Source: Myxococcota bacterium (lineage in GTDB: Bacteria; Myxococcota_A; UBA796; CAJQPC01). From it: a DNA stretch of 64,000 nt. This document shows positions 1-64,000 of this stretch, one piece after another. How positions within the stretch are numbered: the stretch's first letter is position 1; the number at the start of each line of letters is the position of its first letter. The notes beneath the pieces are model-generated. The model worked only from the letters and a program-made list of their open reading frames with translations, was not told the origin of the DNA and searched no databases. The position numbers were made by a program, and so were the translations under genes. The stretch is taken from contig DASCPX010000179.1 in assembly GCA_036012755.1 (NCBI GenBank), positions 78,566 through 142,565 of the forward strand. The letters run 5' to 3'.

Positions 1-1
1 C

Positions 2-535
2 GTGTTCGCGAAGGACGGCACGCTGACCGCTGGCAACTCCTCCTCCCTGACCGACGGCGCCGCCTGCGTCATCCTCTGCTCCGAGGAAAAGGCGAGGGAG
101 CTCGGGCTGGCGCCAAAGGCCAGCTTCAAGAGCTGGGCGTATGTGGGCGTGGACCCCGCCGACCAGCTGCTGATGGGCCCCGCCCTGGCGATGCCCAAGG
201 CGCTGGACCGGGCAGGGCTGACCCTCGGCGAGGTGGACCTCGTGGACATGCACGAGGCCTTCGCGGGACAGGTGCTCTCCATCCTCAAGATGCTGGCCTC
301 GGCGAGCTTCGCCCAGGAACGCCTCGCAAGGCAGGGACCGGTCGGCGACGTCGACCCGGAGAAGCTCAACGTCCACGGCGGCAGCGTGGCTCTTGGCCAC
401 CCCTTCGGCGCGACCGGAGCGCGCATGGTGCTGACGATGGCGAACGAGCTGGAGTCGACCCAGGCAAAGACCGCGCTCTTGGGCATCTGTGCCGCCGGAG
501 GCCTGGGCGCCGCGGCGGTGATGGAGGCCTGCTAG
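2..535 (+). CDS. Thiolase (acetyl-CoA C-acyltransferase, FadA/FadI-like), C-terminal part; 5' end outside window
   Basis: ORF is open to the left edge. Thiolase C-terminal signatures NVHGGSVALGHPFGATGARM and GICAAGGLGAAAVME. Confidence 0.85.
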   Translation: MFAKDGTLTAGNSSSLTDGAACVILCSEEKARELGLAPKASFKSWAYVGVDPADQLLMGPALAMPKALDRAGLTLGEVDLVDMHEAFAGQVLSILKMLASASFAQERLARQGPVGDVDPEKLNVHGGSVALGHPFGATGARMVLTMANELESTQAKTALLGICAAGGLGAAAVMEAC

Positions 536-607
536 AGTCGCCGCATCGGACGACACTGGCTGATCGCTGTCTTCGCTGGGCTGGCCCTGGTCGTCCTGGG
601 GCTGGCG

Positions 608-2443
608 ATGGTGGCCGCCAACCCTCTCTGGTTCCTCGACAACGAGGAGCTGGTCAACCCCACGGTCGGGCGAGAGCTGCTGGCCGGCAACGGCGCCCTG
701 TTGTTGCAGATGCAGCACAACCCCCACTGCGGGGGCTGCACGGTAATGGCGCTCGGCGGCGCCGCGAGCTTCCAGCTGGCCGGCGAGTCCTTCCTCGCGT
801 GGAAGGCCATCCCGGCGCTCTGGAGCGCGGCGACGATGCTGGTCGGCTTCGCCCTGCTGCGAGCGGGGGGCTGGCGGCTGGGGGCCTGGGCCTGGTTGGT
901 GCTCTTCATCGGACTGCCGGCGGCCCTGTTCCAGACCCTGCTCATGGGCTGGGGCAACCACGCTGAGGTCGTCCTGTTCGTGCTGCTGCAGGGCCTCGTC
1001 GCGCTGAAGGCCGAGCGGCCGCCAGGCTGGGTGCTCCTGGGTGCGGTGGCCGGTGTCGGGGCCTGGTTCTGCCTGGGTTCGATCTTCGCCCTGCCGGCGA
1101 TCCTCCTCGTGCTGCGGCCATGGAAGCGACTTCCGCTGGTCGGGCTGGGCTTGGTGCTGGGTGCGCTGCCCCTGGGTGTCTTCATGCTGGATGTGGACGC
1201 CGACCCCTTCCTGCTCTTCCGCATGACCCCTCGGGGAGACCCGGGCACGCTCCTCGGCAAGCTCGGCGAGGCCACGCTGTTCGGAGTCGACGACCTCCAC
1301 TTCGTCCCCGAGCAGGCCTGGCCGGCGGCGCTCGGGGTCCTCTCGGTGGGGGCCACGTGGCTGCTGGCGGCGCGCGCCCTGAAGGACCCGAAGACCCGCA
1401 TCCTCGCAGCCCTCTATGGCGCCTCCGTGCTGCTCTACGTGCTGTCCTCGTTCCACATCGGCGTGGTCGAGGGTGAGCCCCCGCGCCCGGTGGACCTGCG
1501 CTACCTGATGTCAGCAGCCCTGCTGTTGTCGCTGATGGCCGCGGCCGGGGCCGACCAGCTGCTCAGAGACCGGCGCTGGCTCCCGGTGGCGATCGCGCTG
1601 GTGTGCGTGGCGGCTGGACCGGGGCTCGCCGCCCGCGCTGCCTGGCTCGCCTACGAGGCCCCCGCCGACAGCCCCAGCGCCTCCGATCTGCGGCCCACCA
1701 TCTACAAGATCGTCGTCCGGGACCTCGCCCACGATCGGCCGCCAGAGGTCCTCGACCGGGTCGCCCCGGAGGAGTGGGTCTCCCGGGTGAACCACCACCG
1801 CATCCGGGGCATGCAGGTGGCGAGGCGGCTTGCCTACGAGGACGATGTCCGGGGTGTCCTCGACGAGGTCCGCGCTCACCCCGAGCCCGAGCTCCTCATG
1901 AGCGGCGTCGGGCGGGAGATCCCCTTCCTGCTCGAGCTCGGACGCCAGGAGGGAGAGCCCACCGCCCGGCGCGTCGCAGCGCTGTTGAGCCGAGCGAGCC
2001 CGGCCGAGCGCGAGCTCATGGCAGCGGAGGTCCTCGTCACCCGCGCCTCGCTGTTGCAGCTCTTCGAGCTCCCCCACCCGGAGAGCTCCGCAGAGGTGGA
2101 GGCCCTGCTGCTCTCTGGCCCGCTGGCTGTCGGCGACTGCGCCCTCTGCGCGGGCCTGGGCCGGGATCTCGTGCGCTTCCGCCCCTCTGAGCAGGTGACC
2201 GGGGTCGGCGAGCTCTTCGCGGGCGGCGAGGCGATGCTGCCCGATGCCTGGCGGGGGGTGCTCATCGAAGGAGCCGGCCTGGCCTATGGGCAGGAATACG
2301 GTCACCTCGGCGAGGAGCTCGAGCTGGTCGCGCGGCTGTCGATCGATGACCGCGCAGCCTTCCAGCGAGGCTACGACCTGGGCAGGGCCAGGGCATGGCG
2401 GGTGGCGGTCGCAGAGGACGAAGGCCCCAGCTGGGTGCCCTAG
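608..2443 (+). CDS. Large polytopic membrane protein with a soluble C-terminal half, function unknown (possible envelope transferase)
   Basis: 611-aa ORF. The N-terminal half is a run of hydrophobic helices and the C-terminal half is soluble and acidic. One more hydrophobic helix is encoded in frame upstream of the ATG (see findings). Confidence 0.6.
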   Translation: MVAANPLWFLDNEELVNPTVGRELLAGNGALLLQMQHNPHCGGCTVMALGGAASFQLAGESFLAWKAIPALWSAATMLVGFALLRAGGWRLGAWAWLVLFIGLPAALFQTLLMGWGNHAEVVLFVLLQGLVALKAERPPGWVLLGAVAGVGAWFCLGSIFALPAILLVLRPWKRLPLVGLGLVLGALPLGVFMLDVDADPFLLFRMTPRGDPGTLLGKLGEATLFGVDDLHFVPEQAWPAALGVLSVGATWLLAARALKDPKTRILAALYGASVLLYVLSSFHIGVVEGEPPRPVDLRYLMSAALLLSLMAAAGADQLLRDRRWLPVAIALVCVAAGPGLAARAAWLAYEAPADSPSASDLRPTIYKIVVRDLAHDRPPEVLDRVAPEEWVSRVNHHRIRGMQVARRLAYEDDVRGVLDEVRAHPEPELLMSGVGREIPFLLELGRQEGEPTARRVAALLSRASPAERELMAAEVLVTRASLLQLFELPHPESSAEVEALLLSGPLAVGDCALCAGLGRDLVRFRPSEQVTGVGELFAGGEAMLPDAWRGVLIEGAGLAYGQEYGHLGEELELVARLSIDDRAAFQRGYDLGRARAWRVAVAEDEGPSWVP

Positions 2444-2469
2444 CGCCTCCTCGGCGTAGACTCCGCCCC

Positions 2470-2787
2470 GTGGACAAGACGTGGCCGTTGTGGACCCTCG
2501 CGCTGCTGTTCTCCGGCTCCTGCGGCTCCTCTGTCGACTGCTCGGAGGAGCCGGATCGCTGCCTGCTCGAGGCCATCCGGGCCGAGACCACCGTGGAGAA
2601 GGTGGAGGAGCTCGCTGGCGACATCCAGGATCCGCTCATCCGCGGCCTGGCCGTCTCTGAGTGGGTCGAGCTGCACGCCGGCGAGCTCACCAATGAAGAA
2701 GCGCTGAGGCTCTGCGAGCACCTCTCCGGCGTCGACCGCGGGATGTGCATGCGCCCCTACACGACCCCACACCTGCGCGCGCAATGA
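2470..2787 (+). CDS. Small secreted or lipoprotein-like protein
   Basis: In-frame GTG at 2470 inside ORF 2395..2787 gives the signal-like N-terminus VDKTWPLWTLALLFSGSCGSS. The stop overlaps the next start (ATGA at 2784). Confidence 0.45.
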   Translation: MDKTWPLWTLALLFSGSCGSSVDCSEEPDRCLLEAIRAETTVEKVEELAGDIQDPLIRGLAVSEWVELHAGELTNEEALRLCEHLSGVDRGMCMRPYTTPHLRAQ

Positions 2788-3413
2788 CGAGCTTGTGGCT
2801 GCTGTGGTCCTGCGGAGGCGAGCCCGAAGAGGTGGTGTCCGGCCTGGTGGCGCCTGGCTGTTCGGCCTACCAGGCAGACCCCGACGCCCTGGCCTACTGC
2901 AACTACCTGGACACGATGGGCGCCTCCGACCTGGCGGTGGCCGAGCGACAGTGCAGCGCCGCCGGGGTGTGGGAACAGAGGTGCAGATCCGCCTGGATCT
3001 CGGGACACGCGGAGCGGGTGGACCGGGACGCGGCGCTGGCCTTCTGTTCCGACGAGTCCTGCCGCTTCGACGTGATCGACCGCCACCTCGACCCCGACAT
3101 CCACGGCCAGATCGCCCTCTGCACCGAGCACACCCCCACCTACAGGCTCGCCTGCATCGACCACGCCCTCATCGCCTGGTCCCAGAGCGCTCCCTCGCAG
3201 GAGGCGATGGCGGAGCTCGCGGCCCTGCCGGACATGGACCCCCGCCGGGTCGGAATGGCGCTCGGCGAGGTGGTGCTGTGCGTCGAGGGCCGGGAGTGCA
3301 CGGGCGACGGCGGCGTGCTGGCCGGATGCGAGGAGGTCGTTCGCCGAGACGACCGCGGGATCTGTGAGGGCGCGATCCCGAACGCCCCGGGACTCAGTCC
3401 GGGCGGACACTGA
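2784..3413 (+). CDS. Cys-rich lipoprotein-like protein, unknown function
   Basis: ATG at 2784 gives MTSLWLLWSCGG. I count 13 Cys. Translationally coupled to the upstream small gene. Confidence 0.55.
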   Translation: MTSLWLLWSCGGEPEEVVSGLVAPGCSAYQADPDALAYCNYLDTMGASDLAVAERQCSAAGVWEQRCRSAWISGHAERVDRDAALAFCSDESCRFDVIDRHLDPDIHGQIALCTEHTPTYRLACIDHALIAWSQSAPSQEAMAELAALPDMDPRRVGMALGEVVLCVEGRECTGDGGVLAGCEEVVRRDDRGICEGAIPNAPGLSPGGH

Positions 3414-3422
3414 GCCGGTCTC

Positions 3423-4988
3423 TCAGTTCCTCGGCCGCAGGCGCGCCCAGCTCAACAAGCTGCCGGCGGGTTCCAACCCGCGAGCGGCCTCCTCTGCGAA
3501 GAGCTCCTCGCAGGCCTGCACTTCTCGGGTGACCTGGGACAGCTGCTCACCCCCCTCGAAGAATGCCCTGTGCCACTGGTCCTCGGCCTGGAACAGCATT
3601 CGTCCCTCTGCGTGGGGTGAGAGGGCGCTGGGCAAGGTGCCGGCGACCAGCAGCCAGCACACGGCGGCGATGGCGAGGAGGCGGAGTGGCGCCGCCCAGG
3701 GTGGGAGGTAGCGAGTAGCGAGTCCTGGGCGCAGGCCGTCCAACAACCGCGCTCCGGCGGCGATGCCGACACCGACCAACACGGCGATGGCGATGGTGCC
3801 CGTGAGGACGAAGCGGGGGTGGGCCTCGACCGTGTCCCGGGCGCCCAGGAAGGAGGCGGCGAAGGGTGCCAGGCACAACAGGGCCGCCAGGCGGCGACGG
3901 CGACGGAGCAGCAGGAGTGTAGCGACCGCCGTGCCACCCAGGCCCAGGTGGAACCAGGGCTCCAGACGGGTCGGGCTGAGCGTGGGCACCGGCAACGGAC
4001 CCCAGGCCTCTGGCGGGTGGTCGGGCAGCGGGTAGTCCCGCTGAGCCCACAAGAACGCGAGGGTCTCGGGGATCTCCCAAGGTGGAGAGCGGCCCCAGAC
4101 GTACTGGTGCTCGGTCACCCAGGGCGGCTCGTAGATCTCGTCGCGATGGCCCAGGTCCCAGTAGAGGCGACGGGCATCGACCTCGCCCTCGAGGGGGTAG
4201 GACCCGGGTGGATAGGCGAGCCGGCCGAGGGCGAAGGAGGCCACGAGCGCGGCGACCACGATGCCTAGACGAGCAGGCCAGAGGCGCCTCGGTGCCCAGA
4301 GCGCCGCGACGATGACGAGAGCCGTGGCGGTGAGCCCCCAGACGAGCCCGCGAGTGTCCGCGAGGAAGGCCGCACCCGCACCCGCAGCCCCGCAGATCAG
4401 CGCCGCGGTGGTCGACCAGCGCAGGGCGATCGCGGCCCCGGCGGCGCTGAGCACCAACAGGGCGATCATGAGGGGGTAGAAGTTGACCGTGTGCGTCATC
4501 ACGACAAAGGACGGCAAGCACCCGGTCAAGACGGCGGCCGCCACCCCCGCTGCCGGAGAAGCCAGGGAGCGGGCCCATCCGTAGACTCCGGCCACGGCCA
4601 GCGAGCACCCGATCCAGGCTCCCACCGTGAGCCCGTCCAGGGTGCCGAACCAGCCCGCCAACAGCGAGGGTATGGCGCCCACGGTCAGGGACCTGGTCAT
4701 GTGCCAGCCGGCTTGATCCAGCCCATCCAACGGGGAGCCGAAGGCGGCCACCGAGGCGCAGTAGTTGGTGAAGTCGTTGCTGGTGTAGGGACCGCCCATG
4801 GTGTGCAGCGGCCACAACCAGAAGGCGGTGGCCAAGGTGACCAGGATCCCCAGACAAAGCGCGAGCGCCACCTCGCGACCGGGTCGCACCTGGTCCGGGC
4901 TGCTCTGGGCCGGGGTGAGCAACCACAGCAACACCGGGACCGCGAGCAGGGTCAGGGGGTGGAACAGGACATCGGCCAGCACGCGCAC
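3423..4988 (-). CDS. Polytopic membrane protein, function unknown
   Basis: ORF 3423..5174. The first ~60 codons overlap the divergent gene at 5005 and look non-native. In-frame GTGs at 4988 and 4982 precede the first helix (VRVLADVLFHPLTLLAVPVLLWLL). More than 10 hydrophobic segments. Confidence 0.55.
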   Translation of the reverse strand: MRVLADVLFHPLTLLAVPVLLWLLTPAQSSPDQVRPGREVALALCLGILVTLATAFWLWPLHTMGGPYTSNDFTNYCASVAAFGSPLDGLDQAGWHMTRSLTVGAIPSLLAGWFGTLDGLTVGAWIGCSLAVAGVYGWARSLASPAAGVAAAVLTGCLPSFVVMTHTVNFYPLMIALLVLSAAGAAIALRWSTTAALICGAAGAGAAFLADTRGLVWGLTATALVIVAALWAPRRLWPARLGIVVAALVASFALGRLAYPPGSYPLEGEVDARRLYWDLGHRDEIYEPPWVTEHQYVWGRSPPWEIPETLAFLWAQRDYPLPDHPPEAWGPLPVPTLSPTRLEPWFHLGLGGTAVATLLLLRRRRRLAALLCLAPFAASFLGARDTVEAHPRFVLTGTIAIAVLVGVGIAAGARLLDGLRPGLATRYLPPWAAPLRLLAIAAVCWLLVAGTLPSALSPHAEGRMLFQAEDQWHRAFFEGGEQLSQVTREVQACEELFAEEAARGLEPAGSLLSWARLRPRN

Positions 4989-5004
4989 ATCGTAGGCTGC
5001 GGCG

Positions 5005-6204
5005 GTGTCGATGCCCCTCGCCCTGGCCTGCACGGACCCCGCATCGCAGGGACCCGACCGTCCGCGACGGGATCCGGGGGAGGACACCCACTCGCAGCCG
5101 GACTCGCAAGAAGACACGGGCGAGGAGCAGATCCAGCCCCCAGAGACCAGCTGCACCGCCGCCGACGCGAGCATGTCGATCGCGCCCGACTACCCGGAGA
5201 CCGGCCAGCGCGTGGACGTCTCCGTCACCGCGAACACGGGCTACGTCTACATCCACATGGCGGTGGCGGGTGGGGACTCGGAGCAGCTCAGCGCCGACAT
5301 CAGCGGCGACGGGCCCTAGACCTGGAGCTACGCCTTCACCCTGAGCGAGCCGGCCCGCTACACCTTCACCTTCACGGCGGACGACGGCTCCACGCCGATC
5401 TGCACGGGCAGCGTCACGGCGACCGGCGAGCCTGTCGAGGACACCGGAGACACCGGCAGTTCGGGGGAGCCACCGGACAACCCCATCGGCATCGGGCTGG
5501 TGAGCGAGGGCAGCACCGACCAGTGGGACCTCGCCCAGGATCTGGCTGGCAGAGGTGGGCACGTGAAGCTCATCTTCGTCGGCGTCGTGCCCGGCATGAG
5601 CGGCCCCGAGACGGCGTGGTCCAACGCCGTGGCCGGGGTCTATGCCCGCGACCTGGTGCCGGTCATCCGCATGAACCCGCACTGGGGCCAGACGGAGGTC
5701 CGCGAGTGGAGCGACGACTCCAGTCACCTCTCCTACACTGGCTACGCCCAATCCTTCGCGGCGGTGGTCTCGGGCTTGCCCCTGCGCGAGGACTGGCCGA
5801 TCTGGATCGAGCTCCTGAACGAGCCCAACCTCTGCTACGAGTGGACCTGCGACTCCGACGCCGGGACCTGGATGGGCTACGAGACGACCGCCGCGGAGTA
5901 CGCCGCGCTCCTTCGCGACGTCACCGCGGCGCTCCATGCCCTCGGGGATCCGCGCATCAAGGTGATCAACGCGGGCCTCGCCCCCGGCGGCGCCGTCGAC
6001 TGCGAGTGCGGCGGCAGCGGCTTCAACGCGGGCATCACGAGCCTCGAGTTCATCACCGCCATGGACTCGGCCGTGCCAGGGGTCTTCGACGACCTCGACG
6101 GCTTCGCCAGCCACGCCTATCCCTCCTCTGGCGAGGGCTGGGGCTTCTTCGAGGCCTACGACGACTGCGCTCCGGGCTTGAACTACTGGAAGCGCGAGCT
6201 GGAC
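5005..6204 (+). pseudogene. Lipoprotein-type clan GH-A (GH5-like) glycoside hydrolase, interrupted by an in-frame TAG and apparently 3'-truncated
   Basis: ORFs 5005..5319 and 5500..6468 share one frame, and the only stop between them is TAG 5317..5319. N-terminus is MSMPLALAC. IELLNEPN motif present. Translation becomes low-complexity after about 6204. Confidence 0.55.
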
Positions 6205-6275
6205 ACCACCAGCAACAACACCAGCAGCGAGAGCGCGATGTTCTGTCTCATGCCTTGTTCTACGCGGCAGGCAGC

Positions 6276-6506
6276 TCAGCTATTGAGCGCGCGTCTCACG
6301 GCGACGACGACGTCGTCCTCTGCAGGGAAGCCGCTGTTGTCCTTTTCGGCGACCTTCTGGCCGTCGACCCAGATGGTGAGCTCGCCCCGGTTGCCCGGGG
6401 TGACGTCCGAGCTCTCACCCGTGTCCTTCTCGATGAGGTCCGCCAACCTGGCGGCGCGTGGCTTGTAGTTTCAAGGCACGCAGTAGCGAATCACGATGCG
6501 AGACAT
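6276..6506 (-). CDS. SelW/SelT/SelH (Rdx) family selenoprotein; in-frame UGA (6473..6471) read as Sec in a CVPU redox motif
   Basis: ATG at 6506, TGA at 6276, 76 codons: MSRIVIRYCVP-U-NYKPRAARLADLIEK...GELTIWVDGQKVAEKDNSGFPAEDDVVVAVRRALNS. The ORF track stops at the internal TGA. Confidence 0.75.
6440..6454 (-). promoter_or_regulatory. Candidate bacterial SECIS hairpin (CCGCC-AGGUU-GGCGG)
   Basis: 5-bp G/C stem with a 5-nt loop containing GGU. It starts 16 nt 3' of the in-frame UGA. Confidence 0.45.
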
Positions 6507-6553
6507 CCGGACCTCCTGCAGTGGCAGTACCACTGTCGATGGGATGCGGCGAC

Positions 6554-7138
6554 TCAGTCGTTGCGGGCGAGGTCCATCTGCAAGGTGAGCTCGCAGGCGC
6601 TGCCGCCGATGATGGTCTCGACCACGCCGCAGTCCGCGCCCTCGCAGTTGAGCACGACATCGGCGCTCATGGTCATGGTCGCCTCGTCCACGAACTCGCC
6701 GTAGACCAGCGCATCGAAGACGATGACGGCGGCCAGGCCGTAGTCCTGTGGCGTGTAGTCCTCGTCGCTGCGGCTGTCGCAGTCGTAGGCCCAGCCATCG
6801 AGATCGCACTGGTCGTCCGGGGGCTCGTCACCGGCCATGGTGAACTTGCCTCCGCCGTCGTCGTGCAGCGTGACCTCGTTGCCGACCTCGCCGTGGCTGA
6901 CCCAGTCCGCTGCAGCGCAGGGGTCGTGGGTGAAGGTCCGCGCGGTGACCGTCCAGGTCTCGCCGTCGGTCAAGGGGTAGTCATCCCCACCGTCGTCATC
7001 GTCGTTGCCGTCGTCATCGTCGTTGCCGTCGTCGTCGTCGTTGCCATCGTCCTCGTCGAGGGGGTCGGCGGTCGGGCGGTCTTCGTCGTCTGGAGCCAGG
7101 GTCTCTGTGGAACAGGCCAGGAATGCAAACAGGATCAT
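6554..7138 (-). CDS. Acidic-repeat lipoprotein, unknown function
   Basis: ATG at 7138 gives MILFAFLACSTE. Contains (GNDDDD)x3. The C-terminal domain has 6 Cys. Confidence 0.6.
   Translation of the reverse strand: MILFAFLACSTETLAPDDEDRPTADPLDEDDGNDDDDGNDDDDGNDDDDGGDDYPLTDGETWTVTARTFTHDPCAAADWVSHGEVGNEVTLHDDGGGKFTMAGDEPPDDQCDLDGWAYDCDSRSDEDYTPQDYGLAAVIVFDALVYGEFVDEATMTMSADVVLNCEGADCGVVETIIGGSACELTLQMDLARND
6989..7042 (-). repeat. 3 x 18-bp in-frame tandem repeat encoding GNDDDD
   Basis: Plus-strand copies at 6989-7006, 7007-7024 and 7025-7042 (gccgtcgtcatcgtcgtt-like). Confidence 0.9.
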
Positions 7139-7155
7139 GCCTCTCCGGACGGTGC

Positions 7156-7193
7156 GTATACGCGCTGTATACCTAAGTAGACAGTGTGTATAC
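7156..7193. promoter_or_regulatory. Three GTATAC palindromes in an AT-rich divergent intergenic region (candidate operator/promoter)
   Basis: GTATAC at 7156-7161, 7167-7172 and 7188-7193 (spacings 11 and 21 bp), between the divergent starts at 7138(-) and 7221(+). Confidence 0.4.
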
Positions 7194-7220
7194 GTCAAGA
7201 AGCTGTCGTAGCCTGGGATC

Positions 7221-7857
7221 ATGCTGCTGCTGCTTGCATGCAACGGTCGCCTCGACACGGGCGCGTGCGAGGCGAGCTTCTCCTCTGGGGGGGGCATTCA
7301 CCTGCCCGATGGAGGGCTGGGGCGACCGGGACTACTACATCGTGCTGCCCGACGGCTACGCGGGCGGCGACGCGATCCCGCTGTTGGTCGACTTCCACGG
7401 GGGCGGCGGCAGCAAGATCTCCGAGGCCGCCTCGAGCTGTCCCGAGGGCGACCTGGACGACCCGAAGTGCCTGCATGCCTTCGCCAGGGAGAAGGGCTTC
7501 GCGCTGGTCTACCCAAACGGCACCGGCGCGAGCGGCTGGAAGCAGAACCTGCGGAGCTGGAACGCCGGAGGGGGGAACCCGGACGACGAGTTCCGCTGTG
7601 TCTCGACCCCGGCGGGCGAGGACGGCGTCGACGACGAGCGCTACCTCCGAGAGCTGCTCGACGACGTCGACGACGACGGCACGACCACGACCCGCCTGAG
7701 CTACCCGGACTGTCCCCTCGAACACCTCCGGGTGGACGGGGGCGGCCACGTCTGGCCCCAGGGCCACCAGTACCTGAGCGCAAAACGGGTAGGGCCTGCC
7801 TGGCAGGACTGGGGCAACGAAGTCATCTGGGACTTCCTCTCCAGCCACAGCCGTTAG
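7221..7857 (+). pseudogene. Lipoprotein esterase of the LpqC/PHB-depolymerase-like family, frameshifted at a G8 tract; nucleophile region appears to be missing
   Basis: MLLLLACNGRLDTGACEASFSSGG (frame 3) continues as AFTCPMEGWGDRDYYIVLPDGY...PLLVDFHGGGGS...GGGHVWPQG (frame 1). Removing one G from G8 (7287-7294) fuses the two frames. Confidence 0.6.
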
Positions 7858-7865
7858 GACGACAC

Positions 7866-8216
7866 ATGCTGTTCGCTTCGCTCTCTGGATGCCTGCTGTT
7901 CGCACCACCCGAGCTCATCCAGCTCACTCCGCAGGAGTTCCACGACGCCACCCAGGGTGTGGACGTGGTGCTCGTCGACGTCCACATCCCGGAGCAGACC
8001 CACATCGAGGGCACCGACGCGCTCGTGCCCTACAACGAGATCCTCGACCACCTCGACGAGTTCCCGGAGGATCGGTCGGAGCCGATCTACCTCTACTGCC
8101 GCTCCGGCCACATGGTGAACCCAGCCTCACGAGACCTCTTCGACGAGGGCTACACGACGATCTACAACCTCGACGGCGGCACCATCGCCTGGGAAGAGGC
8201 GTCGCTGCCCTACTGA
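7866..8216 (+). CDS. Rhodanese-domain lipoprotein (sulfurtransferase-like)
   Basis: ATG at 7866 gives MLFASLSGC. Active-site loop YCRSGHMV. The GGTIAWEE tail is typical of single-domain rhodaneses. Confidence 0.75.
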   Translation: MLFASLSGCLLFAPPELIQLTPQEFHDATQGVDVVLVDVHIPEQTHIEGTDALVPYNEILDHLDEFPEDRSEPIYLYCRSGHMVNPASRDLFDEGYTTIYNLDGGTIAWEEASLPY

Positions 8217-8273
8217 CTTGACCGGACGACGACCGCGGGCAGAGTGGGTTGCACACTGCAACCTGGGGTCGAG

Positions 8274-8567
8274 ATGTCGAGCGCCGTGAAGCTCTCCACC
8301 GACCTCGTCGAAGCCGCGCGTCACGAGAGCCGGGTGTCTTCACGGTCGATGACCCAGCAGATCGAGTACTGGGCCCGGATCGGCCGGGCGATCGAGCGCA
8401 CCGGGGCCATCGAGCACGATCGCGTGTGCGCGGCTCTTCGAGCGGAGCTCGCCTTCGACGAGCTGAACACCGAGGAGCGCATGGCCGTGCTCGGCCAGCT
8501 CGAGCGGGAGGTGTTCCAGCCCCGGGGTGACCGGGCGCTGGCCAAGCGGCTGGCCCGGGAGGAGTGA
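8274..8567 (+). CDS. ParD-like type II antitoxin
   Basis: MSSAVKLSTDLVEAARHESRVSSRSMTQQIEYWARIGRAIE resembles the ParD-like antitoxin family. Its stop overlaps the toxin start (GTGA). Confidence 0.6.
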   Translation: MSSAVKLSTDLVEAARHESRVSSRSMTQQIEYWARIGRAIERTGAIEHDRVCAALRAELAFDELNTEERMAVLGQLEREVFQPRGDRALAKRLAREE

Positions 8568-9148
8568 CCGCCCGGCCACCGCTGCTCTGGCTGATCATCG
8601 GCCCAAACGGCGCCGGGAAGTCGACGTACCACGCCACCCGCGTCGAACCTCGGCTGCTGGCCGAGTTCGTCAACGCCAATCGAATCGCTCTCGAGCGATG
8701 GCCGGATGCCGGGCCGGAGAAGAGCTACGAAGCCGCGCGCATCGCGGCAGAGCGCCGATCGGAGCTGCTCGGTGCGGGGCGTTCCCTGGTCGCGGAGACC
8801 GTGGCGTCGCACCCTTCCAAGCTGGAGCTGCTGCACGCCGCGCAGGCGTCCGGCTACGAGGTCTGGGTCAGCTTCGTCTGCCTGGAGAGCGCGGCGCTGG
8901 CCGTCGAACGTGTGGCACGTCGAGTCCGACATGGCGGGCACCCCGTCCCGGAAGAAAAAGTCCGAGCCCGGTACGAGCGGATGGCGCCGATCGCACAAGC
9001 CGCAGTCGCCAGCGCGGACCGCGCCTTCGTCGTCGACAACTCGGAGACGAAGAGACCTCTACGGGACGTGATGCTCGTCGAGCGCGGCCACGCGATCTGG
9101 AGAGCTCCAGATCCACCGGCTTGGCTCGGCGAGCTGTTTCCCGAATAG
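8564..9148 (+). CDS. Zeta-toxin / COG4185-like P-loop kinase (putative toxin)
   Basis: Walker A motif GPNGAGKST near the N-terminus. Its size and position after the antitoxin fit this call. Confidence 0.7.
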   Translation: MTARPPLLWLIIGPNGAGKSTYHATRVEPRLLAEFVNANRIALERWPDAGPEKSYEAARIAAERRSELLGAGRSLVAETVASHPSKLELLHAAQASGYEVWVSFVCLESAALAVERVARRVRHGGHPVPEEKVRARYERMAPIAQAAVASADRAFVVDNSETKRPLRDVMLVERGHAIWRAPDPPAWLGELFPE

Positions 9149-9150
9149 GA

Positions 9151-9168
9151 GGCCGGCGGGAACCGGCC
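9151..9168. terminator. GC hairpin between convergent genes (possible bidirectional terminator)
   Basis: GGCCGG-cgggaa-CCGGCC lies between the stops at 9148(+) and 9171(-). There is no clear U tract. Confidence 0.3.
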
Positions 9169-9170
9169 AG

Positions 9171-10964
9171 CTACAGCGCGCAGTCCACCGCTTCGAACCA
9201 GGCGTTGTCGTCCTCGTCGCACTCCTCGATGGTGTTTCCCGGGTCGACCTCGACCCGCAGTCCCTCGATGCCGACCTCTGGCAGCGAGGCGTGGAAGACC
9301 ATGCCGGCGCTGGCCTCGCCGATGGGTGGCACCTCGATGGTCAGACCCTCCAGGGTGCGCAGCTCGCCGCCCTCCTTGCGCAGCTGGAGCACGAGGTCGA
9401 CCTCGTCGCCGGCCGAGGTCAGCCCGTCGTTGATCACAACCACCGTGACGTCGACGGTGCCGGCGTAGCAGTCCCAGCAGATGTCGACGACCTCGACCCG
9501 CAGGTTCGGGGCCGGGATGCCCGGGCGCTCCCGCAGGCCGCCGGCCCGGTAGCTGTTGTGGCCGGTCTGCCAGTTCATCAGCGGCTGGGCCGGGACGGAG
9601 AGGTCGTCCTCGACGTTGGTGATGTGGTAGGCGTGCTGGTTCCAGGTCTCGGTGGTGGGCGCCCAGCTGGAGTTCAGGTCCCCGATGGCCGTGATGCCCT
9701 GCCAGCCGGCGTTGATCGAGTCGTTGCTCATGAGGATGATCTCGGCCTCGCCGTCGGCGTCGACGTCGACGATGACCGGGTACTCGAAGAGCGTCCAGCT
9801 GGAGTGGCGGTCCTCTGCCATCAGCACCGCGCCGGTGGCCCCGTCGTAGACGTAGAGCACGAGCTCGTCCGCGTAGACGACCTCGGCCTGACCGTCGCCT
9901 TCGAAGTCGAAGACCGCGGAGCCGGTGCGCGCCGAGCTCTGGTCCTGGGTGGTCTGGAGCCAGAGCTGGGTGCCGTCGGTGTCGTGCACGACGTAGCCCG
10001 AGTAGCCGGCGGTCCCGATCTCGGGCTCGCCGTCTCCGTCGAAGTCCGCGATGGTGGGCGGGCCGCCTCCACCGCCGGGAACACCCGCGGGGTCGTTCCA
10101 GATGACCGTCCCGTCCGTGTCTGCGAGCCAGACAGCGCCGTTCTGCACGGTCACGACCTCGCCGAAGCCGTCGGCGTCGAAGTCGGCGACCGCGGACCAG
10201 CCGTCCGCCATGCCGTTGGCCCACTTGGCGCTGCCATCGCGGTTGTAGGCAGCGTTGCCGACGAGGACCTCTTGCTGACCGTCGAGGTCCAGGTCCGCGA
10301 CCACCGGGATCGCGTAGGAGCCGCCGTAGCCGTAGGCGCCGATGCCCACTGTGGCGCCAGTGTGGTCGAGGATGGCCCGTCCGGCGACGACCTCTGCCAG
10401 GCCGTCGCCGTCGAGGTCCGCGACCACCGGGTAGCCGTAGCCGGTGGTGTGACCGGACAGGGACTCGCTGGCCCAAACCAGGCTGCCGTCGGAGTGCAGG
10501 GCGAGGACGCGCACATCCGTGCTCATCACCAGGATCTCGGGTCTGCCGTCGGCGTCGAGATCGCCCAGCGCGACGCCGCTGGAGGCCACGGGGCTGTAGC
10601 CGCCGATGTTCGTGAAGGCAGAGGTCTCCTCGCCCGTGCCCTCGAGGATGTGGAGGGCCCCGGCCCCGCCGTAGGAGTTGTTGGCGTAGGAGGTGAAGAC
10701 CACCTCTGGGAGGCCGTCGGCGTCGACGTCCCCGACCGCCGGCATCATCATCACGTCGTCGTAGCCGGGGGCTCCGAGGGATCCCTCCCATCGCCACTCG
10801 ACGACCGGGTCGAAGCTGCCGGACAGGGCTGGAAAGGCACACTCCTCGTCTACGTCGAGGGCGTAGCTGCCAGCCTCGTCGACGGCGCAGGCGTCCTCGC
10901 CACCGGGGGCGTCGTTCTTCGCGGAGAGCTCGTAGTCGGAGCAGGCCAGGGCAAGCAGCAGCAT
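9171..10964 (-). CDS. FG-GAP/VCBS-repeat beta-propeller lipoprotein
   Basis: N-terminus MLLLALACSDYEL. Repeated D-x-D-x-DG-x-x-E motifs (GDVDADGLPEVV, GDLDADGRPEIL, ADLDGDGLAEVV and others). Confidence 0.8.
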   Translation of the reverse strand: MLLLALACSDYELSAKNDAPGGEDACAVDEAGSYALDVDEECAFPALSGSFDPVVEWRWEGSLGAPGYDDVMMMPAVGDVDADGLPEVVFTSYANNSYGGAGALHILEGTGEETSAFTNIGGYSPVASSGVALGDLDADGRPEILVMSTDVRVLALHSDGSLVWASESLSGHTTGYGYPVVADLDGDGLAEVVAGRAILDHTGATVGIGAYGYGGSYAIPVVADLDLDGQQEVLVGNAAYNRDGSAKWANGMADGWSAVADFDADGFGEVVTVQNGAVWLADTDGTVIWNDPAGVPGGGGGPPTIADFDGDGEPEIGTAGYSGYVVHDTDGTQLWLQTTQDQSSARTGSAVFDFEGDGQAEVVYADELVLYVYDGATGAVLMAEDRHSSWTLFEYPVIVDVDADGEAEIILMSNDSINAGWQGITAIGDLNSSWAPTTETWNQHAYHITNVEDDLSVPAQPLMNWQTGHNSYRAGGLRERPGIPAPNLRVEVVDICWDCYAGTVDVTVVVINDGLTSAGDEVDLVLQLRKEGGELRTLEGLTIEVPPIGEASAGMVFHASLPEVGIEGLRVEVDPGNTIEECDEDDNAWFEAVDCAL

Positions 10965-11021
10965 CGGTGCACATCATGCAATGGGCGTGCCGTCGCCAAG
11001 TGCGCGAAATCGGGGTTGGGT

Positions 11022-11037
11022 GGGGCACGCGTGCCCC
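11022..11037. promoter_or_regulatory. Perfect 16-bp palindrome GGGGCACGCGTGCCCC between two co-oriented lipoprotein genes
   Basis: Lies 36 bp after the stop at 11073(-) and 58 bp before the start at 10964(-). Could be an operator or an RNA hairpin. Confidence 0.3.
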
Positions 11038-11072
11038 TTTGGGATCGGGACATGCTGGTCCTGATCCAATCC

Positions 11073-11420
11073 CTACAGGGCCGACCGAACCCGCGGGAAC
11101 ACATCGCTGGGGATCGGGTCCAGGTCGACCTGGTAGTGGCTCGGCCCGTTGTAGAGGATGACTTGGACGTGGTGCCAGCCGCAGTCCAAGGTGACCGAGC
11201 CCTCCGAGAGCACGGGCTCGTCGAGCACGAGCTCCCCCTCCCCCACGTTGGTGATCGTCGCGACACTCGAGCGGCTGTCTCCGATGAGCACGTCGCCGAA
11301 GTCCAGCGCCTCGGGCTCGACCTCGATCTGCCCGAAGACATCCTCCTCCTCCTCGCCAGGCTTGACGTCCCCGTCAGGGGTGAGTTCGTAGTCGGTGCAG
11401 GCGAGGAACAGGACGAGCAT
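11073..11420 (-). CDS. Small lipoprotein with an Ig-like (ASH/PapD-like) beta-sandwich motif
   Basis: N-terminus MLVLFLACTDYEL. The segment LDFGDVLIGDSRSSVATITNVGEGELVL is typical of these Ig-like domains. Confidence 0.6.
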   Translation of the reverse strand: MLVLFLACTDYELTPDGDVKPGEEEEDVFGQIEVEPEALDFGDVLIGDSRSSVATITNVGEGELVLDEPVLSEGSVTLDCGWHHVQVILYNGPSHYQVDLDPIPSDVFPRVRSAL

Positions 11421-11451
11421 GGGCGCGATTATGGGGTGTTACCGGGGTGGC

Positions 11452-11910
11452 ATGCGTATCGCGGTCGCATCAGACGAACCCTACCCGGTCCACTCCACCA
11501 TCCTCGACGAACTCGAGCGGCGGGGACACGAGGTCGTGCGCTTCGGATCGCTGCGAACCGGCGAAGACAGCCCCTGGCCCCTGACGGCCGAACGAGCCGC
11601 GCGCGCGGTTGCCTCCGGCGAGTGTGACGAGGGCATCTTCCTGTGCTGGACCGGCACGGGCATCTCCATCGCCGCGAACAAGGTGCGGGGGATCCGCGCG
11701 GCCCTGTGTGGAGACCCGAAAACCGCAGCCGGGGCGCGTGTGTGGAACCACGCCAACGTCATCTGCCTCTCGAACCGGACGCTCTCCCAGGACATGTGCA
11801 AGGAGATCCTGGAGGCCTGGTTCGGTACGGAGCCTGGCGACGACGGGGCCGAAGGGGTCGAGCAGCTCAGCGAGGTCGAGGCCCGATCCTGGGAACGCCT
11901 GCCGTGCTAG
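11452..11910 (+). CDS. rpiB: Ribose-5-phosphate isomerase B (RpiB/LacA/LacB family)
   Basis: Starts MRIAVASD, followed by CWTGTGISIAANKVRGIRAALC and NHANVICL. Confidence 0.85.
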   Translation: MRIAVASDEPYPVHSTILDELERRGHEVVRFGSLRTGEDSPWPLTAERAARAVASGECDEGIFLCWTGTGISIAANKVRGIRAALCGDPKTAAGARVWNHANVICLSNRTLSQDMCKEILEAWFGTEPGDDGAEGVEQLSEVEARSWERLPC

Positions 11911-11937
11911 GCTCGCTGCCCTCAGAAGGAGAGCGAG

Positions 11938-12234
11938 ATGAAGAAGGCAGTGATCCTGATGGTTCTGGGTGGCCTGGCCGTCGGCCTCGGCCTCGGCGTG
12001 ACGATCCCAGCAGCCCAAGCTGGCGACGGCGAGTGGGGCTGCTTCGTCGTCGACCGGCTCCCAGACACGAGCGAAGCAGCGGACTGGAAAGGCGCGAAGA
12101 ACACGGCGGCGGGCCTGAACGTGATCGCCACGAACTCACCTGCGGGCACGGTTCTCACGGTCAACCACCCCGTCAGCGGCGGCGGATGGGGCACCACCCA
12201 GACCAGCGTGGGGATGATCTGCGTCAAGCAGTGA
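11938..12234 (+). CDS. Small secreted protein, unknown function
   Basis: AAGGAGAG Shine-Dalgarno sequence precedes the ATG. Classical signal peptide MKKAVILMVLGGLAVGLGLGVTIPAAQA. Confidence 0.6.
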   Translation: MKKAVILMVLGGLAVGLGLGVTIPAAQAGDGEWGCFVVDRLPDTSEAADWKGAKNTAAGLNVIATNSPAGTVLTVNHPVSGGGWGTTQTSVGMICVKQ

Positions 12235-12271
12235 CACCGGCCGGCAGCACCGTCAGCTCTCCGGCCGCGAG

Positions 12272-13972
12272 CTAGCCTGCGCCGAGATCCCAGACGAGGA
12301 TCCCACCCGGGTCCTCGGTCGGTGGGCCCAGCACCTCCTCCAAGGCCTCCACTGTCGCCGACGAGCAGGCGGACTCCGGCACCAGGGGCAGGGAGCAGTG
12401 GGTCGAGTCGAAGACCACGAGCCCGACACCGGCCTCGCGGACCTCTTCGCGGGTCGGGGCGGTCCCGAGGGGGTGGCCGGAGCCCAGGTCCTGCAGCCAG
12501 GCGATGGCCAGGCTCTCCGGGGGCGGACCCCCGCCAGCCAGCGGCGCCAGGCGTGGCGGACCCGGCGCTCGCAACACAGAGGGGAACTGGGCGTCGATGG
12601 CGAAGGGGAGCTCGGCGACCGCGAGACCAGCGTCCATCTCGGCGATTCGCCCGGCCGCGCGGGTCTCGGTCGCCCGACCCCACCGTCCGGCGTTTCGAAG
12701 CTCGCTGACGGTCATGGAGCCGGCGACGACCACCAGCCCGATGCCGAGGAGCGCCGCGACCACGCCAAGGACGATGCGCCAGCGACCGCGAGCCCGAAGC
12801 AGGAGAGCCTCGAGCCCCAGGCCGCCAAGGACCGCGGCCACGACTCCACCGGCCAGGGCGAAGCGCCCGGGGACGTGAACGACCTGCAGCGGCGCCCACA
12901 GCTCCCGGGAGTCCGCTGCCCAGCTGGAGCCAGCCTCGATCAGCCCCGCTCCGGACGACAGCTCGAGGCAAGGGCCGGATCCCAACAACGCGAGCAGCAG
13001 AGCCAGCGGCAGGCCCACCAGGGCTGGCAGGCGGCTCGAAGGATGAAGCAGCGCCAGCGGCGCGATGATCCAGGCCCCAGCCGAGATCAGCAGCTTCGGC
13101 CGGGCCGCGGGGTGCTGGCCGCCCCACGACCACCAGTCACCCAGCGGCATGGTGCCGTCGCGGAAGCACATCTCGAAGACGTTCGCCGTCCGCTCCCGAG
13201 GAAAGGCGTTCATGCTCTGCAGATCCGGGACCGCGATGGCGATGGCGAGGGCGACCGCGAGCAGGACGAGGAGCCCCTGACCCTGGGAGGCGCGCAGCCC
13301 GTCGCGCAGGACCAGGGCGATCCCCAAGGGCATGAGCATCAGGAGGAATGGCGGGTAGGTGGAGCAGAGCCCACCGATGACCGCGACGACCGGCACCCAG
13401 AGCGCTCGTGTCCAGAGCCTGGAGCCAGGCCGCAGGATCTCCAGGGCACCGGCGACGGCGGCCGCGGCGAGCCCGATCCAGCAGCTGTTGGTCCGACCCA
13501 TGTGGAGCTCGAAGAAGATCGGGTGCAGCAAGGCCCCGATGGCCCCGGCGTACGCGACGCCGAGGTGGCGGCAGCCCACTCCCCGGGCCAGCCAGGCGAG
13601 CCCCAGAGCAGAGACCGCGACGACCAAGATCTGGGTCGCCTGCCACTGCTCGGGCCAGTCCAACAGCACGTGCAGGGGAAGGACCAGGAGCGCATCGCCC
13701 AGCGCGGGGAAGTTGTGCGCCCGCATCCGACCGGTGGGGAAGTCGAAGTCCCGGACGACGTCCAGCGGCTCACCGGCCAACACGCTGCGAGCTACCCAGT
13801 CGTAGTACCACTGCGTTCCGGCTGCGTCGCCGCCCTGCCAGCCGTAGAAGGGTCCGCCGCCCGTCGGGGTCAAGAGCATGGAGGCGACCCAGCCGACGAC
13901 CGCCAGCACGAACACCCACGTGGCGAGCGCGCCGAGCAGGCGCACGCCGCGATGGGAGAGCAGCTCGGACAT
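12272..13972 (-). CDS. Polytopic membrane protein with a soluble C-terminal domain (possible envelope transferase)
   Basis: ATG at 13972 (MSELLSHRGVRLLGALATWVFVLAVV) overlaps the upstream stop by 1 nt (ATGA). Many TM helices. Confidence 0.6.
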   Translation of the reverse strand: MSELLSHRGVRLLGALATWVFVLAVVGWVASMLLTPTGGGPFYGWQGGDAAGTQWYYDWVARSVLAGEPLDVVRDFDFPTGRMRAHNFPALGDALLVLPLHVLLDWPEQWQATQILVVAVSALGLAWLARGVGCRHLGVAYAGAIGALLHPIFFELHMGRTNSCWIGLAAAAVAGALEILRPGSRLWTRALWVPVVAVIGGLCSTYPPFLLMLMPLGIALVLRDGLRASQGQGLLVLLAVALAIAIAVPDLQSMNAFPRERTANVFEMCFRDGTMPLGDWWSWGGQHPAARPKLLISAGAWIIAPLALLHPSSRLPALVGLPLALLLALLGSGPCLELSSGAGLIEAGSSWAADSRELWAPLQVVHVPGRFALAGGVVAAVLGGLGLEALLLRARGRWRIVLGVVAALLGIGLVVVAGSMTVSELRNAGRWGRATETRAAGRIAEMDAGLAVAELPFAIDAQFPSVLRAPGPPRLAPLAGGGPPPESLAIAWLQDLGSGHPLGTAPTREEVREAGVGLVVFDSTHCSLPLVPESACSSATVEALEEVLGPPTEDPGGILVWDLGAG

Positions 13973-15345
13973 CACTCCCGGTAACCGAGCGCTTTGAGAG
14001 CCTCGTCGAGGCCCTCGTCGACCTCGACGCCGACGAAGCTCTCGAAGGCGCTGGCGGCTGCCGCTTCCAGCTCGGTGATGTCGCCCTGCACCGGCGAGAC
14101 CATGAGCGGATCGTTCCGCAAGTCGTAGAGCTCGCGACTGCCGTCCTCGCCGAGCACGAGGGCACGGTCGCCCTCGCGGTAGAGCTTCCAGCCGTGCTCG
14201 AAGATGCCGCCGAAGCGTCCAGCGCGGTACAGGTCCACCCACGACTGGGCCCGGATTGGTCCCTGGTTGGGGGACTCCAGGAGCGATGACAGCGGCGTCT
14301 CGATCCCGGCCAGCGCGAGGACCGTGCCTGCGATCTGCTCGGCGGAGACTGGCTCCTCGACGACCCGAGGCTCGAGGTGTCCGGGCCAGGAGATGACCAG
14401 CGGCACCCAGGTGACCGGCCTGTAGACCGTGCTGTGATGGTTCAGGAGCTCATGCTCGCCGAGGTACTCGCCGTGGTCGCTCGTCACCACGACGATGCCG
14501 TCCGGACAGGCCGCTGCAAAGCGCCGCACGAGCACGTCGAGGTGGGCGTCCGCCATGTTGACGCCCCCGTCGTAGACCTCGCCGATGAACTCCACACCCG
14601 CTGGGGGGATGTCGTAGATCGTGCCGTCCAGCAGGGGGTGCCCCACGCCGAAGCCAGATGCCTTGGTGAAGGCGAGCACCGGCTGCCCGCCATGGTCCTT
14701 GACGAAGGGGAGGAGCCAGTCCGGAGCTCCTCCGTCCCACCAGCTCCGCTCGGTCTCGTCGATCCAGGGGGCCGGCGAGGGCGCATAGGGCGCGTGGGCG
14801 GACATGAGGTTCACGAAGAGCAGCAAGGGGGCGTCGCGCTCCTCTGCGAGGACCTCGCTGGCGCGCTCGACGACGATGGGGTCCGGGACGCTGGCGAGCA
14901 CCTCCTCGAAGCCACGAACCAGCCCGAAGCGCGGATCCAGCAGGTTGTTTCCGGCGACGGCGACGGTCGAGTACCCGGCGTCGCGGAAGTAGCCGGCGAA
15001 GGTCTTCATGCCAGGCCGGATGCCCTCGACGGACTTCTCCTTGCCCGTCACCTTGAAGTCCCCGGTCGGCTCGGCGTGGTGAGCGCCGTGGACCCAGGGG
15101 GGCTCGCCGGTGAACAGGGATGCGTGGCCCGGCCACGTCCAGGAAGCGGGGATGGTGGCGTCGGCGAAGCGGACGCCCCCCGCGGCCAGCTCGTCGAGCG
15201 CGGGCGTGGTGGCGCGGTGGTGGCCGTAGGCGCCGACGTGGTCCGCTCGCAAGGTGTCGATGACGACGAAGAGCACGCTGGGCGGCGTCGGAGGCCCCGG
15301 AACCTCCGCCACTTCGCCCCCCGTACACGAGATCAGCCAGAACAT
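13972..15345 (-). CDS. Alkaline-phosphatase-superfamily (sulfatase/NPP-like) lipoprotein with a Thr-type nucleophile motif
   Basis: N-terminus MFWLISC. VLFVVIDTLRADHVGAYG is present. TWPGHASLFTG replaces the CxPxR of sulfatases and resembles the TFPNH..TG motif of NPPs. Confidence 0.75.
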   Translation of the reverse strand: MFWLISCTGGEVAEVPGPPTPPSVLFVVIDTLRADHVGAYGHHRATTPALDELAAGGVRFADATIPASWTWPGHASLFTGEPPWVHGAHHAEPTGDFKVTGKEKSVEGIRPGMKTFAGYFRDAGYSTVAVAGNNLLDPRFGLVRGFEEVLASVPDPIVVERASEVLAEERDAPLLLFVNLMSAHAPYAPSPAPWIDETERSWWDGGAPDWLLPFVKDHGGQPVLAFTKASGFGVGHPLLDGTIYDIPPAGVEFIGEVYDGGVNMADAHLDVLVRRFAAACPDGIVVVTSDHGEYLGEHELLNHHSTVYRPVTWVPLVISWPGHLEPRVVEEPVSAEQIAGTVLALAGIETPLSSLLESPNQGPIRAQSWVDLYRAGRFGGIFEHGWKLYREGDRALVLGEDGSRELYDLRNDPLMVSPVQGDITELEAAAASAFESFVGVEVDEGLDEALKALGYRE

Positions 15346-15358
15346 GCAGGCGAGGATG

Positions 15359-16501
15359 TCACGGCAGGTAGGTCGAGTTCACCGACCAGTCGCCGTCCGG
15401 GTAGTAGCTCCAGACGAAGCCACCCATGATGTCGGCGATGACGTCGTCCGTGACCCGGTCGTCGACGGCGGTGCAGCCCCAACTCATGCCGAGGATGCCG
15501 TACTGATCGACGATCTCGGGGCGGGCGTAGGTGGCGCCATGAAAGACGATGGCGCGGTCGCGTACGTTGTCGTTGTAGCCAGCCTCGAGCCCGTCGTAGC
15601 GCACGCTGTGGCCGTTGGAGCCGTAGTAGTCCTCTGCAGCGACCATCATGCCGAGACTCGACTTGTGCGTCTCCGGCACGTTGCTGAACTTCACCGCCCA
15701 GCCGGGGTCGGAGCTGTCGGCCGACTTGTCGCCATGGGTCACGTGGAGGTTCCAGAGGAGCTCCTCGGCTGCCATGTCCCAGACCCAGAAGCGCTCTTGG
15801 GCCGAGTACAGCGAGAAGTCGATGATGCTGTAGACGAGGTGGTCCGTGTGGCCCTCCTCCCAAGCCCTGTCGAGGGCCTCCAGTCCGAGTTCTGCCGTGG
15901 CCTCGTCGAGCCCCTCGTCCGCCAGGTCCCCCGCCGTGACGGCCCCGATCTGCAGGCCGTAGCTGCCCTTCTGCTCGCTGCCCGAGGAGTCCACCCAGGT
16001 GTCCGCGACGACGTAGTAGGTGCCCTTAGGCAACAGGGCGCCGGCAGCCCAGTGGCCGCGGTCGAAGCAGTCGTCGGGATCGAGGGAGCCGAGGATGTGG
16101 ACGTCGATGTCGGCGCCGCTGCCCATCTCGCGGAGGTCGGCGGCGAGGAAGCCAGGCTCATCGAGGATGACTCGGTAGATGACCTCTGGCCCCGACTCGT
16201 CGGTGCTCGAGGCGCAGCTGTAGGAGTCGAAGTCCCGTGAGCCCCCGCCGGTGCTGTCGTCGTCCCAGTAGGGCAGGTCCCGGTCGACGCAGATGACGCC
16301 GCTCGGGCAGGGGTCGTCCTCTGGGTCTTCGGTGTCCTGTGTGTCACCCGTGTCGCCGGTGTCATCCGGGAGCGAGGTGTCGATCCAGCCGGTCTCGGCG
16401 CTGTCGACGACCGCGGTGTCGTCCAGCGACGGCCGCTGACCGCGACGCAGCGATCGGTCGGTGTCCTCTGGGGCTGCGCAGGCGGCAAGAAGCAGGATCA
16501 T
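15359..16501 (-). CDS. Lipoprotein with a C-terminal YkuD_2-type L,D-transpeptidase-like catalytic domain
   Basis: N-terminus MILLLAAC. Further motifs: HVTHGDKS, KFSNVPETHKSSLGMM, RAIVFHGATY and GMSWGCTAV. Confidence 0.75.
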   Translation of the reverse strand: MILLLAACAAPEDTDRSLRRGQRPSLDDTAVVDSAETGWIDTSLPDDTGDTGDTQDTEDPEDDPCPSGVICVDRDLPYWDDDSTGGGSRDFDSYSCASSTDESGPEVIYRVILDEPGFLAADLREMGSGADIDVHILGSLDPDDCFDRGHWAAGALLPKGTYYVVADTWVDSSGSEQKGSYGLQIGAVTAGDLADEGLDEATAELGLEALDRAWEEGHTDHLVYSIIDFSLYSAQERFWVWDMAAEELLWNLHVTHGDKSADSSDPGWAVKFSNVPETHKSSLGMMVAAEDYYGSNGHSVRYDGLEAGYNDNVRDRAIVFHGATYARPEIVDQYGILGMSWGCTAVDDRVTDDVIADIMGGFVWSYYPDGDWSVNSTYLP

Positions 16502-16528
16502 CGGCGGTTCTCCGCGAAGCCCCTGGAC

Positions 16529-17600
16529 CTAACGGCGCGTGCGCACCCAGTCGACTCGCTTCTTCTGGCTCTTGACACCGTCCACCCCGCTGGCCCTGGC
16601 CTCGCCGTCGAGGTCGTCCCGGATGAAGGCGGCGAGGTCCCCTGGCGAGGCCCCGACGTCCTCGATCTCGACGAGGACGACATCGCCGAGGTCGCGGTCC
16701 CACTCCCAGAAGCCGACGATGCGACCCGCGCGAGCGATCACCCGGTGGAAGATCCAGCGGGCCTTCGACAGCGGCGTCAAGCCTCGGCCCAGGCCGATGA
16801 GCTCCAGGTCGTGGTGCTCGGGCTGCACCAGCAGCGCCGGCGAGGCTCGCAGCGACAGGAGGTTGTCCTGGGCCGGCAGGAAGTGGAGCCCGTCGTCGAT
16901 GGACTCGGCGAGGTCGCCGTAGACGGTCTCGCCCTCGAGCTCGTGTTGGGCCAGCCCGAGGCCAGCGATCGCCTTGTTCGCCTTGCCCTTGGCCACCTTG
17001 GACCAGCCTGTGAACTCCTCCAGCGTGGCGGGCGCCGCCCACTCGAAGAAGCGCCTCGCGAGGGCCTCGATCCGAGCCTGCTCGCCGCTCGGTCGCTCAC
17101 CGAGGGACAGGGGGGAGACATCCGGGATCTCCCAGGTGTAGCGCTCGCTGTCGACCCGGCCGGTGGCGTGGCGGCGTCGGATGGCGCCGTCCCACTCCAG
17201 CAGTCGCAGGGCCGGAGGCAGGTTTGTCGTCACGCCGAGCTTCTTGCCGGCCTCGCCGAAGGAGAGGACCTCGCCAGGCAACGCCGCGCGAAGCTGGCCA
17301 GGGCTACGGGGACCCTCTGAGAGGACCTCGAGGACACGCTCGCCGAGCCGCCGGAGGTCTTGTTCGGACTGGCCGAGCTTGCCGAGGTTGCGCAGGAGCC
17401 CGCGCATGGAGAAGGTCTCGCTGACAGCCAGGGCCAGGGGCACGTCGGCGGCCGGAACGAGCCAGCATGGCGAAGTAGGGATCGACTCCGCCCAGAGAGC
17501 GGCTCCAGCCTCCGGGGACGGTGTCGAGGGCATCGCCCGCACCCAGTCGCTGCCTGGCAGACCAGCTTCTGCGTGCCTCGCCGAGAGTGAGCTTCGCCAC
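16529..17600 (-). pseudogene. AlkZ/YcaQ-like winged-helix DNA glycosylase family gene with a single frameshift
   Basis: N-terminus VAKLTLGEARRSWSARQRLG...DPYFAMLAR is in one frame. The remainder (VPAADVPLALAVSETFSMRG...GFWEWDRD) is in another. The junction is at about 17455-17470. Confidence 0.55.
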
Positions 17601-17605
17601 TCCGC

Positions 17606-18772
17606 TCAGACGGCGTCGAAGCCAGCCGCGGCGATGGCGGCCCGGACGACGGACTCGTCGACCTCGCCCTCGACATGGGCCGTGTTCGTCTCGATGCTGA
17701 CGGTGGCGCCGTCGACGCCGTCCGTGTTGTTCAGCACGCGCTCGAGGCGACGGGCGCAGCCCCCACAGGTCATGCCCTCGACGCCGATCTCCAGGGCCTT
17801 CGCGCCTGGTGAGGTGAGCTTTCTCCGGAGGTCGCCCACGGCGAACCAACATAGCATCGCGGTCAGCGCGACAGCGCTGGCGGTCGCCCACCAGGCCGCC
17901 CCGTGCTCGTGCGCTGGGGCGGTGGTGGCCTCGATGAGGAAACCAAAGGCCCAGCCAAGGCCAATGCTGCCGACGAGGATGGTGACCAGGTAGATGGCAG
18001 TGGTGCGAAGGCCGAAGGTCTTCTTGATGGCGCCGAGAGTCGCGATGTTCGTCGCCGGTCCAGCCATGAGGAAGACCAGGGCGGCGCCCGCGGGCATGCC
18101 CCCAGCCACGAGTGAGGCCGCGATCGGCACGCTCGCGGTGGCACAGACGTAGAGCGGTACGGCGATGAGCAGGACCACGAACATCGCGGGCAGGCCGCCG
18201 TAGTCACCCAGCGCCGCGAGCCACTCGTTGGGGACGAGCACGGTGATGGCCGCGCTGGCGACCACGCCGAAGGCCAACCAGCCCCAGATGCCCCGGATGA
18301 TCTGGAGGCCGTGGTCGAAGGCCCCCCGCCAGGTCCGATCGCCGCTGTCGTGGGTGGGGGGCGCCTCGTCGGTGCCGGTGGACCCGAAGCGGTCCGTGAG
18401 CCAGCCCCCGACGAGCCCGGTGGCGGCGGCGGCGGCGACCTTGAAGAGCGCGAAGGGCCACCCGAGGAAGCTCCCGGCGACGAAGATCGAGTCCACGCCG
18501 GTCTGGGGGGTGGCGATCAAGAAGCCGATGGAGGCCCCGTCGCTGGCGCCGTCCTTCTTGAGCCCGATGCCCGCAGGGATGACTCCGCAGGAACACAGGG
18601 GCAGGGGCACGCCGAAGAGCACTGCCTTGGCGACCGCGCCACGCCCGCGGAGGTTGCGCTGCATGAAGTCGGGTGGCAGCCACTTGTGGAGCAGGGCGGA
18701 CACGAGCGCTCCGAGCAGCAGCCACGGCGCCAGCTCGAGCAGGACGTCCCAGATCGCCTCGATGAAGCTCAT
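17606..18772 (-). CDS. Permease fused to a C-terminal heavy-metal-associated domain (SO_0444-type Cu/Zn efflux transporter)
   Basis: GVPLPLCSCGVIP permease motif. C-terminal HMA domain with GMTCGGCARRLE. The start overlaps the csoR stop (ATGA). Confidence 0.8.
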   Translation of the reverse strand: MSFIEAIWDVLLELAPWLLLGALVSALLHKWLPPDFMQRNLRGRGAVAKAVLFGVPLPLCSCGVIPAGIGLKKDGASDGASIGFLIATPQTGVDSIFVAGSFLGWPFALFKVAAAAATGLVGGWLTDRFGSTGTDEAPPTHDSGDRTWRGAFDHGLQIIRGIWGWLAFGVVASAAITVLVPNEWLAALGDYGGLPAMFVVLLIAVPLYVCATASVPIAASLVAGGMPAGAALVFLMAGPATNIATLGAIKKTFGLRTTAIYLVTILVGSIGLGWAFGFLIEATTAPAHEHGAAWWATASAVALTAMLCWFAVGDLRRKLTSPGAKALEIGVEGMTCGGCARRLERVLNNTDGVDGATVSIETNTAHVEGEVDESVVRAAIAAAGFDAV

Positions 18773-19053
18773 GCCCTGCCTCCGTAGCGTGCGAAGACGT
18801 CCATGAGCTCCTCGATGGCGTCCTGGCTCTGGGTCGGGTCGCCAGAGGCGAAGGCCTCGGCCACGCAGCTCTCGATGTGGGAGCGCAGGAGGATCTCACC
18901 GGCCTTGCCGAGAGCGCCGCGGGCGGCGGAGATCTGGGTGAGCACGTCGACGCAGTAGGCGTCGCCCTCGACCATGCGGCGCACCGCGGAGATCTGGCCC
19001 TCGGCCCGCTTCAGGCGGGTCAACAACCGCTTCTTGGAGGCTTCGTCTCTCAT
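18769..19053 (-). CDS. csoR: CsoR-family Cu(I)-sensing transcriptional repressor
   Basis: 94 aa: MRDEASKKRLLTRLKRAEGQISAVRRMVE... with the C34/H59/C63 ligand set. Hidden at the 3' end of the 940-aa shadow ORF. Confidence 0.85.
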   Translation of the reverse strand: MRDEASKKRLLTRLKRAEGQISAVRRMVEGDAYCVDVLTQISAARGALGKAGEILLRSHIESCVAEAFASGDPTQSQDAIEELMDVFARYGGRA

Positions 19054-19059
19054 CTTCGA

Positions 19060-19100
19060 ATACCCGGTGGGGGTATCTAAGCTATACCCCCAGAGGGTAT
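19060..19100. promoter_or_regulatory. Two tandem CsoR-type operators, ATACCC-N5-GGGTAT
   Basis: ATACCCGGTGGGGGTAT at 19060-19076 and ATACCCCCAGAGGGTAT at 19084-19100. Both are perfect inverted repeats, starting 7 nt upstream of the csoR ATG. Confidence 0.65.
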
Positions 19101-19158
19101 TGCGCCAGAAAAACGAAACGCAAAGCTGGAGAGGGTGGGTGCGGTTAGCAGACCCGCC

Positions 19159-19806
19159 ATGCTCCCCGTGAAGATCTGCTGCATCCAGGACGAGGCCGAG
19201 GCACGCCTGGCCATCGAACACGGGGCCCGAGCCCTGGGGCTCGTCTCCGAGATGCCCAGCGGCTGGGGGCCGATCCCGGATGAGCGCATCCGCGAGATCG
19301 CCGCCACCGTGCCCCCCTTCGTCTCGACGGTGCTGCTGTCCGCTCGGTCGACAGTGCCCGGAGTCATCGAGCACGTCGAGGCCTGCGGCTGCGACACCCT
19401 GCAGCTCGTCGATGACTTCCCGCTGTCCGGCTACGACTTCCTCCGCGAGCGCTTCGGTTCCCTGCGCATCCTCAAGGCGGTCCTCGTCACCGGCGAGGAG
19501 TCCATACAGGCAGCACGGGACCTGGCGCCGCTGGTCGACGCGGTGTTGCTGGACACGGGGGATCCGACGGCGGACGTGAAGGTGCTCGGGGGCACGGGTC
19601 GGACCCACGATTGGAGCATCTCCCGACGCATCGTCGAGGCCCTCGCGCCCCGAGATGTCGTCCTCGCAGGGGGCCTGAAGCCCGACAACGTCGCAGAGGC
19701 CGTGCGCCGCGTGCGCCCCTATGCCCTGGACCTCTGTACGGGCGTTCGCACCGATGGAGCGCTGGATCCGGCCAAGCTGGCCGCCTTCTTCGCCGCGCTC
19801 TCGTAG
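19159..19806 (+). CDS. trpF: Phosphoribosylanthranilate isomerase
   Basis: Starts MLPVKICCIQD, followed by VLLDTGDP..LGGTGRTHDW and VVLAGGLKPDNV. No other trp genes are adjacent. Confidence 0.85.
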   Translation: MLPVKICCIQDEAEARLAIEHGARALGLVSEMPSGWGPIPDERIREIAATVPPFVSTVLLSARSTVPGVIEHVEACGCDTLQLVDDFPLSGYDFLRERFGSLRILKAVLVTGEESIQAARDLAPLVDAVLLDTGDPTADVKVLGGTGRTHDWSISRRIVEALAPRDVVLAGGLKPDNVAEAVRRVRPYALDLCTGVRTDGALDPAKLAAFFAALS

Positions 19807-19815
19807 CATTCGGTC

Positions 19816-21435
19816 GTGGCGGTCCTCCTTCGACTCGAGCAACGCGGCGACGACCTCGTCTTTGGCGTCGGAGAAGTGGAGGCAGCGCTGTCGGAGGGAA
19901 CCGCCAGGGAGCTGCTCGTCCTCGCCGAGAGCGACGAGGTCGACGTCACGGAGGACGACCTCGACCGCACCGACACCGGCGAAGACGAGGGCCTGCGCCT
20001 CGCCGACCTGCTGCGGGAGTACGCGCCGTGGGCGGAGCTGGAGGAGCTCGATGGCCAGACGCCGCTGATCGTGGTCTGCCCGGCGGCCCTCGAGAGGCTC
20101 GCCTGGGAGCGGCTGTTCTTCGATCAGGAGGCCCCAGCAGAGGTCCAGCGACGCGTCGTCATCGGGCGCCTGACCCCGGGCACGGCGGAGCCGACCAGAC
20201 CCGAAGGCGCCTTCCACGTGCTGCACTGGTGCCCGACGCCGAACGACCAGGGCTGCCGGCGCATCACGGGCCGGCTCGGCGAGCTCGCCCCCAGCCTGGA
20301 GATCACCCTCGACGAGTTCGAGAACCACATCCCCAGCGAGCCCTTCGTCCTGCACATCGTGATGAGCGGTGGGAGCTACGAGGCCCTGGAGCCCCACGTC
20401 GAGCGAGGCACGGAGGGACGCCTGGGACTCGCCCTGTCCCGCTGCGAGGCCGTGGTGCTCGCCATCATCGAGAGCCCGGTCGGTCACGCCGTAGAGCTCG
20501 GCGAGCGGCTGATCGAGCTCGGTGCGCCCTCGGTCATCGCCCCCTGGGGCGAGGTCGACGTGGAGGCCCTGCAGCGCTTCGGCGACGGCTTCTACCAGGC
20601 CCTGGCGACCCACGCGACCCTGGCCGAGGCGGTCGCAGAGGGACGCCGAAAGGTGCGCGCCTGGGGCCAACGCCACCCAGAGGCCCGCTGGTCGAAGTGG
20701 TCCTGGCGCGTCGCGACCCTCGAGGCCGCCGACAGCTCTCCTCTGCGGCTGGAGACCTGGCGCCCCGAGGGCTGGCCTCGCCCGGCCTCTGATGCCACGG
20801 TGCTGCTGGAGCGCGCGCGCGAGCTGTCGATGGCGCAGGGTGGTGGCTACCTGGGGGTCGAGCACGTCGTTGCAGCGCTGAAACAGGTCGAGGGTGGCGG
20901 CAAGACCACAGCCCAGATCCGGGCGACGTTGCCGCGTCTGGACCAGTTCGAGGCGACGCTCGCTGCGCTCAGCCCCCAGCCCGGGGAAGAGCAGCTGACG
21001 CTGAGCCCTCGGCTGCGAGACTGGCCCAGCGGGCTGAACGATGGCTTCCACCTCGACGACCTCTGTGCCGTCCTGGCGATGGACCTCGCGGCGACCCTCG
21101 CGGGGCGACCGGGCACCGACCAGCCGGCCGAGGTGCTGACCGTGCTCGGCGGCCCAGAGGATGGGCGGGCGCTGAAGATGCAGGTCGGGGACACCCTCGG
21201 TCGCGCCTCGGACAGCGACGGTCCGACCCACGCGCTCTACGCCGGCACGCGGCTCACCGACCGCAAGCTCTCCCGCCAGCACCTCAGCTGGCAGGGGCCG
21301 GGCAAGGTGGTGCTGAAGAGGGCAGCACGACGCTTCCGGGGCGGAGAGATCGCCAGGGTCGGCCCCGGCGAGGTCGAGCTCAGCGCCGGCGACCTCCTGG
21401 TGCTCACCCACGCGACCCGGGTCATCGCCGGCTGA
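19816..21435 (+). CDS. CHAT-like (catalytic Cys absent) / Clp_N-like / FHA fusion protein
   Basis: FVLHIVMSGG and VVLAIIESPVG are CHAT strands without the Cys. LLERARELSMAQGGGYLGVEHVVAALKQ is Clp_N-like. The C-terminus is FHA-like (LGRASDSD...LSRQHLSW...GDLLVL). Confidence 0.65.
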   Translation: MAVLLRLEQRGDDLVFGVGEVEAALSEGTARELLVLAESDEVDVTEDDLDRTDTGEDEGLRLADLLREYAPWAELEELDGQTPLIVVCPAALERLAWERLFFDQEAPAEVQRRVVIGRLTPGTAEPTRPEGAFHVLHWCPTPNDQGCRRITGRLGELAPSLEITLDEFENHIPSEPFVLHIVMSGGSYEALEPHVERGTEGRLGLALSRCEAVVLAIIESPVGHAVELGERLIELGAPSVIAPWGEVDVEALQRFGDGFYQALATHATLAEAVAEGRRKVRAWGQRHPEARWSKWSWRVATLEAADSSPLRLETWRPEGWPRPASDATVLLERARELSMAQGGGYLGVEHVVAALKQVEGGGKTTAQIRATLPRLDQFEATLAALSPQPGEEQLTLSPRLRDWPSGLNDGFHLDDLCAVLAMDLAATLAGRPGTDQPAEVLTVLGGPEDGRALKMQVGDTLGRASDSDGPTHALYAGTRLTDRKLSRQHLSWQGPGKVVLKRAARRFRGGEIARVGPGEVELSAGDLLVLTHATRVIAG

Positions 21436-22250
21436 TGCTCGTCCTCGGCCGGCTGTACCGGCGGGGTGTGCCCGGGGTGGGGTGGCTGCTCGCGGAGGGC
21501 TTGTGGCTGGCGCTGTTCGGTGCTGCCTTCGCGGTCTGGCTCTTTCCGAGCGAGGCCAGCCTGGTGGCGGTCTTCCTGGTCGCCATCGCATCGGTGGACT
21601 CGCTGGAGCGACTGCTGGTGGAGAACCGCCGCCGCATCTACGAAGACGGCGAGCGCCCTCTCCGCGCCAACCTGCACATCTGCGCGCTCCTGCTGGCGCT
21701 GTTCGCGGGCACCACGGTGGGCTTCTCGTTGCTCGGCCTCTTCCTTCCCCTGGACCTCGTGGAGCTCCTGTTCGCCAAGCAGCTGGAGGGCTACGGCGCC
21801 AACTTCCCCGGGCTCCAGTTCGGGGGCGCTGCCCCGCTGTTGAAGGCCAACCTCTTCGTCCTCTTCTTCTTCTTCGTCATCGCGCTCTTCTTCCGGCAGG
21901 GCGGAGTGATGCTGGCGGTCGCGTGGAACGCCGGAGTCTGGGGAGCGACCTGCGGCTGGCTGGCCCGGACCTGGGATGGGGGTCCCCCGCTCGTCGAGGC
22001 CTGGTTCCGAGTCGCCGGGACCTGCCTCCCACACCTGGCGCTGGAGGCTGCGGCCTTCGTGCTCGCCGGGCTCGCCGGCGTGTTCCTGTCGAAGGGGCTC
22101 CTCCGTCACGCCCTCGACAGCGAGCCCGTGCGCTCCATCGCGACCTCCGCAGCCGCACTGCTCGCCGTCGCGGTCGGATTGGTGGTCCTGGGAGCCTTCT
22201 GGGAAGCCCTGGTGGCTCCGCATCTCCACCTCTGGCTGATCTCCGGGTGA
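21435..22250 (+). CDS. SpoIIM/DUF95-like integral membrane protein
   Basis: About 6 TM helices. Motifs AWNAGVWGA and LPHLALEAAAFVLAGLAG resemble the stage II sporulation protein M family. The start shares 1 nt with the upstream stop. Confidence 0.65.
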   Translation: MLVLGRLYRRGVPGVGWLLAEGLWLALFGAAFAVWLFPSEASLVAVFLVAIASVDSLERLLVENRRRIYEDGERPLRANLHICALLLALFAGTTVGFSLLGLFLPLDLVELLFAKQLEGYGANFPGLQFGGAAPLLKANLFVLFFFFVIALFFRQGGVMLAVAWNAGVWGATCGWLARTWDGGPPLVEAWFRVAGTCLPHLALEAAAFVLAGLAGVFLSKGLLRHALDSEPVRSIATSAAALLAVAVGLVVLGAFWEALVAPHLHLWLISG

Positions 22251-22512
22251 ATCAGCGCTCCGACGCGGCGAGCAGCGAGGGCACAGGCCTGCAGACCGGG
22301 ACCCTGAGGCGCACCCTCGCGAGACTGCACGCGGCGTAGTGTCGCGGCCAGTGGGCGACCTGCAGAGGTCGCGTCAGGAACACGGCCCCCCAGCCCGGCG
22401 GGCGGACGGGCGCACAACGACGTCCGTGGAAGGCAGCGCTGGCGCCCTTCTTCGAACACCAACCCCTGGTGCCCCTACTGGTCAGGCCCTCTGCAGCGGG
22501 CGACAGGATGTT

Positions 22513-22659
22513 GCGTATCGGCCCCGGTTCTCCGGAACCCTCGGAGATGTGCAACAAAACGTCGCGTATCGGCCCCGGTTCTCCGGAACCCTCGGAGATG
22601 TGCAACAAAACGTCGCGTATCGGCCCCGGTTCTCCGGAACCCTCGGAGATGTGCAACAA
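22513..22659. repeat. Tandem repeat A: about 2.9 x 51 bp, each unit carrying the palindrome GGTTC-TCCG-GAACC
   Basis: Units start at 22513, 22564 and 22615 (gcgtatcggccccggttctccggaaccctcggagatgtgcaacaaaacgtc). Copies 1 and 2 are identical. Confidence 0.9.
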
Positions 22660-22730
22660 GCTCGCCCAGTTCCGGGCTCGCCCAGTTCCGGGCTCGCCCA
22701 GTTCCGGGCTCGCCCAGTTCCGGGCTCGCC
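22660..22730. repeat. Tandem repeat B: about 4.4 x 16 bp (GCTCGCCCAGTTCCGG)
   Basis: Perfect units at 22660, 22676, 22692 and 22708, plus a partial unit at 22724-22730. The period is not a multiple of 3. Confidence 0.9.
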
Positions 22731-22789
22731 GCGTCCTGAGACCGACGAGCGAGGCGTGCTTGCACGCCCCCGAGGAGGCGCCGGAGGTC

Positions 22790-23050
22790 GTGCCCGAAGC
22801 CGTCGCCCCGCGGTCCGCCGGTGTTGACGTGCGTTTCACCGGTGCAGACAGGGTGATCCTCGTCCGCGAGCCCGGAGGTGAGCGGCTGGCGCTGCGGGCA
22901 GATGGAGCCCGAGAGGTGCGCCCCGGCCACTACAAGATCGAAGCTCGCTTCGGCGAGCACCAGTTCCCGGTTGGACGGCTGACCGTCATGGCTGGTGTGG
23001 ACGTGACGCTGTCCTGCGACGTGGACTTCCTGACCTGCAAACCGCGCTGA
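22790..23050 (+). CDS. Small beta-sandwich (PEGA-like) protein; start uncertain
   Basis: The C-terminal 85 codons of ORF 22469..23050 look coding (VDVRFTGADRVILVREPGG...HYKIEARFGEH...VTLSCD). GAGGAGG lies 11 nt before the GTG at 22790. Confidence 0.35.
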   Translation: MPEAVAPRSAGVDVRFTGADRVILVREPGGERLALRADGAREVRPGHYKIEARFGEHQFPVGRLTVMAGVDVTLSCDVDFLTCKPR

Positions 23051-23088
23051 GCGAGCCGGCAGGATAGGGGCGGGGCCAAGGAGATTCC

Positions 23089-23784
23089 ATGCTGCTGTCG
23101 CTGTTGTTGTCTTGCTCGGGACAGCCCGAGCCCACCAGTGTCCCCGTCGCGAAGGACGGCGAGCCCAGGATCGAGAAGCCGGCGACCCCGGCCGCGGAGC
23201 CCGAGGTCCCGACGGCCTCGGTGCCCACCCCGGCAGACTGGAACGCGACCGCCCCGGCCAACTTCGACGCGGTCTTCGAGACCAGCAAGGGCAGCTTCAC
23301 CGTGAGCGTGGACCGCAGCTGGTCACCCACCGGCGCCGACCGCTTCTACAACCTCGTCGACAACGGGTACTACGACGACATCGCCTTCTTTCGGAACATC
23401 GATGGCTTCATGGTGCAGTTCGGGATCCACGGCGACCCGGCCTTCAACACCGTCTGGAAGGACGCCTCGATCCTGGACGACGCGGTCACGAAGTCGAACC
23501 GGCGCACCTTCGTGAGCTTCGCGACCTCGGGCAAGAACAGCCGCACGACGCAGATCTTCATCAACTTCGGCGACAACTCGAGCCTCGACGGAATGGGCTT
23601 CTCGCCCTTCGGCCAGATCACCGACGGCATGGAGGTCGTGGACTCGCTCTACAACGGCTACGGCGAGGGGAGCCCCCGCGGCCGCGGACCAGACCAGGGC
23701 AAGCTCCAGAAGATGGGCAACGCCTACCTGAAGACCGAGTTCCCGAAGCTCGACTACGTCACCCAGGCGTCGATCAGGGACTAG
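23089..23784 (+). CDS. Cyclophilin-type peptidyl-prolyl cis-trans isomerase, lipoprotein
   Basis: N-terminus MLLSLLLSC. Further motifs FFRNIDGFMVQFG, TTQIFINF and FGQITDGMEVVD. Confidence 0.85.
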   Translation: MLLSLLLSCSGQPEPTSVPVAKDGEPRIEKPATPAAEPEVPTASVPTPADWNATAPANFDAVFETSKGSFTVSVDRSWSPTGADRFYNLVDNGYYDDIAFFRNIDGFMVQFGIHGDPAFNTVWKDASILDDAVTKSNRRTFVSFATSGKNSRTTQIFINFGDNSSLDGMGFSPFGQITDGMEVVDSLYNGYGEGSPRGRGPDQGKLQKMGNAYLKTEFPKLDYVTQASIRD

Positions 23785-25366
23785 CCTCGGCGTCACTCGG
23801 CAGCGCGAAGAGGCTCATGCCGCGGTCGGTCCACAGGGGCTCGCCCAGGTGCTGGCGGAGCCCTGGCCTCGTCGCGAGGACGTAGCGGAAGCCGGCCGTT
23901 TCGCTCCAGTCGCCCGTGATGGGTCGGTTTCGCCTCGCCTCTTCCAGGGCCACGAAGACGCCGAGCTCGACGAGTCGCCGCTCCCACTCTGCGCCGCGCA
24001 TCGCGGGGCTCATGTCCCAGGCGATGCCGCCGCCCTGGGGCTGGCCGTGGATGACCTGGTAGCCGATGAGGTCATTGGGGACGCGCGCCAGGGGCCAGAC
24101 GAGGATCGGACCGTGGAGCTCGGGCATCTCCGGGATGTTGGACTCGATCCACACGTGCTCGACCGGCCTGTCGTTTCGCAGCCCGACCCGGGCGTCGGCC
24201 ACGCAGACGATCGCGAGCGCAGCCACCGCCACGGGCCTGAAGCGCCTCGCCCGCGCGACGAGTCCGGCGACGCAGATGGCGAAGGCTGGCAAGCCGAGCC
24301 CCAGCCACCGATAGGGCCACCAGAAGCGCTCATGACCGGGCAGCCAGTCCATCAGCGCAGCCGGGAGCGCGAAGCTCAGATCGCCCCACATGAGCGGGAA
24401 GCCCCGCGAGCCGACGAGGACCGGCCCCAGCGCGAAGATGACGGCGCTGGCCGCGATGGCCGCGGGGATCCGGAGAGGCCGGAAGACCATGGCGCCGAGC
24501 ACCGCGGGGACCAGGAGGATGGGCACCTTGCGCGCAGGCTCGGTGGTGAGCTGGAGCAGGAAAGCGCCCGGGACCTCCAGCGCGCCCGCGTTCTTCTGGG
24601 CCAGGGGCTCCAGGCGGTTCATCAACAGCGCGTAGTGGTTGCCCTCCTCGAAGAAGGCAGGCGCGATCAGGGCGAGTGACGGCAGCACGACGACCAGGGA
24701 GACACCGAGCACCCCGAGCGCCGAGGGCTTGCGCCACCAGGCCGCCAGCAGGAGCGTGAACAGCACGCCGAACCAGGCGTAGAACCAGTAGCAGGACCCG
24801 GTGACGCCCAGGCCGATCCCCGCCACGAGCACGGCCTTTTTTCCCCCTCCGTCACGCAGCCACAGCATGCCGCCGAGCCAGACCGCCAGGGGTGCCCAGA
24901 GACCCTGCTCGGTGCGACCGACACCCGACTCCCAGATCGCATAAGCCGAGGCGGTGCCCACGACGACGGCGGCTGCCGCGCCCCAAGGATCCCGCGTCAG
25001 CCTCCACCCGGCCCAACCGCAAGCGACCCCGTTGGCCACCCCCACCACGAGCACCGCCGCGTTGAGCGCCGGCACGGGATCGAGCAGAGCGTGGACCGGA
25101 AAGAGCAGGACCTGGGCGCCGACATTCCACAGCAAGAGCCGCACGTCCTGCCCCTCCGGCCAGGCCAGCTCCGGCCTGAAGAAGGGATTGCGCAGCTCCA
25201 GGACACAGTCCACGAAGGAGTGCGACCACCAGATGCCCGCGCCGAGGTCCGGGTCGCCCAGCCGACCGAGGAGGTGGGTGTCCATCACCTGCACCAGCGG
25301 CCAGGACGCCGCGACGACCAGTACGATGGCCAGCGCGACGAGCGCGCCCCAGAGTCTCACCGCCAC
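23774..25366 (-). CDS. Polytopic membrane protein (same architectural class as 12272..13972 and 57442..59127)
   Basis: 530 aa with more than 10 TM helices. The N-terminal loop is LGRLGDPDLGAGIWWSHSF. Confidence 0.6.
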   Translation of the reverse strand: MAVRLWGALVALAIVLVVAASWPLVQVMDTHLLGRLGDPDLGAGIWWSHSFVDCVLELRNPFFRPELAWPEGQDVRLLLWNVGAQVLLFPVHALLDPVPALNAAVLVVGVANGVACGWAGWRLTRDPWGAAAAVVVGTASAYAIWESGVGRTEQGLWAPLAVWLGGMLWLRDGGGKKAVLVAGIGLGVTGSCYWFYAWFGVLFTLLLAAWWRKPSALGVLGVSLVVVLPSLALIAPAFFEEGNHYALLMNRLEPLAQKNAGALEVPGAFLLQLTTEPARKVPILLVPAVLGAMVFRPLRIPAAIAASAVIFALGPVLVGSRGFPLMWGDLSFALPAALMDWLPGHERFWWPYRWLGLGLPAFAICVAGLVARARRFRPVAVAALAIVCVADARVGLRNDRPVEHVWIESNIPEMPELHGPILVWPLARVPNDLIGYQVIHGQPQGGGIAWDMSPAMRGAEWERRLVELGVFVALEEARRNRPITGDWSETAGFRYVLATRPGLRQHLGEPLWTDRGMSLFALPSDAEASP

Positions 25367-25404
25367 ACCATGACCTCAGCCTAGCCCAGATAGAGTCGCA
25401 CCAG

Positions 25405-26931
25405 ATGGCCTCGCCCCTCGACAGACCTCCGCAGGGGCAGACCCTGGCGCTCGTGTCCCTCTACGACATCGAGAACAACGCCGTGCGTCAGCTCGCCGCC
25501 GCGGTGCGCGAGCAGGGTCGACGGGTCGTGGAGGTCTACTTCAAGGACTGGAAGAACAACCACCTCGAGGAGCCGACCGAGTACGAGCTCCAACAGCTCG
25601 CCGAGCTCCTCGAGCGCGAGGGTGTCGGTCTCATCGGCATCTCCCTGCGCGCCAGCGCTTATGAGCGCATCGCCGGCATGGTCACCACCCGCCTGCGCCG
25701 ACTCGGGCGCCCGATCGTCCTCGGCGGCTGGCACGTCACGGTGCGGCCCGAGCGCTGCGACGGCATGGCCGCGGCGCTCTGCCTCGGCGAGGCGGACGTG
25801 GCCTTTCCCCGCTTCGTCGAGGCGTGGTTCACGGGAGGGGACTGGCGCGGCTGCCCCAGCATGCGCTTCGGAGGCACGCAGAACCCGCTGGAGCCCCTGG
25901 TCGAGGACCTCGACTCCCTGCCCTGGCGGGACTACGCGAGCGAGGACAAGTGGGTGCTGTCGAGGGGCTCCGTCGCCCGCGGAGACCCGATGGCCGCCGA
26001 CCCGCTCTACCAGGTGATGTGCAGCCACGGCTGCATCCAGAAGTGCTCCTTCTGCCACAACTCCTTCGACACCGGAGCCGAGGGGCCGCGGCTGCGCTTC
26101 CGCAGCGTCGACAGCGTCCTGGCCGAGCTCGCCGAGCGTCGGCGCCTCAACCCGAGCATCCGCCGCGTGCGCTTCGACGACGAGGTCTTTGGCCTGTCCA
26201 GGAGCTGGCTGCGCGAGTTCGCCGAGCGCTATCCGGAGGAGGTCGGACTGCCCTTCGACATCCTCACCGAGCCCACGGTGGTCAACGAGGAGTACGTGGA
26301 GCTCATCACGGCCGCCGGCGCCCGGGTGGTCCACATGGGCATCCAGTCCAACGAGCCCGTCAACCGGGAGCGGCTCGGACGCCGCGCCGACCGGGAGACG
26401 ACGATGCGAGCGGTGCAGCTGCTCACCGCGGCGGGCCTCTACATCCGCTACCTCTGCATGGTGGACGTGCCGGGCACCACGTCCGACGACCAACGGAGCC
26501 TCTTCCGCTTCCTGCAAGAGGTGCCCAAGCCCTACGACCTCTACCTCTTCAGCCTCACCTGGTTCCCCGGGAGCAAGATGGTCGAGGACATGCTGGAGCG
26601 CGGCGAGCTCGACCCGAGCCAGGTCGAGGGCACGGCGACCAAGACCTTCTCCCAGTACCGCGTGGACCTTGGCTGGCCTCGCTCTCCAGAGGACACCTGG
26701 TGGCTCGCCCTGATGGTCCTCCAGGCCAGCCAGACCATGCCGAACGGCGTGCTGCGACGGATCATGGAGAGCGACTTCAGCAAGGAGTCCCCTCGCCACC
26801 TGGTGCTGGCTGCCCACGCGGCGACCCTGGTGAAGACGGCCCGCATCGCCAACCGCATGAGGCGCGACGGGGAGCTCACCGCGACCCTGGTGAGACGGTG
26901 GTGGAACCCCCAGCAGATGATCACGATGTAG
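25405..26931 (+). CDS. B12-binding-domain radical SAM enzyme (paralog A)
   Basis: The N-terminal domain is Rossmann-like and resembles a cobalamin-binding domain. CIQKCSFC is a CX3CX2C motif. Alignable over its full length with 40302..41831. Confidence 0.8.
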   Translation: MASPLDRPPQGQTLALVSLYDIENNAVRQLAAAVREQGRRVVEVYFKDWKNNHLEEPTEYELQQLAELLEREGVGLIGISLRASAYERIAGMVTTRLRRLGRPIVLGGWHVTVRPERCDGMAAALCLGEADVAFPRFVEAWFTGGDWRGCPSMRFGGTQNPLEPLVEDLDSLPWRDYASEDKWVLSRGSVARGDPMAADPLYQVMCSHGCIQKCSFCHNSFDTGAEGPRLRFRSVDSVLAELAERRRLNPSIRRVRFDDEVFGLSRSWLREFAERYPEEVGLPFDILTEPTVVNEEYVELITAAGARVVHMGIQSNEPVNRERLGRRADRETTMRAVQLLTAAGLYIRYLCMVDVPGTTSDDQRSLFRFLQEVPKPYDLYLFSLTWFPGSKMVEDMLERGELDPSQVEGTATKTFSQYRVDLGWPRSPEDTWWLALMVLQASQTMPNGVLRRIMESDFSKESPRHLVLAAHAATLVKTARIANRMRRDGELTATLVRRWWNPQQMITM

Positions 26932-26977
26932 CCGGACACCGGAGGTCACACCCTCGGCCAGGTCGTAGGAAGAGCCG

Positions 26978-27772
26978 ATGTTCCTGTTGATGCCCCTGGC
27001 GTGCACACCAACAGATGAGCCGAGACCGTCGGTGGTGCCCGAGGCGGAGGCGACCACGGTCTGCTACTCGCTAGAGAAGAATGAGGACGACGCGACCACA
27101 GAGTTGTGGCGGATCGACCTCGCCACGGCCGAGCACGACGTCCTCTCCACCTTCGAACCGGGATTCGAACCATGGGGGTCGCACGGTCTCCAGCGCGTGG
27201 GAGACCGGTTCATGGGCTTCGATTACTACTCCGACCTCCACATCTTCGACCTGTCGTCGGGAATCCAGGAGACCGACGAGCGGGATCTGGACTACAGCGT
27301 GATGGTCAGCCACGCTGGCGAGGATCTTCGCGTTGTCCGCACAGAGGGGATCGACCAACGGCTCTGCTCCTACGCTGGCCCCGAAGACCTGTTGGCTGGC
27401 ACGGACCAGGGCTGCGTGGTCCTGGAACTGCTCTTTGGCACCCGCTTCACGTTGCACGAGGGGCTGCTCTACTCGACCTGGCACTCCACCAATGAGTTCA
27501 CGACCAGCGACGCGGTCACCGGAGAGAACCTGGGGACGACCGACCTCGAGAACTGGGACACCTGGGTCTGGGGGCTGAGCGTCGCCGACGGGAAGCTCCA
27601 CGTGGTAGACGACGGCCGCAACTCGGGGGAGTACAACATCCTCATCGGCCTGTTCGACCTGGAGGGCGGGCGAATCGACACCGTCGGCGTCCGGAACGCA
27701 CACTGGGGGTCTGAGCATCTCGGCGGCTTGTGGTGCCGCGAAGAAGACCCTCAGCTCGACTCCGCACCCTGA
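26978..27772 (+). CDS. Lipoprotein, unknown function
   Basis: N-terminus MFLLMPLACTPTDEP. 264-aa ORF with no recognisable motif. Confidence 0.55.
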   Translation: MFLLMPLACTPTDEPRPSVVPEAEATTVCYSLEKNEDDATTELWRIDLATAEHDVLSTFEPGFEPWGSHGLQRVGDRFMGFDYYSDLHIFDLSSGIQETDERDLDYSVMVSHAGEDLRVVRTEGIDQRLCSYAGPEDLLAGTDQGCVVLELLFGTRFTLHEGLLYSTWHSTNEFTTSDAVTGENLGTTDLENWDTWVWGLSVADGKLHVVDDGRNSGEYNILIGLFDLEGGRIDTVGVRNAHWGSEHLGGLWCREEDPQLDSAP

Positions 27773-27824
27773 TCAGCGAGCGTCCGCGACGGCCTCTGAG
27801 CTCGTCCAGGGCTGACCGCGTCGG

Positions 27825-28402
27825 CTACACCAAGGCCTTCTTGCTCGCGTAGTCATCGAGCGCCGCACGCAGCGGGCCCTCCGCTGGCCACTGTTCGGGT
27901 CCGGCCGCCATCAGCGCGGCCACAGCCTGGTCGATCCACTCGGACGAGGCGCTCTCGAGCTGCCTCGCCGCGTTCTTTCGCTCCTGTATGACCTGGCCCG
28001 GGCCGCCCGCGGGCATGGCCTCCAGACCCAGCTTCGTGGCGAGCCCCTGGCCCGCCGCATCTCGGGCTTGATGGCGTTGAACCCGGTCTCGCAGAACAGG
28101 GCCCAGTCATCCTCGACCTCCAGCACCACGTCGCCGAGGTGCCAGCGGGAGACCTCGCACTCGGGCTCCGGCCAGTCCACGGCGGCACTGTCGTGGGAGG
28201 CACTGTCGTGGGAGGCACTGTCGTGGGAGGCACTGTCGTGGGAGGCACTGTCGTGGGAGGCACTGTCGTGGGAGGCACTGTCGTACGAGTCGGAGTCGCC
28301 ACCAGAGTCCCCGATCTCCACGCCGGTGTCGCACTCCGCGCCGGGGTCGCCGGCGATCTGGCGCGGATCGCCGCAGGCGAGGAGGACGACTGGGATGAGC
28401 AT
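27825..28402 (-). pseudogene. SHDSA-repeat lipoprotein, apparently frameshifted
   Basis: MLIPVVLLAC...(SHDSA)x7...FCETGFNAIKPE is followed by Arg-rich junk in the same frame. A coherent continuation (AAGQGLATKLGLEAMPAGGPGQVIQERK...) lies in another frame. The junction is at about 28050-28062. Confidence 0.5.
28181..28285 (-). repeat. 7 x 15-bp in-frame tandem repeat (ggaggcactgtcgtg) encoding SHDSA
   Basis: Seven consecutive 15-bp units run from 28181 to 28285. The first and last units each carry one substitution. Confidence 0.9.
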
Positions 28403-28434
28403 GGACTCACGCTACGGTCGACCGACCCGCCAGG

Positions 28435-28761
28435 TCACCGTCGCGCCGATGTCGTCGTGCGTTCGGACCGCCTGGACCGCCTCGACCGAAGCCCCGCGAA
28501 CAAGACCAGGACGAGAGCGCCGGAGCTGCCGCAGCCTCCCTCCGGCACCCCCTCGGCACCACCGTAGAGGAGGTAGGCTGCGCCGGTGAAGTCGCTGTCG
28601 CCCACCCTGTCGACGCCTACGAGCACGTCGTCGAAGCCATCGCGGTCGAAGTCGCCAGCGGTGACGAGGCTGGAGCCGAACTGGTCATGGGCGACACCGT
28701 CCGAAGCCAGGATCTGCTCCGCGGTCCGCCACGTCGTCCCTAGCAGCAATCCGACGAGCAC
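28435..28761 (-). CDS. Mini-protein with one FG-GAP repeat and a MYXO-CTERM-like tail (possibly a gene remnant)
   Basis: FGSSLVTAGDFDRDGFDDVLVG...GAAYLLYGG is followed by GGCGSSGALVLVLFAGLRSRRSRR. The GTG at 28761 is the first usable start. Confidence 0.4.
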   Translation of the reverse strand: MLVGLLLGTTWRTAEQILASDGVAHDQFGSSLVTAGDFDRDGFDDVLVGVDRVGDSDFTGAAYLLYGGAEGVPEGGCGSSGALVLVLFAGLRSRRSRRSERTTTSARR

Positions 28762-28836
28762 GCGCTCTCCCTGTCCCAAGCTACACCGGCCAGGCCGCGA
28801 CTGTGACGGATCGGCATCTCGAGCATCCCAACGGGG

Positions 28837-29853
28837 ATGACCCGATCTCGCAAGCTCGTGATGGCCAGCGTGGTGACGGTGCTCTTGCTGGCCGCAGGCG
28901 AGGGAGTCGCCCAGCTGGTGGAGCGGATGCTGCCGCCCCGAACGCTCCCCCTGCCGACACAGAGCTGCGATGGGCAGTGCCTGGAGGGAGCAGCCTCGCT
29001 GCCCCCCCGACCCGACCTCGTGCCCCGGGAGGGCGGCCACGGCTGGCTCTTCGAGCCGAACACGCGGACCATGCAGGGGGTCCTCTGCGACATCAACGGC
29101 CTGGGCCTCCGAGGCAAGGACCCGGAGCCCCGAGTCCCCGGAGAGCTCCGTCTCGTCAGCGTCGGGGACTCCTCGGCCTTCGGCTACGGGGTGGAGGAGG
29201 ACGAGGTCTTCCTGTCGGTGGCCGCCGCCGCCCTCGAGTCCCGGCTCGGCCGGCGGGTGACACCCATGAACGCCGCGATCCCGGGCCACGCCGCGAAGCA
29301 CTCGCTGGCAATCGTCAAGGACCTCGGCGAAGACCTCGACCCGGACTGGCTGGTCATCACCAACATCTGGTCCGACCTCTACCACCAGACGAACCTGGCG
29401 CCGGAGCGCTCGCCATCGGCCGCGTATCGAATGGCCAAGCGGCTGTTGACCCCCCTCCTCCCACCGCGAACCATCGGCTGGCTGGAGCCCGACCAGGGGC
29501 ACGGTCAGCCGGGGCTGGGCCGCGAGCCGCGCTCCGACCTCGTGGACTACCAGCGCAACCTCCACGCGATGGCCGAGCTCGCCGAAGAGCGCGGCGTGCG
29601 CTCGCTGTTCTTGCTGCTCCCAGCCCCGATGGACCTCGAGAGCCAGCCGGTGCCTGGCTGGATCGCGGACTACCGCGCCGTGATGCGGGGGGTGGCCGAG
29701 GACGCGGGAGCGCCGCTGGTGGAGGGACCGGAGGCGTTGAAGGCCGCCGATCTCGGCCCCGAGGGCTTCTTCGACAACGTGCACCCCTCCGGCCCGACGC
29801 ACCGGGCCCTCGGCGAGGCCCTGGCGGAGATCCTGGCCGCAGAACTGGACTGA
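28837..29853 (+). CDS. SGNH/GDSL-family hydrolase with an N-terminal membrane anchor
   Basis: LVSVGDSSAFGYG is block I and FFDNVHPS is block V (DxxH). TM segment LVMASVVTVLLLAAG. Confidence 0.75.
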   Translation: MTRSRKLVMASVVTVLLLAAGEGVAQLVERMLPPRTLPLPTQSCDGQCLEGAASLPPRPDLVPREGGHGWLFEPNTRTMQGVLCDINGLGLRGKDPEPRVPGELRLVSVGDSSAFGYGVEEDEVFLSVAAAALESRLGRRVTPMNAAIPGHAAKHSLAIVKDLGEDLDPDWLVITNIWSDLYHQTNLAPERSPSAAYRMAKRLLTPLLPPRTIGWLEPDQGHGQPGLGREPRSDLVDYQRNLHAMAELAEERGVRSLFLLLPAPMDLESQPVPGWIADYRAVMRGVAEDAGAPLVEGPEALKAADLGPEGFFDNVHPSGPTHRALGEALAEILAAELD

Positions 29854-29884
29854 GCCGCAAGGCCCAACGGGATAGACGGCGCCG

Positions 29885-30151
29885 GTGACCCGGGTGGAAC
29901 TGAAGCAGAGTCTGAAGGAGATGATCGTCGAGGTCTGCGATCTCGACATCGAGCCCGGGCAGATCACGGACGACGAGCGGCTCATCAACGGGGAGGGCGA
30001 AGTCGACCTCGGGAGCCTCGATGCTGTCGAGATCGCCGCTGCCATCGACTACGAGTACGGGGTGCGCATCAAGGACCTCTCGGCCGCCAAGTCGGTCTTC
30101 CGCTCGGTCGACTCCCTCGCGGAGCACATCGCCACGACGAAGGGATGGTGA
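29885..30151 (+). CDS. Acyl carrier protein (DarC-like)
   Basis: 88 aa. DLGSLDAVEIAAAIDYEYG is the phosphopantetheine attachment-type helix II. Overlaps the KS start. Confidence 0.75.
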   Translation: MTRVELKQSLKEMIVEVCDLDIEPGQITDDERLINGEGEVDLGSLDAVEIAAAIDYEYGVRIKDLSAAKSVFRSVDSLAEHIATTKGW

Positions 30152-31260
30152 GGGTCGCGCTCAGCGGCTGGGGCTCCATCTCGGCCCTTGGCTGCTCCAA
30201 CGACGAGGGGGTGGCCGGACTCCGCGCAGGCCACCGGGGGCTCGGCTTCGCCCAGCGCTCACCGCACCTCCTCCGGGCCGAGGAGATCCTCGTAGCAGAG
30301 GCCCCCTTCGACGTCCCCATCGAGCGACGCGCTCGGGAGATGGTCGCCGTCGCGGTCGACGAAGCCCTGGCGATGGCCCCGAAGTCCCCAGGGATCGTAG
30401 GGGTCTTCGCCGGCACGACCGGGGGTTTCTTCGTGGACGCGGAGGTGGATCTCCTGTTCGCCCGAGTGGAGGATCCGGAGGCCATCCCCGACTTCGGTCA
30501 GCGCGGCCAGGGCGAGCTGGCCACGGTCGTGGCCAGACAGGCAGGCGCCCTCGGCCCGGTCCTCACCTTCTGCACCGCCTGCACCTCCAGCGCCGCCGCC
30601 ATGGCCAGCGCTGCTGCCCACCTGCGCGCGGGGACCTGCAGCCGAGCGGTGGTGGTCGGCTTCGACCTGCTGTCCAGCCTGACGGTCCAGGGCTTCAAGA
30701 GCCTGATGCTCTGCGATCCCGAGCCCTGCCGCCCCTTCGACACCACCCGGGCCGGGCTGCAGGTCGGCGAAGGCTGCGGGGTCGTGATCCTCGACGCCGA
30801 GGGTGAGGGGCCGTTCGTAGTCCGGGGCTCCTCCAATCGCATCGACCCCTCCCACCTGACCGCCAGCGCCACGGACGGCTCGACGGTCGAGCGGGTCATC
30901 CGAGAGGCCGTGGGCGACGACGAGATCGTCACCATCAAGGCCCACGGCACCGGCACGAGGGACAACGATCTCGCAGAGGGCCGGGGGGTCGCGAGGGCCT
31001 TCGGCGACCCGCCGCCCTTCGCCTCCTTGAAGGGCAGCCTCGGCCACACCCTCGGCGCCGCCGGAGCCCTGGAGACGGCGCTCTGGCTGGGCTGCCTGCG
31101 AGCGGGCTTCTGCCCGCCTTCCCGGGGGTTTTGCGAGCTCGACCCGGACATCGGCGTCTCTCCGATCACACAGCAGATCCCTGCCCTATCGGGGGCTCAC
31201 CTCTTCAACGCCTTCGGCTTCGGCGGCTCCTGCGTCGCGATGGTGATCGCCGATGCCTAG
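30145..31260 (+). CDS. Beta-ketoacyl-ACP synthase (KS, FabF/FabB-like, short form)
   Basis: TACTSSAAAMA carries the active Cys. KAHGTGT and GSLGHTLGAAG carry the His residues. Confidence 0.85.
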   Translation: MVRVALSGWGSISALGCSNDEGVAGLRAGHRGLGFAQRSPHLLRAEEILVAEAPFDVPIERRAREMVAVAVDEALAMAPKSPGIVGVFAGTTGGFFVDAEVDLLFARVEDPEAIPDFGQRGQGELATVVARQAGALGPVLTFCTACTSSAAAMASAAAHLRAGTCSRAVVVGFDLLSSLTVQGFKSLMLCDPEPCRPFDTTRAGLQVGEGCGVVILDAEGEGPFVVRGSSNRIDPSHLTASATDGSTVERVIREAVGDDEIVTIKAHGTGTRDNDLAEGRGVARAFGDPPPFASLKGSLGHTLGAAGALETALWLGCLRAGFCPPSRGFCELDPDIGVSPITQQIPALSGAHLFNAFGFGGSCVAMVIADA

Positions 31261-32008
31261 CGTCGGCATCCACGGGTGGGCCTCGGTCACCACTGCCAAG
31301 GGACACAAGGAGCGCTTCGGTCACACCTTCAGGCGCATCGGCCCCTTCGTGAAGATCGCCCAGCTCGGCGCCACCGACGCGGTCGAGTCGACCCCAGAGG
31401 GCCTCGGCGTCTTCCTCGGGACAGGGCTCGGAAACACAGCCGACATCGTGCCCCTGATGACGAGCGTGCTCGATCCGCACCGGCCGCGCTGCTCGCCCAT
31501 GGCCTTCGCTGGCTGCGTGGGCAACTCGGCGGCCTTCTTCGTGGCGGCGGTCCTGGGCAGTACCGGACCCAGCGTGACCGTCTCCCAAGAGGAGCTGTCC
31601 TTCGAGGCGGCGCTGCTGGAGGCCGTGATCGCGATGGACGAGGGGCTGCAATGGGCGCTCGTCGGGGGTGTCGACGTGATGAGCGGCAGCCCGGTAGACC
31701 AGCGTCACCGCGTGAACGCAGTCGGGGTCGAGGGAGAGCTCGGCGAGGGCGCCGCCTTCATCCTGCTCGGACCGCGCGAGGGCGCCACCGCCACAGTCGA
31801 CCGGGTCGAGCTCGGCACCTTCCCCCTGGACCCGGCGGACCGGACGCCGCTGTACGGCTGGCGCATGGACCATCCACAGCGCGAGCGCCGCCTGGTCCCC
31901 GTCGCGGCGGGACTGCGCATCGTCGAGGCCCTGGACCACCCGGGAAGGTACGTGCACCTCAACCGCTCCGCCGGGGGCCTCTCCGCGCGGGTGTGCTTCA
32001 CGCGATGA
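31253..32008 (+). CDS. KS-like partner lacking the active-site Cys (chain-length-factor-like)
   Basis: KS N-terminal-like fold signatures (FLGTGLGN, VGGVDVMS). No C-H-H triad. 8-nt overlap with the KS gene. Confidence 0.65.
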   Translation: MPSVGIHGWASVTTAKGHKERFGHTFRRIGPFVKIAQLGATDAVESTPEGLGVFLGTGLGNTADIVPLMTSVLDPHRPRCSPMAFAGCVGNSAAFFVAAVLGSTGPSVTVSQEELSFEAALLEAVIAMDEGLQWALVGGVDVMSGSPVDQRHRVNAVGVEGELGEGAAFILLGPREGATATVDRVELGTFPLDPADRTPLYGWRMDHPQRERRLVPVAAGLRIVEALDHPGRYVHLNRSAGGLSARVCFTR

Positions 32009-32847
32009 AGCGCGTCCTGGTCCTGTGGTGGTCTCAGAGCGGACAGCTCGAGGGCTGCATGCGGGCCTTCTGCGAGCCCCTCGAAGCCAGCGGCGTCGAG
32101 CTGGTCTACCGCCGAGTCGAGCCAGCCGTCGCCTACCCCTTTCCATGGAGCGTGAGCGCCTTCTTCGGCCAGTTCCCCGAGACCTTCCTCGAAGAGGGCG
32201 TCGACATCGACTTCGAGCCCCCGGAGGGCGACTTCGACCTCGTGATCGTGGCCTCGCAGGTGTGGTTCCTCAAGCCCTCTCCGCCCTTCTGTCGCCTGTT
32301 GTCCCGACACCCGGCGCTCTTCGCGGGCCGCCGGGTCCTGACCCTGGTCGCCTGTCGCAACATGTGGATTCGCGGCTGGGGCCGCCTCGCGGAGCGCATC
32401 CGTGAAGCCGGCGGCGACATCACCGACCGGGTCGTCGCGGTGCACTCGGGCTCTGTTCTGGCCAGCTACTTCACGACCCTGGCCTGGATGCTGACGGGCA
32501 AGCGTGACGCCCTGAAGCCGCTCGGAAAGGCCGAGATCGCAGCGCAGACGGTCGAGAGGGTCAGGGGCCTGGGCGAGCGCTTCGCCAGCGGCGAGCACGT
32601 CGACGAGGCGCCCATCTCGCTCACCCACGCCCTCGGCGAGCAGCTCGTCGGACGCACGTTCTTCCCTCTTCTGGCGGCCATCGGTCATCTCACGCCGCGA
32701 CAGGGCATCCTCCGAACACTGTTCGCGTGGTTCCAGATGAGCTTCACGATCTCGGCGGTCCTGACCCTGCTGGGGCCCTGCATGCTGGTCCGCTTGCTGT
32801 TCGGGCGGTGGGTCGACCCGTGGCTCCGGGAGCAGGCACGGTTATGA
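32005..32847 (+). CDS. DarA-like protein (dialkylresorcinol pathway partner of DarB); flavodoxin-like N-terminus and hydrophobic C-terminus
   Basis: Starts MKRVLVLWWSQSGQL. It sits immediately upstream of the FabH-like condensing enzyme, as in darAB loci. ATGA overlap with the upstream gene. Confidence 0.5.
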   Translation: MKRVLVLWWSQSGQLEGCMRAFCEPLEASGVELVYRRVEPAVAYPFPWSVSAFFGQFPETFLEEGVDIDFEPPEGDFDLVIVASQVWFLKPSPPFCRLLSRHPALFAGRRVLTLVACRNMWIRGWGRLAERIREAGGDITDRVVAVHSGSVLASYFTTLAWMLTGKRDALKPLGKAEIAAQTVERVRGLGERFASGEHVDEAPISLTHALGEQLVGRTFFPLLAAIGHLTPRQGILRTLFAWFQMSFTISAVLTLLGPCMLVRLLFGRWVDPWLREQARL

Positions 32848-32850
32848 GCG

Positions 32851-33987
32851 GTGGTGCCCGCGTTCATCACGCAGACCGGAAGCTACCTGCCCGGACCGCC
32901 CCTCGACAATGACGCCATGGAAGCGCGTCTGGGCTTCCTGGATGATCGCTCCCCGCGGATCAAGCGTCGGATCCTCAGGAACAACGGCATCCAGACCCGC
33001 CACTACGCTCTCGATGAAGAGGGCAGGCCAACGGAGAGCAGCGCGAGCATGGCCGCCAAGGCCATCCGCGAGGCCACCCGCGACATCGATCTGACCACGA
33101 TCGACCTGCTCGCCTGCGGCACGAGCATCGTCGAGCACATCGTGCCCGGCCATGCCTCCAGCGTGCACGGAGAGCTTGGGTCCCATCCCTGCGAGATCGT
33201 CACCACTGGCGGTGTCTGCTGCGCGGGAATGACCGCCCTGAAGTACGCGACGATGGCGGTCGGTGGCGGACACGCCAGGCGAGCCGTCGCCAGCGGCAGC
33301 GAACGCACCAGCGCCTTCCTGCGCCAGGCGCACTTCCAGGCGGAGCTTGCAGCGCGCGGCGTCGACGAGGACGAGCCCTATGTCGGCTTCGACCAGTCCT
33401 TCTTGCGCTGGATGCTCTCCGACGGCGCCGGGGCCATGCTCGTCGAGAACGAGCCCCGTCCCAACGGGCTCTCTCTGCGCGTCGAGTGGATCGAGCTCAC
33501 GAGCTACGCCAACGAGCTCCCCACCTGCATGTACATGGGCGCGGAGCGCACACCATCCGGTGGCCTCACGAGCATGTGGGACCTCGACTCGATGTCCTCG
33601 ACGCTGACGAAGGGGCTGTTGAACCTCCACCAGGACGTGAAGCTGCTCGGCCAGCACGTGGTGGTCGCCGGCGCCAACGCGCTGTTGCGGGCAGCGGAGA
33701 AACACGGCCTCGCCCCCTCCGATGTCGACTACCTGCTGCCTCACTACAGCTCCGAGTTCTTCCGCGACAAGACCCACGCGCAGCTCGACAGCGTCGGCTT
33801 CCCGATCCCCACCTCGAAGTGGCGGAGCAACCTGGTAGAGCGCGGAAACACAGGCTGCGCGAGCATCTTCGTGATGCTCGACGACTTCCTCCGATCAGGC
33901 GAGCTCCAGCCGGGCCAGACCGTGTTGTTGCTGGTGCCGGAGAGCGGGCGCTTCTCCGCTGCCTGGGCGCTGCTCAGGGCCCAATGA
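32851..33987 (+). CDS. KAS III (FabH)-like condensing enzyme, DarB-like
   Basis: GGVCCAGMTAL (Cys), LLPHYSS (His) and RGNTGCASIF (Asn) make up a FabH-type triad. Confidence 0.75.
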   Translation: MVPAFITQTGSYLPGPPLDNDAMEARLGFLDDRSPRIKRRILRNNGIQTRHYALDEEGRPTESSASMAAKAIREATRDIDLTTIDLLACGTSIVEHIVPGHASSVHGELGSHPCEIVTTGGVCCAGMTALKYATMAVGGGHARRAVASGSERTSAFLRQAHFQAELAARGVDEDEPYVGFDQSFLRWMLSDGAGAMLVENEPRPNGLSLRVEWIELTSYANELPTCMYMGAERTPSGGLTSMWDLDSMSSTLTKGLLNLHQDVKLLGQHVVVAGANALLRAAEKHGLAPSDVDYLLPHYSSEFFRDKTHAQLDSVGFPIPTSKWRSNLVERGNTGCASIFVMLDDFLRSGELQPGQTVLLLVPESGRFSAAWALLRAQ

Positions 33988-34391
33988 AGTCCGACGACGT
34001 GCCCCAGGACCCGGGCGCCTGCTACGAGGGGCAGCTCCGCCGGCTGACCTACGCCGTCGGCGAGGACGGCACCTACAAGGGAGTCCCGAGCATCGGATGG
34101 GAGGCCGAGATCGCTGCGACACAGGTGGCGACCGAGCGGGCCAACGCGCGCATCCAGAAGGCCTGGGAGGCGGCGCGCGAGGGCCGGACCTCCACTCTCG
34201 GCTACCACATGGTGGCGGCCCAGATGGACCTGATGCTCCTGTCCAACGAGACGGGGCTGTGGCGCTGGCGCATCAAGCGTCACCTTCGCAGCCTGCCCGC
34301 CTCGATCGACCTGCACTCCCGCTACGCAGACGCGCTGGGCTTGAGCGTCGAGGCTCTTGGGGGCCTACCCGAGACCCCAGAGCTGCTTTGA
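33984..34391 (+). CDS. Hypothetical protein with an HTH-like C-terminal half
   Basis: ATGA overlap with the DarB-like gene. The segment MDLMLLSNETGLWRWRIKRHL...YADALGLSVEAL resembles XRE-type HTH spacing. Confidence 0.5.
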   Translation: MKSDDVPQDPGACYEGQLRRLTYAVGEDGTYKGVPSIGWEAEIAATQVATERANARIQKAWEAAREGRTSTLGYHMVAAQMDLMLLSNETGLWRWRIKRHLRSLPASIDLHSRYADALGLSVEALGGLPETPELL

Positions 34392-35410
34392 GCTTCGAGC
34401 ACCTCCACGCCGGACACTGCGAGTCCGGGGTCACCGCCGCGCTCCTGCGTCACCGGGGCCTCGCGCTCTCAGAGCCCATGCTCTTCGGCATCGGCAGCGG
34501 CATCTTCTTCGCCCACTTCAGCTTCTCGAGGGTGATGGGCCAGCCGCTGACGACCTTTCGGAGCTTCCCTGGCGCCATCTTCAAGAAGGCCTGCAAGCGC
34601 CTGGGTGTCGGCATCGAGCGAGCGACCTTCAGAGACCGCCGGGCGGGCGCCTCGGCGCTGGATGCGGCGCTGGTGAAGGGCACGCCGGTGGGGCTGCAGG
34701 TGAACATCTACTGGCTGCCCTACATCCCCGGACCGATGCGGGTCCACTTCAACGGCCACAACCTCATCGTGCTCGAGAAGACAGGCGACACCTACCTCAT
34801 CAGCGATCCGGTGATGGAGGAGGTCCACGAGTGCCCGGAGTCAGCGCTGGTCCGGGCCCGCTTCAGCGGGACCAACGCCCTGTTGGGCAGCGGCTTGATG
34901 TACTACCCGACCCACATCGACCCCGAGCCCGACCTCCGCCGAGCCACGGAACAGGGCCTGGCCGAGGTCTGCACGCGCATGCGCAGGATCCCCTTCATCC
35001 TTCCCTGGTTCGGTGTGCGCGGTGTCCGTCACCTCGCAGGCCAGCTCGAGGCCTGGCCGCGGCGCCTCGGCGAAGAGGATGCGCGCGAGTGGCTGGCGGG
35101 ACTGGTGCGGATGCAGGAAGAGATCGGCACCGGGGGCGCGGGCTTCCGCTACCTCTTCGCGGCCTTCCTGCAGGAGGCCGGCGAGCTCCTGTCGTGGTCG
35201 GCGCTGTCAGCCATGTCCGATCAGGCCACCGACCTCGGCGACCAGTGGCGACGCTTCGCGCTGCACGCCTCGCGAAGGGCCCGCGGCAAGCCCGACAAGG
35301 AGTGGTCGGAGCTCGCCGAGCTGCTGCTTGCGCTGGCGGAGGCCGAGGACCGCCTCTTCGCGGACCTCGACGCCGTGAGGGTGGCAGGGGCGCCTCAGCT
35401 CACTGGCTAG
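34388..35410 (+). CDS. BtrH_N/DUF4872-like protein (putative ACP-dependent acyltransferase, Cys-protease fold)
   Basis: TTG at 34388 overlaps the upstream stop (TTGA). HLHAGHCESGVTAALLRHRGLALSEPMLFGIGSG matches the BtrH N-terminal pattern. Confidence 0.6.
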   Translation: MSFEHLHAGHCESGVTAALLRHRGLALSEPMLFGIGSGIFFAHFSFSRVMGQPLTTFRSFPGAIFKKACKRLGVGIERATFRDRRAGASALDAALVKGTPVGLQVNIYWLPYIPGPMRVHFNGHNLIVLEKTGDTYLISDPVMEEVHECPESALVRARFSGTNALLGSGLMYYPTHIDPEPDLRRATEQGLAEVCTRMRRIPFILPWFGVRGVRHLAGQLEAWPRRLGEEDAREWLAGLVRMQEEIGTGGAGFRYLFAAFLQEAGELLSWSALSAMSDQATDLGDQWRRFALHASRRARGKPDKEWSELAELLLALAEAEDRLFADLDAVRVAGAPQLTG

Positions 35411-36231
35411 CTCCCGAAGACGCCCACCTGGTGGCCGGAGACACCACCGACGCCGTCGAACATCATCGTGCCGGCAGCGTAGGGCGTGCCGCGGATGGAG
35501 ACGTCCTCGTAGACCTCTGCGCGGACCAGGCCGCCGTCGCTGCGGAGGTCGACCTTCGTGCCCCTGGGCAACAGCACGTCACCGGGGAAGCGATTGCCCC
35601 GGGCCAGGGTGCAGCTGGCGACGTTGCCGTTGTCGTGGAGCAGGGCAGCGGAGAGGCAGGGCACCCCCGCGACGGTGACGGACTCCGCGGGAGAGGCGAG
35701 GTCGCCGAGCACGACCTCCGCCAGGTTGCCGTTTTCGTGGAAGGTCGCCCGAGCGCCTCTGCGCAAGCTGAAGTCACCGACGCCGTAGGGCTCGGACAGG
35801 ACACAGCTCCACCGCCCGTCGGCGTGGGCCTCTGCGGTCTTGGCCTCCCTGCACGGCACGCCCCGGATGAACATGTTGGCAGCCAGGATGACGCGCACGC
35901 CGGTGACAGCGCCGCTGGCTTCGTGGACGATGGACTCTCGCGAGCCGAAGTCGAGCGCCTCGAGCTCGTCGAGGGGGGGCAAGAGCACGACCTCCTCGCC
36001 AGCTTCGGCCACCTCGCCGCCGTCTTGTCCGCTGCCGTCCTCGTCGAGTTCGAGCTCGTCGGGGGTCCAGACCTCCTCGTAGTCCACGTCGGGGTCAAAG
36101 ACGCGCATTTGCGGGACGCCGAGCGGATCGCCCTCCTCGGCCGGTGGTGCAGCCCCCTCGGCGAGGGGGTCGGACGCGGCGGACTCGGTGTCGGAGCCGC
36201 AGGCGAAGGCCAGGAGGAGAGTGAGGACCAT
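35407..36231 (-). CDS. Lipoprotein with MORN-variant-like repeats
   Basis: N-terminus MVLTLLLAFACGSD. FHENGNLAEVVL and LHDNGNVASCTL are repeats. Confidence 0.6.
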   Translation of the reverse strand: MVLTLLLAFACGSDTESAASDPLAEGAAPPAEEGDPLGVPQMRVFDPDVDYEEVWTPDELELDEDGSGQDGGEVAEAGEEVVLLPPLDELEALDFGSRESIVHEASGAVTGVRVILAANMFIRGVPCREAKTAEAHADGRWSCVLSEPYGVGDFSLRRGARATFHENGNLAEVVLGDLASPAESVTVAGVPCLSAALLHDNGNVASCTLARGNRFPGDVLLPRGTKVDLRSDGGLVRAEVYEDVSIRGTPYAAGTMMFDGVGGVSGHQVGVFGS

Positions 36232-36258
36232 GTCCAGAGCCTACCTGCCCCGAGACCG

Positions 36259-36996
36259 CTACCGCACGCGCCGTTGTATGAGCATCCAGGATCGCTCGAC
36301 GGCCATGACGAACTTGCGGAGCCTCTCTCTCTCCAGATCTCCGCCCTGGAGGATCTCGAATCCGTGCACGTCTCCGTGCACTGCAAGGCAGTGGACCGCG
36401 ACGAGGACGCTCTGTTCTTCGTACCGGATCTGCAGGGAGCCCTCTGCCCCGACTGCAAGAGGATTCCCCAGCAACTGCACGCCGACGCCACCCAGGGAGA
36501 GGTCGAGCAGGGTGCCCGCGCGAGGGCCGTCGACGTCCAGTTCGATCTCTACGCCGAGACCTTTGACCGGGATACGGAAGGCGCGCCGGGCCTGGACCAC
36601 CAGGAAGCGCTCGGGCTTATCGAGCATGAGGACGGGGCCGGGGCCGCTGGGCTCGACGCTGTGGACCCGGGCGTGAAACGCCACCGAGCGCCCATCGCGA
36701 ATGAGCTGAACCAGGACGAGGTGGCCCTGGGCCGGCCGATCCGCGAGCGAGTGTGCCTGGACGGTGACGCTGAGGTGGCGCTCGCCCAGCGCGGAGAGGC
36801 GACCGGGGACCACGCTCGGAGGATCGCCGAGCAACATGAGGACGGCGTCGCCCTCGACGACAGCATCCGAGAGCAGGTCCTCGCCAGTGGGCTCACGGCT
36901 TCTCCGGGTGGCTGGCCGTCTCGCGGCTGGCTTGCTGCCGAACATGATCTCTCCGGACTCACCCATCTCATCGGCTTCGGCGGTCCGAAACTTCAT
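36259..36996 (-). CDS. PilZ-domain protein (c-di-GMP receptor type)
   Basis: QARRAFRIPV is the RxxxR motif and DLSLGGVGV is the D/NxSxxG motif. Confidence 0.7.
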   Translation of the reverse strand: MKFRTAEADEMGESGEIMFGSKPAARRPATRRSREPTGEDLLSDAVVEGDAVLMLLGDPPSVVPGRLSALGERHLSVTVQAHSLADRPAQGHLVLVQLIRDGRSVAFHARVHSVEPSGPGPVLMLDKPERFLVVQARRAFRIPVKGLGVEIELDVDGPRAGTLLDLSLGGVGVQLLGNPLAVGAEGSLQIRYEEQSVLVAVHCLAVHGDVHGFEILQGGDLERERLRKFVMAVERSWMLIQRRVR

Positions 36997-37078
36997 GATT
37001 TCATGTGGCCGAATCCATGGCTCGATCCAATCAGAGCGCTCCGATCATGGAGGTTGATCAGCGAGATAGGGGTTCCTC

Positions 37079-37969
37079 GTGCGCGACCGACTCGCCGCCG
37101 CGGCCTCACGACGTGAGGTCCTCGATCTGTCCGGGACCACGGCGTGGCGCCTCTTCCACGGCGTCGCCGAGGGACGCCCCAATCTGGCCGTGGATCGCTA
37201 CGGAGGGGGCCTGATCGCCTGGATGCAGGACGAGGTCGACCGTGCGGAGCGAGAGGCCATCGACGAGCTGGGGGAGGTGACCTGGGTGCGCCGAGGCACG
37301 CCCTTGTCCACCCTCCCCTTCGAGGAGTTGGGCATGCGGTGGCCCGCGGCCTCGCTCGGCCAGGATCCACCGCTGTTCCTGGATCTCCGAGCAGGGCGTC
37401 GCTGGCTGCAGGAGCACGCCCGGGGGCGGGTGCTCAACGCCTTCGCCTATGCGGGCGGGAGTGGGCTGAGCTGTGTGCAGGCAGAGACGGTGGTCAACCT
37501 CGACCACAGCGCCCGCTACCTCGACTTCGCCACAGAGGTCGCCGAGCACAACGGGCGCCAGGTCGAGTGCATCCGCGAGGACTACTTCGCCGCCGTGCGC
37601 CAGTGGGGAGGGCTGAAGCTGCGCGGACGCGGCGCCCGACGGCGCTGGAAGAGACGCGACCAACGTCGCTTCGACCTCGTCGTGCTCGACCCGCCGACCT
37701 TTGCGAAGAGCCCACTGGGCGCGGTCGACCTCCTCCGGGACTACCCGAGCCTGCTCAAGCCAGCGCTCTGTTGTCTCACCGCCGGGGGGTCCGTGCTCGC
37801 CACGAACCACGCGGCGAAGATCGACCTCGAAGACTGGCTCGGGATCTGCCGCCGCTGTGCAGACAAGGCAGGCCGCCCGATCCGGGACATCGAGGTGATC
37901 GTGCCGGAGGCCGACTTCCCGAGCTTCGACGGCAGGCCGCCGCTGAAGATCGCGGTGTTCCGGACCTAG
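37079..37969 (+). CDS. Class I SAM-dependent methyltransferase, RlmI/RlmK-like
   Basis: [26 protein letters not shown] and the N-terminal [17 protein letters not shown]. Confidence 0.75.
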
Positions 37970-38367
37970 ATGCCGAAGAAGGCCTCCAGGCGGCCGCGGA
38001 TCTGGTCGCGAGCCGTGCGGAAGCGGCGGAACTGCCGCCCGACCGGCTCGTCAGGGTAGCCAGCGGGGTCGTCGATGGGCCAGTGATCCCGCTGCACGCC
38101 AGGGGGCAGGACCGGGCAGTGCTCCTCGCCGCAGAGCGTGATCACCAGGTCGATCTCGTCGAGGTCGATGGCGTCGATGCCCTTGGCCGCGTGGCTGCGA
38201 ATGTCGACACCAAGCTCGTCGAGGACGATGATGGCGCGCTCGCGGACACGCGTGGGCTCGCTGCCGGCGCTCCATACGCGCGTGCCCTCCGGTGCCATCC
38301 AGCGGGCCAGGCCCTCGGCCATCTGGCTGCGGGCGCTGTTGGCGACACAGAGAAAGAGGATGTTCAT
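37966..38367 (-). CDS. arsC: Arsenate reductase / LMW protein-tyrosine-phosphatase family
   Basis: [17 protein letters not shown] is the CX5R P-loop. Downstream Cys pair in LCGEEHC. Confidence 0.8.
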
Positions 38368-38473
38368 GGACCCGGGTTATCGCGTCGGCACTGGAAGGTG
38401 AGCGCTGACCGACGAGCTGCCGAAGCTGGACGCCAGGCGGCTGCTGAGGAAGCTGGCGATCGGGCTGGTCCTC

Positions 38474-38986
38474 TTGATGGTCGCGCTCGGCGTCACCAGC
38501 AAGCTCTTCCACGCAGAGCTCGTGAGCTTCGGCGAAGCCTTCGTCGGGCGCTTCGGCGGCCTCGGCGTGGCGTTCGGCTTCTTCTACCCGGACATGATCC
38601 CCGTCCCTGGCGTCCACGAGGCCTTCTCCGCCTTCGGACTTCTCGGCGGCATGCCCTTCTGGGAGGTCGTGGCCTGGGCCTTCGCCGGTTCGATCACCGG
38701 CGGGACCATCGGCTTCTTCCTCGGACGCAGCCTGCGCACCACCGAGCGCCTCTCGCGCTTCCTGCAAGAGGGCCGAGGCCGCTACGTCCATGGCCTCGTG
38801 CAGCGCTACGGCACCTGGGCGCTGGCGCTGGTGGCCGTCTCACCGATCCCCTACTCGATCGGCTGCTGGTCCTGCGGCGCCCTGGACTACCCCCTCTGGA
38901 AGTTCCTCGCCGTCTCGCTCTTGCGCATCCCGCGCATCGCCTTCTACCTGTGGCTCATCCAGATGGGCTTCCTCGTCGCCACCTGA
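38474..38986 (+). CDS. VTT/DedA (YqaA-like) membrane protein; true start probably upstream and non-canonical
   Basis: GGTIGFFLGRSL and SPIPYSIGCWSCGAL motifs. The first TM helix (RKLAIGLVLLMVALGV) begins before the first TTG/ATG. Confidence 0.5.
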   Translation: MMVALGVTSKLFHAELVSFGEAFVGRFGGLGVAFGFFYPDMIPVPGVHEAFSAFGLLGGMPFWEVVAWAFAGSITGGTIGFFLGRSLRTTERLSRFLQEGRGRYVHGLVQRYGTWALALVAVSPIPYSIGCWSCGALDYPLWKFLAVSLLRIPRIAFYLWLIQMGFLVAT

Positions 38987-40243
38987 TCAGGCGTTCTGGG
39001 CCAGGAACTCCACGACCAGCGGGTCCCCCTCGAAGTGGCGGTCCTCTGAGAGCCGCCGTCGGACTCCCATGTCGAGCTGTCGCCAGACGGTCTCGGGTAT
39101 GCCCGAGCCCTTCCACCAGCAGCGGAACTCGTCGGCGAGGCTGTCGCGCAACAGATCGACGTCGCCCCTGTGGAGCAGCTGGTCGTCGGGGCCGAGGGCG
39201 CGCACGCCCCGGAGCTCGCCGACCTCGCCGTCGTGGGCCTTGACCCAGCGCTTTCCGGCGCGAGCGCTGCGGAAGTCGAGGCTCTCGACCCCCGAGATCC
39301 CAATGCGTTCGAGGTCCCCCGCGAGCTGCGCGTGCATCACCCGCCGCAGGTCGGGACCTGCCTTCGCCAGTCCGCCACCACGATCCGTCGAGTGCGGCGG
39401 CGGGTCACCGCGGGGGTAGACCCCTGGCCTGTCGGTGGGCTCTACATCCGGCTCCACGCCGTCGAGGGCGTCCTCGAAGGTGGCTCCGGGGACGAAACCC
39501 ACTGAGCTCCGCGTCGTCTCGGGCGCAACCGACACGTCACCCGGAGGCAGCGCCGCGAAGCGCGTCTTCCTCCAGCCCGAGCCCTGGCGCCGCGAAGCCA
39601 CGAGGCGCTCCATCTCCTCGCCCGTGTAGACCCTCGGACCGCCCACCGCGCAGGACCGGCCGACCTCGAAGCGGTCGAGGTAGGCCAGAGCCACCTTCGC
39701 GACGTCGGCCCGGTGCATCGGCGAGTAGCGACTGGCCACATCGAAGCCATGCGGACGGGCCCCATCCGGAGGGACGACGTGGCCCTCGATGACCTCGTCG
39801 TGGGTGCAGCTGACCCGTACGATGGCCCAGGGGGCCGCGCAGTTGCGCACTCCGCCCTCGACGTAGAAGGCCCGCCGGTTGAGCCGCGCGTAGGACCACC
39901 GATAGGCCCCCATGACGCTGAGGTGCAGGATTCGCTCGGCCCCAGCTTCGTGAGCAGCCCGGACGATGTTCTCTGCGGCGATGCCAGCGTAGATGACCGA
40001 GCCCGGGCCGCTGGTCCGCGCGTCGATGCAGCTGATGACCTCTGATGCCCCGTCCATGACAGCGCGAAGGGCGTCGATGTGTCGAGGATCGGCGTAGGCG
40101 ACATCCTGGACATCCGCGAAGCCATGGAGATTGTCGAGGTCGCGGTCGTCGCGTACGACGGGGCGGACGGGGCGTCCGCGGGCCATCGCAAGGCGGAGGA
40201 TCTCGCTCCCTGTGCGCCCGTTGGCGCCGACGACTACGAGCAT
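38987..40243 (-). CDS. NAD(P)-binding (NmrA/SDR-like) protein with an extra C-terminal domain
   Basis: MLVVVGANGRTGSEILR is a GxxGxxG Rossmann start. 418 aa. Confidence 0.65.
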   Translation of the reverse strand: MLVVVGANGRTGSEILRLAMARGRPVRPVVRDDRDLDNLHGFADVQDVAYADPRHIDALRAVMDGASEVISCIDARTSGPGSVIYAGIAAENIVRAAHEAGAERILHLSVMGAYRWSYARLNRRAFYVEGGVRNCAAPWAIVRVSCTHDEVIEGHVVPPDGARPHGFDVASRYSPMHRADVAKVALAYLDRFEVGRSCAVGGPRVYTGEEMERLVASRRQGSGWRKTRFAALPPGDVSVAPETTRSSVGFVPGATFEDALDGVEPDVEPTDRPGVYPRGDPPPHSTDRGGGLAKAGPDLRRVMHAQLAGDLERIGISGVESLDFRSARAGKRWVKAHDGEVGELRGVRALGPDDQLLHRGDVDLLRDSLADEFRCWWKGSGIPETVWRQLDMGVRRRLSEDRHFEGDPLVVEFLAQNA

Positions 40244-40301
40244 GCCGGCATCCTACAGCCCGCAACGAAAACTGCTTGCGCCCACTATGCTCAGGGAGCC
40301 A

Positions 40302-41831
40302 ATGCGTCGCCTGAAGGTCGCCATCATCAGCCTCTACGCCCTGGAGAACAACGGGGTGCGACACGTCGCCTCGTCGCTCAGAGAGGCGGGCTTCCAGGTG
40401 ACCGAGATCTACTTCAAGGACTGGGTCAACAACCGCTTCCCATGGCCGGCCGAGGTCGAGGTCCAGAACCTCCTGTCGCTGCTGCGAGACCGAGGGATCG
40501 ACGTGGCCGGGATCTCGGTGCGCGCCAGCGCTTTCCACCGGATGGCGAAGTACCTCACCGAGCGGGTGCGCAGTGCCCTCGGGCTCCCGGTCCTGTGGGG
40601 CGGCATGCACCCGACCTTCCTGCCCGAGATGTGCATCGAGATCGCCGACTACATCTCGATCGGGGAGACCGACCAGATCGTGAAGGAGTTCTTCACCCGA
40701 CTCGATGAAGGCGTCTCCGTCCACGACTGCCCGAGCTTCTGGGTTCGCGAGGGCGACACCGTCTACCGCAACGACGTCGCCCCCCTCGTCGAGCTCGACG
40801 ACGTGCCCTTCCGGGACTTCCACACCCGGGACGACAAGTTCCACATCGCGGGCGACAAGGTCTCCGTCGGCGACCCCTTCATCGACAACCCCGAGTACAC
40901 GCTCCTGGCATCACGTGGCTGCCCCTACTGGACCTGCACCTTCTGCAGCAACACGCTCACCAAGCCGCTCTACGAGGGCAAGGGGAAGGGCTACCGCGTC
41001 CGCTCGGTAGAGCACATCATCCAGGAGATGGAGTACGCGACGAAGATCTGCAAGGACATCAAGGTCGTCCGCTTCGACGACGAGGTCTTCCCGATCCGTG
41101 CGGAATGGATCGAGGAGTTCGCCCAGAAGTGGCCTGCCCGCGTGGGCATCCCCTTCGAGGTCCTGGTCGACCCGCGCATGGTCCGCCTCGAGCCGCTGCG
41201 CCTGTTGAAGACCGCCGGGCTGCGGGCTCTCTGCATGGGCATCCAGGCGACCGAGCGGGTGAACCAGGAGTTCTACAACCGCAACACGACGAACCAGCAG
41301 ATCCTGGACGCGCAGGAGGTCTTCCGGTCCGTCGGCGTCACCAGCAACCTGCAGATCATCTGGGACGACCCCTACTCGACCCAGCAGGACAAGGACGACC
41401 TCTTCCATCTGGTCATGGAGCTCCAGCGCCCCTTCGAGCTCTTCCTCTTCGGCCTGACGATCTACCCCAACACCCACATGGCTCGACGCCTGCTGCGCGA
41501 GGGGCGCATCACAGAGGGACACATCGAGGGGGTGAACACCCACGCCTTCGAGCAGTTCCGCGTGGACCTCGACTACCCGCGACCGAAGGAGGACACCCGC
41601 TGGCTGGCGCTCTTCGTCCTCTGCAACAAGAGCTTCCTGCCAAAGGACCTCATCTGGAAGCTCTACACCTCGGAGCGCTTCAAGGCCAACCCCGCGCCGC
41701 TGGTCCAGCTGGCCCAGGCGGTGAACCTCGTCAAGATGGCGGGTGTGGCTGGCGAGATGACGCTGCGAGGCGAGATGACGCCGCTGTTGATCAAGCGCTG
41801 GGTGAACCCCGACTCCCTGGTGACGATGTGA
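40302..41831 (+). CDS. B12-binding-domain radical SAM enzyme (paralog B)
   Basis: GGGAG lies 6 nt before the ATG at 40302. The cluster motif CPYWTCTFC has CX4CX2C spacing. Shares SLY..ENN.VR, YFKDW.NN, VRFDDEVF and RW.NP....TM with paralog A. Confidence 0.8.
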   Translation: MRRLKVAIISLYALENNGVRHVASSLREAGFQVTEIYFKDWVNNRFPWPAEVEVQNLLSLLRDRGIDVAGISVRASAFHRMAKYLTERVRSALGLPVLWGGMHPTFLPEMCIEIADYISIGETDQIVKEFFTRLDEGVSVHDCPSFWVREGDTVYRNDVAPLVELDDVPFRDFHTRDDKFHIAGDKVSVGDPFIDNPEYTLLASRGCPYWTCTFCSNTLTKPLYEGKGKGYRVRSVEHIIQEMEYATKICKDIKVVRFDDEVFPIRAEWIEEFAQKWPARVGIPFEVLVDPRMVRLEPLRLLKTAGLRALCMGIQATERVNQEFYNRNTTNQQILDAQEVFRSVGVTSNLQIIWDDPYSTQQDKDDLFHLVMELQRPFELFLFGLTIYPNTHMARRLLREGRITEGHIEGVNTHAFEQFRVDLDYPRPKEDTRWLALFVLCNKSFLPKDLIWKLYTSERFKANPAPLVQLAQAVNLVKMAGVAGEMTLRGEMTPLLIKRWVNPDSLVTM

Positions 41832-42886
41832 GCCGACCGCTTGCCCGCGCGCGAGCATGGAAGAACATCGCCGTGTCCGCGTCGATGCGGAGGGTGCGCC
41901 CCGAGTGGGTGCCGCCCCCACACGCGGCCCACATCATCACTACCTTCAAGTGCAACCTCAAGTGCATCGGCTGCGGCTCGTGGGAGGTCCGAGACCACGA
42001 GGACCTGACCCTGGACCAGTGGCTCCCGGTCTTCAAGCAGCTCGAGTCCCTGGACATCGTCAAGATCCTCGGCGGCGAGCCCTTCGTGCGAAAGGACATC
42101 GTCGGCCTGCTGGCCGCCGTCCGGGACGAGATCGATCCCTACATCCTCCAGCTCGGCACCAACGGGATGCTGACGGACCGGATCGTCGAGGCACTCGACA
42201 CAGTCGGCTGGCCGGGCCTGCAGCTCCGCATCTCCGTTGACGGCACCGCGGCGGTCCACGACCGGATCCGCGGCGTCGAGGGCAGCTGGGACCAGGTCGA
42301 CCACACGGTGCGAAAGGTCGCCGAGCTGAAACAAAAGCGCGGCTTCCAGTTCGGCATCAACTTCGCGGTGACCGACGACTCGCTCGGCGACTTCGAGGCG
42401 ATGGTGGAGTACGCCGAGAGCGTCGGCGCCGACCTGATCCCGGGGGTGAACGTCGACCCCTTCCTGGTGGGGACCACGCCCCCGGAAATCCGCCAGCAGG
42501 AGATCATCCTCTTGTCCAACGCTGATGAGGGGCTACGACGGATCGAGGACCACCGTGTCGGCACACGGACCGAGCTGCCTCTCGTCGATCACCTGCTGTC
42601 GAGGTTCATGACGAGGCGTACCTTCGAGCGCCAGATCGCCAGGAATGATCGGAGCTTCCCTTGCCGGGAGCTGCGCGACCTGATCTACATGCTGCCCAAC
42701 GGCGACGTGGTGCGCTGTGGCATGGACCACGAACCGGTCGGCAACGTGCTGGAGTCGTCCATCGAGGAGATCTGGTACGGCGATCGGGTAGAGCCCCACC
42801 GCAGGAAGGTCGAGGCCTGCCCTGGCTGCATGCAGGCATCCGTACAGATCATGTCCAGGCTCTACGGTGGCTGTCTCGACGCCTGA
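41828..42886 (+). CDS. Radical SAM enzyme with a SPASM/twitch-type C-terminal Cys cluster
   Basis: FKCNLKCIGCGSW is a CX3CX2C motif. The C-terminus has CRELRD...VVRCG...ACPGCMQ. GTG at 41828 overlaps the upstream stop (alternative ATG at 41885). Confidence 0.75.
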   Translation: MSRPLARARAWKNIAVSASMRRVRPEWVPPPHAAHIITTFKCNLKCIGCGSWEVRDHEDLTLDQWLPVFKQLESLDIVKILGGEPFVRKDIVGLLAAVRDEIDPYILQLGTNGMLTDRIVEALDTVGWPGLQLRISVDGTAAVHDRIRGVEGSWDQVDHTVRKVAELKQKRGFQFGINFAVTDDSLGDFEAMVEYAESVGADLIPGVNVDPFLVGTTPPEIRQQEIILLSNADEGLRRIEDHRVGTRTELPLVDHLLSRFMTRRTFERQIARNDRSFPCRELRDLIYMLPNGDVVRCGMDHEPVGNVLESSIEEIWYGDRVEPHRRKVEACPGCMQASVQIMSRLYGGCLDA

Positions 42887-42910
42887 TCGGGCTGCTATGG
42901 TCTCGGACCG

Positions 42911-43384
42911 ATGACAGGAGCACCCGTGAAGAAGGCCAACCTCTCGAAGCGCTTTCTCGCTGCGCTGGTGGACGGCGTCATCAGCAACGGCATCATGACG
43001 GCGATCGGCACACTGCTCCCTGGCATCGGAAACATCGTGATGTTCGCGCTCAGCCTGATCCCGACCGTCTTCGAGGACGACGTCCTGGGCACACCCGGGG
43101 TGAGCATCGGACGCAAGGCCTTCGGCCAGCGCCTGGTCAACCTGGACGGTACCCCCGTCGACCTCAAGACCTCGATCAAACGCAACGCGATCAACGCCGG
43201 GATGGTCGTCATCGGTGTCTTCACGCTGTTCATCCCCCAGTGGATCGACATCGGGCTGGTCCTGTTCCGCGACGGTCGCCGCATCTCGGACCTCCTCATG
43301 GGCACACGCGTCGCCGACCTCGAGGAGACTCCTCAGCTCACCGTCGATCCGCCCGGGGACGATGCCCCGGATGAAACCGACTGA
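42911..43384 (+). CDS. RDD-family membrane protein
   Basis: KRFLAALVDGVISN, then GRKAFGQRLV, then RRISDLLMGTRV, with 3 TM segments. Confidence 0.7.
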   Translation: MTGAPVKKANLSKRFLAALVDGVISNGIMTAIGTLLPGIGNIVMFALSLIPTVFEDDVLGTPGVSIGRKAFGQRLVNLDGTPVDLKTSIKRNAINAGMVVIGVFTLFIPQWIDIGLVLFRDGRRISDLLMGTRVADLEETPQLTVDPPGDDAPDETD

Positions 43385-43442
43385 CACACCGTGAAATAGC
43401 GTTCGAGACGCCGTAGCGAGACAGTGGGTTCAGGAGGTCCTG

Positions 43443-43793
43443 ATGATCCACGCGGTGCTCTTCTCTCTCGCCAACGCTTCCATCCCCGAGTCCGAGGTCC
43501 TCGAGATCCCGGTCATCCAACACGCCTCTGCAGAGGAGCTCGCGATGCGCCTCGAGCTGCGGGCTGTCCTCGACAACGACGTCTCCGCGATGGAGCAGGG
43601 GCTGGCGCTCTACGAGCTCATCCTCGACGGCATGGAGGAGGGTGACGAGATCGCCCGAACTCGCATCGCCGCCGGGATCCTGGCCAACCAGCTCGAAGAC
43701 CTCGATCGCGCACGCATGCACCTCGCGCAGGCGCAGTGGCACCCCGTCTACGGGGCCGAGGCCGAGGCGATCCTCGCAGACCTGGATCGCTGA
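43443..43793 (+). CDS. Hypothetical helical protein
   Basis: AGGAGG lies 6 nt before the ATG. 116-aa acidic helical protein with no recognisable motif. Confidence 0.45.
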   Translation: MIHAVLFSLANASIPESEVLEIPVIQHASAEELAMRLELRAVLDNDVSAMEQGLALYELILDGMEEGDEIARTRIAAGILANQLEDLDRARMHLAQAQWHPVYGAEAEAILADLDR

Positions 43794-43869
43794 TACCGGC
43801 TGTAATCCAGTTCGGCTGAAGTCCGGAGACGGGCTTCCGATGACGCGTCCCCACAACAAGGACGCACTC

Positions 43870-44784
43870 ATGACCCTCTCTCCCGAGCTCCTGCTCGCTC
43901 TCGATGGCTGTGCCCAGCCCAGCCTCTCCACACCCACGGAGAGCCCGACCGGGGGTGCCCTCATCGGCACCTCGGTTGATACCTGCGGATGCGACTCCAT
44001 CGCGGACGAGCTCGCCGAGCTGCGAGACGAGATCGACGAGATCGAAGACGGCGCCGAGCGAGCCGCGAAGAAGGCCTCGAGGACGTAGATGTCTCCACGA
44101 TCGACGACGCCCGCGCGGCGCTCTCGACGCTGAACGAGGCCCTCGCAGAGCTCGACGCAGAGCTCGACTCCATCACCGCCGAGCACGACATGCTGCTCGA
44201 CGAAGAGGCAGAGATGCTCGAGCTCGCCGACTGTGACATCGAGGGGAGCAAGCCTCTGGGGCGGACCGACGCCGACGCGGAGGCCTACCACGCCCTCGAG
44301 GCGAACATCGACGAGGGCATCGCGCTGAGCTCGACCGGGCTCGACGCGACCATGCAGGTGGAGCGCCAGCTGAGGCGGATTCGGAAGCTCGCGGCGGCCT
44401 CTGCGGCGAGACGATGGACGACAACGAGCGCGAGTACCTGCAGGAGGCGTACGTGGCCGCGGCGACAGAGATCGACCGCGTCGCCTGGGTCACCGCCTAC
44501 AACGGAATCCGCCTGCTGACGGCACGACCATCATCCTCGGCGTCCAGACCGGCACGACCGACGACAGCTGGGCCCGAGTCACCGTGCGACTCGGGGACAT
44601 GCGCTCGACCTTGCTCGGCGTCGACACGGCGAGCCTCGACCTGTCGAGCTCCATGGGGGCACAGGCGGCGCTGGACCCGGTCGACACGGCGCGCGACACG
44701 GTCGCCACCGACCGGGCGAGGCTGATGGCGGACCGCGGGACCCTGCTCGCGGAGAGGCAGCGCATCGAAGACCTGCTGGACTGA
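43870..44784 (+). pseudogene. Flagellin-like (D1-helix motif) gene broken by three 1-nt frameshifts
   Basis: The pieces lie in frames 1, 3, 2 and 1. Joined, they read ...DDNEREYLQEAYVAAATEIDRVAWVTAYNGIRLL(D)GTTIILGVQTG...AQAALDPVDTARDTVATDRARLMADRGTLL... Confidence 0.45.
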
Positions 44785-45621
44785 TCAGCTGGTGGCGCGG
44801 ACCTCTGCTATGAGGGCTTCCTCTTCCTGGTAGCGGGCGATGTTCGCCTCGATGAGCTCGTCCGGGTCGTAGCCCTTGTCCGTGAGGGCACCCCGGATGA
44901 TCTGGTCCATGATCAGGAACTTGTCGTCGAGGAAGGTACCGACACGATCCGGGGGGTAGGTCGTGTGGAAGTCGAAGACGATGTCGAGACTGTGCTGGAA
45001 GCCGATGAGGCAGATGGGCTGGTAGCCCTGGTGCGAGCGGCGAGCGCCCCAACCGGCGTCGATGCCGTTGCGACGCAGGACCTCGCGCTCTTCTGGCTTG
45101 CCGACGCCGAGATCGAGCAGGGGGGCGTTGTAGCGCACCCCGTAGCGCTTGTAGAACTCGATGTTCTTGTCGCGGGTGACCGGCATGGACATCACGGCGT
45201 ACTCGCCACCGACCGAGCTGCAGATGAAGGTGTTGGTGATGCCGCGCTCGAGATTGTAGAGGATGGTGTAGGTCCCCATCGACTCCTGGCATCCGAGACA
45301 GATGCACCAGTGACCACCGTACTTCAGCGTGTCGCGGATCCAACGGCTGGCCCCGATGCGGTCCCAGATCTTCGTGTGGTCGACGAGGTGGTGCTGGACG
45401 CGCAAGCCGAGCACCCGCTGGAGCTCCGGGGTGTGGCGCCGCGACCACTCGTTGAACAGCGCCGCGTAGTCGTGCTTGAAGGTCAAGAGGTGGATGCCAC
45501 CGCGTCGATCCTCGCGCTGGTTGGTTCCGATGATGATCGGCACCACGCAAGAGTCGAGGCCACCCGAATAGAGAACCGAGAAGTCCTTCAGCACCGCGTA
45601 TTCGGCCATCGACAAGGGCAT
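44785..45621 (-). CDS. PP-loop ATP pyrophosphatase superfamily protein (QueC/TtuA-like N-terminus)
   Basis: FSVLYSGGLDSCVV is the SGGxDS PP-loop. HWCICLGCQES is a Cys cluster. Confidence 0.65.
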   Translation of the reverse strand: MPLSMAEYAVLKDFSVLYSGGLDSCVVPIIIGTNQREDRRGGIHLLTFKHDYAALFNEWSRRHTPELQRVLGLRVQHHLVDHTKIWDRIGASRWIRDTLKYGGHWCICLGCQESMGTYTILYNLERGITNTFICSSVGGEYAVMSMPVTRDKNIEFYKRYGVRYNAPLLDLGVGKPEEREVLRRNGIDAGWGARRSHQGYQPICLIGFQHSLDIVFDFHTTYPPDRVGTFLDDKFLIMDQIIRGALTDKGYDPDELIEANIARYQEEEALIAEVRATS

Positions 45622-45665
45622 GACCGGATCCTACCGCCCCGTGATCGGTGCGATAGGTTGGGCCC

Positions 45666-45932
45666 ATGAGCCACGACCGCCAAGCCGCCAGCGCCGAGCT
45701 CCTCGAGTCCATCAGGGAGCGCATCCGAGAAGCCATCCCAGGCGCCGACGTCGACGTGCACGGAGCCGGCGGCCACTTCGAGATCGAGGTCGTCTCGGCT
45801 GAGTTCGAAGGCAAGCGGACCCTGCAGAAGCACCGGATGGTGCTCCAGGCGATCGCGCCGTTGATGTCCGGCGCCAGCGCGCCCGTCCACGCCATCGACC
45901 GACTGTCGACGACCACGCCCAAGGAGACCTAG
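45666..45932 (+). CDS. BolA/IbaG-family protein
   Basis: GGHFEIEVVSAEFEGKRTLQKHRMV followed by PVHAI. Confidence 0.75.
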   Translation: MSHDRQAASAELLESIRERIREAIPGADVDVHGAGGHFEIEVVSAEFEGKRTLQKHRMVLQAIAPLMSGASAPVHAIDRLSTTTPKET

Positions 45933-48283
45933 ATCTCCACGGTCAGGCCCGCGAGGGCCCCGTCGAGGCGGCGCACCTCTGAGAGGACCTCTTCCTGGGT
46001 CAGGCTGCGCTCGGGGTGGTTGAACTCGAGCTCGACGGTGACGCGCTTGCAGCCCTCTGGCACGCCGCGGCCGGCGTAGACGTCCCGCACGCTGTGGCGG
46101 ACGAGGCGCTGGAGCCCGACCTCGGCGACCTGCTCCAGCAGGGTCGAGGCCAGATGCCGGGCAGGTGCCAGCACGTTGACGTGGATCTCGATCGACGGGA
46201 AGCGTGGCGGAGGCGTGAAGCGCGGCGTCTCCGGGACCCCTGAGAGCAGGGCCTCGAAGTCCACGTGGAAGGCCGTGAAGGGTGCCCCGAGATCAAGCTC
46301 GGAGGCTAGGGTCGGGTGGAGCTCGCCCAGGAACCCGATGACCGCTCCCCCGCTGGTCAGCACAGCCTGCCGAGATGGATGGAAGCAGCGCGGCAGGCAC
46401 CAGCCCGGGGCCGCGCCCAGCTCCACGCTCACCTCGACACCCAGCAGCCCCAGCGCGGCGAGCACCGCGTCACGGGCGGCGTAGAAGGCGCGGTCGAGGT
46501 CGCCCTCGGCCACGGCGCCGCTGAGGTGATGCCGCTCGACGAGCTGGCCGTCGACGCGACCGTAGATCTTCGCGATCTCGAAGAGCCTCACCGAAGAGAG
46601 GCTCTTCCGGTTCAGGCGCACCGCCTCGACGAGGTCGGGGAGACTGCTCGGACGGAAGAACCGGTAGTGCTCGACCAGGGGGTTCTTCAGCTCCAGGAGC
46701 GTCTCGAGGGGCAGCCCGTAGCGCTGGACCTCCGCATCGCCGATCCACTGGCCGAGGTAGACCTCGTCGAAGCCGAGACCGGTGAGGGCCCGCCGGAGCG
46801 CGAAGCCCTTGGTGAACACCGGGTTGTCCCGGGGCGCGGCCAGCGGCGCCGTTGGCAGCTCGGCCACGACGTGCTCATAGCCGTGGATGCGCCCGACCTC
46901 CTCGTTGAGCGTCTCCTGGATGTCGATGTCCGGGCGGAAGTCCGGGACGAGCACGTTCCAGCTCTCGTCCACCTCGAAGCCGAGCTTCTCGAAGCGAGCG
47001 CGGATCAGCGCGTCAGGCACGTCCATGCCGATGCGGGCTCGCGCTTCGTCCGGAGAGAAGGCGACCGTGACCGCCTCTCGCGGCGAGGGCCATTCATCGA
47101 CCGCAGCGCCGACACGCACGCTCGGGCCCCCGACCTCTGTCAGGAGCCTGGCCAGGCGAGCCGCGCCCCGGTGGACACCGCTCTCTGGGAGCCCCTTCTC
47201 GAAGCGCAGAGATGCCTCTGTGCGCAGCGCCAGCCGCCGCGAGCAGCGTCGAACGGTGAACATGTCGAAGGCCGCGGACTCGACGAGCACGTCGGTCGTG
47301 TCGTCGCCGATCTCGCTGTGGAGATCGCCCATGACGCCGGCCAGCGCCACCGGCTCGTCCCCGTCGGTCACCAGCATGCACTCACTCGTCAGGCTGCGCT
47401 GCACACCGTCCAGCGTCGTGATGCTCTCGCCGTCGGTCGCCATGCGCAGCCCGATGACCCCGGTCTTCAGCTGGCGCCGGTCGAAGGTGTGGAGCGGCTG
47501 CCCCAGCTCGAGCATCGCCAGGTTGGCGGCGTCGACGATGTTCGTGATGGGCCGCATGCCCAGCTTGCGGACGGCGTTCTGCAGCCACTGGGGCGAAGGG
47601 CCGACCTCCAGATCGTGGATCTGGAGAGCCAGGTAGCGGCTGCAGTTTTCCGTGCGGATGTCGATTGCGACGTCCTTCAACTGCGCCCAGTCGGTGGAGG
47701 CGGCCGGGGGCTCGTGGACGTCAGTGCCGAAGATGGCGGCCACGTCGCGGGCCATGCCGAGCAAGGAGTAGAGATCGGAGCGGTTGGGCTCCAGATCGAA
47801 CTCCAGGACGACATCGTCGAGTTGCAGAGCGTCGAAGGGATCGGCGTCGTCCTCTACGTCGGGCCCGAAGCCCAGGGGGTGCGCCGCGTCGGCCCCGATG
47901 CCAGCTGTCGCCTCGCTGAGCAGCATGCCGTCAGAGGCGAGACCCTCGACCGGCCGAGCGAGGACCGGCTCGCCCAGCGGGGTCGTGGACCCTGCGAGCA
48001 CCGCGGCGTAGCGCTGGCCGGCTAGCACACCGTGCTTGTTCCCCACGACGAGGTGGATCGACCCACCAGAGTGGGCCGCGAGCCAGCGATCGTAGTCGTC
48101 ACCACTGTCGGCGACCTCGACGAGGCGGGCGATGACGACGCCGACGAAGCTCTCCCGCGAGGGGAAGCGGTGGATGCCCTCGACCTCCGAGATTCGACCG
48201 TTCATCAGGTCGGCGAGCTCTTCGACGGACACCCCTGGAGGGATGTCGACGAGCTTGCCCAGGAGCGAGACGGGAACACGCAT
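45929..48283 (-). CDS. pheT: Phenylalanine--tRNA ligase beta subunit
   Basis: 784 aa. N-terminus MRVPVSLLGKLVDIP. The internal B3/B4 and B5 regions, and the FDX-ACB-like C-terminus, are typical of PheT. Confidence 0.9.
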   Translation of the reverse strand: MRVPVSLLGKLVDIPPGVSVEELADLMNGRISEVEGIHRFPSRESFVGVVIARLVEVADSGDDYDRWLAAHSGGSIHLVVGNKHGVLAGQRYAAVLAGSTTPLGEPVLARPVEGLASDGMLLSEATAGIGADAAHPLGFGPDVEDDADPFDALQLDDVVLEFDLEPNRSDLYSLLGMARDVAAIFGTDVHEPPAASTDWAQLKDVAIDIRTENCSRYLALQIHDLEVGPSPQWLQNAVRKLGMRPITNIVDAANLAMLELGQPLHTFDRRQLKTGVIGLRMATDGESITTLDGVQRSLTSECMLVTDGDEPVALAGVMGDLHSEIGDDTTDVLVESAAFDMFTVRRCSRRLALRTEASLRFEKGLPESGVHRGAARLARLLTEVGGPSVRVGAAVDEWPSPREAVTVAFSPDEARARIGMDVPDALIRARFEKLGFEVDESWNVLVPDFRPDIDIQETLNEEVGRIHGYEHVVAELPTAPLAAPRDNPVFTKGFALRRALTGLGFDEVYLGQWIGDAEVQRYGLPLETLLELKNPLVEHYRFFRPSSLPDLVEAVRLNRKSLSSVRLFEIAKIYGRVDGQLVERHHLSGAVAEGDLDRAFYAARDAVLAALGLLGVEVSVELGAAPGWCLPRCFHPSRQAVLTSGGAVIGFLGELHPTLASELDLGAPFTAFHVDFEALLSGVPETPRFTPPPRFPSIEIHVNVLAPARHLASTLLEQVAEVGLQRLVRHSVRDVYAGRGVPEGCKRVTVELEFNHPERSLTQEEVLSEVRRLDGALAGLTVEI

Positions 48284-48311
48284 AAGCCTTCCAGCGAGGC
48301 CCCGTCTCTAA

Positions 48312-48635
48312 TCACATCTCGAGGGCCAGGCGCAGGAGAATGCCGACGGCGAACTGGATGGCGAAGCCGATCTTCGCCCCCTTCTTGGTCTCGGCCCCCT
48401 TCGCGATGGCGAGCACCAGGATGGCGCCGATGCAGCCGCCGAAGAAGCCTGCGAGGAAGCCACCCCAGAACGTGCCTTCGACGACCGCCGCCTCCTCGAG
48501 GCCGTCCGCCTGGTCGATCGCGACATTGTCGCTGCACTCCTCACAGATCAGCCCGTCACCGCTGTAGGTCCCGGTGGCAGGATCGAGTGGGCCGTTGCAT
48601 CGGGGGCAGGTCTCGCCCTTCTGTTGGATTTCCAT
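48312..48635 (-). CDS. Zinc-ribbon membrane protein
   Basis: CPRC...CEEC followed by two Gly-rich TM helices. Confidence 0.55.
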   Translation of the reverse strand: MEIQQKGETCPRCNGPLDPATGTYSGDGLICEECSDNVAIDQADGLEEAAVVEGTFWGGFLAGFFGGCIGAILVLAIAKGAETKKGAKIGFAIQFAVGILLRLALEM

Positions 48636-48652
48636 TTCGGCAGTCTACACCT

Positions 48653-48955
48653 TCAGGGGCACGCGCCCTGGGCGAGAGCCTCCCAACCACAGCGTTCAAC
48701 CCGCTTGAGCCAGGCCTTGACCTCGCTGCGGCTGGCCTCGACCAGCGGCGAATTGGGCACCCCCCGCCCGGTAAGCCACGACCCGAAGGCACCCGCGGCC
48801 GCGGCGTCGGTCAGGGCCTCGATCTCCGCAAATCGGAAGAGCGCCGCTGCCTGGGCGGCGAGGAAGTCCAGCTGCTCCTTCTTGCGGGCCTCGTTGCCAC
48901 GGTGGATCGGGATCATCACGGCGGGGTCGCTGGTGTTGGGAGAGGTCGTCACCAT
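48653..48955 (-). CDS. Stand-alone or truncated copy of the C-terminal domain of the 49492..50961 protein
   Basis: EQLDFLAAQAAALFRFAE...VKAWLKRVERCGWEALAQGAC parallels EQLDFLAANIAAAFRFGF...IRDYVKRARRCDDGWIGLAEWRC. Confidence 0.4.
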   Translation of the reverse strand: MVTTSPNTSDPAVMIPIHRGNEARKKEQLDFLAAQAAALFRFAEIEALTDAAAAGAFGSWLTGRGVPNSPLVEASRSEVKAWLKRVERCGWEALAQGACP

Positions 48956-49487
48956 GACCAGGGTCGTCGCCCGCTCGGCGAGCACCACGTTCGCGCGCCT
49001 CGATCACGAAGGGCGGCCCTTCCGCCTCGGGCGCTACAGCGACTCCTGGGTGGTGGTGGGCTTCGTCTACACCCACTGCCAGTCTCCGACGGCGTGCCCG
49101 CTGACGATGAGCCGGATGGCGGGCGTGCAGAAGCTCTGGGACGAGGAGGAGGCAGAGGACCGCACCGGCGGGGTGGACCTGCTGCTGCTCACGCTCACCT
49201 TCGACGCCGCCCGGGACGGCCCGGATGCGCTGAAGGCCTACGGGGAGATGTTCGGCGCGGACTTCGGCTCGTGGACGCTGGCGACAGGCCCCGACGAGCT
49301 GATGAACGACGCCCTGCCCGCGCTCTTCGGCGTCCTGGCGCTGACCTTCTCCGGCGGCCAGATCAGCCACAGCGTGAAGGTCGCGCTGTTGAAGCCTGGC
49401 CTGGAGCTGGCGGCGGAGTGGCCCGACAACGCCTTCGAGCCAGCGGATGTCGTCGCCGAGATCCTCGAACCAGAGGGCGACCCCTGA
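48954..49487 (+). CDS. SCO1/SenC-family thiol-disulfide (copper chaperone) protein
   Basis: FVYTHCQSPTACP has CX5C spacing instead of the usual CX3C. ISHSVKVALL carries the conserved His. An alternative TTG at 48894 would add a TM anchor (PRWIGIITAGSLVLGEVV). Confidence 0.7.
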   Translation: MTRVVARSASTTFARLDHEGRPFRLGRYSDSWVVVGFVYTHCQSPTACPLTMSRMAGVQKLWDEEEAEDRTGGVDLLLLTLTFDAARDGPDALKAYGEMFGADFGSWTLATGPDELMNDALPALFGVLALTFSGGQISHSVKVALLKPGLELAAEWPDNAFEPADVVAEILEPEGDP

Positions 49488-49491
49488 ACGA

Positions 49492-50961
49492 TCAGCAGCG
49501 CCACTCGGCGAGGCCGATCCAGCCATCGTCGCAGCGACGAGCGCGCTTGACGTAGTCACGGATGAGCTCACGCTCCGCGGCGACATAGGGCTGGCCGACC
49601 ACGGGTGTCCTGGTCGTGATCCAGGCAAAGGCGGCGCTGGCGGCCATGTCCGTGAGCGCCGGCTCGAAGCCGAAGCGGAAGGCTGCAGCGATGTTGGCTG
49701 CGAGGAAGTCCAGCTGCTCCAGCTCGCCCGCGGAGCGGATCACCGAAGCGGGGACCTCGACGGTGACGGGACCCTTCATGTCACCGAAGCGGGCCAGGTG
49801 CGAGTAGCGATCGCGCAGCTCGATCCCTGCCCTTCGCGGCGCTGCTCCGAAGTCCTCCTCCAGCAGGTCGAAGAACTCGAGCAGGTGGGTGTCGAACTCC
49901 GCCAGGGGCTCCGCGAGCCCCCCCGTGAGATCCCGCAGCGTGTAGCGCTCGTGGACCCTGCACAGAGGGTTGGGGACGAGGTCCTCGACGCCGTCCGACT
50001 CCACCGCGAACCACATGCCGCCGGGGTGCTCGGCGTGGTTGGGGGACATCCGCACCCCTCGCTTCAGGGTCGAGTCGGGCCAGCGCTCGCCAGCGGTGTC
50101 GTGCCCGTGCAGGTTCCCTCCGCCGTGCAGATCGATGCGCTCGGCACCGGGCGGTCGCCAGGGGGAGCACACGACCGACCCATCGCGGGGAATGACGATG
50201 GCGTGGTCCGGATACCCCGTCGAGCCATCCCACCAGCCGTCGCCGTCGGTGTCCCAGCTGTAGGGGTCCGTGCCGCCCAGCGTCTCGTAGAGCGTCGTCA
50301 GCCCATCCCGATCCGGATCGCCGAGGGCGGCCCTCTGGCTCCGCACATCGAAGAGCGCCTCCAGCACCAGCAGGCCTCCGTCCCTGGCGCGGAGCTCCTC
50401 GTAGAGAGCCTCCGTGCTGTCGAGGTCGGCCCAGAAACGCTCCGGGGGAATGACCAGACCGATGGCCTCGAAGAGCCGCTGGGAGTTGACGTAGTAGGCC
50501 TCGACCTCGGCGGAGCTGAGCTCGTCGAATGAGTCCACCGCGGAGGTCCAGGTCCGTATGTCGTCAGGCAGGGGCGGCTGTCCGCCCCAGTGACGGAAGC
50601 GCACGTGATCGGGAATGCGCTCGGCCACACAGAGGGCCAGAAGCTCCGCGCGGCCCTCGACCATCCAGGCGTCAGCCCCATGGATCCAGGCGTGTGAGAC
50701 CTCGTGAGCGAGCACGGCGTTGTCCGCCTCGGGCCGTAGGTGCAGCTCCACCAGCCCCGCCGAGATGGTGGTGTCCGCAGCCCCGTCAGGTCCCTCCGGA
50801 TCGACGAGATCACGGTAGATCGGCACCTCTGCTGCGGCCATCGGCGTGCGACCGCTGCAAGCTTCGGCCGCAGCCCAGGCCGCCGTGGCGACCTCCACGT
50901 CCTCTGGCCGGTCCGCGGTGAAGACCGGCACGGCGAGCGCGGTTCCGAAAAGGGCGAGCAT
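49492..50961 (-). CDS. Secreted HExxH zinc-metalloprotease-like protein with Asp-rich Ca-binding-type repeats
   Basis: ATG at 50961 gives MLALFGTALAVPVF. LAHEVSHAW...EGRAEL is HExxH plus a downstream Glu. DPDRDGLTT and DTDGDGWWD repeats. Confidence 0.6.
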   Translation of the reverse strand: MLALFGTALAVPVFTADRPEDVEVATAAWAAAEACSGRTPMAAAEVPIYRDLVDPEGPDGAADTTISAGLVELHLRPEADNAVLAHEVSHAWIHGADAWMVEGRAELLALCVAERIPDHVRFRHWGGQPPLPDDIRTWTSAVDSFDELSSAEVEAYYVNSQRLFEAIGLVIPPERFWADLDSTEALYEELRARDGGLLVLEALFDVRSQRAALGDPDRDGLTTLYETLGGTDPYSWDTDGDGWWDGSTGYPDHAIVIPRDGSVVCSPWRPPGAERIDLHGGGNLHGHDTAGERWPDSTLKRGVRMSPNHAEHPGGMWFAVESDGVEDLVPNPLCRVHERYTLRDLTGGLAEPLAEFDTHLLEFFDLLEEDFGAAPRRAGIELRDRYSHLARFGDMKGPVTVEVPASVIRSAGELEQLDFLAANIAAAFRFGFEPALTDMAASAAFAWITTRTPVVGQPYVAAERELIRDYVKRARRCDDGWIGLAEWRC

Positions 50962-51080
50962 GTTCCAGAGGATCGCACGGATCGGACGATGAAATGTTCC
51001 AGCGATGAAATGTCCGTCCCTCGTCGCGCTGCGCGCAGGATCTGCACGAACCGCCTGCGCCCGGCGCGGTCCCACCCCTC

Positions 51081-51731
51081 ATGCTGCTGTTGTCCCTCGC
51101 CTGCACCGACGCCAACCTCGCCTTCAAGATCCAGCAGGTCGAGGCCGCCCCGCTCCTCGAGGACTACGAGGCCGTCCTTGCCCACCTCGAGGCGGATCGC
51201 CTGGCGATGGCCGAGCGAGGTGCTACCGCCGAAGAGGCCCGCGAGCGCGTCCTGAGCGCCCTGCGCGACGACATCTGGCCCGCCTGGTACGGAACGACCT
51301 GGGGCTTCTACGGCACCACCCAGACCCCTCGCGAAGGGCAGATCGCCTGCGGCTACTTCGTCAGCACGACCCTGGAGGACGCGGGCTTCCAGGTGGAGCG
51401 CGTGAAGCTCGCACAGCAGGCCAGCAAGAAGATCGTCCAGACCTTCTCGGAGCAGGACGTGACCACCTGGGGGCGCTCCAACGACGCAGTGCTCGACCGC
51501 CTCGAGCCGGGGCTGAACCTCGTCGGCCTCGACTACCACGTGGCCTTCCTCGACGTGCGCGAGGACGACGTCTACATGTGCCACAGCTCGGTGCTGGAGC
51601 CGGTGAGCGTGGTCTGCGAGCCAGCCGCCACTGCAGAGGCCCTGGACTCGAACGTGCACGTGACGGGTCCGGTGCTGACCGACGAGGTCATGAAGAAGTG
51701 GCTGGCCGGCGAGCCGATCCCTACCCGCTGA
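51081..51731 (+). CDS. Lipoprotein, unknown function
   Basis: N-terminus MLLLSLACTD. 216 aa with no firm motif. Confidence 0.55.
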   Translation: MLLLSLACTDANLAFKIQQVEAAPLLEDYEAVLAHLEADRLAMAERGATAEEARERVLSALRDDIWPAWYGTTWGFYGTTQTPREGQIACGYFVSTTLEDAGFQVERVKLAQQASKKIVQTFSEQDVTTWGRSNDAVLDRLEPGLNLVGLDYHVAFLDVREDDVYMCHSSVLEPVSVVCEPAATAEALDSNVHVTGPVLTDEVMKKWLAGEPIPTR

Positions 51732-52260
51732 CCAACATCCCGGCGCGGAGCTCGTCGGCCTTGCCGCGCCCCACCAGCCGCGAGACCAGCGCCATCGCGA
51801 AGTCCATCGCTGTCCCTGGTCCCCTCGCGGTGATGACGTGGCCGTCCTCGACCACGGCCTCCTCGCGCCGGTTGGCGCCGGTGAGCTCCTCCTCGAAGCC
51901 CGGGTAGCAGGTCGCGTCCCGACCCTCGAGGACGCCCGCGGCGCCCAGCACGATCGGGGCAGCACAGATGGCCGCGATGACGCGCCCGGCCGCTGACTGG
52001 GCCTGCACGAGCTCCCTGACCTTCTCGCTGTCTCGCAGGGTCGTCGCACCGGGTAGCCCCCCGGGCAGGATCACCGCGTCCCACAGCCCGTCGCCGCCGA
52101 GCACGTGGTCCGCCTGGACGACGACTCCATGAGCCCCCTGGACCCAGGGCGCGTGGACGCCCACGGCGCTGACCTCGATGCCGGCACGTCTCAACACGTC
52201 GATCACGGTGATGGCCTCGATCTCCTCGAAGCCGTCTGCGAGGAGCACGCACGCGCGCAT
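51721..52260 (-). CDS. DJ-1/PfpI (YajL/ThiJ) family protein
   Basis: Nucleophile elbow AICAAP, with LLADGFEEIEA and ILPGG. Confidence 0.85.
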   Translation of the reverse strand: MRACVLLADGFEEIEAITVIDVLRRAGIEVSAVGVHAPWVQGAHGVVVQADHVLGGDGLWDAVILPGGLPGATTLRDSEKVRELVQAQSAAGRVIAAICAAPIVLGAAGVLEGRDATCYPGFEEELTGANRREEAVVEDGHVITARGPGTAMDFAMALVSRLVGRGKADELRAGMLVSG

Positions 52261-52322
52261 TGGACCTCCGGTCCCCGCAGAACCCTACCGCGATACGGCC
52301 TCGCGCGGGCTACCCTCGTCCA

Positions 52323-54245
52323 ATGCTCCTCCTGGTCCTCGCCTGCACCAAGTCCAACATCAGCGACAGTGGGCAGATCGCAGAGGACCTCGACCGCGAC
52401 GACGACGGCTGGCAGAACGAGGACGACTGCCAGCCAGACGACAGCACGATCCACCCGGCCGCCGAGGAGACCTGCGACGGTCTGGACAACGACTGCGACG
52501 AGGTGATCGACGAGGACGTACAGAACACCTTCTACGCGGACACCGACGACGACGGCTACGGCGACCCCGACGCCCCGCTCGAGGCCTGCGGACGCCCGGC
52601 CGGCTACGCGCTCACCGGCAACGACTGCGACGACTCCAGCGCGGACATCTACCCGGGCGCTGCCGAGATCTGCAACGACCTCGACGACGACTGCGACGAG
52701 GAGATCGACGAGGACGTGAAGACGACCTGGTGGGCCGACGTGGACACCGACGGCTTCGGCGATCCGGAGACCGAGACCGAGGCCTGCGAGGCCCCCGACG
52801 GCCACGTGTCGATCGCCGACGACTGTGACGACACCGACGCCACCTCCTTCCCGGGCGGGACAGAGGTCTGCGACGAGGCCGACAACGACTGCGACGGCAC
52901 CGTCGACGAGGACGTGACGACCACCTACTGGGCGGACGCGGACACCGACGGCTACGGCGACAGCGACCTGCCGACCGAAGCATGCAGCCTGCCCACCGGC
53001 TACGCGGAGATCGACGGGGACTGTGACGACGCGGCGGAAGACGTCTACCCGGGCGCCACCGAGACCAAGGCAGACGGCATCGACCAGGACTGTGACGACG
53101 GTGACCTCTGCTACCGCGACGGTGACAAGGACGGCTACGGCGGCAGCTCGGACGCGGCGAGCACAGACCTCGACTGCGCGGACAAGGGCGAAGCCGAGAG
53201 CGACACAGACTGCGATGACGGCGACGACTCGGTGTACCCGGGCGCCGACGAGTACTGCAACGACACGGATGACGACTGCGACACGGACATCGACGAGGAC
53301 GCCGTCGACGCCGACACCTGGTACCTCGACGACGACAAGGACGGCTTCGGAGACGCCACCAGCACCACAGAGGACTGCGACGAGCCCTCCGGCTACACCG
53401 ACGACGACACAGACTGTGACGACACGGACGGCGACATCTACCCGGGGGCCGACGAGTACTGCAACGACGAGGACGACGACTGCGACGGCGACATAGACAA
53501 CGACGCCCTGGACGTCGACACCTGGTACCTCGACGACGACGGAGACGGCTACGGGGACGCCACCACCACGACAGAGGACTGCGACGAGCCCTCCGGCTAC
53601 ACCGACGACGACACAGACTGTGACGACACGGACTACGACATCAATCCCGGGGCCTCCGAGACCTGCAACGGAGAGGACGACGACTGCGACACAGACATCG
53701 ACGAGGGGGTGCTCGGGACCGGCACGGACTGCCCGGCAGAGGACTGCAGCGAGGTGCTGTCCGACAACGCCTCCGCCACAGACGGCGACTACGAGCTCGA
53801 CGCCGGCACCTACACCTGTGACATGACCACCGACGGAGGCGGCTGGACGCTGGTGGGCGACGACGTCTCGGTCTACGGCACGGGCTACGACACGACCTAC
53901 TACAACAGCGAAGGCTTCACCTGGATCGAGGTGCTCTTCGAGTACGACTCTGGCAGCGCGCACGCCCACTGCACCTACCCATCGTCGCTCACAGGCTGCA
54001 ACAACCTTGGCTTCCAGTTCGCCTCCGAGTCCTGGGGCGTCCCGCTGAACTGGGGAAGCAGCATCTGTGGCATGTCGACCACGGACTACACGGGCAACAC
54101 GAACTACATCGGCGGCTACGACTTCGTCATCGACCGCAGCAGCTCGACCGACACGGTCCGCCTCGGCACGCTGGAGGGCATCAGCAGCTGCACGACAGGT
54201 GACAACCCCGGCACGGCCTACACCGACATCTGGGTGCGCCAGTGA
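52323..54245 (+). CDS. Lipoprotein with 7 Cys-rich 'putative metal-binding motif' repeats and a C-terminal fibrinogen-related domain
   Basis: N-terminus MLLLVLAC. I count 7 copies of DCDD.D..[IV]YPGA.E.C[ND]..D[DN]DCD...DE. The C-terminus has YTCDMTTDGGGWTLVG. Confidence 0.75.
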   Translation: MLLLVLACTKSNISDSGQIAEDLDRDDDGWQNEDDCQPDDSTIHPAAEETCDGLDNDCDEVIDEDVQNTFYADTDDDGYGDPDAPLEACGRPAGYALTGNDCDDSSADIYPGAAEICNDLDDDCDEEIDEDVKTTWWADVDTDGFGDPETETEACEAPDGHVSIADDCDDTDATSFPGGTEVCDEADNDCDGTVDEDVTTTYWADADTDGYGDSDLPTEACSLPTGYAEIDGDCDDAAEDVYPGATETKADGIDQDCDDGDLCYRDGDKDGYGGSSDAASTDLDCADKGEAESDTDCDDGDDSVYPGADEYCNDTDDDCDTDIDEDAVDADTWYLDDDKDGFGDATSTTEDCDEPSGYTDDDTDCDDTDGDIYPGADEYCNDEDDDCDGDIDNDALDVDTWYLDDDGDGYGDATTTTEDCDEPSGYTDDDTDCDDTDYDINPGASETCNGEDDDCDTDIDEGVLGTGTDCPAEDCSEVLSDNASATDGDYELDAGTYTCDMTTDGGGWTLVGDDVSVYGTGYDTTYYNSEGFTWIEVLFEYDSGSAHAHCTYPSSLTGCNNLGFQFASESWGVPLNWGSSICGMSTTDYTGNTNYIGGYDFVIDRSSSTDTVRLGTLEGISSCTTGDNPGTAYTDIWVRQ

Positions 54246-55822
54246 TCATCGGACTCGCGCTGGCCTGCATGGGCGAGATCCGGACCGCCGAGTTGGCCCC
54301 GGAGGGCTGGGTCTGCGTCGACAAGGACCAGGACGGGTTCTGCATCGAAGACGACTGCGACGACGGCAACTTCGAGATCTACCCCGGCGCCCTCGAGCTC
54401 TGTGACGGCTTCGACGGTGACTGCGACGGAGAGATCGACGAGGGGGTCGAGCTGCGGGCATACCGCGACGCCGACGGTGACGGCATCGGAGCCGAAGCCC
54501 AGCGCATCGAAGCCTGCATCATCCCCGACGGCTACGCGCCCACCGGCGGTGACTGCGACGACTCCAACCCCTACGCCTACCCGGGCGCCGTCGAGCACTG
54601 CGAGGGCACGGACGAAGACTGTGATGGTGAGATCGACGAGGGGCTGGAGCAGACCTTCTTCCTCGACGCGGACCAGGACGGCTACGGCACGGACGAGGTC
54701 GCGATCGTCGCCTGCTGGGCGCCCGAGTTCTTCATCGACAACGGTCTGGACTGCGATGACTCCGACGCCGCCATCTACCCCGGAGCGCTCGAGGTCTGCG
54801 ACGAGGCAGACAACGACTGTGACACGGAGATCGACGAGCACGTCGTGCCCACCTGGTACCACGACGCCGACGGTGACGGGCATGGGGACCGCGAGACCGC
54901 CCTGGAGGTCTGCGACGCCCCAGAGGGCTACGTCGCCGAAGAGGACGACTGCGACGACACCGACCCCGAGGCGAACCCCTCGATGCCAGAGCTGTGCAAC
55001 GGCAAGGACGACGACTGCGACGGCAGCCGCGACGAGCCATCGGCCATCGACGCCCCCACCTGGTACCAGGACAGCGACCGCGACGGCTTCGGAGACTCCA
55101 CGGTGAGCAAGACCCTCTGTCACGACATCGACGGCTGGGTCGAGGACGCCACGGACTGCGACGACACCCTCGCGGCCGTGAACCCGGACAGCGACGAGGT
55201 CTGCAACGGGCGGGACGACGACTGCGACGGGGTCGTCGATCCGGACTACTTCAGCTCGACCTTCACCGCGCCGACGAAGCTGAACCTCAACGGCGACGCG
55301 CTCCAGGTGTGGGACGGCAGCGACGGCTTCATCGAGCTCACGACCACGAACAGCTGGGAGGCCGGCTCGGCCATCTTCGGGACCGCCGTCCCGGGCAGCA
55401 AGTGGCGCATCCAGTTCGACGCGGCGCTGGGCGAGGGCACCGGCGGCGAGGGCATGGCGCTGGTGCTGCTGAACGAGTCGAACCCCAACGTGGTGGGAGA
55501 CCCGGGTGACTCGCTGGGGGCGGCGCCGCTCGATGGCTGGGCCATCACCCTGGACACGCAGGACACGGAGCACCTCGGCATCGCCGAGTGCAGCACGCTG
55601 AAGGAGCAGGAGACGGTCCCCTGGGACCTCCATGACGAGGGCTGGATCACGGTCGAGGTCGAGTACGACCGCGGCAACCTCGACATCTGGCTGGACGGCA
55701 CGCTGGCGACCTCGACGACGCTCTCGCCGATGCCGGCGGCGATCCTGGTCGGCTGGACCGCCGGGACCAGCACCATCACCGACGTGCACGAGCTCGACGA
55801 CGTGACGATCGGCTGCCCGTGA
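54242..55822 (+). CDS. Lipoprotein with 5 Cys-rich metal-binding-motif repeats and a C-terminal L-type-lectin/ConA-like domain
   Basis: N-terminus MIIGLALAC. Five repeats. The C-terminus has LNLNGDALQV...IELTTTNSWEAGSAIF...GGEGMALVLL. GTGA overlap with the upstream gene. Confidence 0.75.
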   Translation: MIIGLALACMGEIRTAELAPEGWVCVDKDQDGFCIEDDCDDGNFEIYPGALELCDGFDGDCDGEIDEGVELRAYRDADGDGIGAEAQRIEACIIPDGYAPTGGDCDDSNPYAYPGAVEHCEGTDEDCDGEIDEGLEQTFFLDADQDGYGTDEVAIVACWAPEFFIDNGLDCDDSDAAIYPGALEVCDEADNDCDTEIDEHVVPTWYHDADGDGHGDRETALEVCDAPEGYVAEEDDCDDTDPEANPSMPELCNGKDDDCDGSRDEPSAIDAPTWYQDSDRDGFGDSTVSKTLCHDIDGWVEDATDCDDTLAAVNPDSDEVCNGRDDDCDGVVDPDYFSSTFTAPTKLNLNGDALQVWDGSDGFIELTTTNSWEAGSAIFGTAVPGSKWRIQFDAALGEGTGGEGMALVLLNESNPNVVGDPGDSLGAAPLDGWAITLDTQDTEHLGIAECSTLKEQETVPWDLHDEGWITVEVEYDRGNLDIWLDGTLATSTTLSPMPAAILVGWTAGTSTITDVHELDDVTIGCP

Positions 55823-56250
55823 TCACCTGCACCCGCCGCCTGGCCTGGGACGCGATGCACCGGATCCCCCGCCACGAGAGCAAGTGCGCGGCCTTCCATG
55901 GCCACCGCTACACGGCAGACATCACCTGTGTCGCGCCGGAGCTCGACGACCGCGGCAGGGTCGTGGACTTCGGCGTCGTGAAGGAGCGGGTCGGTGGCTG
56001 GATCGATCGCTGGTGGGACCACACGGCCATCCTGATGCGCGGGGACGCCGACCCTGCGATACAGATGCTCGCCGCCAGCAACGAAGCCCACGGCCGACCG
56101 GTCTACTGGACCGACGAGCCGCCGACCGCCGAGGTGCTCGCCGCCGAGCTGGCGAGGGTCGCCGGGGAGCTCCTCGCCGACACCGGCGTCGAGGTCGTCG
56201 CCGTGCGCGTCTGGGAGACCCCCAACGGATGGGCTGAGTGGTCGCGCTGA
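55819..56250 (+). CDS. 6-pyruvoyl-tetrahydropterin / 6-carboxytetrahydropterin synthase family protein (QueD-like)
   Basis: WDAMHRIPRHESKCAAFHGHRY is the CxxxHGH motif. 143 aa. GTGA overlap with the upstream gene. Confidence 0.8.
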   Translation: MITCTRRLAWDAMHRIPRHESKCAAFHGHRYTADITCVAPELDDRGRVVDFGVVKERVGGWIDRWWDHTAILMRGDADPAIQMLAASNEAHGRPVYWTDEPPTAEVLAAELARVAGELLADTGVEVVAVRVWETPNGWAEWSR

Positions 56251-57413
56251 TCCTGTGGGGCTGTACCTCCCCTGACGACACCGGCTCGCGCGACCCCATC
56301 ACCGTGGAGTTGCTGACCGAGCGCACCCAGGCGCTGGTCGACCTCGGCCCGCGGGTGGTGGGGACCTCGAGCGAGGAGGACGCCAGGGCGCTGCTCGATG
56401 GCTGGTTCCTCTCGACGGGGCTCCAGGAGGTCGAGAGCGAGCCCTTCGCCTGGGATGCCTGGCAGCGTGGAGCTTCCAGCCTGAACCAGGGCGGCGTGGA
56501 GTACGCCACCTGGGCCTGGAGCCCCTCGCCGAGCGGCACGGTGAGCGGCGTGCTCGAGAGCGTGGAGGGGGACGTCGGCGGCAAGATCGCCCTGTCGCGC
56601 TCTGGCTCGATGATGCGGACAGAGGCCTTCGTCTCGGCGCTCACGGGCGGCGCGGTGGGGCTGGTGCACGTGAGCGAGGCGATCGACGCCGACGGCACGG
56701 ACCTGGTCGAGGTCGGCCACACCCTCGATGGCTCCTCGCTGCCCGCGGTCGCGCTCGGCAAGCGGGACGGCAACGACCTCGAGCTCGGCGAGGAGATCAC
56801 GCTGTCGATCGACTCGTCCGTGCTCTACGACCACACCTCCTACAACGTCGTGGGCCGGGTCCCCGGGACGGGCTCAGGGCGGGTCTACGTCGTGGCCCAC
56901 TACGACTCCTGGGATCCCAGCGAGTCGGCCTTCGACAACGCCATGGGCGCGGCGGCGCTGTCCCTGCTCGCCGAGCGCATGGCCCAGGAGCAGCCGCGGC
57001 GCGAGGTCGTCTTCATCGCCACCAGCGGCGAGGAGCAGGGCCTCCAGGGGGCCCAGGCCTATGTGGAGGACCACCTCGACGAGGTCCTCGCGGGGACCTC
57101 GGTCATGACGCTGGACGTGCTCTGGTCGGCCAGCGGGGACTACTACGTCGCGGCCACTCGGGAAGAGGACCGGGTCGTCGGCATGGAGGCCGCCCTCGAT
57201 GAGGGGCTGCCCGCGCGTGACTCGGGCAACCCCTCGCCGGCCAGCGACCACTTCGCCTTCGAGTCGAGGGGCCTGGACAGCTTCTGGGCGACCCGCCAGC
57301 CGGACATCCACTACCACACGACCCACGACCGGCTCGAGTACCTCGACATGGACGACGCGACCGCGGCTCTTCGCACCCAGTGGGTGGTCTTGCAGGAACT
57401 TGCGGACCTCTGA
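56238..57413 (+). CDS. M28-family metallopeptidase lipoprotein
   Basis: N-terminus MVALILWGC. Further motifs VVAHYDSW, DNAMGAAALSLLAE and TSGEEQGLQGAQAY. Confidence 0.8.
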   Translation: MVALILWGCTSPDDTGSRDPITVELLTERTQALVDLGPRVVGTSSEEDARALLDGWFLSTGLQEVESEPFAWDAWQRGASSLNQGGVEYATWAWSPSPSGTVSGVLESVEGDVGGKIALSRSGSMMRTEAFVSALTGGAVGLVHVSEAIDADGTDLVEVGHTLDGSSLPAVALGKRDGNDLELGEEITLSIDSSVLYDHTSYNVVGRVPGTGSGRVYVVAHYDSWDPSESAFDNAMGAAALSLLAERMAQEQPRREVVFIATSGEEQGLQGAQAYVEDHLDEVLAGTSVMTLDVLWSASGDYYVAATREEDRVVGMEAALDEGLPARDSGNPSPASDHFAFESRGLDSFWATRQPDIHYHTTHDRLEYLDMDDATAALRTQWVVLQELADL

Positions 57414-57441
57414 CCCACGGCGCCTCCTGGCCCCTGCCGCC

Positions 57442-59127
57442 ATGCTGCTGCTCGGGGCCCTGCTCCCGATGGCGCGGGTGCTCCCCCGTTTCGCCAGCTC
57501 GCTGCCGGGAGATGCTCGCGGAGACATCTACAAGCACGTCTGGTCCTACTGGCACGCCACCGTCTCCCCCGGGCTCTGGACCGACTACCTGAACGCCCCG
57601 GACGGCGGCATCCTGCTGGATGTGATGTGGGTGCCGGCGCTGGCGATGGCGCCGCTGACCTTGCTCGCGGGGCCGGTCGTGGCCAGCAACACCTGGGTCG
57701 TCTTGTCCCTCTTCGCCGTGGGGGCCGCGACGGCGGGGCTGGCCTGGGAGCTGACCGGTGCTCGCTGGCCCGCCGTGGCCGCGGGGCTCTGCGCGCAGAG
57801 CTCTCCATTCCTCCTCGGCTACCCGATGGAGAGCGGCGTGCAGGAACGCCTCGCGGTCTGGGTCTTTCCGCTGGTGCTCCTGGCCCTGCTGCGAGCAGGC
57901 CGCAGGGGCTCGATCGGCTGGGCCATCGCCGGCGTGCTGGGGCTGGCTGTGGCGAGCCTGGGATGCCAGTCCTACGCGGTCTTCGCCGTGATCATGGGTG
58001 TCATGACGGCTCCGTTGTTTCTCTGGAGAGAGGAGCGCCGACACCCCTGGGTGCTGTTGGGCTGCCTCGCTGGCATGGCGTTCTGCCTCCTCGGCGTGTG
58101 GGCGCTGGCCCACCACGCAGCCCTCGACCCTGACTCGCTGTCGCTGCTGCCGGGACGCACGGAGATGACGACCGGGGTGGGAGCCCACCTTCGAATCGAG
58201 CCAGCGACACTGCACGGGCTCCTGGATCCCCGCGCGGCCGCTCGGCCCCTGGCGCTCCGGGAGAGTGACCTGCTGGTGCAGACCTCGTACCTCGGCTGGG
58301 CGCCGCTGGTGTTGGGGCTGGCTGGCGTCGCCGTGGCCCGCGCGAGGCGATGGGTGGGGATCGTCGTCGCCGCTGGCCTGGTCTCGGCGTGGATGGCGCT
58401 GGGCCACCCGGCGCACGCGGGCCACCTGCTGCTGGTCAACTACCTCTACCAGGCGGGCGCCGCCCTGATCCCGACCTACGGGCACATCCCGGCGCTGTGG
58501 CAGCAGACCGCCGTCTTCGGCCCGCTGGCCGCGGTCGGATTCGCGGCGCTGCTGGCGCGCATCGGGGGCCGGCGGAGCCTGGTGGTCGGGGTCGTGGGTC
58601 TCGCCGCGGTGCTGGCGGAGCGCCACTCGGTGGTCGACGAGCCCATCGTGGCGAGGGCGTTCGAGGTGCCCGAGCTGTCCATCTACGACGAGATCGGATG
58701 GGACGGCTCGCTGGTCGAGCTTCCCCGCTCCTGGAGGCACAGCTCCCTGGTGGATCCGCTGATCTTCTACGCCCAGACCCGCCACGAGGCGCCCTTGGCC
58801 GTCGCGATCAACGCCGGCTCGACCGGCCTCGATCGCTACCGGCCGGTGCTGGACGCCAAGGCCGAGAGCTGGCCGGTGGCGCTGGACTGCATGAGCCGCG
58901 GGGGAATCCGCTGGGTGGTGCTGCGGGGCGACGCCGTCTTCGACGAGGACTACCCGGTCTTGCGCGAGGAGCTGATCGAGGCCGCTGGTCCCCCGGTCGC
59001 GGAGGACGGTCGGACCCTCCTCTTCGACCTCGGCCCGGCGGAGGCCACACAGGGAGGGGTGCCGCTGGTCGTCGGAGGCGGGCCGAGCGGGGCCAGGCGG
59101 CGGCTCGGGGGCTGCCCCTACAACTGA
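57442..59127 (+). CDS. Polytopic membrane protein with a soluble C-terminal domain (same class as 12272..13972 and 23774..25366)
   Basis: ATG at 57442 gives MLLLGALLPMARVL. The loop is GDARGDIYKHVWSYWH. More than 10 TM helices. Confidence 0.6.
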   Translation: MLLLGALLPMARVLPRFASSLPGDARGDIYKHVWSYWHATVSPGLWTDYLNAPDGGILLDVMWVPALAMAPLTLLAGPVVASNTWVVLSLFAVGAATAGLAWELTGARWPAVAAGLCAQSSPFLLGYPMESGVQERLAVWVFPLVLLALLRAGRRGSIGWAIAGVLGLAVASLGCQSYAVFAVIMGVMTAPLFLWREERRHPWVLLGCLAGMAFCLLGVWALAHHAALDPDSLSLLPGRTEMTTGVGAHLRIEPATLHGLLDPRAAARPLALRESDLLVQTSYLGWAPLVLGLAGVAVARARRWVGIVVAAGLVSAWMALGHPAHAGHLLLVNYLYQAGAALIPTYGHIPALWQQTAVFGPLAAVGFAALLARIGGRRSLVVGVVGLAAVLAERHSVVDEPIVARAFEVPELSIYDEIGWDGSLVELPRSWRHSSLVDPLIFYAQTRHEAPLAVAINAGSTGLDRYRPVLDAKAESWPVALDCMSRGGIRWVVLRGDAVFDEDYPVLREELIEAAGPPVAEDGRTLLFDLGPAEATQGGVPLVVGGGPSGARRRLGGCPYN

Positions 59128-60491
59128 GGCAGGGGCTGCAGCAGCACCATCGAGTCACCCTCTGTGGACCAGGAGCTGATCGAGATCTCCCCTCCGGGTC
59201 TGTCGTCCAGATCGCCGAAGCCGAGGGCTCGACCCAGGGCCTGGCCGTAGGAGGTGCCGGCACGCTCCCAGTCTGGCTCCACCAGCTGGCCGGTGAGCGG
59301 TCCGTACCAGAGCCGCAGGTGGCCGGCGGTGGCCTCGCCGCCCTCCGAGGGGGCCTCTGTGTTGCCGATGACCACGTCGTGAAGCCCGTCGCCGTCGATG
59401 TCCTCGACAAGGACGTGCTGTCCCTGGGTGTGGAGCAGCTCGATCTCCGAGGCCACGAAGCTGGCGAGGGCCCGATCCGGCATGTTGCCGGCTTCGGGCG
59501 GGCCAGGGATCAGCCAGGTGGTGGCTGGGGTCGCGGATGCCTCGAACTCGGGACCCACCGTGACCAGGAGGTCGTCGAAGCCGTCTCCGTCGACATCCCC
59601 GGCCTCTACCCCGCGGGTGAAGTCCGGCTCGTCACGCTCGGCGTCGATGGTCAGCCCGTCCATCGAGGTCAGGACACCCTGGATCGGGCCGGAGTAGACC
59701 AGGAGCGCGCCGTCGTCGCCCTGGTTCGCGGCGCAGACCGCGAGGTCGTCGATGCCGTCGCCGTCGAGGTCACCCGCAGCCAGAGCCCAGCCGAGCTCTC
59801 CGCGATCGAAGGAGCCCTCGATCCCGTCGAGGGTGTCGAGGTCGTAGTCCTCTTCAATGGGGGCCCCCAAGAGCACGACGACGCCGGCGCCGAAGCGGTC
59901 TTCTACGAATGCGTAGGGCGCCCCTGCTGCGACCTCCGGCAGGCCATCGTCATCGAAGTCCCCCACGGCGAGCTCCTGCCCGAGGTGGTCTCCGATGCCG
60001 CGGCCCAGGGCCCGCCCGGTCGAGTGGCCATCGAGGCTGCCGTCGATGAGGGGGGCGACCCCCATGAAGAGCACCGCGCCCTGGTCACGAGTCGTCGCGG
60101 TCTGGCCCTGGGCTGCGACGACCAGCTCGAGCGTGCCGTCTTGTTCGAGGTCGACGGTGGCGAGGGAGGAGCCGAGGGAGGAGGCCTCCTCGCTGCCGAC
60201 GAGCAGACCATCGAGCTCGCTGTGCTCGCCGGCCTCGAGGGGTCCCGACATGAGCGCGACCGCCCCCTCGTTGCCGACCCGGTGGTAGCCGGGCATGCCT
60301 CCGACGAGGTCGTCGTGACCGTCCCCGTCGAGGTCCTCGACGAGGAGGGTGTGGACCTGGCCGGGCAGCACCACGCGGGTCGACAGAGCGTCGAGGGCGT
60401 CGATCTCCGGGAGGGCGGGTCCGCTGGAGTCCCCGAGCACCTCGCTGTCCGAGACCGTCTCGGTGGCGCAGGCGAGGAGCAGCGGAATCAT
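59118..60491 (-). CDS. FG-GAP-repeat lipoprotein
   Basis: ATG at 60491 gives MIPLLLACATE. Repeats include EDLDGDGHDDLV, GDFDDDGLPEVA, GDLDGDGIDDLA, GDVDGDGFDDLL and EDIDGDGLHDVV. Confidence 0.75.
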   Translation of the reverse strand: MIPLLLACATETVSDSEVLGDSSGPALPEIDALDALSTRVVLPGQVHTLLVEDLDGDGHDDLVGGMPGYHRVGNEGAVALMSGPLEAGEHSELDGLLVGSEEASSLGSSLATVDLEQDGTLELVVAAQGQTATTRDQGAVLFMGVAPLIDGSLDGHSTGRALGRGIGDHLGQELAVGDFDDDGLPEVAAGAPYAFVEDRFGAGVVVLLGAPIEEDYDLDTLDGIEGSFDRGELGWALAAGDLDGDGIDDLAVCAANQGDDGALLVYSGPIQGVLTSMDGLTIDAERDEPDFTRGVEAGDVDGDGFDDLLVTVGPEFEASATPATTWLIPGPPEAGNMPDRALASFVASEIELLHTQGQHVLVEDIDGDGLHDVVIGNTEAPSEGGEATAGHLRLWYGPLTGQLVEPDWERAGTSYGQALGRALGFGDLDDRPGGEISISSWSTEGDSMVLLQPLPQL

Positions 60492-60565
60492 GCTCCTTTG
60501 TATCCGGGGATCAGCGCCCAAGTGAATCGCGGACGTGCAAAAACCGGGACGCCCCCCTCGACGAC

Positions 60566-62074
60566 TCAGCGACTCGACTGCGAGATCAGCTGCAGAGCTC
60601 GCTCCTCGAGCCCGGGGTCCCCGCCGAAGTGCTCCAGGGCCGTGCGGTCGTCGCGACGGAGACCCTCGGCCGTGAGCACGACCTTCGAGTAGCCGTAGGG
60701 GTCGCGGCCCTCGTCGTAGGTGGCGTAGCGCAGAGCCCTGTCCCAGTCGCCGGAGAGGGCCGCAGACAAGCCCATGGGCGCAAGGAGCTCGGAGCTCTGG
60801 GGACAGCCCCTCGCCAGCGCCTCCTCGCCGAAGCTCAGGGCCGTCTCCGGATCCCCGCGATCGAGCCAGAAGCGCGAGGCGTTGTAGCAGCAGTGGGGCC
60901 GCGGGATGGCCTCTGGCAGGACTTCGGCCGCGCCAGCGTCGTCGCCGGAGAGCTCGAGGGTCTTGAAGAGACCACAGGCCGTCGCCGCCTGGGGCTCCCT
61001 CGCGTGAGCGCTGGTCCAGAAAGCCACGCTGTCCGTCCACATCGGCTTCACCACCAAGGTGACGAGACCGACCACCGCCAGCACCAACCAGCCGACCCAG
61101 GGCCGCCGGGTCTCCCAGTGGCCGATGCCACAACAGATGCCCAACAGCGGAAGAGCCAGGTACCGCCATGCCAGGCCGTCGCTCAACGAAGCGCCGACTA
61201 CGGCCAGCGCCAGCCCGCCGATCGTCAGGGCCAGCGTCCAGGCGCGCGCCCGCGCCAGGAAGACGAGGAGCCCGAGGAACACCAGGCCGATGAGGTCCAG
61301 ATCGACGAGCTCGCTAGGCGCCGTCGCCGGAGAGCTCGCCAGCGGGTTCAGCAGCGCCATGCCGTACTCGGCGGCGATGGTCAGCATCAACATCGGCTCC
61401 AGACCCAGACCCGGACTGTCCAAGGACACCAGCGCCCGCAGAAGCAGCGCCGCCAGCGCGCCCACACCCACCTCGAGGTAGCGCCGGGGGCGAAGCCCAC
61501 CGAAGCGACTCCAGTCGTACAGCGGCAAGACCACCAGCGCGAGCACCGCGCTCTCCTTGGCCAGCAGCCCAGCGAAGAGCACGGCCGCACCCAGCAAGCG
61601 CCGCCGAGCGCCGACCTCGCGCGGCTCGAAGACCAACAGCAGCCCGAGGATCGCGGCGATGGCCATGGTGTCGTTGCGCGCGGCGACGAAGTGGACGAGC
61701 TCGGTGGCGACCGGATGCAGGGCGTACAGCGCAGTCGCGGCGAGGGCCGCGGGGCGTCCTCGGAGCAGGCGATGAAGCAGCCCCACGCAGAGCAGGTGCC
61801 AGGCGAGGGAGTGCAGCCTGGACAACAGCGGACTGCCCCCGAGCACGTTGTGATCGAAGACCAGCGTCGCGACCATCAGCGGCCGGTAGAAGAGGCTGGT
61901 GTGCTCCCCGGGCACCCCGGCCCACAGGTCCTCGCCCCACATCGTGAGGATCCTGCTCCAGCCGAGGTTCTCGTTCTCCGCGATGAGGAGGGCGTCGTCC
62001 CAGACCCACCCCACCTCGCCCCAGGGCGCGAGCAGGACAGCGACAGCGACCAGCAGGATCGCCCGCTCCCTCAC
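60566..62074 (-). CDS. TMTC/PMT-like GT-C membrane protein with a TPR-like C-terminus (putative protein O-mannosyltransferase-like)
   Basis: The N-terminal WVWDDALLIAENENL...EDLWAG...TSLFYRPLMVATL matches the TMTC-type pattern (DD..I..N, SYRPL). Confidence 0.65.
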   Translation of the reverse strand: MRERAILLVAVAVLLAPWGEVGWVWDDALLIAENENLGWSRILTMWGEDLWAGVPGEHTSLFYRPLMVATLVFDHNVLGGSPLLSRLHSLAWHLLCVGLLHRLLRGRPAALAATALYALHPVATELVHFVAARNDTMAIAAILGLLLVFEPREVGARRRLLGAAVLFAGLLAKESAVLALVVLPLYDWSRFGGLRPRRYLEVGVGALAALLLRALVSLDSPGLGLEPMLMLTIAAEYGMALLNPLASSPATAPSELVDLDLIGLVFLGLLVFLARARAWTLALTIGGLALAVVGASLSDGLAWRYLALPLLGICCGIGHWETRRPWVGWLVLAVVGLVTLVVKPMWTDSVAFWTSAHAREPQAATACGLFKTLELSGDDAGAAEVLPEAIPRPHCCYNASRFWLDRGDPETALSFGEEALARGCPQSSELLAPMGLSAALSGDWDRALRYATYDEGRDPYGYSKVVLTAEGLRRDDRTALEHFGGDPGLEERALQLISQSSR

Positions 62075-62655
62075 GCGAACTCCGCCGGGGACTCGAAGCG
62101 GAGCGCCTCACCCGTGACGGGGTGCTGGAGTCCCAGCCTCCATGCGTGGAGGGCAAGCCGCGGCGACAGCCGACCTGCGGCCCCGCCGTGTCGCCGATCC
62201 CCCAGCACCGGGTGCCCGGCACCGAGGGCGTGAAGCCGGATCTGGTGGGTGCGACCGGTCACCAGTCGTGCCTCGATCAGCGAGGTGGTACCTCGCCGAA
62301 GTGCCCTCCAGTGAGTCTCCGCCTCGCGGTGGTCGATGGGCGCCGTCCACACACCTTCGTCTCCGGGATCGCCGAGCACGAGCACCTGATAGCGTCGGTC
62401 CAGCCGGCGAGCCTGGATCTGGTGGGCGAGACCTCGATTCGCCTTCTTCGACAAGGACAAGACCATCAACCCGCTCGCGCTGACGTCGAGGCGATGGTGG
62501 AGCCCCACGTACCGATGGCGCTCTCCGAGGAGCTCGTAGACACCAGGCCGACCGTCCACTCCCGCCTGGCTGGGAAGCCCCGCAGGCTTGTCGACGACGA
62601 CCAGATACTGATCCTCGAATCTTATAATTCTAGCAAGGCTGTCGCCGAATGTCAC
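62071..62655 (-). CDS. RluA-family pseudouridine synthase
   Basis: VVVDKPAGLPS, HRLDVSASG and TGRTHQIRLH. GTG at 62655 is the first usable start. This is the 3' part of the 528-aa shadow ORF. Confidence 0.75.
   Translation of the reverse strand: MTFGDSLARIIRFEDQYLVVVDKPAGLPSQAGVDGRPGVYELLGERHRYVGLHHRLDVSASGLMVLSLSKKANRGLAHQIQARRLDRRYQVLVLGDPGDEGVWTAPIDHREAETHWRALRRGTTSLIEARLVTGRTHQIRLHALGAGHPVLGDRRHGGAAGRLSPRLALHAWRLGLQHPVTGEALRFESPAEFA
62623..62628 (+). promoter_or_regulatory. TATAAT hexamer, candidate -10 box for pilT
   Basis: A consensus -10 sequence in an unusually AT-rich patch (cttataattctag), 52 nt upstream of the pilT ATG. I saw no convincing -35 box. Confidence 0.25.
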
Positions 62656-62679
62656 CAGGAGAGGGTACGATCCCCTGTC

Positions 62680-63783
62680 ATGTCCGTCCGGATGCACGAG
62701 CTGCTGACCTTCGCCGTCAAGATCGGCGCATCGGACCTTCACATCGGCGCCCTCGAGATCCCGGCGATGCGCGTCGATGGCGAGATCAAGCGCCTCGACC
62801 TCCCGCCGCTGGGCACGGACGACGCCAAGCGCCTCGCCTACTCGGTGATGAGCGAGAAGCAAAAGACCCAGTTCGAGAACGAGCTGGAGGTCGACTTCTC
62901 GATCGGCCTGAAGGGGCTCGCGCGGTTCCGGATCAACGTCTTCACCCAGACCCGGGGTGTCGGCATGGTGCTCCGGCAGATCCCCTCGAAGGTCCTGACC
63001 CTCGAGGAGATCAAGGCGCCGAAGGTCTTCGAGCGCATCTCCGACTTCAAGAAGGGCCTGGTCCTGGTCACCGGGCCGACCGGCGCCGGAAAGTCGACCA
63101 CGCTGGCCTCGATGATCGACCACATCAACAAGACCCGCAGCGAGCACATCCTGACCGTCGAGGACCCGGTCGAGTTCGTCCACATGCCGAACCGCTGCCT
63201 GATCAACCAGCGCGAGGTCGGCTCCCACACGAAGTCCTTCTCCGCCGCGCTGCGCTCCGCCCTCCGCGAGGATCCGGACGTCATCCTCGTCGGCGAGCTC
63301 CGCGACCTGGAGACGATCTCGTTGGCGCTGACAGCCGCCGAGACCGGTCACCTGGTCTTCGGGACACTGCACACGAACTCCGCCGCTGAGACCGTCGACC
63401 GCATCATCGACGTCTTCCCGCACGAGCAGCAGCAGCAGGTGCGAGCGATGACCTCGACCTCTCTGATGGCGGTGATCTCCCAGGCGCTCCTGAAGCGGCA
63501 GGACGGCAAGGGACGCGTCGCCGCGCACGAGATCATGCTGGTCAACCCGGCGATCCGGAACCTGATCCGAGAGAACAAGCTCTACCAGATCCCGTCGATC
63601 ATACAGACGGCACGGGGCGAGGGCATGCAGACGATGGAGGACAGCCTCCGCGCCCACGCCTTCGCCGGGCTCATCAGCCGGCAGGCTGCGATCCTGCAGT
63701 GCAACAACCCGAAGATGTTCGAAGACAGCCGGACCGAGGCCTTCGAGCGCAAGAAGCGTCCGGCAGGAGCGCGACGGCGTTGA
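62680..63783 (+). CDS. pilT: Type IV pilus retraction ATPase PilT
   Basis: GPTGAGKSTT is Walker A. Further motifs: DVILVGELRD, GHLVFGTLHT and AHEIMLVNPAIRNLIRE. Confidence 0.9.
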   Translation: MSVRMHELLTFAVKIGASDLHIGALEIPAMRVDGEIKRLDLPPLGTDDAKRLAYSVMSEKQKTQFENELEVDFSIGLKGLARFRINVFTQTRGVGMVLRQIPSKVLTLEEIKAPKVFERISDFKKGLVLVTGPTGAGKSTTLASMIDHINKTRSEHILTVEDPVEFVHMPNRCLINQREVGSHTKSFSAALRSALREDPDVILVGELRDLETISLALTAAETGHLVFGTLHTNSAAETVDRIIDVFPHEQQQQVRAMTSTSLMAVISQALLKRQDGKGRVAAHEIMLVNPAIRNLIRENKLYQIPSIIQTARGEGMQTMEDSLRAHAFAGLISRQAAILQCNNPKMFEDSRTEAFERKKRPAGARRR

Positions 63784-63980
63784 CGATCACAGTGAACGGG
63801 CAGACCCGCGAGGTCCCCGATGACACCCGCCTGGACACCCTCCTCGAGGATCTCCACGTTCGCGTCGAGGCCGTCGCGGTGGCGGTCAACCTGATCGTAG
63901 TGCCCAGGCGATCCCTCCGAGACGTAGAGCTGAAGCCGGACGACCGCGTAGAAGTCGTCCGAGCGGTCGGCGGGGGGTAA
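63780..63980 (+). CDS. thiS: Sulfur-carrier protein ThiS
   Basis: 66 aa: LTITVNGQTREV...VEVVRAVGGG, with a C-terminal GG. TTG at 63780 overlaps the pilT stop (TTGA). Confidence 0.75.
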   Translation: MTITVNGQTREVPDDTRLDTLLEDLHVRVEAVAVAVNLIVVPRRSLRDVELKPDDRVEVVRAVGGG

Positions 63981-64000
63981 TCCTCCGAGCAGGTTCTTCC

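What the first reader, a model, noticed from the sequence alone, without database searches (positions are those of the whole stretch)
6276..6506. Unannotated SelW/Rdx-family selenoprotein gene with in-frame UGA and a SECIS-like hairpin
The ORF track ends a minus-strand ORF at TGA 6473..6471, after ...MSRIVIRYCVP. Reading through that TGA gives an uninterrupted 76-codon frame from ATG 6506 to TGA 6276: MSRIVIRYCVP-U-NYKPRAARLADLIEKDTGESSDVTPGNRGELTIWVDGQKVAEKDNSGFPAEDDVVVAVRRALNS.

The TGA sits exactly at the second redox position of the CxxC/CxxU motif of the Rdx (SelW/SelT/SelH) thioredoxin-fold family. The rest follows the family pattern: a beta1 strand ending in YC, then RA..LA..L, then G-x-L-x-I-x-VDG, then GxFP.

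Sixteen nt after the UGA the mRNA can form CCGCC-AGGUU-GGCGG. This is a G/C stem whose loop contains GGU, as expected for bacterial SECIS elements. No other feature explains the 6210..6553 gap.
Basis: partly seen in the sequence, partly recalled or inferred. Interest (0 to 1): 0.72.

Follow-up and report, generated by a model that had tools for sequence, protein, structure and literature searches.

The report
Missed SelW-like selenoprotein gene
This is a real but ordinary small redox-protein gene whose in-frame TGA almost certainly encodes selenocysteine; it belongs to the SelW-like family, already known as the commonest bacterial selenoprotein family in marine metagenomes and routinely truncated by gene callers.

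Summary
On the minus strand, ATG 6506 to TGA 6276 is a 76-codon frame broken only by TGA 6473..6471. With Cys in place of U, the product passes the curated cut-offs of Pfam Rdx (PF10262) and NCBIfam TIGR02174 (CXXU_selWTH). Its C9-x-x-U12 aligns onto the CxxC of solved Rdx structures.

The comparative evidence decides it. In 144 homologous loci the Sec column is TGA 142 times, TAA twice and Cys never, and the peptide upstream of the TGA is conserved. A hairpin 16 nt after the UGA (6454..6440) meets the published bacterial SECIS constraints. Across about 130 homologues its closing base pair lies on two synonymous sites that never vary, while other fourfold sites vary freely. A second pair of synonymous sites covaries.

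The window's hairpin alone is not significant: 12.5% of TGAs in this 69% GC window pass a simplified version of the test. Sec-insertion genes could not be checked. No tRNA gene was found in the window, and none of the about 40 ORFs scanned is SelA, SelB or SelD.

Verdict: reader supported; a new member of a well-known family; low interest except as an annotation fix.

The parts
6276..6506 (-). Full SelW-like (Rdx family) selenoprotein coding sequence: 76 codons plus the stop, read through the UGA at codon 12
   Evidence: sequence and translation. Pfam Rdx 45 bits against a cut-off of 22.6. TIGR02174 CXXU_selWTH 39.4 bits against 34.2. PDB Rdx-fold relatives 2LJK, 2FA8 and 3DEX.
6512..6517 (-). 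Shine-Dalgarno-like AGGAGG, 5 nt upstream of ATG 6506
   Evidence: Read directly from the sequence. The alternative TTG start at 6446 has no such motif and lies inside the hairpin.
6471..6482 (-). Redox motif Cys9-Val-Pro-Sec12 (UGC GUG CCU UGA)
   Evidence: Aligns to the CxxC of 2LJK (CEPC), 2FA8 (CTQC) and 3DEX (CTQC). The Cys codon three codons upstream of the stop was present in all 144 loci counted.
6471..6473 (-). In-frame UGA, read as selenocysteine (inferred)
   Evidence: The same column is TGA in 142 of 144 homologous loci, TAA in 2 and a Cys codon in none. TGA is otherwise the normal stop in this window, ending 21 of 30 confident genes and this gene itself.
6440..6454 (-). bSECIS-type hairpin: 5' arm 6454-6449 (CCGCCA), loop 6448-6446 (GGU), 3' arm 6445-6440 (UGGCGG)
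   Evidence: -8.6 kcal/mol, 22 nt from the UGA to the loop, and G in the first loop position; it meets the constraints in PMC13188914 Fig. 2A. Across 126 homologues the helix is 85% paired, against 32-67% for the slid controls. The pair C6450-G6444 is invariant at synonymous sites. The pair C6453-G6441 covaries: CG 78, UA 14, UG 13, GC 8, GU 4.
6276..6446 (-). Truncated 56-aa ORF (TTG start) that gene callers report in place of the full gene
   Evidence: All four word-index database hits are 56-61 aa fragments that start after the UGA, as are most hits of the exhaustive search.
6276..6278 (-). Real stop codon (TGA) of the gene
   Evidence: The homologues end at the same place or within a few codons of it.

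Best explanation
This is a real gene for a 76-residue SelW-like (Rdx-family) selenoprotein. Translation starts at ATG 6506, behind an AGGAGG ribosome-binding site. At codon 12 the ribosome meets UGA 6473..6471. The hairpin 16 nt downstream (6454..6440, GGU loop) is inferred to act as a bacterial SECIS element: it would recruit SelB-GTP-Sec-tRNA(Sec), so that selenocysteine is inserted instead of termination. The product would be a minimal thioredoxin-fold protein with a Cys9-x-x-Sec12 redox centre that cycles between a selenylsulfide and a thiol/selenol. It most likely works as a thiol-disulfide oxidoreductase; its substrate is unknown, as it is for the whole bacterial family. Shown here: the frame, family membership, conservation of the UGA, the Cys/Sec correspondence, and RNA-level selection on the hairpin. 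Inferred: actual Sec insertion, SelB binding, the fold and the redox chemistry.
For: The product passes the curated cut-offs of Pfam Rdx and TIGR02174 CXXU_selWTH. The CxxC of the solved Rdx structures 2LJK, 2FA8 and 3DEX aligns on C9..U12. All six close loci (79-98% and 52% identical) keep the in-frame TGA and the upstream peptide xRIxIRYCxx, with synonymous and conservative changes upstream of the TGA. Of 144 loci from genomes and metagenomes, 142 have TGA, 2 have TAA and none has Cys. The database's 'CxxW' proteins are TGA in the one checked at the DNA level (L150). The hairpin meets the published bSECIS constraints (PMC13188914). The helix is 85.1% paired across 126 sequences, with 0 of 500 shuffles reaching the observed pairing or covariation score and slid controls at 32-67%. 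Third positions of fourfold codons have 1.1-1.95 bits of entropy along the gene but 0 bits at codon 19 (C in 130/130) and codon 21 (G in 118/118), which form the closing pair of the hairpin. The one true Cys form (L148) lacks this sequence and folds worse than its shuffles. TGA is the ordinary stop of 21 of 30 window genes and of this gene itself, so a local signal is needed to tell the two UGAs apart. A strong SD precedes ATG 6506. In the literature, SelW-like CxxU is the most abundant prokaryotic selenoprotein family in the Sargasso Sea and GOS data, with 427 Sec and 56 Cys forms (PMC2398784 Table 2; PMC1088965), and it has few or no Cys homologues in Sec-using organisms (PMC1794560).
Against: No Sec machinery was seen: ARAGORN found no tRNA gene in the window, and none of about 40 ORFs scanned against Pfam is SelA, SelB or SelD. 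A 64-kb window cannot settle this either way. The window's own hairpin is short (6 bp) and not significant alone: z = -1.0, and 7.6% of all TGAs in the window have a hairpin at least as stable under the same rules. RNAalifold run blind on the alignment predicted only a register-shifted 3-bp stem with no covariation, so the helix is one I named rather than one a tool found independently. Much of the arm complementarity follows automatically from the conserved Ala-Ala...Ala-Ala codons; only the third-position evidence is independent of the protein. The sequences in the covariation test are related, so the shuffle control overstates significance. Rfam has no match.
Confidence: 0.9

Rival explanations
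1. The gene is a relic. The TGA terminates translation in this host, for example because the lineage has lost the Sec machinery, so at most an 11-residue peptide or the 56-residue TTG-started fragment is made.
For: No Sec machinery was found in the window. Two homologous loci carry TAA at this column (L017, L056), so inactivated copies may exist. The literature describes repeated loss of SelW-like genes in sister lineages (PMC1794560, Table 4).
Against: The pre-UGA peptide, the SD, the UGA and the hairpin are all intact here and in the closest relatives at 79-98% identity. A relic would be expected to decay. The TTG start lies inside the hairpin and has no SD.
Confidence: 0.06
2. The UGA is decoded as a standard amino acid (Trp, Gly or Cys), either through an alternative genetic code or through SECIS-independent read-through.
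For: Some database entries show W at this column (P0006, P0020, P0055).
Against: In the one W form checked at the DNA level (P0006/L150) the codon is TGA, and the call does not translate to the query under table 11. That points to a gene-caller artefact. In this window TGA ends 21 of 30 confident genes and this gene itself. The conserved hairpin with frozen synonymous sites is not explained by plain read-through.
Confidence: 0.02
3. The TGA is a sequencing or assembly error of a Cys codon (TGC or TGT), so this is really a Cys-form Rdx gene.
For: A single-base change would suffice. One true Cys form exists (P0010/L148).
Against: The same TGA is present in independent assemblies of near-identical sequence (L005, L006) and in 142 of 144 loci from many projects.
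Confidence: 0.01
4. The region is simply the 3' end of the plus-strand ORF 5320/5500..6468, and the minus-strand frame is an accidental antisense ORF.
For: That ORF has no stop until 6468 and has high GC3.
Against: Its third codon positions coincide with those of the minus-strand gene, so the high GC3 is inherited from it. Its tail over this region is low-complexity S/T/A-rich sequence, and it has no Pfam hit. An open antisense frame over the selW homologue occurs in 96 of 142 loci, which is what GC-rich DNA gives by chance. The minus-strand gene is conserved in quite different gene neighbourhoods (L001/L002).
Confidence: 0.01

Closest known systems
Prokaryotic SelW-like selenoproteins (Zhang, Fomenko and Gladyshev 2005, Sargasso Sea, PMC1088965; Zhang and Gladyshev 2008, GOS, PMC2398784; NCBIfam TIGR02174 CXXU_selWTH; Pfam PF10262 Rdx)
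   Same: It is a small single-domain protein (76 aa here) with a CxxU motif directly after the first beta strand. A bacterial-type SECIS hairpin with G in a small apical loop sits just downstream of the UGA, inside the coding region. Sec forms greatly outnumber Cys forms. The family is abundant in marine and soil metagenomes, and gene callers routinely truncate it.
   Different: Nothing essential differs. This copy belongs to a clade with the motif C-[VI]-P-U-NYKPRAA and an AGGUU loop, where the wider family has CGUGU. Its best genome relatives are only 58-65% identical, so the host lineage is poorly sampled.
Eukaryotic selenoprotein W and the Rdx family (SelW, SelT, SelH, Rdx12/MIEN1; solved example 2LJK)
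   Same: Homologous domain and the same position of the CxxC/CxxU centre; the alignment to MIEN1 has E = 3.8e-9.
   Different: Eukaryotic genes use a 3'-UTR SECIS with a kink-turn, recognised by SBP2 and eEFSec. Here the signal is a coding-region hairpin of the bacterial SelB type.
Cys-form bacterial Rdx proteins with solved structures (Atu0228 2FA8, SAV_2001 3DEX, 2OKA, 2OBK, 2OJL, 2P0G)
   Same: The same domain, recognisable by sequence (E = 2.6e-5 to 0.08), with CxxC at the aligned position.
   Different: They carry Cys rather than Sec, are about 105 aa long with extensions, and have no SECIS requirement.
E. coli fdhF SECIS (the experimental paradigm for SelB-dependent recoding)
   Same: A hairpin directly downstream of the UGA, with G and U residues in a small apical loop at a fixed distance from the UGA. 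From my own knowledge, G23 and U24 of the fdhF loop contact SelB.
   Different: The stem here is shorter and has no evident bulged U. SelB binding is inferred, not tested.

Membership tests
Rdx / SelW-SelT-SelH family (Pfam PF10262; NCBIfam TIGR02174) | Whole-protein score above the curated family cut-off | tested here: met
   PF10262: 45 bits against 22.6, E = 1.3e-11, covering profile positions 1-73 of 74. TIGR02174: 39.4 bits against 34.2. U was replaced by C for scoring.
Rdx / SelW-SelT-SelH family (Pfam PF10262; NCBIfam TIGR02174) | CxxC/CxxU redox motif directly after the first beta strand, aligned with that of characterised members | tested here: met
   Query C9-V-P-U12 aligns to CEPC (2LJK), CTQC (2FA8) and CTQC (3DEX).
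Rdx / SelW-SelT-SelH family (Pfam PF10262; NCBIfam TIGR02174) | Thioredoxin-like beta-alpha-beta-beta-beta-alpha fold | not tested
The fold is inferred only from sequence homology to solved structures.
NCBIfam NF041051 SelTWH_Campy (equivalog) | Score above the equivalog cut-off of 88 bits | tested here: not met
   54.5 bits. This is a relative, not a member of that specific Campylobacter-type orthologue group.
Bacterial selenoprotein gene (SelB/SECIS-dependent UGA recoding) | In-frame UGA conserved among homologues, with conserved coding sequence on both sides | tested here: met
   142 of 144 loci have TGA. The upstream peptide xRIxIRYCxx is conserved with synonymous changes.
Bacterial selenoprotein gene (SelB/SECIS-dependent UGA recoding) | Homologues with Cys at the UGA column | tested here: met
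   P0010/L148 has CHRC encoded by TGC, and the solved Rdx structures have CxxC. Cys forms are rare in this subfamily, as published (PMC2398784; PMC1794560).
Bacterial selenoprotein gene (SelB/SECIS-dependent UGA recoding) | Downstream hairpin meeting the bSECIS consensus: loop 3-9 nt, stem 4-16 bp, G in the first two loop positions, 16-37 nt from the UGA, MFE at or below -7.5 kcal/mol (PMC13188914 Fig. 2A) | tested here: met
   6-bp stem, GGU loop (or AGGUU, matching N1-G-[G|U]-N-N2), spacing 21-22 nt, -8.6 kcal/mol. Caveat: 12.5% of all TGAs in this window pass my simplified version of the test. bSECISearch itself was not available.
Bacterial selenoprotein gene (SelB/SECIS-dependent UGA recoding) | Evolutionary evidence that the hairpin is under selection as RNA | tested here: met
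   The closing pair lies on synonymous sites and is invariant (C in 130/130, G in 118/118), while other fourfold sites have 1.1-1.95 bits of entropy. The pair at alignment columns 30-42 covaries. RNAalifold did not recover the helix unaided.
Bacterial selenoprotein gene (SelB/SECIS-dependent UGA recoding) | The host encodes selA, selB, selC (tRNA-Sec) and selD | not testable with these tools
   Only 64 kb of the host genome is available. ARAGORN found no tRNA gene, and none of about 40 ORFs scanned is SelA, SelB or SelD. Absence from the window says nothing about the rest of the genome.
Bacterial selenoprotein gene (SelB/SECIS-dependent UGA recoding) | Selenium actually incorporated at the UGA | not testable with these tools
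   This needs 75Se labelling or mass spectrometry.

The most novel reading that the evidence does not exclude
The subfamily this gene belongs to spans MAGs labelled Acidobacteriota, Myxococcota and Gemmatimonadota, plus soil and marine metagenomes. It may be essentially Sec-obligate: no Cys codon in 144 loci, and one Cys form among 64 cluster representatives. Its SECIS is written into the conserved helix-1 peptide A-A-R-V-A-A, so RNA and protein constraints are locked together. If so, Sec could be the ancestral and irreplaceable state, pointing to a chemistry that Cys cannot support and a still-unknown function specific to this clade.
Probability: 0.15. Interest if true: 0.4.

Novelty: new member of a known kind. 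Interest (0 to 1): 0.25.

Why it matters
The practical value is annotation. The gene would be missed or truncated to 56 residues, as all of its close relatives in the public protein collection searched here are, and some are mistranslated with Trp. Recognising it also marks the host as a probable selenocysteine user, which bears on its trace-element requirements. It adds nothing conceptually new: the family, its CxxU motif, its bacterial SECIS and its abundance in marine metagenomes were described in 2004-2008. The synonymous-site analysis is a clean illustration of a SECIS embedded in coding sequence, and it could serve as a positive control for selenoprotein-finding methods.

Tried and rejected
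- **Rfam:** nothing at gathering threshold over the whole window. A permissive scan of 6200..6600 gave only two chance-level hits (sobemovirus FSE, asX4). No Rfam family matched this element.
- **RNAalifold run blind on the 126-sequence alignment:** it returned a shifted 3-bp stem with no covariation. I therefore tested a named helix with the count of structure pairs instead, and I say so.
- **Single-sequence folding:** not significant (z = -0.17 for 67 nt, z = -1.0 for 29 nt), so the hairpin in this window alone proves nothing.
- **Exhaustive protein search with the U-to-C edited sequence:** I used the exact post-UGA 64 aa instead. Its long multi-stretch hits (P0005, P0028 and others) are unrelated repeat proteins.
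- **Two crude scans for other read-through TGA genes in the window:** these failed to recover the selW gene itself, and their only hits lie antisense to known genes. They are uninformative and are not evidence of absence.
- **Search for Sec machinery in the window by Pfam and ARAGORN:** nothing found. A window of this size cannot be conclusive.
- **Promoter and terminator scan of 5900..7500:** nothing found, so the transcription unit is undefined.
- **Host taxonomy:** not resolved. The gene content (MopE-type Cu-binding repeats, FG-GAP, CHAT, PilZ, 69% GC) and the labels of the nearest selW relatives suggest Myxococcota or another 'deltaproteobacterial' lineage. That is inference only.

Full report
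**The observation**

- ATG at 6506..6504
- ten sense codons (SRIVIRYCVP)
- TGA at 6473..6471
- 64 more sense codons
- a terminal TGA at 6278..6276

The mechanical ORF list shows the two halves separately. One ORF ends in ...MSRIVIRYCVP at 6471. A 56-aa ORF starts at TTG 6446. An AGGAGG lies 5 nt upstream of ATG 6506. The TTG has no such motif and sits inside the hairpin. The window is 69% G+C.

**Family membership**

With Cys substituted for U, the product scores 45 bits against Pfam Rdx PF10262 (cut-off 22.6), covering profile positions 1-73 of 74. It scores 39.4 bits against NCBIfam TIGR02174 'CXXU_selWTH' (cut-off 34.2). It does not reach the equivalog cut-off of NF041051 (54.5 against 88 bits), so it is not that particular orthologue.

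Against the PDB it finds human MIEN1/C17orf37 (2LJK, E = 3.8e-9) and the bacterial Rdx proteins 2FA8, 3DEX, 2OKA, 2OBK, 2OJL and 2P0G. In the printed alignments their CxxC lies exactly on C9..U12.

**Is the TGA read as a sense codon?**

The word-index protein search returned only four relatives, all 56-61 aa long. These are the post-UGA fragment, which suggested that gene callers hit the same stop elsewhere. Fetching their DNA showed that it is so. All six loci keep an in-frame TGA at the same column, preceded by a conserved peptide:
- MPRIVIRYCVP*NYKPRAARLADL
- MNRVKIRYCVV*NYLPRAARVAAL (52% identical)
- DRILIRYCIP*NYKPRAARLADL

The changes upstream of the TGA are synonymous or conservative. 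That is the signature of translated sequence, not of a 5' leader.

I then scanned the genome and metagenome collections with an alignment of the read-through products. One of the two search patterns required Cys at the Sec column, so Cys forms had every chance of being found. Of 144 loci where the column could be resolved, 142 carry TGA, 2 carry TAA and none carries a Cys codon. The genomes are MAGs, mostly labelled Acidobacteriota (Vicinamibacterales, Pyrinomonadaceae, Blastocatellia) and Myxococcota (Kofleriaceae, Myxococcales), with a few labelled Gemmatimonadota or other groups. The metagenomes are from soil and sea.

An exhaustive HMMER search with the exact post-UGA 64 aa gave 64 cluster representatives, most again 41-62 aa fragments. 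Among the full-length ones:
- P0010 is a real Cys form (RYC-HR-C-SYRP), encoded by TGC.
- P0006, P0020 and P0055 show W at the Sec column. For P0006 the DNA reads TGA, and the tool reports that the call does not translate under table 11. The W is therefore a gene-caller artefact.

A global reassignment of TGA in the host is excluded. TGA terminates 21 of 30 confident window genes and this gene itself.

**The hairpin**

The window sequence CCGCCA-GGU-UGGCGG (6454..6440) begins 16 nt after the UGA. The published consensus for bacterial SECIS elements (PMC13188914, Fig. 2A) requires:
- a 3-9 nt apical loop
- a 4-16 bp upper stem
- a G in the first two loop positions, usually as N1-G-[G|U]-N-N2
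- 16-37 nt between the UGA and the loop
- MFE at or below -7.5 kcal/mol

The window element has a 6-bp stem, a GGU loop (or AGGUU, which fits the N1...N2 pattern with an A-U pair), 21-22 nt of spacing and -8.6 kcal/mol, so it passes.

By itself this means little. In this GC-rich window 12.5% of all 1119 TGAs pass my simplified version of the test, and 7.6% have a hairpin at least as stable. The 29-nt fold has z = -1.0.

The comparative data are what count. I aligned 126 distinct sequences from UGA-6 to UGA+54. The helix at alignment columns 26-33 and 39-46 forms standard pairs in 85.1% of cells. Shuffled controls give 79.1%, with 0 of 500 shuffles reaching the observed pairing or covariation score, and controls with the 3' partner slid by 1-3 columns give 32-67%. 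The pair at columns 30-42, both third positions of Ala codons (window C6453-G6441), shows CG 78, UA 14, UG 13, GC 8, GU 4 and 9 unpaired. The second loop nucleotide is an invariant G.

A codon-level analysis is cleaner. Over 130 distinct homologues, third positions of fourfold-degenerate codons have 1.1-1.95 bits of entropy all along the gene. Three consecutive codons stand out:
- codon 19: C in 130/130
- codon 21: G in 118/118
- codon 20: 0.77 bits

Codons 19 and 21 supply the closing base pair of the hairpin (window C6450-G6444), and codon 20 lies in the loop. Protein-level selection cannot freeze synonymous sites, so this is selection on the RNA.

The one Cys-form gene has GAG and GCG at these codons, and its equivalent stretch folds worse than its shuffles (z = +1.24). 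This is a single case but points the expected way.

Caveats:
- RNAalifold run blind found only a shifted 3-bp stem.
- Much of the arm complementarity follows automatically from Ala-Ala...Ala-Ala codons.
- The sequences are related, so the shuffle statistics overstate significance.
- Rfam has no match.

**What could not be tested**

ARAGORN finds no tRNA gene in the window. None of about 40 ORFs scanned against Pfam is SelA, SelB or SelD. Two crude scans for further read-through genes were uninformative, because they did not even recover the selW gene. No promoter or terminator consensus was found nearby. Gene neighbourhoods differ between relatives, so context gives no functional hint.

**Mechanism**

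The best-supported reading is standard bacterial Sec recoding. The ribosome starts at ATG 6506. SelB with Sec-tRNA(Sec) binds the hairpin 6454..6440 as the UGA enters the A site. Sec is inserted at residue 12, and translation continues to TGA 6276. The product would be a minimal thioredoxin-fold protein with a Cys9-x-x-Sec12 centre, presumably a thiol-disulfide oxidoreductase. The frame, the family, the UGA conservation and the RNA constraint are shown here. Sec insertion, SelB binding, the fold and the chemistry are inferred from established knowledge of the Rdx family and of the fdhF paradigm.

**Comparison with what is known**

Prokaryotic SelW-like proteins with CxxU and a coding-region SECIS were described from the Sargasso Sea data (PMC1088965). 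[quoted passage not shown] They are noted for having few or no Cys homologues in Sec-using organisms (PMC1794560). NCBIfam even names the family for the CXXU motif. Systematic truncation of such genes in databases is a recognised problem (PMC13326102).

This locus is therefore a new member of a known kind. Its nearest relatives in species-representative genomes are only 58-65% identical, and near-identical copies occur only on short metagenome contigs (L005, L006). The host lineage is thus poorly sampled, but nothing about the gene is out of pattern.

**Verdict**

I put confidence at about 0.9 that this is a functional SelW-like selenoprotein gene. The main residual doubt is the untested presence of Sec machinery in the host. 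Interest is low (0.25): it is a correct and useful annotation fix, not a surprise.

Noticed in passing
window 5320..6468 (+), especially 6215..6468: A plus-strand ORF that contains an IELLNEPN motif. From my own recollection this resembles the catalytic-acid motif of clan GH-A glycoside hydrolases; Pfam gave no hit. The ORF has no stop codon until 6468, so it runs antisense through about 190 nt of the selW gene with a low-complexity S/T/A-rich tail. Its third codon positions coincide with those of selW. The long overlap could lead a gene caller to suppress the selW ORF. Its real C-terminus is unclear.
   Followed up: partly
L017:3034-3036 and L056 (stop codon of the CxxU column): Two homologues carry TAA instead of TGA at the Sec column, with an otherwise intact frame and hairpin. 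L017 is a second copy on the same Vicinamibacterales contig as L016, which has TGA. These could be a pseudogene, a recent G-to-A mutation or an assembly error. As far as I know tRNA-Sec reads only UGA, so TAA would not be decoded as Sec.
   Followed up: no
L150:480-707 (protein P0006); also P0020 and P0055: Full-length database proteins show Trp at the Sec column (CxxW). In L150 the codon is TGA, so a gene caller evidently applied a TGA=Trp code to a short metagenome contig. Such entries hide selenoproteins as apparently complete proteins.
   Followed up: partly
L033, L040, L041, L045, L047, L049, L056-L062, L066, L121, L123 (alignment A3 columns 12-14): A subgroup, mostly labelled Pyrinomonadaceae, Blastocatellia or Gemmatimonadota, has one extra codon right after the Sec (U-[A/G/S]-S-Y-R-P instead of U-N-Y-x-P). 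This moves the hairpin 3 nt further from the UGA while keeping the frame and the stem.
   Followed up: no
window 6554..7297 (-): The gene immediately upstream of selW on the same strand, 47 nt away (stop 6556..6554, selW ATG 6506), encodes a 247-aa protein with a DDDDGNDDDDGNDDDD acidic repeat and no Pfam hit. It is also adjacent in L005 and L006, but not in the more distant relatives L001 and L002, whose neighbours are an alpha/beta hydrolase and a DUF1648 protein.
   Followed up: no
window 25180..26928 (+) and 40098..41828 (+); 31247..33984 (+): Two paralogous B12-binding radical SAM genes, with ketoacyl-synthase-like genes (KAS N-terminal domain; KAS III) between them. This may be a lipid or natural-product modification cluster.
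   Followed up: no
window 52212..54242 (+) and 54203..55819 (+): Two adjacent large proteins packed with MopE-type putative Cu-binding motifs (PF11617; 7 and 5 matched repeats). A SCO1/SenC gene (48312..49484), a DJ-1/PfpI gene and an ArsP permease fused to an HMA domain (17609..18895) are also in the window, so it is rich in metal-handling genes.
   Followed up: no
window 8217..8564 (+): A ParD-like antitoxin (PF11903, 63.5 bits). No obvious partner toxin was examined.
   Followed up: no

What the first reader, a model, noticed from the sequence alone, without database searches (positions are those of the whole stretch)
22513..22730. Composite spacer-less tandem-repeat array (3 x 51 bp then about 4.4 x 16 bp) built on CCGGAAC/GTTCCGG half-sites
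A 540-bp region with no convincing gene lies between the SpoIIM-like gene and a small downstream ORF. It contains two abutting arrays.

Array A has units at 22513, 22564 and 22615, each 51 bp long: gcgtatcggccccggttctccggaaccctcggagatgtgcaacaaaacgtc. Each unit contains the palindrome GGTTC-TCCG-GAACC, and the units are spaced about five helical turns apart.

Array B has perfect 16-bp units GCTCGCCCAGTTCCGG at 22660, 22676, 22692 and 22708, plus a partial unit. The B unit carries GTTCCGG, the reverse complement of the CCGGAAC half-site in A.

The 16-bp period is not divisible by three. In the best frame, GC3 of unit A is only 12/17. Both points argue against ordinary coding sequence, although ORFs on both strands (22469..23050+, 22252..22839-) read through.

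Possible roles are an iteron or operator array for a DNA-binding protein, a structured RNA, or a hypervariable VNTR.
Basis: seen in the sequence. Interest (0 to 1): 0.6.

Follow-up and report, generated by a model that had tools for sequence, protein, structure and literature searches.

The report
Variable tandem repeats in gene-deletion scar
Two perfect, back-to-back tandem repeats sit in about 515 bp of non-coding DNA that replaced most of a protein kinase gene in an uncultured high-GC bacterium, and their copy numbers differ between natural samples, so this is an ordinary fast-mutating minisatellite rather than a protein-binding array.

Summary
There are 2.9 perfect copies of a 51-bp unit (22513-22659), directly followed by 4.4 perfect copies of a 16-bp unit (22660-22730).

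The arrays lie in a non-coding segment of about 515 bp (22251-22764). In three close relatives a 532-aa Ser/Thr kinase gene sits at this position. The "small downstream ORF" is the leftover C-terminal domain of that kinase (75% identity, E=1e-34).

About 14 metagenome assemblies of the same population are 99.9-100% identical in the flanks. They carry 2 or 3 A units and 1.4, 2.4, 3.4 or 4.4 B units, or they break inside the array. This is a VNTR.

Unit A is a roughly 50-nt imperfect hairpin. It also occurs once, with a second shared block, in an unrelated intergenic spacer (L024). It therefore belongs to a low-copy modular intergenic element, comparable to pneumococcal BOX or mycobacterial MIRU elements. 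B looks like a local microhomology-seeded duplication.

Nothing supports an iteron or operator role. There is no replication gene, DnaA box or AT-rich region. The arrays are absent from relatives, and the shared 7-mer is near chance (P about 0.06). Codon usage argues against coding.

Interest is low. This is a new member of a known kind.

The parts
21435..22250 (+). SpoIIM-like membrane protein gene. It is the upstream neighbour and the last conserved gene before the novel segment.
   Evidence: Pfam SpoIIM E=9.6e-6, just under the curated cut-off. GC3 is 0.90. Orthologues of 81-84% identity are found in relatives, each followed by a kinase gene.
22251..22764 (.). Non-coding segment of about 514 bp. 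It occupies the place of the 5' part (about 1.4 kb) of a Ser/Thr kinase gene and contains everything listed below up to the B array.
   Evidence: No DNA or protein similarity to the relatives' kinase. All six frames have a negative codon-usage score. No Pfam hit for the read-through ORFs. No homologues of the 193-aa ORF outside this population. The right boundary at 22765 is set by the alternative haplotype L032.
22262..22273 (.). Left arm of a 12-bp perfect inverted repeat (GACGCGGCGAGC).
   Evidence: the repeat finder pair I6, 100% complementary to 22724-22735. The two arms pair in the RNA minimum-free-energy fold. Significance is modest in GC-rich DNA.
22282..22333 (+). Block 1, a motif of about 50 nt (..TGCAGA-CCGGGACCCTGnnGCGCACCCTCG-cgAGAcTGCAC). 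It is shared with the L024 spacer, where it is duplicated.
   Evidence: blastn 92% over 25 nt and 95% over 20 nt. nhmmer E=2.3e-10 for the window copy. One compensatory pair among the 3 copies, which is anecdotal.
22495..22512 (+). Leader of the A array (..GCGACAGGATGTT). It is homologous to the sequence preceding the single A unit in L024 and supplies the 5' half of the lower stem of the first hairpin.
   Evidence: 63-nt alignment at 95% identity that starts 13 nt before the array. Fold.
22513..22659 (+). Array A: 2.9 perfect copies of a 51-bp unit. Each unit is an imperfect hairpin (TGTTGCGTATC..GGTTC-TCCG-GAACC..GAGATGTGCAACA).
   Evidence: TRF 100% identity. Hairpin -21.3 kcal/mol, z=-2.6. 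Either 2 or 3 copies in different assemblies.
22660..22730 (+). Array B: 4.4 perfect copies of the 16-bp unit GCTCGCCCAGTTCCGG. The unit is bounded by the 7-bp direct repeat GCTCGCC and is self-complementary between neighbouring units.
   Evidence: TRF 100% identity. The minus-strand fold has z=-5.8. Copy numbers of 1.4, 2.4, 3.4 and 4.4 occur in different assemblies.
22724..22735 (.). Right arm of the 12-bp inverted repeat (GCTCGCCGCGTC). It overlaps the last partial B unit.
22765..23050 (+). Remnant of the Ser/Thr kinase gene. It consists of a short Pro/Glu linker remnant plus the 72-aa C-terminal domain (22829-23047) and the stop codon. Gene callers report it as a 96-aa ORF (TTG 22760) or a 117-aa ORF.
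   Evidence: tblastn of the L011 kinase: 75% identity over 72 aa, E=1e-34. Exhaustive HMMER: the best non-self hit is the 532-aa kinase, with the domain at residues 444-531. dN/dS is 0.15 and GC3 is 0.78. Codon score is 0.33.
23089..23784 (+). Cyclophilin-type peptidyl-prolyl isomerase gene with a canonical AAGGAG Shine-Dalgarno sequence. It is the downstream neighbour and probably the last gene of the same operon.
   Evidence: Pfam Pro_isomerase E=1.8e-21. It sits 40 bp after the kinase in the sister species.

Best explanation
The two arrays are young, fast-mutating tandem duplications (a compound minisatellite, or VNTR). They lie in a non-coding segment of about 515 bp that replaced the 5' 1.4 kb of a Ser/Thr kinase gene between the SpoIIM-like gene and the cyclophilin gene.

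The segment is related to a modular intergenic element seen at one other locus. That locus shares block 1 and a 50-nt hairpin unit.

In this population the hairpin unit (A) has been amplified to 2-3 head-to-tail copies. A 16-bp stretch bounded by the 7-bp direct repeat GCTCGCC (B) has been amplified to 1-4 copies. The inferred mechanism is replication slippage or unequal recombination. It would be favoured by the hairpin in A and by the self-complementarity between neighbouring B units.

The arrays are most likely transcribed as an untranslated spacer of the trpF-CHAT-SpoIIM-...-cyclophilin operon. They have no sequence-specific function of their own. Any effect would be a side effect on the stability or read-through of that transcript.

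Shown here: the arrays, their perfection, their non-coding character, the gene truncation, the copy-number differences among assemblies, and the second locus. Inferred: the slippage mechanism, co-transcription and neutrality.
For: Arrays and copy number:
- Both arrays are 100% perfect.
- The assemblies match the window at 99.9-100% over 5-15 kb. Length differences fall at the tandem arrays, apart from one insert of about 113 bp next to an N run in scaffold L006.
- A has 2 or 3 copies. B has 1.4, 2.4, 3.4 or 4.4 copies. Several contigs and scaffolds break or carry N gaps inside the array.
- A single-k collapse model cannot reproduce the combinations seen in L001 and L007.

Gene truncation:
- The relatives L011-L014, L015/16 and L017 have an intact kinase at this position.
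- The remnant is 75% identical to the kinase C-terminus, E=1e-34.

Non-coding character:
- The codon score of the repeat region is -0.12, against 0.48-0.96 for real genes.
- There are no homologues and no Pfam hit.
- All three residue classes of B copy number modulo 3 are observed, so no reading frame is maintained.

Origin of the units:
- The A unit plus its leader is 95% identical over 63 nt to a single copy in an unrelated spacer between convergent genes. Block 1 and the motif GGTGAATCAsCGC are shared collinearly with that spacer.
- A forms a hairpin, and the B array is self-complementary.
- The 7-bp direct repeat bounding B can be read directly from the sequence.

A second perfect array in the window (15 bp, 28184-28284) is also length-variable among the same assemblies. 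Tandem-array instability is therefore a general property of this population.
Against: - Copy numbers come from short-read metagenome assemblies, not from reads. Some values (for example L005: B 3.4 and the 15-bp array 3.7) are exactly what a k=55 collapse would give.
- The high conservation of the A unit between two loci (95%, while orthologous genes of sister species are about 73% identical at the DNA level) could mean that the hairpin is under selection and not inert.
- The three substitutions between the two A copies all avoid paired positions. This is weak evidence, P about 0.08, by my own count on the fold.
- The remnant ORF is still intact with dN/dS 0.15. The region may therefore matter for expression of a still-functional small protein.
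- Transcription was not tested.
Confidence: 0.7

Rival explanations
1. Functional RNA-level element. The A hairpins (and block 1) are cis-acting structures in the operon transcript, comparable to BIME, BOX or MIRU elements. They would tune mRNA stability, Rho-dependent polarity or processing, and so the expression of the remnant ORF and the cyclophilin. Copy number would act as a rheostat.
For: - Hairpin of -21.3 kcal/mol, z=-2.6, and the same fold in the L024 copy.
- 95% conservation of the unit between two unrelated loci, with substitutions only at unpaired positions.
- One compensatory pair in block 1.
- Location between co-directional genes that are 40 bp apart in the sister species.
- BOX modules are known to affect the expression of neighbouring genes (PMC3049150).
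Against: - Only two loci and three or four sequence variants are known, so there is no statistical covariation.
- The whole-region fold is no better than shuffles (z=-0.28).
- No Rfam family matches.
- No U-tract terminator is present.
- The hairpins in copies 2 and 3 lose part of the lower stem, because the duplication boundaries do not respect the hairpin (sequence).
- The arrays are absent in relatives.
Confidence: 0.12
2. Phase-variable (contingency) gene. Translation starts at an ATG in or before array A (22508 or the ATG inside each unit). The 16-bp B unit, which is not a multiple of 3, switches the reading frame into the kinase C-terminal domain on or off as its copy number changes.
For: - ORF 22469..23050 is open through both arrays in the window.
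- It is in frame with the remnant domain only when B has 1.4 or 4.4 copies.
- Gene callers extend the ORF to 117 aa in exactly those assemblies and to 96 aa in the others.
- The remnant has dN/dS 0.15.
Against: - The codon-usage score of the repeat part is -0.12, about 3.7 sd below real 120-codon pieces.
- The GGAG or AGGA motifs abut the ATGs with zero spacing, unlike the genuine Shine-Dalgarno sequence of the cyclophilin (sequence).
- The predicted N-terminus has no signal peptide or membrane segment, whereas in the kinase the domain lies beyond the membrane segment.
- The A unit is clearly non-coding at its other locus, where it lies between convergent genes.
- There are no protein homologues of the repeat part.
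Confidence: 0.06
3. Operator or iteron array. The units are repeated binding sites (CCGGAAC/GTTCCGG half-sites) for a DNA-binding protein that controls replication or transcription.
For: Regular spacing and a small palindrome in each A unit. A 7-mer is shared in inverted orientation between A and B.
Against: - The shared 7-mer is expected in 6% of composition-matched shuffles.
- No DnaA boxes anywhere in the window.
- Lowest GC is 64%.
- No replication, partition or regulator gene lies adjacent.
- No similarity to plasmids or phages.
- The site number varies freely between samples, and the whole segment is missing in relatives.
- Perfect identity of the units indicates recent duplication, not maintained sites.
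Confidence: 0.04
4. Assembly artefact. The arrays, or the differences in copy number, are produced by the assemblers.
For: Contigs end or carry N gaps in the arrays in L003 and L006-L009 (= L027, L028) and in L029-L030. Some copy numbers coincide with what a k-mer collapse would give.
Against: - The same junctions (leader-A, A-A, A'-B, B-B, B-flank) are recovered independently in more than 10 assemblies from different studies and assemblers.
- Arrays of 96 bp or less, and all B arrays (71 bp or less), are shorter than typical reads.
- The combinations in L001 and L007 are incompatible with a single-k collapse.
Confidence: 0.03

Closest known systems
Pneumococcal BOX elements (boxA-boxB(n)-boxC)
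   Same: Both are modular intergenic elements built from short conserved blocks. In both, one internal module of about 45-50 bp is tandemly repeated with high internal identity and variable copy number between strains. Both are predicted to form stem-loops when transcribed, and both can create spurious ORFs on both strands (PMC3049150, PMC1315331). In the present case, block 1 is duplicated in L024 and the A module is triplicated in the window.
   Different: There is no sequence relationship. BOX elements occur in more than 100 copies per genome, whereas only two loci are known here. The host is high-GC. A second, unrelated 16-bp array abuts the first. Mobility and terminal repeats are unproven.
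Mycobacterial interspersed repetitive units (MIRU-VNTR)
   Same: MIRU units are 40-100 bp, found singly or in tandem at scattered intergenic sites of a high-GC genome. Most lie between genes of polycistronic operons, and their copy number is polymorphic between isolates (PMC2734929, PMC3635867). The 51-bp A unit sits between co-directional genes and varies between 2 and 3 copies.
   Different: MIRUs occupy 41 loci in M. tuberculosis H37Rv, against two known loci here. From my own knowledge (Supply et al. 1997, not re-read here), MIRUs carry small ORFs that overlap the flanking genes' stop and start codons. That arrangement is not seen here. There is no sequence similarity, and the phylum is different.
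REP/BIME extragenic palindromes
   Same: GC-rich imperfect palindrome located after a stop codon, sometimes in tandem clusters. Such elements can act on mRNA stability or attenuation (PMC3184786; PMC3049150 background section).
   Different: REPs are 20-40 nt and occur in hundreds of copies. Here the unit is 51 nt with an interrupted stem, and no other copy exists in 64 kb, in 185,579 GTDB species genomes or in IMG/VR.
Simple-sequence contingency loci (phase variation by slipped-strand mispairing)
   Same: A perfect tandem tract whose unit length (16) is not a multiple of three, lying upstream of or in an ORF. Copy number varies in the population.
   Different: Classical tracts have 1-7-bp units inside demonstrably translated genes or promoters. 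Here the tract lies in sequence with non-coding codon usage, upstream of a gene remnant.
Plasmid or phage iterons
   Same: Directly repeated units of 16-22 bp at regular spacing.
   Different: No Rep gene, no AT-rich region and no DnaA boxes. The context is a chromosomal operon. Copy number is unconstrained and the arrays are absent in relatives.

Membership tests
VNTR / minisatellite | Head-to-tail repeats with a unit of about 10-100 bp | tested here: met
   TRF reports periods of 51 and 16, both at 100% identity.
VNTR / minisatellite | Copy number differs between otherwise near-identical genomes | tested here: met
   A has 2 or 3 copies and B has 1.4-4.4 copies in assemblies that are 99.9-100% identical in the flanks. 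The caveat is that this rests on assemblies, not reads. A single-k collapse is excluded for L001 and L007.
Dispersed modular intergenic repeat (BOX-like / MIRU-like) | The same unit is present at several unlinked intergenic loci of a genome | tested here: inconclusive
   One further locus was found (L024) with three collinear shared blocks. Whether it belongs to the same genome is unknown. No other copy occurs in the window or in the relatives' loci.
Dispersed modular intergenic repeat (BOX-like / MIRU-like) | Individual modules occur singly or tandemly amplified at different loci | tested here: met
   A occurs once in L024 and 2-3 times here. Block 1 occurs twice in L024 and once here.
REP/BIME | High copy number (tens to hundreds per genome) | tested here: not met
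   No additional copy in 64 kb. No exact core match in GTDB genomes or IMG/VR. One match in the JGI metagenomes.
REP/BIME | Imperfect palindrome that forms a stem-loop | tested here: met
   Fold of -21.3 kcal/mol, z=-2.6.
MITE | Terminal inverted repeats | tested here: inconclusive
   A 12-bp perfect inverted repeat (22262-22273 / 22724-22735) brackets block 1, A and B. It is not recognisably shared with L024 on inspection of the sequence.
MITE | Target-site duplication | tested here: not met
   No direct repeat flanks the inverted-repeat arms (sequence).
Iteron / replication origin | Adjacent initiator gene, AT-rich unwinding region, DnaA boxes | tested here: not met
   The neighbours are the SpoIIM-like gene, the kinase remnant and the cyclophilin gene. 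There are 0 DnaA boxes. GC is at least 64%.
Operator array | Sites conserved at the orthologous promoter in relatives | tested here: not met
   The relatives carry a kinase gene at this position and no arrays.
CRISPR | Repeats separated by unique spacers, with cas genes nearby | tested here: not met
   The units abut with no spacers.
Phase-variable coding repeat | The repeat tract lies within a translated ORF | tested here: not met
   Codon-usage score of -0.12 per codon. No homologues. Translation itself cannot be tested with these tools.
Known RNA families (Rfam 15) | Covariance-model match at the gathering score | tested here: not met
   No hit at the gathering threshold. The best relaxed hit is chrB-a at 23 bits against a threshold of 43.9. 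Nothing was found in L024.
Hanks-type Ser/Thr kinase (the gene that used to be here) | Pkinase catalytic domain | tested here: not met
   Only the C-terminal 72 aa remain in the window. The full Pkinase domain is present in L011, L015 and L017.

The most novel reading that the evidence does not exclude
The segment of about 515 bp would be a copy of a previously undescribed family of modular, hairpin-bearing and possibly mobile intergenic elements in an uncultured marine high-GC bacterium. The family would be BOX- or MITE-like, bracketed by a 12-bp inverted repeat. Its insertion or recombination would have truncated the kinase gene. Its modules would expand and contract as VNTRs and so tune expression of the downstream cyclophilin and kinase-remnant genes.
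Probability: 0.15. Interest if true: 0.4.

Novelty: new member of a known kind. Interest (0 to 1): 0.2.

Why it matters
The finding has little wider importance. It gives a natural, population-level example of minisatellite hypervariability in an uncultured bacterium. Three perfect arrays within 6 kb differ in length, while point differences are 0.1% or less. Such loci break metagenome contigs and could serve as strain markers.

It also documents a recent gene truncation (loss of a Ser/Thr kinase) and hints at a low-copy modular intergenic element.

It does not open a long-standing question. The iteron or operator idea, which made the finding attractive, is not supported.

Tried and rejected
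- Homologue search with the 193-aa read-through ORF found only the same population.
- A GTDB genome scan with the neighbouring 530-aa protein found nothing, so the species and its close relatives are not among the species representatives.
- A GTDB scan and an IMG/VR scan with the 21-nt A core gave 0 hits.
- Plasmid and phage blastn searches with the 580-bp region gave no match.
- Rfam searches at gathering and relaxed thresholds found nothing credible.
- Promoter and terminator scans found no sigma-70-like promoter and no terminator in the region.
- No tRNA or tmRNA gene occurs in the window, so this is not an integration site of that kind.
- The more distant SpoIIM-like relatives (49-57% identity) have no synteny and were uninformative.
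- My last protein search went to a 604-aa ORF of L024 that turned out to be spurious (GC3 0.63). The real upstream gene there is the 160-aa ORF 3527..4009(-). As a result I could not collect more copies of the L024-type spacer.
- The idea that L024's 784-aa gene is the orthologue of the window's 784-aa gene was rejected. One is a molybdopterin dehydrogenase subunit and the other is PheT.
- Derivation of the B unit from the relatives' 12-bp periodic kinase linker (GCTCGTTGAGGTTCCGG against GCTCGCCCAGTTCCGG) was considered, but the match is too weak to claim.
- The remnant domain has no significant PDB sequence hit.
- Sample and accession identifiers were not found in the literature library, so the habitat and taxon remain unnamed.

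Full report
**1. The observation.**
The window is 69% GC, and real genes have GC3 of about 0.9-0.96. Tandem Repeats Finder reports two abutting perfect arrays. The first is 22513-22659, period 51, 2.9 copies. The second is 22660-22730, period 16, 4.4 copies. The A core occurs three times against zero in shuffles, and exact B units occur only in the array. The one correction is that the third A copy is 45 bp. The CCGGAAC/GTTCCGG 'half-site' shared by A and B is real. However, composition-matched shuffles share an inverted 7-mer in 6.4% of trials, so it carries little weight.

**2. What lies around the arrays.**
The upstream genes are trpF, a CHAT-domain gene and a SpoIIM-like gene (ending at 22250). 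The downstream gene is a cyclophilin (23089-23784). All are on the + strand. A look-up of orthologues of the SpoIIM-like protein gave three close relatives with 81-84% amino-acid identity. In all three a Hanks-type Ser/Thr kinase gene follows the SpoIIM-like gene. It is 532 aa in L011, where it is complete. In L011 the kinase gene ends 40 bp before the cyclophilin. The contigs of the other two relatives end inside the kinase gene, so their downstream gene is not seen.

In the window, only the last 72 codons of that kinase survive (22829-23047). The tblastn match is 75% identity, E=1e-34. An exhaustive HMMER search gave the same 532-aa kinase as the best non-self hit, with the domain at residues 444-531. 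The 'small downstream ORF' is therefore a gene remnant. It is still intact, with dN/dS 0.15 against the sister species, a somewhat lowered GC3 (0.78) and a weakly coding codon score (0.33).

The roughly 514 bp between the SpoIIM-like stop and position 22765 have no similarity to the relatives' kinase gene. They score as non-coding in all six frames, with the repeat part of the ORF at -0.12 per codon against 0.48-0.96 for real genes. They have no Pfam hit and no protein homologue outside this population.

A single 900-bp contig (L032) is 99.5% identical to the window from 22765 onwards but has a completely different left flank. That flank holds another gene and gives the remnant a proper ATG. 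If this contig is not chimeric, 22765 is a recombination breakpoint with at least two haplotypes.

**3. Population variation.**
Exact-protein look-ups with the cyclophilin and the SpoIIM-like protein returned about 14 distinct contigs of the same population, from several studies and assemblers. They match the window at 99.9-100% over 5-15 kb. The length differences fall at the A/B arrays and at a second perfect array (15 bp, 28184-28284), apart from one insert of about 113 bp next to an N run in scaffold L006.

Resolved alleles are as follows:

| Assembly | A copies | B copies |
|---|---|---|
| window | 3 | 4.4 |
| L002, L005, L026 | 3 | 3.4 |
| L004 | 3 | 2.4 |
| L001, L010 | 2 | 1.4 |

L007 also has B 2.4. 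L003 and L006 have N gaps in the array, and L007-L009, L029 and L030 end inside it.

Because these are assemblies, collapse of repeats is a concern. A simple single-k collapse model reproduces some values, such as L005. It cannot reproduce L001 (B 1.4 together with 2.7 copies of the 15-bp array) or L007 (B 2.4 together with 4.7 copies). All B arrays are shorter than a read. I conclude that at least the B variation is real, and that the locus behaves as a VNTR whose mutation rate far exceeds the point-substitution rate.

**4. Origin of the units.**
One scan of the JGI metagenomes with a 24-nt A core found one other contig, L024 (PVBE010620184.1, 147 kb, 68.8% GC). It is a different locus. The unit lies in the 286-bp spacer between a 160-aa gene and a convergent molybdopterin-dehydrogenase gene.

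The shared sequence is 63 nt at 95% identity. It comprises one A unit plus the 13 nt that precede the array in the window. Two further blocks are shared in the same order. The first is GGTGAATCAsCGC, directly at the upstream stop codon. The second is 'block 1', about 50 nt (window 22282-22333, nhmmer E=2e-10), which is itself duplicated (56-bp period) in L024.

Unit A folds into an interrupted hairpin. An 11-bp lower stem (TGTTGCGTATC/GAGATGTGCAACA) is followed by internal loops and a 5-bp apical stem (GGTTC/GAACC). The energy is -21.3 kcal/mol with z=-2.6, and the L024 copy adopts the same fold. The three substitutions between the two loci fall at unpaired positions.

No other copy of either block exists in the 64-kb window or in the relatives' loci. 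None is found in 185,579 GTDB species genomes or in IMG/VR.

B has no counterpart elsewhere. Its unit is bounded by the 7-bp direct repeat GCTCGCC (…CAACAA-GCTCGCC-CAGTTCCGG-GCTCGCC-GCGTCC…). This is the classical seed for a microhomology-mediated tandem duplication. Neighbouring units are mutually complementary (GCCCAG/CCGGGC), and the minus-strand array fold has z=-5.8.

A 12-bp perfect inverted repeat (22262-22273 / 22724-22735) brackets block 1, A and B. No target-site duplication is visible, so MITE status is open.

**5. Mechanism.**
The best-supported reading starts from a non-coding, modular, hairpin-bearing intergenic sequence that came to replace the 5' part of the kinase gene. Within it, two short stretches have recently undergone tandem amplification and contraction, by replication slippage or unequal recombination. 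The perfect identity of the copies indicates that this is recent, and secondary structure probably helps.

The neighbouring genes are co-directional, and the kinase-cyclophilin spacing is 40 bp in the sister species. The segment is therefore probably transcribed as an untranslated spacer of the operon. This is inferred, not shown.

Rivals:
- A regulatory role for the hairpins at the RNA level cannot be excluded (0.12).
- Frame switching by the 16-bp unit into the remnant domain is formally possible. The ORF is in frame only with 1.4 or 4.4 B units, and gene callers flip between 117-aa and 96-aa calls accordingly. Against it stand the codon usage, the lack of a usable ribosome-binding site, the lack of a signal or membrane segment, and the fact that the unit is intergenic at its other locus (0.06).
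- An operator or iteron role is not supported (0.04). There are no DnaA boxes, no AT-rich region and no initiator or regulator gene. The arrays are absent from relatives, and the site number is unconstrained.

**6. Comparison with known systems.**
The closest analogues are pneumococcal BOX elements and mycobacterial MIRU-VNTRs. BOX elements are built from modules, with a 45-bp boxB module tandemly repeated in variable number. They form stem-loops and give spurious ORFs on both strands (PMC3049150, PMC1315331). MIRUs are 40-100-bp units at scattered intergenic sites, mostly within operons, and are polymorphic in copy number (PMC2734929, PMC3635867).

The present case shares the architecture and the behaviour but not the sequence. 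It fails the high-copy criterion of REP or BOX families on the data available, since only two loci are known. It is best filed as a new member of a known kind: a compound minisatellite in a low-copy modular intergenic element.

**7. Verdict.**
Interest is low (0.2). The most novel reading still open is a new mobile modular element family that truncates genes and tunes operon expression. I give it about 15% probability and moderate interest if true.

Noticed in passing
window 28184-28284 (ORF from ATG 28402 on the minus strand): A third perfect array (15 bp x 6.7) is coding. It encodes (SHDSA)n in a lipoprotein-like ORF (MLIPVVLLAC...). Its copy number is 2.7, 3.7, 4.7 or 6.7 in different assemblies. 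The ORF turns Arg-rich after about 115 aa, as if frameshifted, and other gene callers report only a 63-aa piece.
   Followed up: partly
window 22765; locus L032 1-900: A 900-bp contig from another sample is 99.5% identical to the window from 22765 onward. Its left flank is unrelated (64% GC, another ORF), and it gives the kinase remnant a proper ATG and a 114-aa product. This is either an alternative haplotype with the same breakpoint or a chimeric contig.
   Followed up: partly
L011 8050-8260; L015 3879-5057: The linker of the relatives' Ser/Thr kinase is itself repeat-prone. L011 has a 12-bp periodic Glu-x-Pro-Val tract, and in L015 a (Pro-Asp)n run ends the contig.
   Followed up: no
L015 3306-3857 (also L016): In one relative a KptA-like RNA 2'-phosphotransferase gene (PF01885) is inserted between the SpoIIM-like gene and the kinase. 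The region downstream of the SpoIIM-like gene is therefore a hotspot of rearrangement in this lineage.
   Followed up: no
L024 about 3380-3526 (minus orientation): The spacer holding the single A unit also has GTGAATCG x 3 directly after the stop codon, and a 56-bp imperfect duplication of block 1. Other modules of the element are therefore amplified at that locus.
   Followed up: partly
L006 2296-2417, against window about 15616: One scaffold carries a low-GC insert of about 113 bp next to a run of 10 N inside the YkuD_2 gene. This is probably a scaffolding artefact.
   Followed up: no
window 52449-53706 (ORF 52260-54245 +): Coding repeats of 198-204 bp, 72-85% identical, rich in Asp and Cys, lie in a 661-aa protein with a C-terminal GGGWT_bact (fibrinogen-like) domain.
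   Followed up: no
window 6990-7058: An 18-bp x 3.8 repeat (94% identity) overlaps ORF 6554-7297(-). It is probably an acidic coding repeat.
   Followed up: no

What the first reader, a model, noticed from the sequence alone, without database searches (positions are those of the whole stretch)
28837..35410. Eight-gene, translationally coupled DarA/DarB-type (dialkylresorcinol/cyclohexanedione) cluster expanded with its own KS/CLF pair
The gene order is:
1. SGNH hydrolase (GDS and DxxH blocks)
2. ACP
3. KS with an intact C-H-H triad
4. KS-like partner without the Cys (CLF-like)
5. A 280-aa flavodoxin-like/hydrophobic-tail protein in the DarA position (MKRVLVLWWSQSGQL)
6. FabH-like condensing enzyme (C/H/N triad) in the DarB position
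7. A 135-aa protein
8. A BtrH-like protein

From 29885 to 35410 the junctions are a 7-nt overlap, an 8-nt overlap, ATGA, a 3-nt gap, ATGA and TTGA. This points to a single operon.

DarB head-to-head condensation of two fatty-acyl units, followed by DarA aromatisation, gives 2,5-dialkylresorcinols. These are known as flexirubin building blocks, antibiotics and LuxR-solo signals.

No KR, DH or ER genes are present, so the KS/CLF pair would make beta-keto or short polyketide precursors rather than an aryl polyene. I am not aware of a characterised dar locus with this composition.
Basis: partly seen in the sequence, partly recalled or inferred. Interest (0 to 1): 0.7.

Follow-up and report, generated by a model that had tools for sequence, protein, structure and literature searches.

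The report
Common seven-gene dialkylresorcinol (dar) gene cassette
This is a real, tightly packed operon for making dialkylresorcinol-type lipids in an uncultured Myxococcota bacterium, but the same seven-gene set occurs in many bacterial phyla and has been listed in print, so it is a new member of a known kind.

Summary

The identifications also hold:
- g6 is a StlD/DarB-family ketosynthase, not FabH.
- g5 is a DarA/StlC homologue with a flavodoxin-like fold and a helical tail.
- g7 and g8 pass NCBIfam's curated DarG-family and DarH (BtrH-related acyltransferase) models.
- g3 and g4 form a ketosynthase plus Cys-less partner, closest to the aryl-polyene ApeO/ApeC type.
- g2 is an acyl carrier protein (ACP).

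The novelty claim does not hold. I looked at 48 genome loci with a DarA homologue and at least 8 kb of flank on each side. Of these, 32 carry DarG and DarH, and 27 of those 32 also carry the KS/CLF pair. None of the 16 loci lacking DarG and DarH has the pair. The published Azoarcus BH72 dar table already lists an ACP, a ketosynthase, a gene after it, a conserved hypothetical and a BtrH-like gene.

The SGNH hydrolase (g1) has no homologue at any other dar locus examined, including a relative about 80% identical in DNA. The conserved unit is therefore seven genes, 29885-35410.

The likely product is a 2,5-dialkylresorcinol or cyclohexanedione. The roles of KS/CLF, DarG and DarH are inferred, not shown. 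Interest is low.

The parts
28837..29853 (+). g1: SGNH/GDSL hydrolase with a hydrophobic N-terminus. The alternative start at 28861 gives 330 aa. It is a neighbour of the cassette, not a conserved member.
   Evidence: Pfam Lipase_GDSL_2 43 bits against cut-off 32.9. GDS and DxxH blocks are visible in the translation. No homologue in any of the 80 DarA loci, nor in L004, L005 or the close relative L086.
29885..30151 (+). g2: acyl carrier protein (DarC-like), 88 aa
   Evidence: NCBIfam phosphopantetheine-binding/ACP models E 2e-11 to 2e-8, all below their cut-offs. Pfam PP-binding 19.6 bits, just under its 20.8 cut-off. Ser44 is conserved in at least 95% of 68 dar-linked ACP sequences.
30145..31260 (+). 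g3: type II ketosynthase with a Cys-His-His triad, 371 aa
   Evidence: Pfam ketoacyl-synt and Ketoacyl-synt_C. Best solved relatives are ApeO of X. doucetiae (6QSP_A, E 8e-32), A. baumannii ApeO (7F28_B) and 6KXD_A (PDB identities from PMC8358021). NF006618 scores 191.5 bits, below its 407 cut-off.
31253..32008 (+). g4: truncated KS-fold partner (CLF-like), 251 aa, with Glu in place of the active-site Cys
   Evidence: Pfam Ketoacyl-synt_2 25.5 bits against cut-off 25. It aligns to FabF residues around 100-164 with ...SQEELSF... where FabF has ...TACAxG.... A profile of dar-linked CLFs hits the FabF N-terminal half at E 4e-11, 6KXD_B at 9e-6 and ApeC 6QSP_B at 0.007.
32005..32847 (+). g5: DarA/StlC-family aromatase homologue, 280 aa, with a flavodoxin-like domain and long C-terminal hydrophobic helices
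   Evidence: Homologues are annotated as dialkylresorcinol condensing enzyme or StlC. 32% identity and E 4e-44 to StlC. It shares the invariant columns, including the SQSGQ, PFPW, FPE and CRNMW motifs. AlphaFold model pLDDT 93.2, with Foldseek hits to WrbA and flavodoxins at E about 1e-6 to 1e-5.
32851..33987 (+). g6: StlD/DarB-family cyclising ketosynthase, 377-378 aa
   Evidence: NF005293 462.6 bits against cut-off 450. The narrower resorcinol_DarB model NF053539 scores 430.7 bits, below its 550 cut-off. StlD 5GK0 E 7.7e-100. Cys122, His297 and Asn332 are conserved in 77 homologues.
33984..34391 (+). g7: DarG-family protein, 135 aa, with a beta-hairpin, a long helix and a five-helix XRE-like domain
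   Evidence: NF053536 121.1 bits against cut-off 70. More than 1200 homologues. AlphaFold model pLDDT 90.5. Foldseek matches to Cro/C1/SinR-type helix-turn-helix domains are weak but consistent: E 0.01-0.2, rmsd about 2 A over 56-66 residues.
34388..35410 (+). g8: DarH, a BtrH-related acyltransferase, 340 aa
   Evidence: NF053550 386.8 bits against cut-off 300. Pfam BtrH_N 150.5 bits and DUF4872 150.8 bits. His10-Cys11-Glu12, His124, Asn125 and Asp140 are conserved in at least 95% of 52 homologues.

Best explanation
Genes g2-g8 (29885-35410) are one translationally coupled operon. It encodes the widespread 'extended dar' cassette for a 2,5-dialkylresorcinol or its cyclohexanedione precursor.

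Steps that rest on homology to characterised enzymes:
- DarB (g6) joins a beta-ketoacyl thioester and an alpha,beta-unsaturated acyl thioester. It does this by Michael addition plus Claisen cyclisation, giving a carboxy-cyclohexanedione.
- DarA (g5) is a flavodoxin-like protein with a hydrophobic helical tail. It aromatises that intermediate, with decarboxylation, to the resorcinol.

Steps that are inferred:
- The dedicated ACP (g2) is malonylated by the housekeeping FabD.
- The KS/CLF heterodimer (g3/g4) extends a fatty-acyl starter once, producing a beta-ketoacyl-ACP pool reserved for DarB. No ketoreductase or dehydratase is encoded in the cassette, which is why one extension is the simplest reading.
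- DarH (g8) is a papain-like Cys enzyme related to BtrH. It moves an acyl group between the ACP and an acceptor. It may esterify the resorcinol hydroxyl, or load or unload the ACP.
- DarG (g7) carries an XRE-like helical domain and acts with DarH as an adaptor or regulator.

The SGNH hydrolase (g1) is an adjacent gene specific to this lineage. Whether it takes part in the pathway is uncertain.
For: - Family assignments above curated cut-offs for DarB-family, DarG-family and DarH.
- g6 scores 338 bits to StlD against at most 55 bits to FabH, and its Cys/His/Asn triad is conserved.
- g5 is homologous to StlC and to annotated DarA proteins, with a confident flavodoxin-like model.
- g3 is closest to ApeO-type ketosynthases, and g4 lacks the active-site Cys.
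- Co-occurrence: among 48 DarA loci with full flanks, 32 have DarG and DarH. Of those, 27 have KS+CLF and 26 also have the ACP. None of the 16 loci without DarG and DarH has KS/CLF.
- The same collinear gene order occurs in L005 and L054.
- Synteny with other loci stops exactly at g2 and at g8.
- DarB and DarA chemistry is taken from the review PMC6836626.
Against: - No experiment exists on this locus, and I found no published biochemistry for the dar-linked KS/CLF, DarG or DarH.
- g6 falls below the cut-off of the narrower resorcinol_DarB model (430.7 bits against 550). g7 falls below the flexirubin_DarG equivalog cut-off (101.2 bits against 170).
- g5 is only 30-34% identical to the rest of the DarA family, StlC included. 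It has a different, shorter C-terminus ending DPWL...RL, without the PSG motif.
- No curated DarA model exists to test g5 against.
- DarAB alone suffice for resorcinol production in E. coli in published work, so the extra five genes may do something other than supply precursor.
Confidence: 0.8

Rival explanations
1. The cassette supplies the resorcinol half of a polyene-resorcinol ester pigment of the flexirubin or arcuflavin type. DarH would be the enzyme that transfers the ACP-bound acyl or polyene chain onto the resorcinol hydroxyl. The polyene genes would lie elsewhere in the genome.
For: DarG and DarH sit inside flexirubin-type loci of Bacteroidota (L025, L070). NCBIfam has a flexirubin_DarG model and names DarH an acyltransferase. 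In Azoarcus the dar and polyene loci are unlinked, and the free resorcinol was not detected in extracts (PMC3949708).
Against: The window holds no other KS or ACP gene. Pfam scans of about 30 further window ORFs and the public gene calls around the cassette show nothing polyene-related. g7 falls below the flexirubin_DarG cut-off. The rest of the genome could not be searched.
Confidence: 0.25
2. KS/CLF works iteratively, borrowing the housekeeping FabG and FabZ. It would build the alpha,beta-unsaturated or a short polyene partner substrate of DarB, rather than the beta-keto partner.
For: The closest solved relatives of g3 are polyene-forming KS/CLF pairs: ApeO/ApeC and 6KXD. Several loci carry two distinct ACP-KS-CLF sets (L006, L014, L015, L054, L065, L078), which would fit one set per substrate.
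Against: No KR or DH is encoded in the cassette, nor conserved beside it. The window has only one KS/CLF set.
Confidence: 0.2
3. The SGNH hydrolase is a genuine eighth member of the pathway, for example an esterase or acyltransferase that tailors or releases the product in this lineage.
For: It is on the same strand, only 31 nt upstream of the ACP gene, with no terminator-like site in the gap. It is conserved in the near-identical contigs L001-L003.
Against: It is absent from all 80 other DarA loci. It is also absent from L086, where the cassette DNA is about 80% identical and a different, unrelated 457-aa gene precedes the ACP. Its hydrophobic N-terminus suggests an exported or membrane-anchored protein.
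Confidence: 0.2
4. The FabH-like and KS genes are spare fatty-acid synthase paralogues, and the locus makes only ordinary fatty acids.
For: All condensing enzymes here belong to the thiolase superfamily shared with fatty-acid synthesis.
Against: g6 scores 70.8-93.2 bits on the FabH models (cut-offs 249-292) against 462.6 bits on StlD/DarB. The gene set co-occurs with DarA, DarG and DarH across phyla. The cassette has no KR, DH or ER.
Confidence: 0.02

Closest known systems
Azoarcus sp. BH72 dar cluster (darA-darK; arcuflavin resorcinol moiety), PMC3949708
   Same: It has darA, darB, a conserved hypothetical (darD), a BtrH-like gene (darE), an ACP (darC), a ketosynthase (darJ) and a following gene (darK). 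An Azoarcus MAG locus (L084) shows DarA, DarB, a 131-aa gene, BtrH_N/DUF4872, an ABC ATPase, an ABC permease and then an ACP. Its DarA, DarB, DarG, DarH and ACP are 39-48% identical to the window's.
   Different: Azoarcus has an ABC transporter (and in BH72 a toxin-antitoxin pair) between the BtrH-like gene and the ACP, and the ACP-KS genes follow DarH. The window has no transporter, and ACP-KS-CLF precede DarA. Gene names clash: NCBIfam's DarG and DarH correspond by position and domains to the paper's darD and darE. I did not test directly that darK is the CLF homologue; I infer it from L043, which has the same layout.
Pseudomonas aurantiaca darABC and Photorhabdus stlCDE (minimal DarA/DarB/ACP sets)
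   Same: A DarB/StlD cyclising ketosynthase, a DarA/StlC aromatase and a dedicated ACP. g6 scores E 7.7e-100 to StlD, and g5 scores E 4e-44 to StlC.
   Different: Those loci lack KS/CLF, DarG and DarH. Photorhabdus loci L044 and L048 show only DarA-DarB-ACP.
Aryl-polyene KS/CLF heterodimer ApeO-ApeC (PDB 6QSP, 7F28)
   Same: g3 is most similar to ApeO among solved structures. g4, like ApeC, is a short (about 240-250 aa) KS-fold protein without the catalytic Cys.
   Different: No KR, DH, aryl-starter or export genes accompany the pair here. g3 is well below the NF006618 cut-off (191.5 against 407). g4 matches ApeC only at E 0.007 with a family profile.
BtrH of butirosin biosynthesis (ACP-to-acceptor acyltransferase; function recalled from the literature, not re-read here)
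   Same: g8 has the BtrH_N domain (150.5 bits) with a conserved His-Cys-Glu motif near the N-terminus.
   Different: g8 also carries DUF4872 and belongs to the separate DarH family. Its donor and acceptor are unknown.

Membership tests
StlD/DarB cyclising ketosynthases | Scores above the curated cut-off of NCBIfam NF005293 | tested here: met
   462.6 bits against cut-off 450
StlD/DarB cyclising ketosynthases | Scores above the cut-off of the narrower resorcinol_DarB model NF053539 | tested here: not met
   430.7 bits against cut-off 550. It is a family member but not a close DarB orthologue by that model.
StlD/DarB cyclising ketosynthases | Closer to StlD than to housekeeping FabH, with a Cys-His-Asn triad | tested here: met
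   337.8 bits to StlD 5GK0 against at most 54.8 bits to FabH structures. FabH models score 70.8-93.2 bits, below cut-offs of 249-292. Cys122, His297 and Asn332 are conserved.
StlD/DarB cyclising ketosynthases | Head-to-head condensation giving a carboxy-cyclohexanedione | not testable with these tools
   Needs an enzyme assay or expression with LC-MS.
DarA/StlC aromatases | Sequence homology to characterised StlC or DarA over the full length, with the family's invariant motifs | tested here: met
   32% identity, E 4e-44 to StlC. All 29 invariant columns are shared.
DarA/StlC aromatases | Match to a curated family model | not testable with these tools
   Neither Pfam nor NCBIfam reports a model, even for StlC itself.
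DarA/StlC aromatases | Encoded next to a DarB homologue | tested here: met
   g5 ends 3-6 nt before g6. 79 of the 80 sampled DarA loci have DarB adjacent.
DarG family (NCBIfam NF053536) | Scores above the curated cut-off | tested here: met
   121.1 bits against cut-off 70. The flexirubin_DarG equivalog NF053545 is not met (101.2 against 170).
DarH, BtrH-related acyltransferase (NCBIfam NF053550) | Scores above the curated cut-off, with BtrH_N and DUF4872 domains and a conserved Cys | tested here: met
   386.8 bits against cut-off 300. Both Pfam domains score about 150 bits. Cys11 is conserved.
Type II KS/CLF heterodimer (ApeO/ApeC-like) | An active KS with a Cys-His-His triad, followed by a KS-fold partner lacking the Cys | tested here: met
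   The two genes overlap by 8 nt.
Type II KS/CLF heterodimer (ApeO/ApeC-like) | Physical heterodimer and chain-length control | not testable with these tools
   Needs co-purification or a complex structure prediction.
Aryl-polyene, flexirubin or arcuflavin cluster | Accompanying KR, DH, aryl-starter and export genes | tested here: not met
   None among the eight genes or elsewhere in the 64-kb window.
Extended dar cassette (ACP, KS, CLF, DarA, DarB, DarG, DarH) | All seven families present and adjacent | tested here: met
   The window and L001-L003 have all seven. 26 of the 32 loci with DarG, DarH and full flanks have the ACP-KS-CLF triad within 10 kb.
Extended dar cassette (ACP, KS, CLF, DarA, DarB, DarG, DarH) | SGNH hydrolase as a conserved member | tested here: not met
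   No g1 homologue outside the near-identical contigs.

The most novel reading that the evidence does not exclude
The Myxococcota-type cassette may make a structurally new resorcinol or cyclohexanedione derivative rather than a plain dialkylresorcinol. The grounds are these:
- Its DarA clade is divergent (30-34% identity to the rest of the family, StlC included, with a different C-terminus).
- It has no transporter.
- Relatives carry an inserted FAD enzyme and an ABC/FtsX transporter.
- Here it is paired with a lineage-specific exported SGNH hydrolase.

In this reading, the tightly co-occurring five-gene accessory module (ACP, KS, CLF, DarG, DarH) performs a so far undescribed acyl-transfer step.
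Probability: 0.15. Interest if true: 0.45.

Novelty: new member of a known kind. Interest (0 to 1): 0.2.

Why it matters
For this window it matters little: it is one more instance of a very common gene cassette. The broader point is more useful. Five accessory genes (ACP, KS, CLF, DarG, DarH) travel with darAB in most sampled loci across at least five phyla. I found no published biochemistry for them in the searched literature. DarG and DarH have curated names but no demonstrated reaction. This compact, transporter-free, fully coupled seven-gene version (5.5 kb) would be a convenient construct for working out what that module does.

Tried and rejected
- Promoter and terminator scans over 27700-36400 gave nothing above the shuffled expectation. 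Operon boundaries therefore rest on gene spacing and synteny only.
- Pfam and NCBIfam gave no hit for g5, even at E 10. This turned out to be uninformative, because StlC and annotated DarA proteins get no hit either.
- g8 has no solved relative by sequence.
- g4 alone does not reach ApeC in the PDB. Only a 14-sequence profile does, and weakly.
- Literature searches for functional work on DarG, DarH, DUF4872 or dar-linked KS/CLF found only the Azoarcus gene table.
- I considered the flanking B12-binding radical SAM, SPASM and NmrA-like genes as cluster members. I rejected this because none is syntenic with any other dar locus, apart from one 25%-identity hit in L054.
- I rejected the housekeeping-FabH reading.

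Full report
**What is there.** The junctions from g2 to g8 are as described: a 7-nt overlap, an 8-nt overlap, ATGA, a 3-nt gap (6 nt with the ATG start used in the public gene call), ATGA and TTGA. The g5 protein is 100% identical to a protein annotated from an uncultured Myxococcota MAG. Contigs L001-L003 from public assemblies are 99.7-99.97% identical to this part of the window, and their independent gene calls agree.

**What the genes are.**
- g6 passes NCBIfam's StlD/DarB family model (462.6 bits, cut-off 450). It scores only 70.8-93.2 bits on the FabH models.
- Against solved structures, g6 scores 338 bits to the Photorhabdus ketosynthase StlD and at most 55 bits to any FabH. Its Cys/His/Asn residues are conserved in 77 homologues.
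- g5 has no Pfam or NCBIfam hit. That is because those libraries report no model even for StlC.
- By direct comparison g5 is 32% identical to the stilbene aromatase StlC (E 4e-44). It shares every invariant column of a 21-sequence DarA/StlC alignment, including the SQSGQ, PFPW, FPE and CRNMW motifs.
- The AlphaFold model of g5 (pLDDT 93.2) is a flavodoxin/WrbA-like domain followed by long helices.
- g7 passes the DarG-family model (121.1 bits against 70), and g8 passes the DarH 'BtrH-related acyltransferase' model (386.8 bits against 300). g8 has BtrH_N and DUF4872 domains and a conserved His-Cys-Glu motif.
- g3 is a ketosynthase with Cys, His and His in place. Its closest solved relatives are ApeO of the aryl-polyene KS/CLF heterodimers (6QSP, 7F28) and 6KXD (PDB identities confirmed in PMC8358021).
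- g4 is a 251-aa KS-fold protein that aligns to the N-terminal half of FabF, with Glu where the catalytic Cys should be.
- g2 is an ACP whose Ser44 is conserved in at least 95% of 68 dar-linked ACPs.
- g1 is an SGNH/GDSL hydrolase.

**How common the arrangement is.** I took the best 80 loci and tabulated homologues of g1-g8 with locally built profiles. Among the 48 loci with at least 8 kb on both sides of DarA:
- 47 have DarB.
- 32 have both DarG and DarH.
- Of those 32, 27 have a KS+CLF pair within 10 kb, and 26 also have the ACP.
- None of the 16 loci lacking DarG and DarH has a KS/CLF pair.

The loci come from Pseudomonadota, Campylobacterota, Desulfobacterota, Bacteroidota, Silvanigrellaceae and others. 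The window's exact collinear order recurs in L005 and L054. Other loci have ACP-KS-CLF convergent to, or downstream of, DarH. The window's KS groups with those of L004, L005 and L069, and next with the common dar-linked KS clade. One caveat applies: the 80 loci are those most similar to the query profile, so the fractions describe this sample and not all dar loci.

**Prior description.** The Azoarcus sp. BH72 dar cluster was tabulated in 2014 (PMC3949708). It lists darA (aromatase), darB (cyclase), darD (conserved hypothetical), darE (BtrH-like), an ABC transporter, darC (ACP), darJ (ketosynthase) and darK (hypothetical). That paper states the conserved dar cluster had been found in 89 strains. 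An Azoarcus MAG locus shows the same layout, with a 131-aa gene and a BtrH_N/DUF4872 gene directly after DarB. The NCBIfam names DarG and DarH therefore correspond to that paper's darD and darE. In the paper, 'darG' and 'darH' are a toxin-antitoxin pair.

**Limits of the unit.** Outside g2-g8, no window gene has a homologue in other dar loci. g1 has no homologue in any of the 80 loci, nor in L004 or L005. It is also absent from L086, whose cassette DNA is about 80% identical and whose ACP, KS, CLF and DarA proteins are 79-84% identical. There a different 457-aa gene precedes the ACP. A relative at about 48% DarA identity carries an FAD-type enzyme between the ACP and the KS, and an ABC/FtsX transporter between the CLF and DarA. 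The window's version is thus a compact form without a transporter. The window holds no other KS or ACP gene. Pfam scans of about 30 further window ORFs and the public gene calls around the cassette show only unrelated functions, with no polyene genes.

**Mechanism.** By homology with characterised systems, DarB condenses a beta-ketoacyl thioester and an alpha,beta-unsaturated acyl thioester into a carboxy-cyclohexanedione. DarA then aromatises it, with decarboxylation, to a dialkylresorcinol (review PMC6836626). The remaining steps are inferred:
- With no KR or DH in the cassette, the ACP and KS/CLF most simply supply a dedicated beta-ketoacyl-ACP.
- DarH is a papain-like Cys enzyme related to an ACP-dependent acyltransferase. 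It probably moves an acyl group to or from the ACP, possibly esterifying the resorcinol as in flexirubin and arcuflavin.
- DarG has a confident model (pLDDT 90.5) with a beta-hairpin, a long helix and a five-helix XRE-like domain. That fold also occurs as a non-DNA-binding domain in HppE and HEPD, so its role stays open.

I found no published experiments on these three components.

**Verdict.** This is a new member of a known and very widespread cassette, from a poorly sampled phylum, with a divergent DarA clade. Interest is low (0.2). The residual interest lies in the uncharacterised accessory module, which is a property of the whole family and not of this locus.

Noticed in passing
window 28184-28284: A perfect 15-nt tandem repeat (GGCACTGTCGTGGGA, 6.7 copies, 100% matches) lies about 550 nt upstream of g1, inside a minus-strand ORF (27853-28410). 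The otherwise 99.7-99.95% identical contig L001 is 60 nt longer between two flanking genes here. That equals four extra copies if the difference lies in the repeat, so the repeat may vary in copy number between assemblies.
   Followed up: partly
window 25405-26931 (+), about 40300-41831 (+), 41885-42886 (+): Two roughly 508-aa B12-binding radical SAM genes and a radical SAM/SPASM gene flank the dar cassette within 10 kb. An RDD-family gene follows at 42887-43384. They are not syntenic with other dar loci, and their function is unknown.
   Followed up: partly
L006, L014, L015, L054, L065, L078 (also L010, L012, L049): Several dar loci carry two different ACP-KS-CLF sets, one with a well-conserved CLF and one with a much more divergent CLF. 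This might mean one set per DarB substrate. The window has only one set.
   Followed up: partly
L016, L022, L027, L042 (Neisseria flavescens/subflava group): These loci have DarA-DarB-DarG but no detectable DarH or KS/CLF within 10 kb. Other Neisseria loci (L010, L012, L063) have the full set. This looks like natural partial loss of the accessory module.
   Followed up: no
window 52212-55822 (+): Two adjacent large genes encode proteins with 5-7 MopE-type putative copper-binding repeats, one of which also has a lectin-like domain. A SCO1/SenC gene lies upstream at 48312-49487.
   Followed up: no
window 2-535 (+): The window opens inside a thiolase gene (Thiolase_C, 132.6 bits). This explains the weak KS-profile hit there, and it is unrelated to the cassette.
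   Followed up: yes
window 35407-36231 (-) and 26978-27772 (+): The genes immediately flanking the cluster have no Pfam match and no homologue at other dar loci. They are a 274-aa gene convergent with g8, overlapping its stop by 4 nt, and a 264-aa upstream gene.
   Followed up: partly
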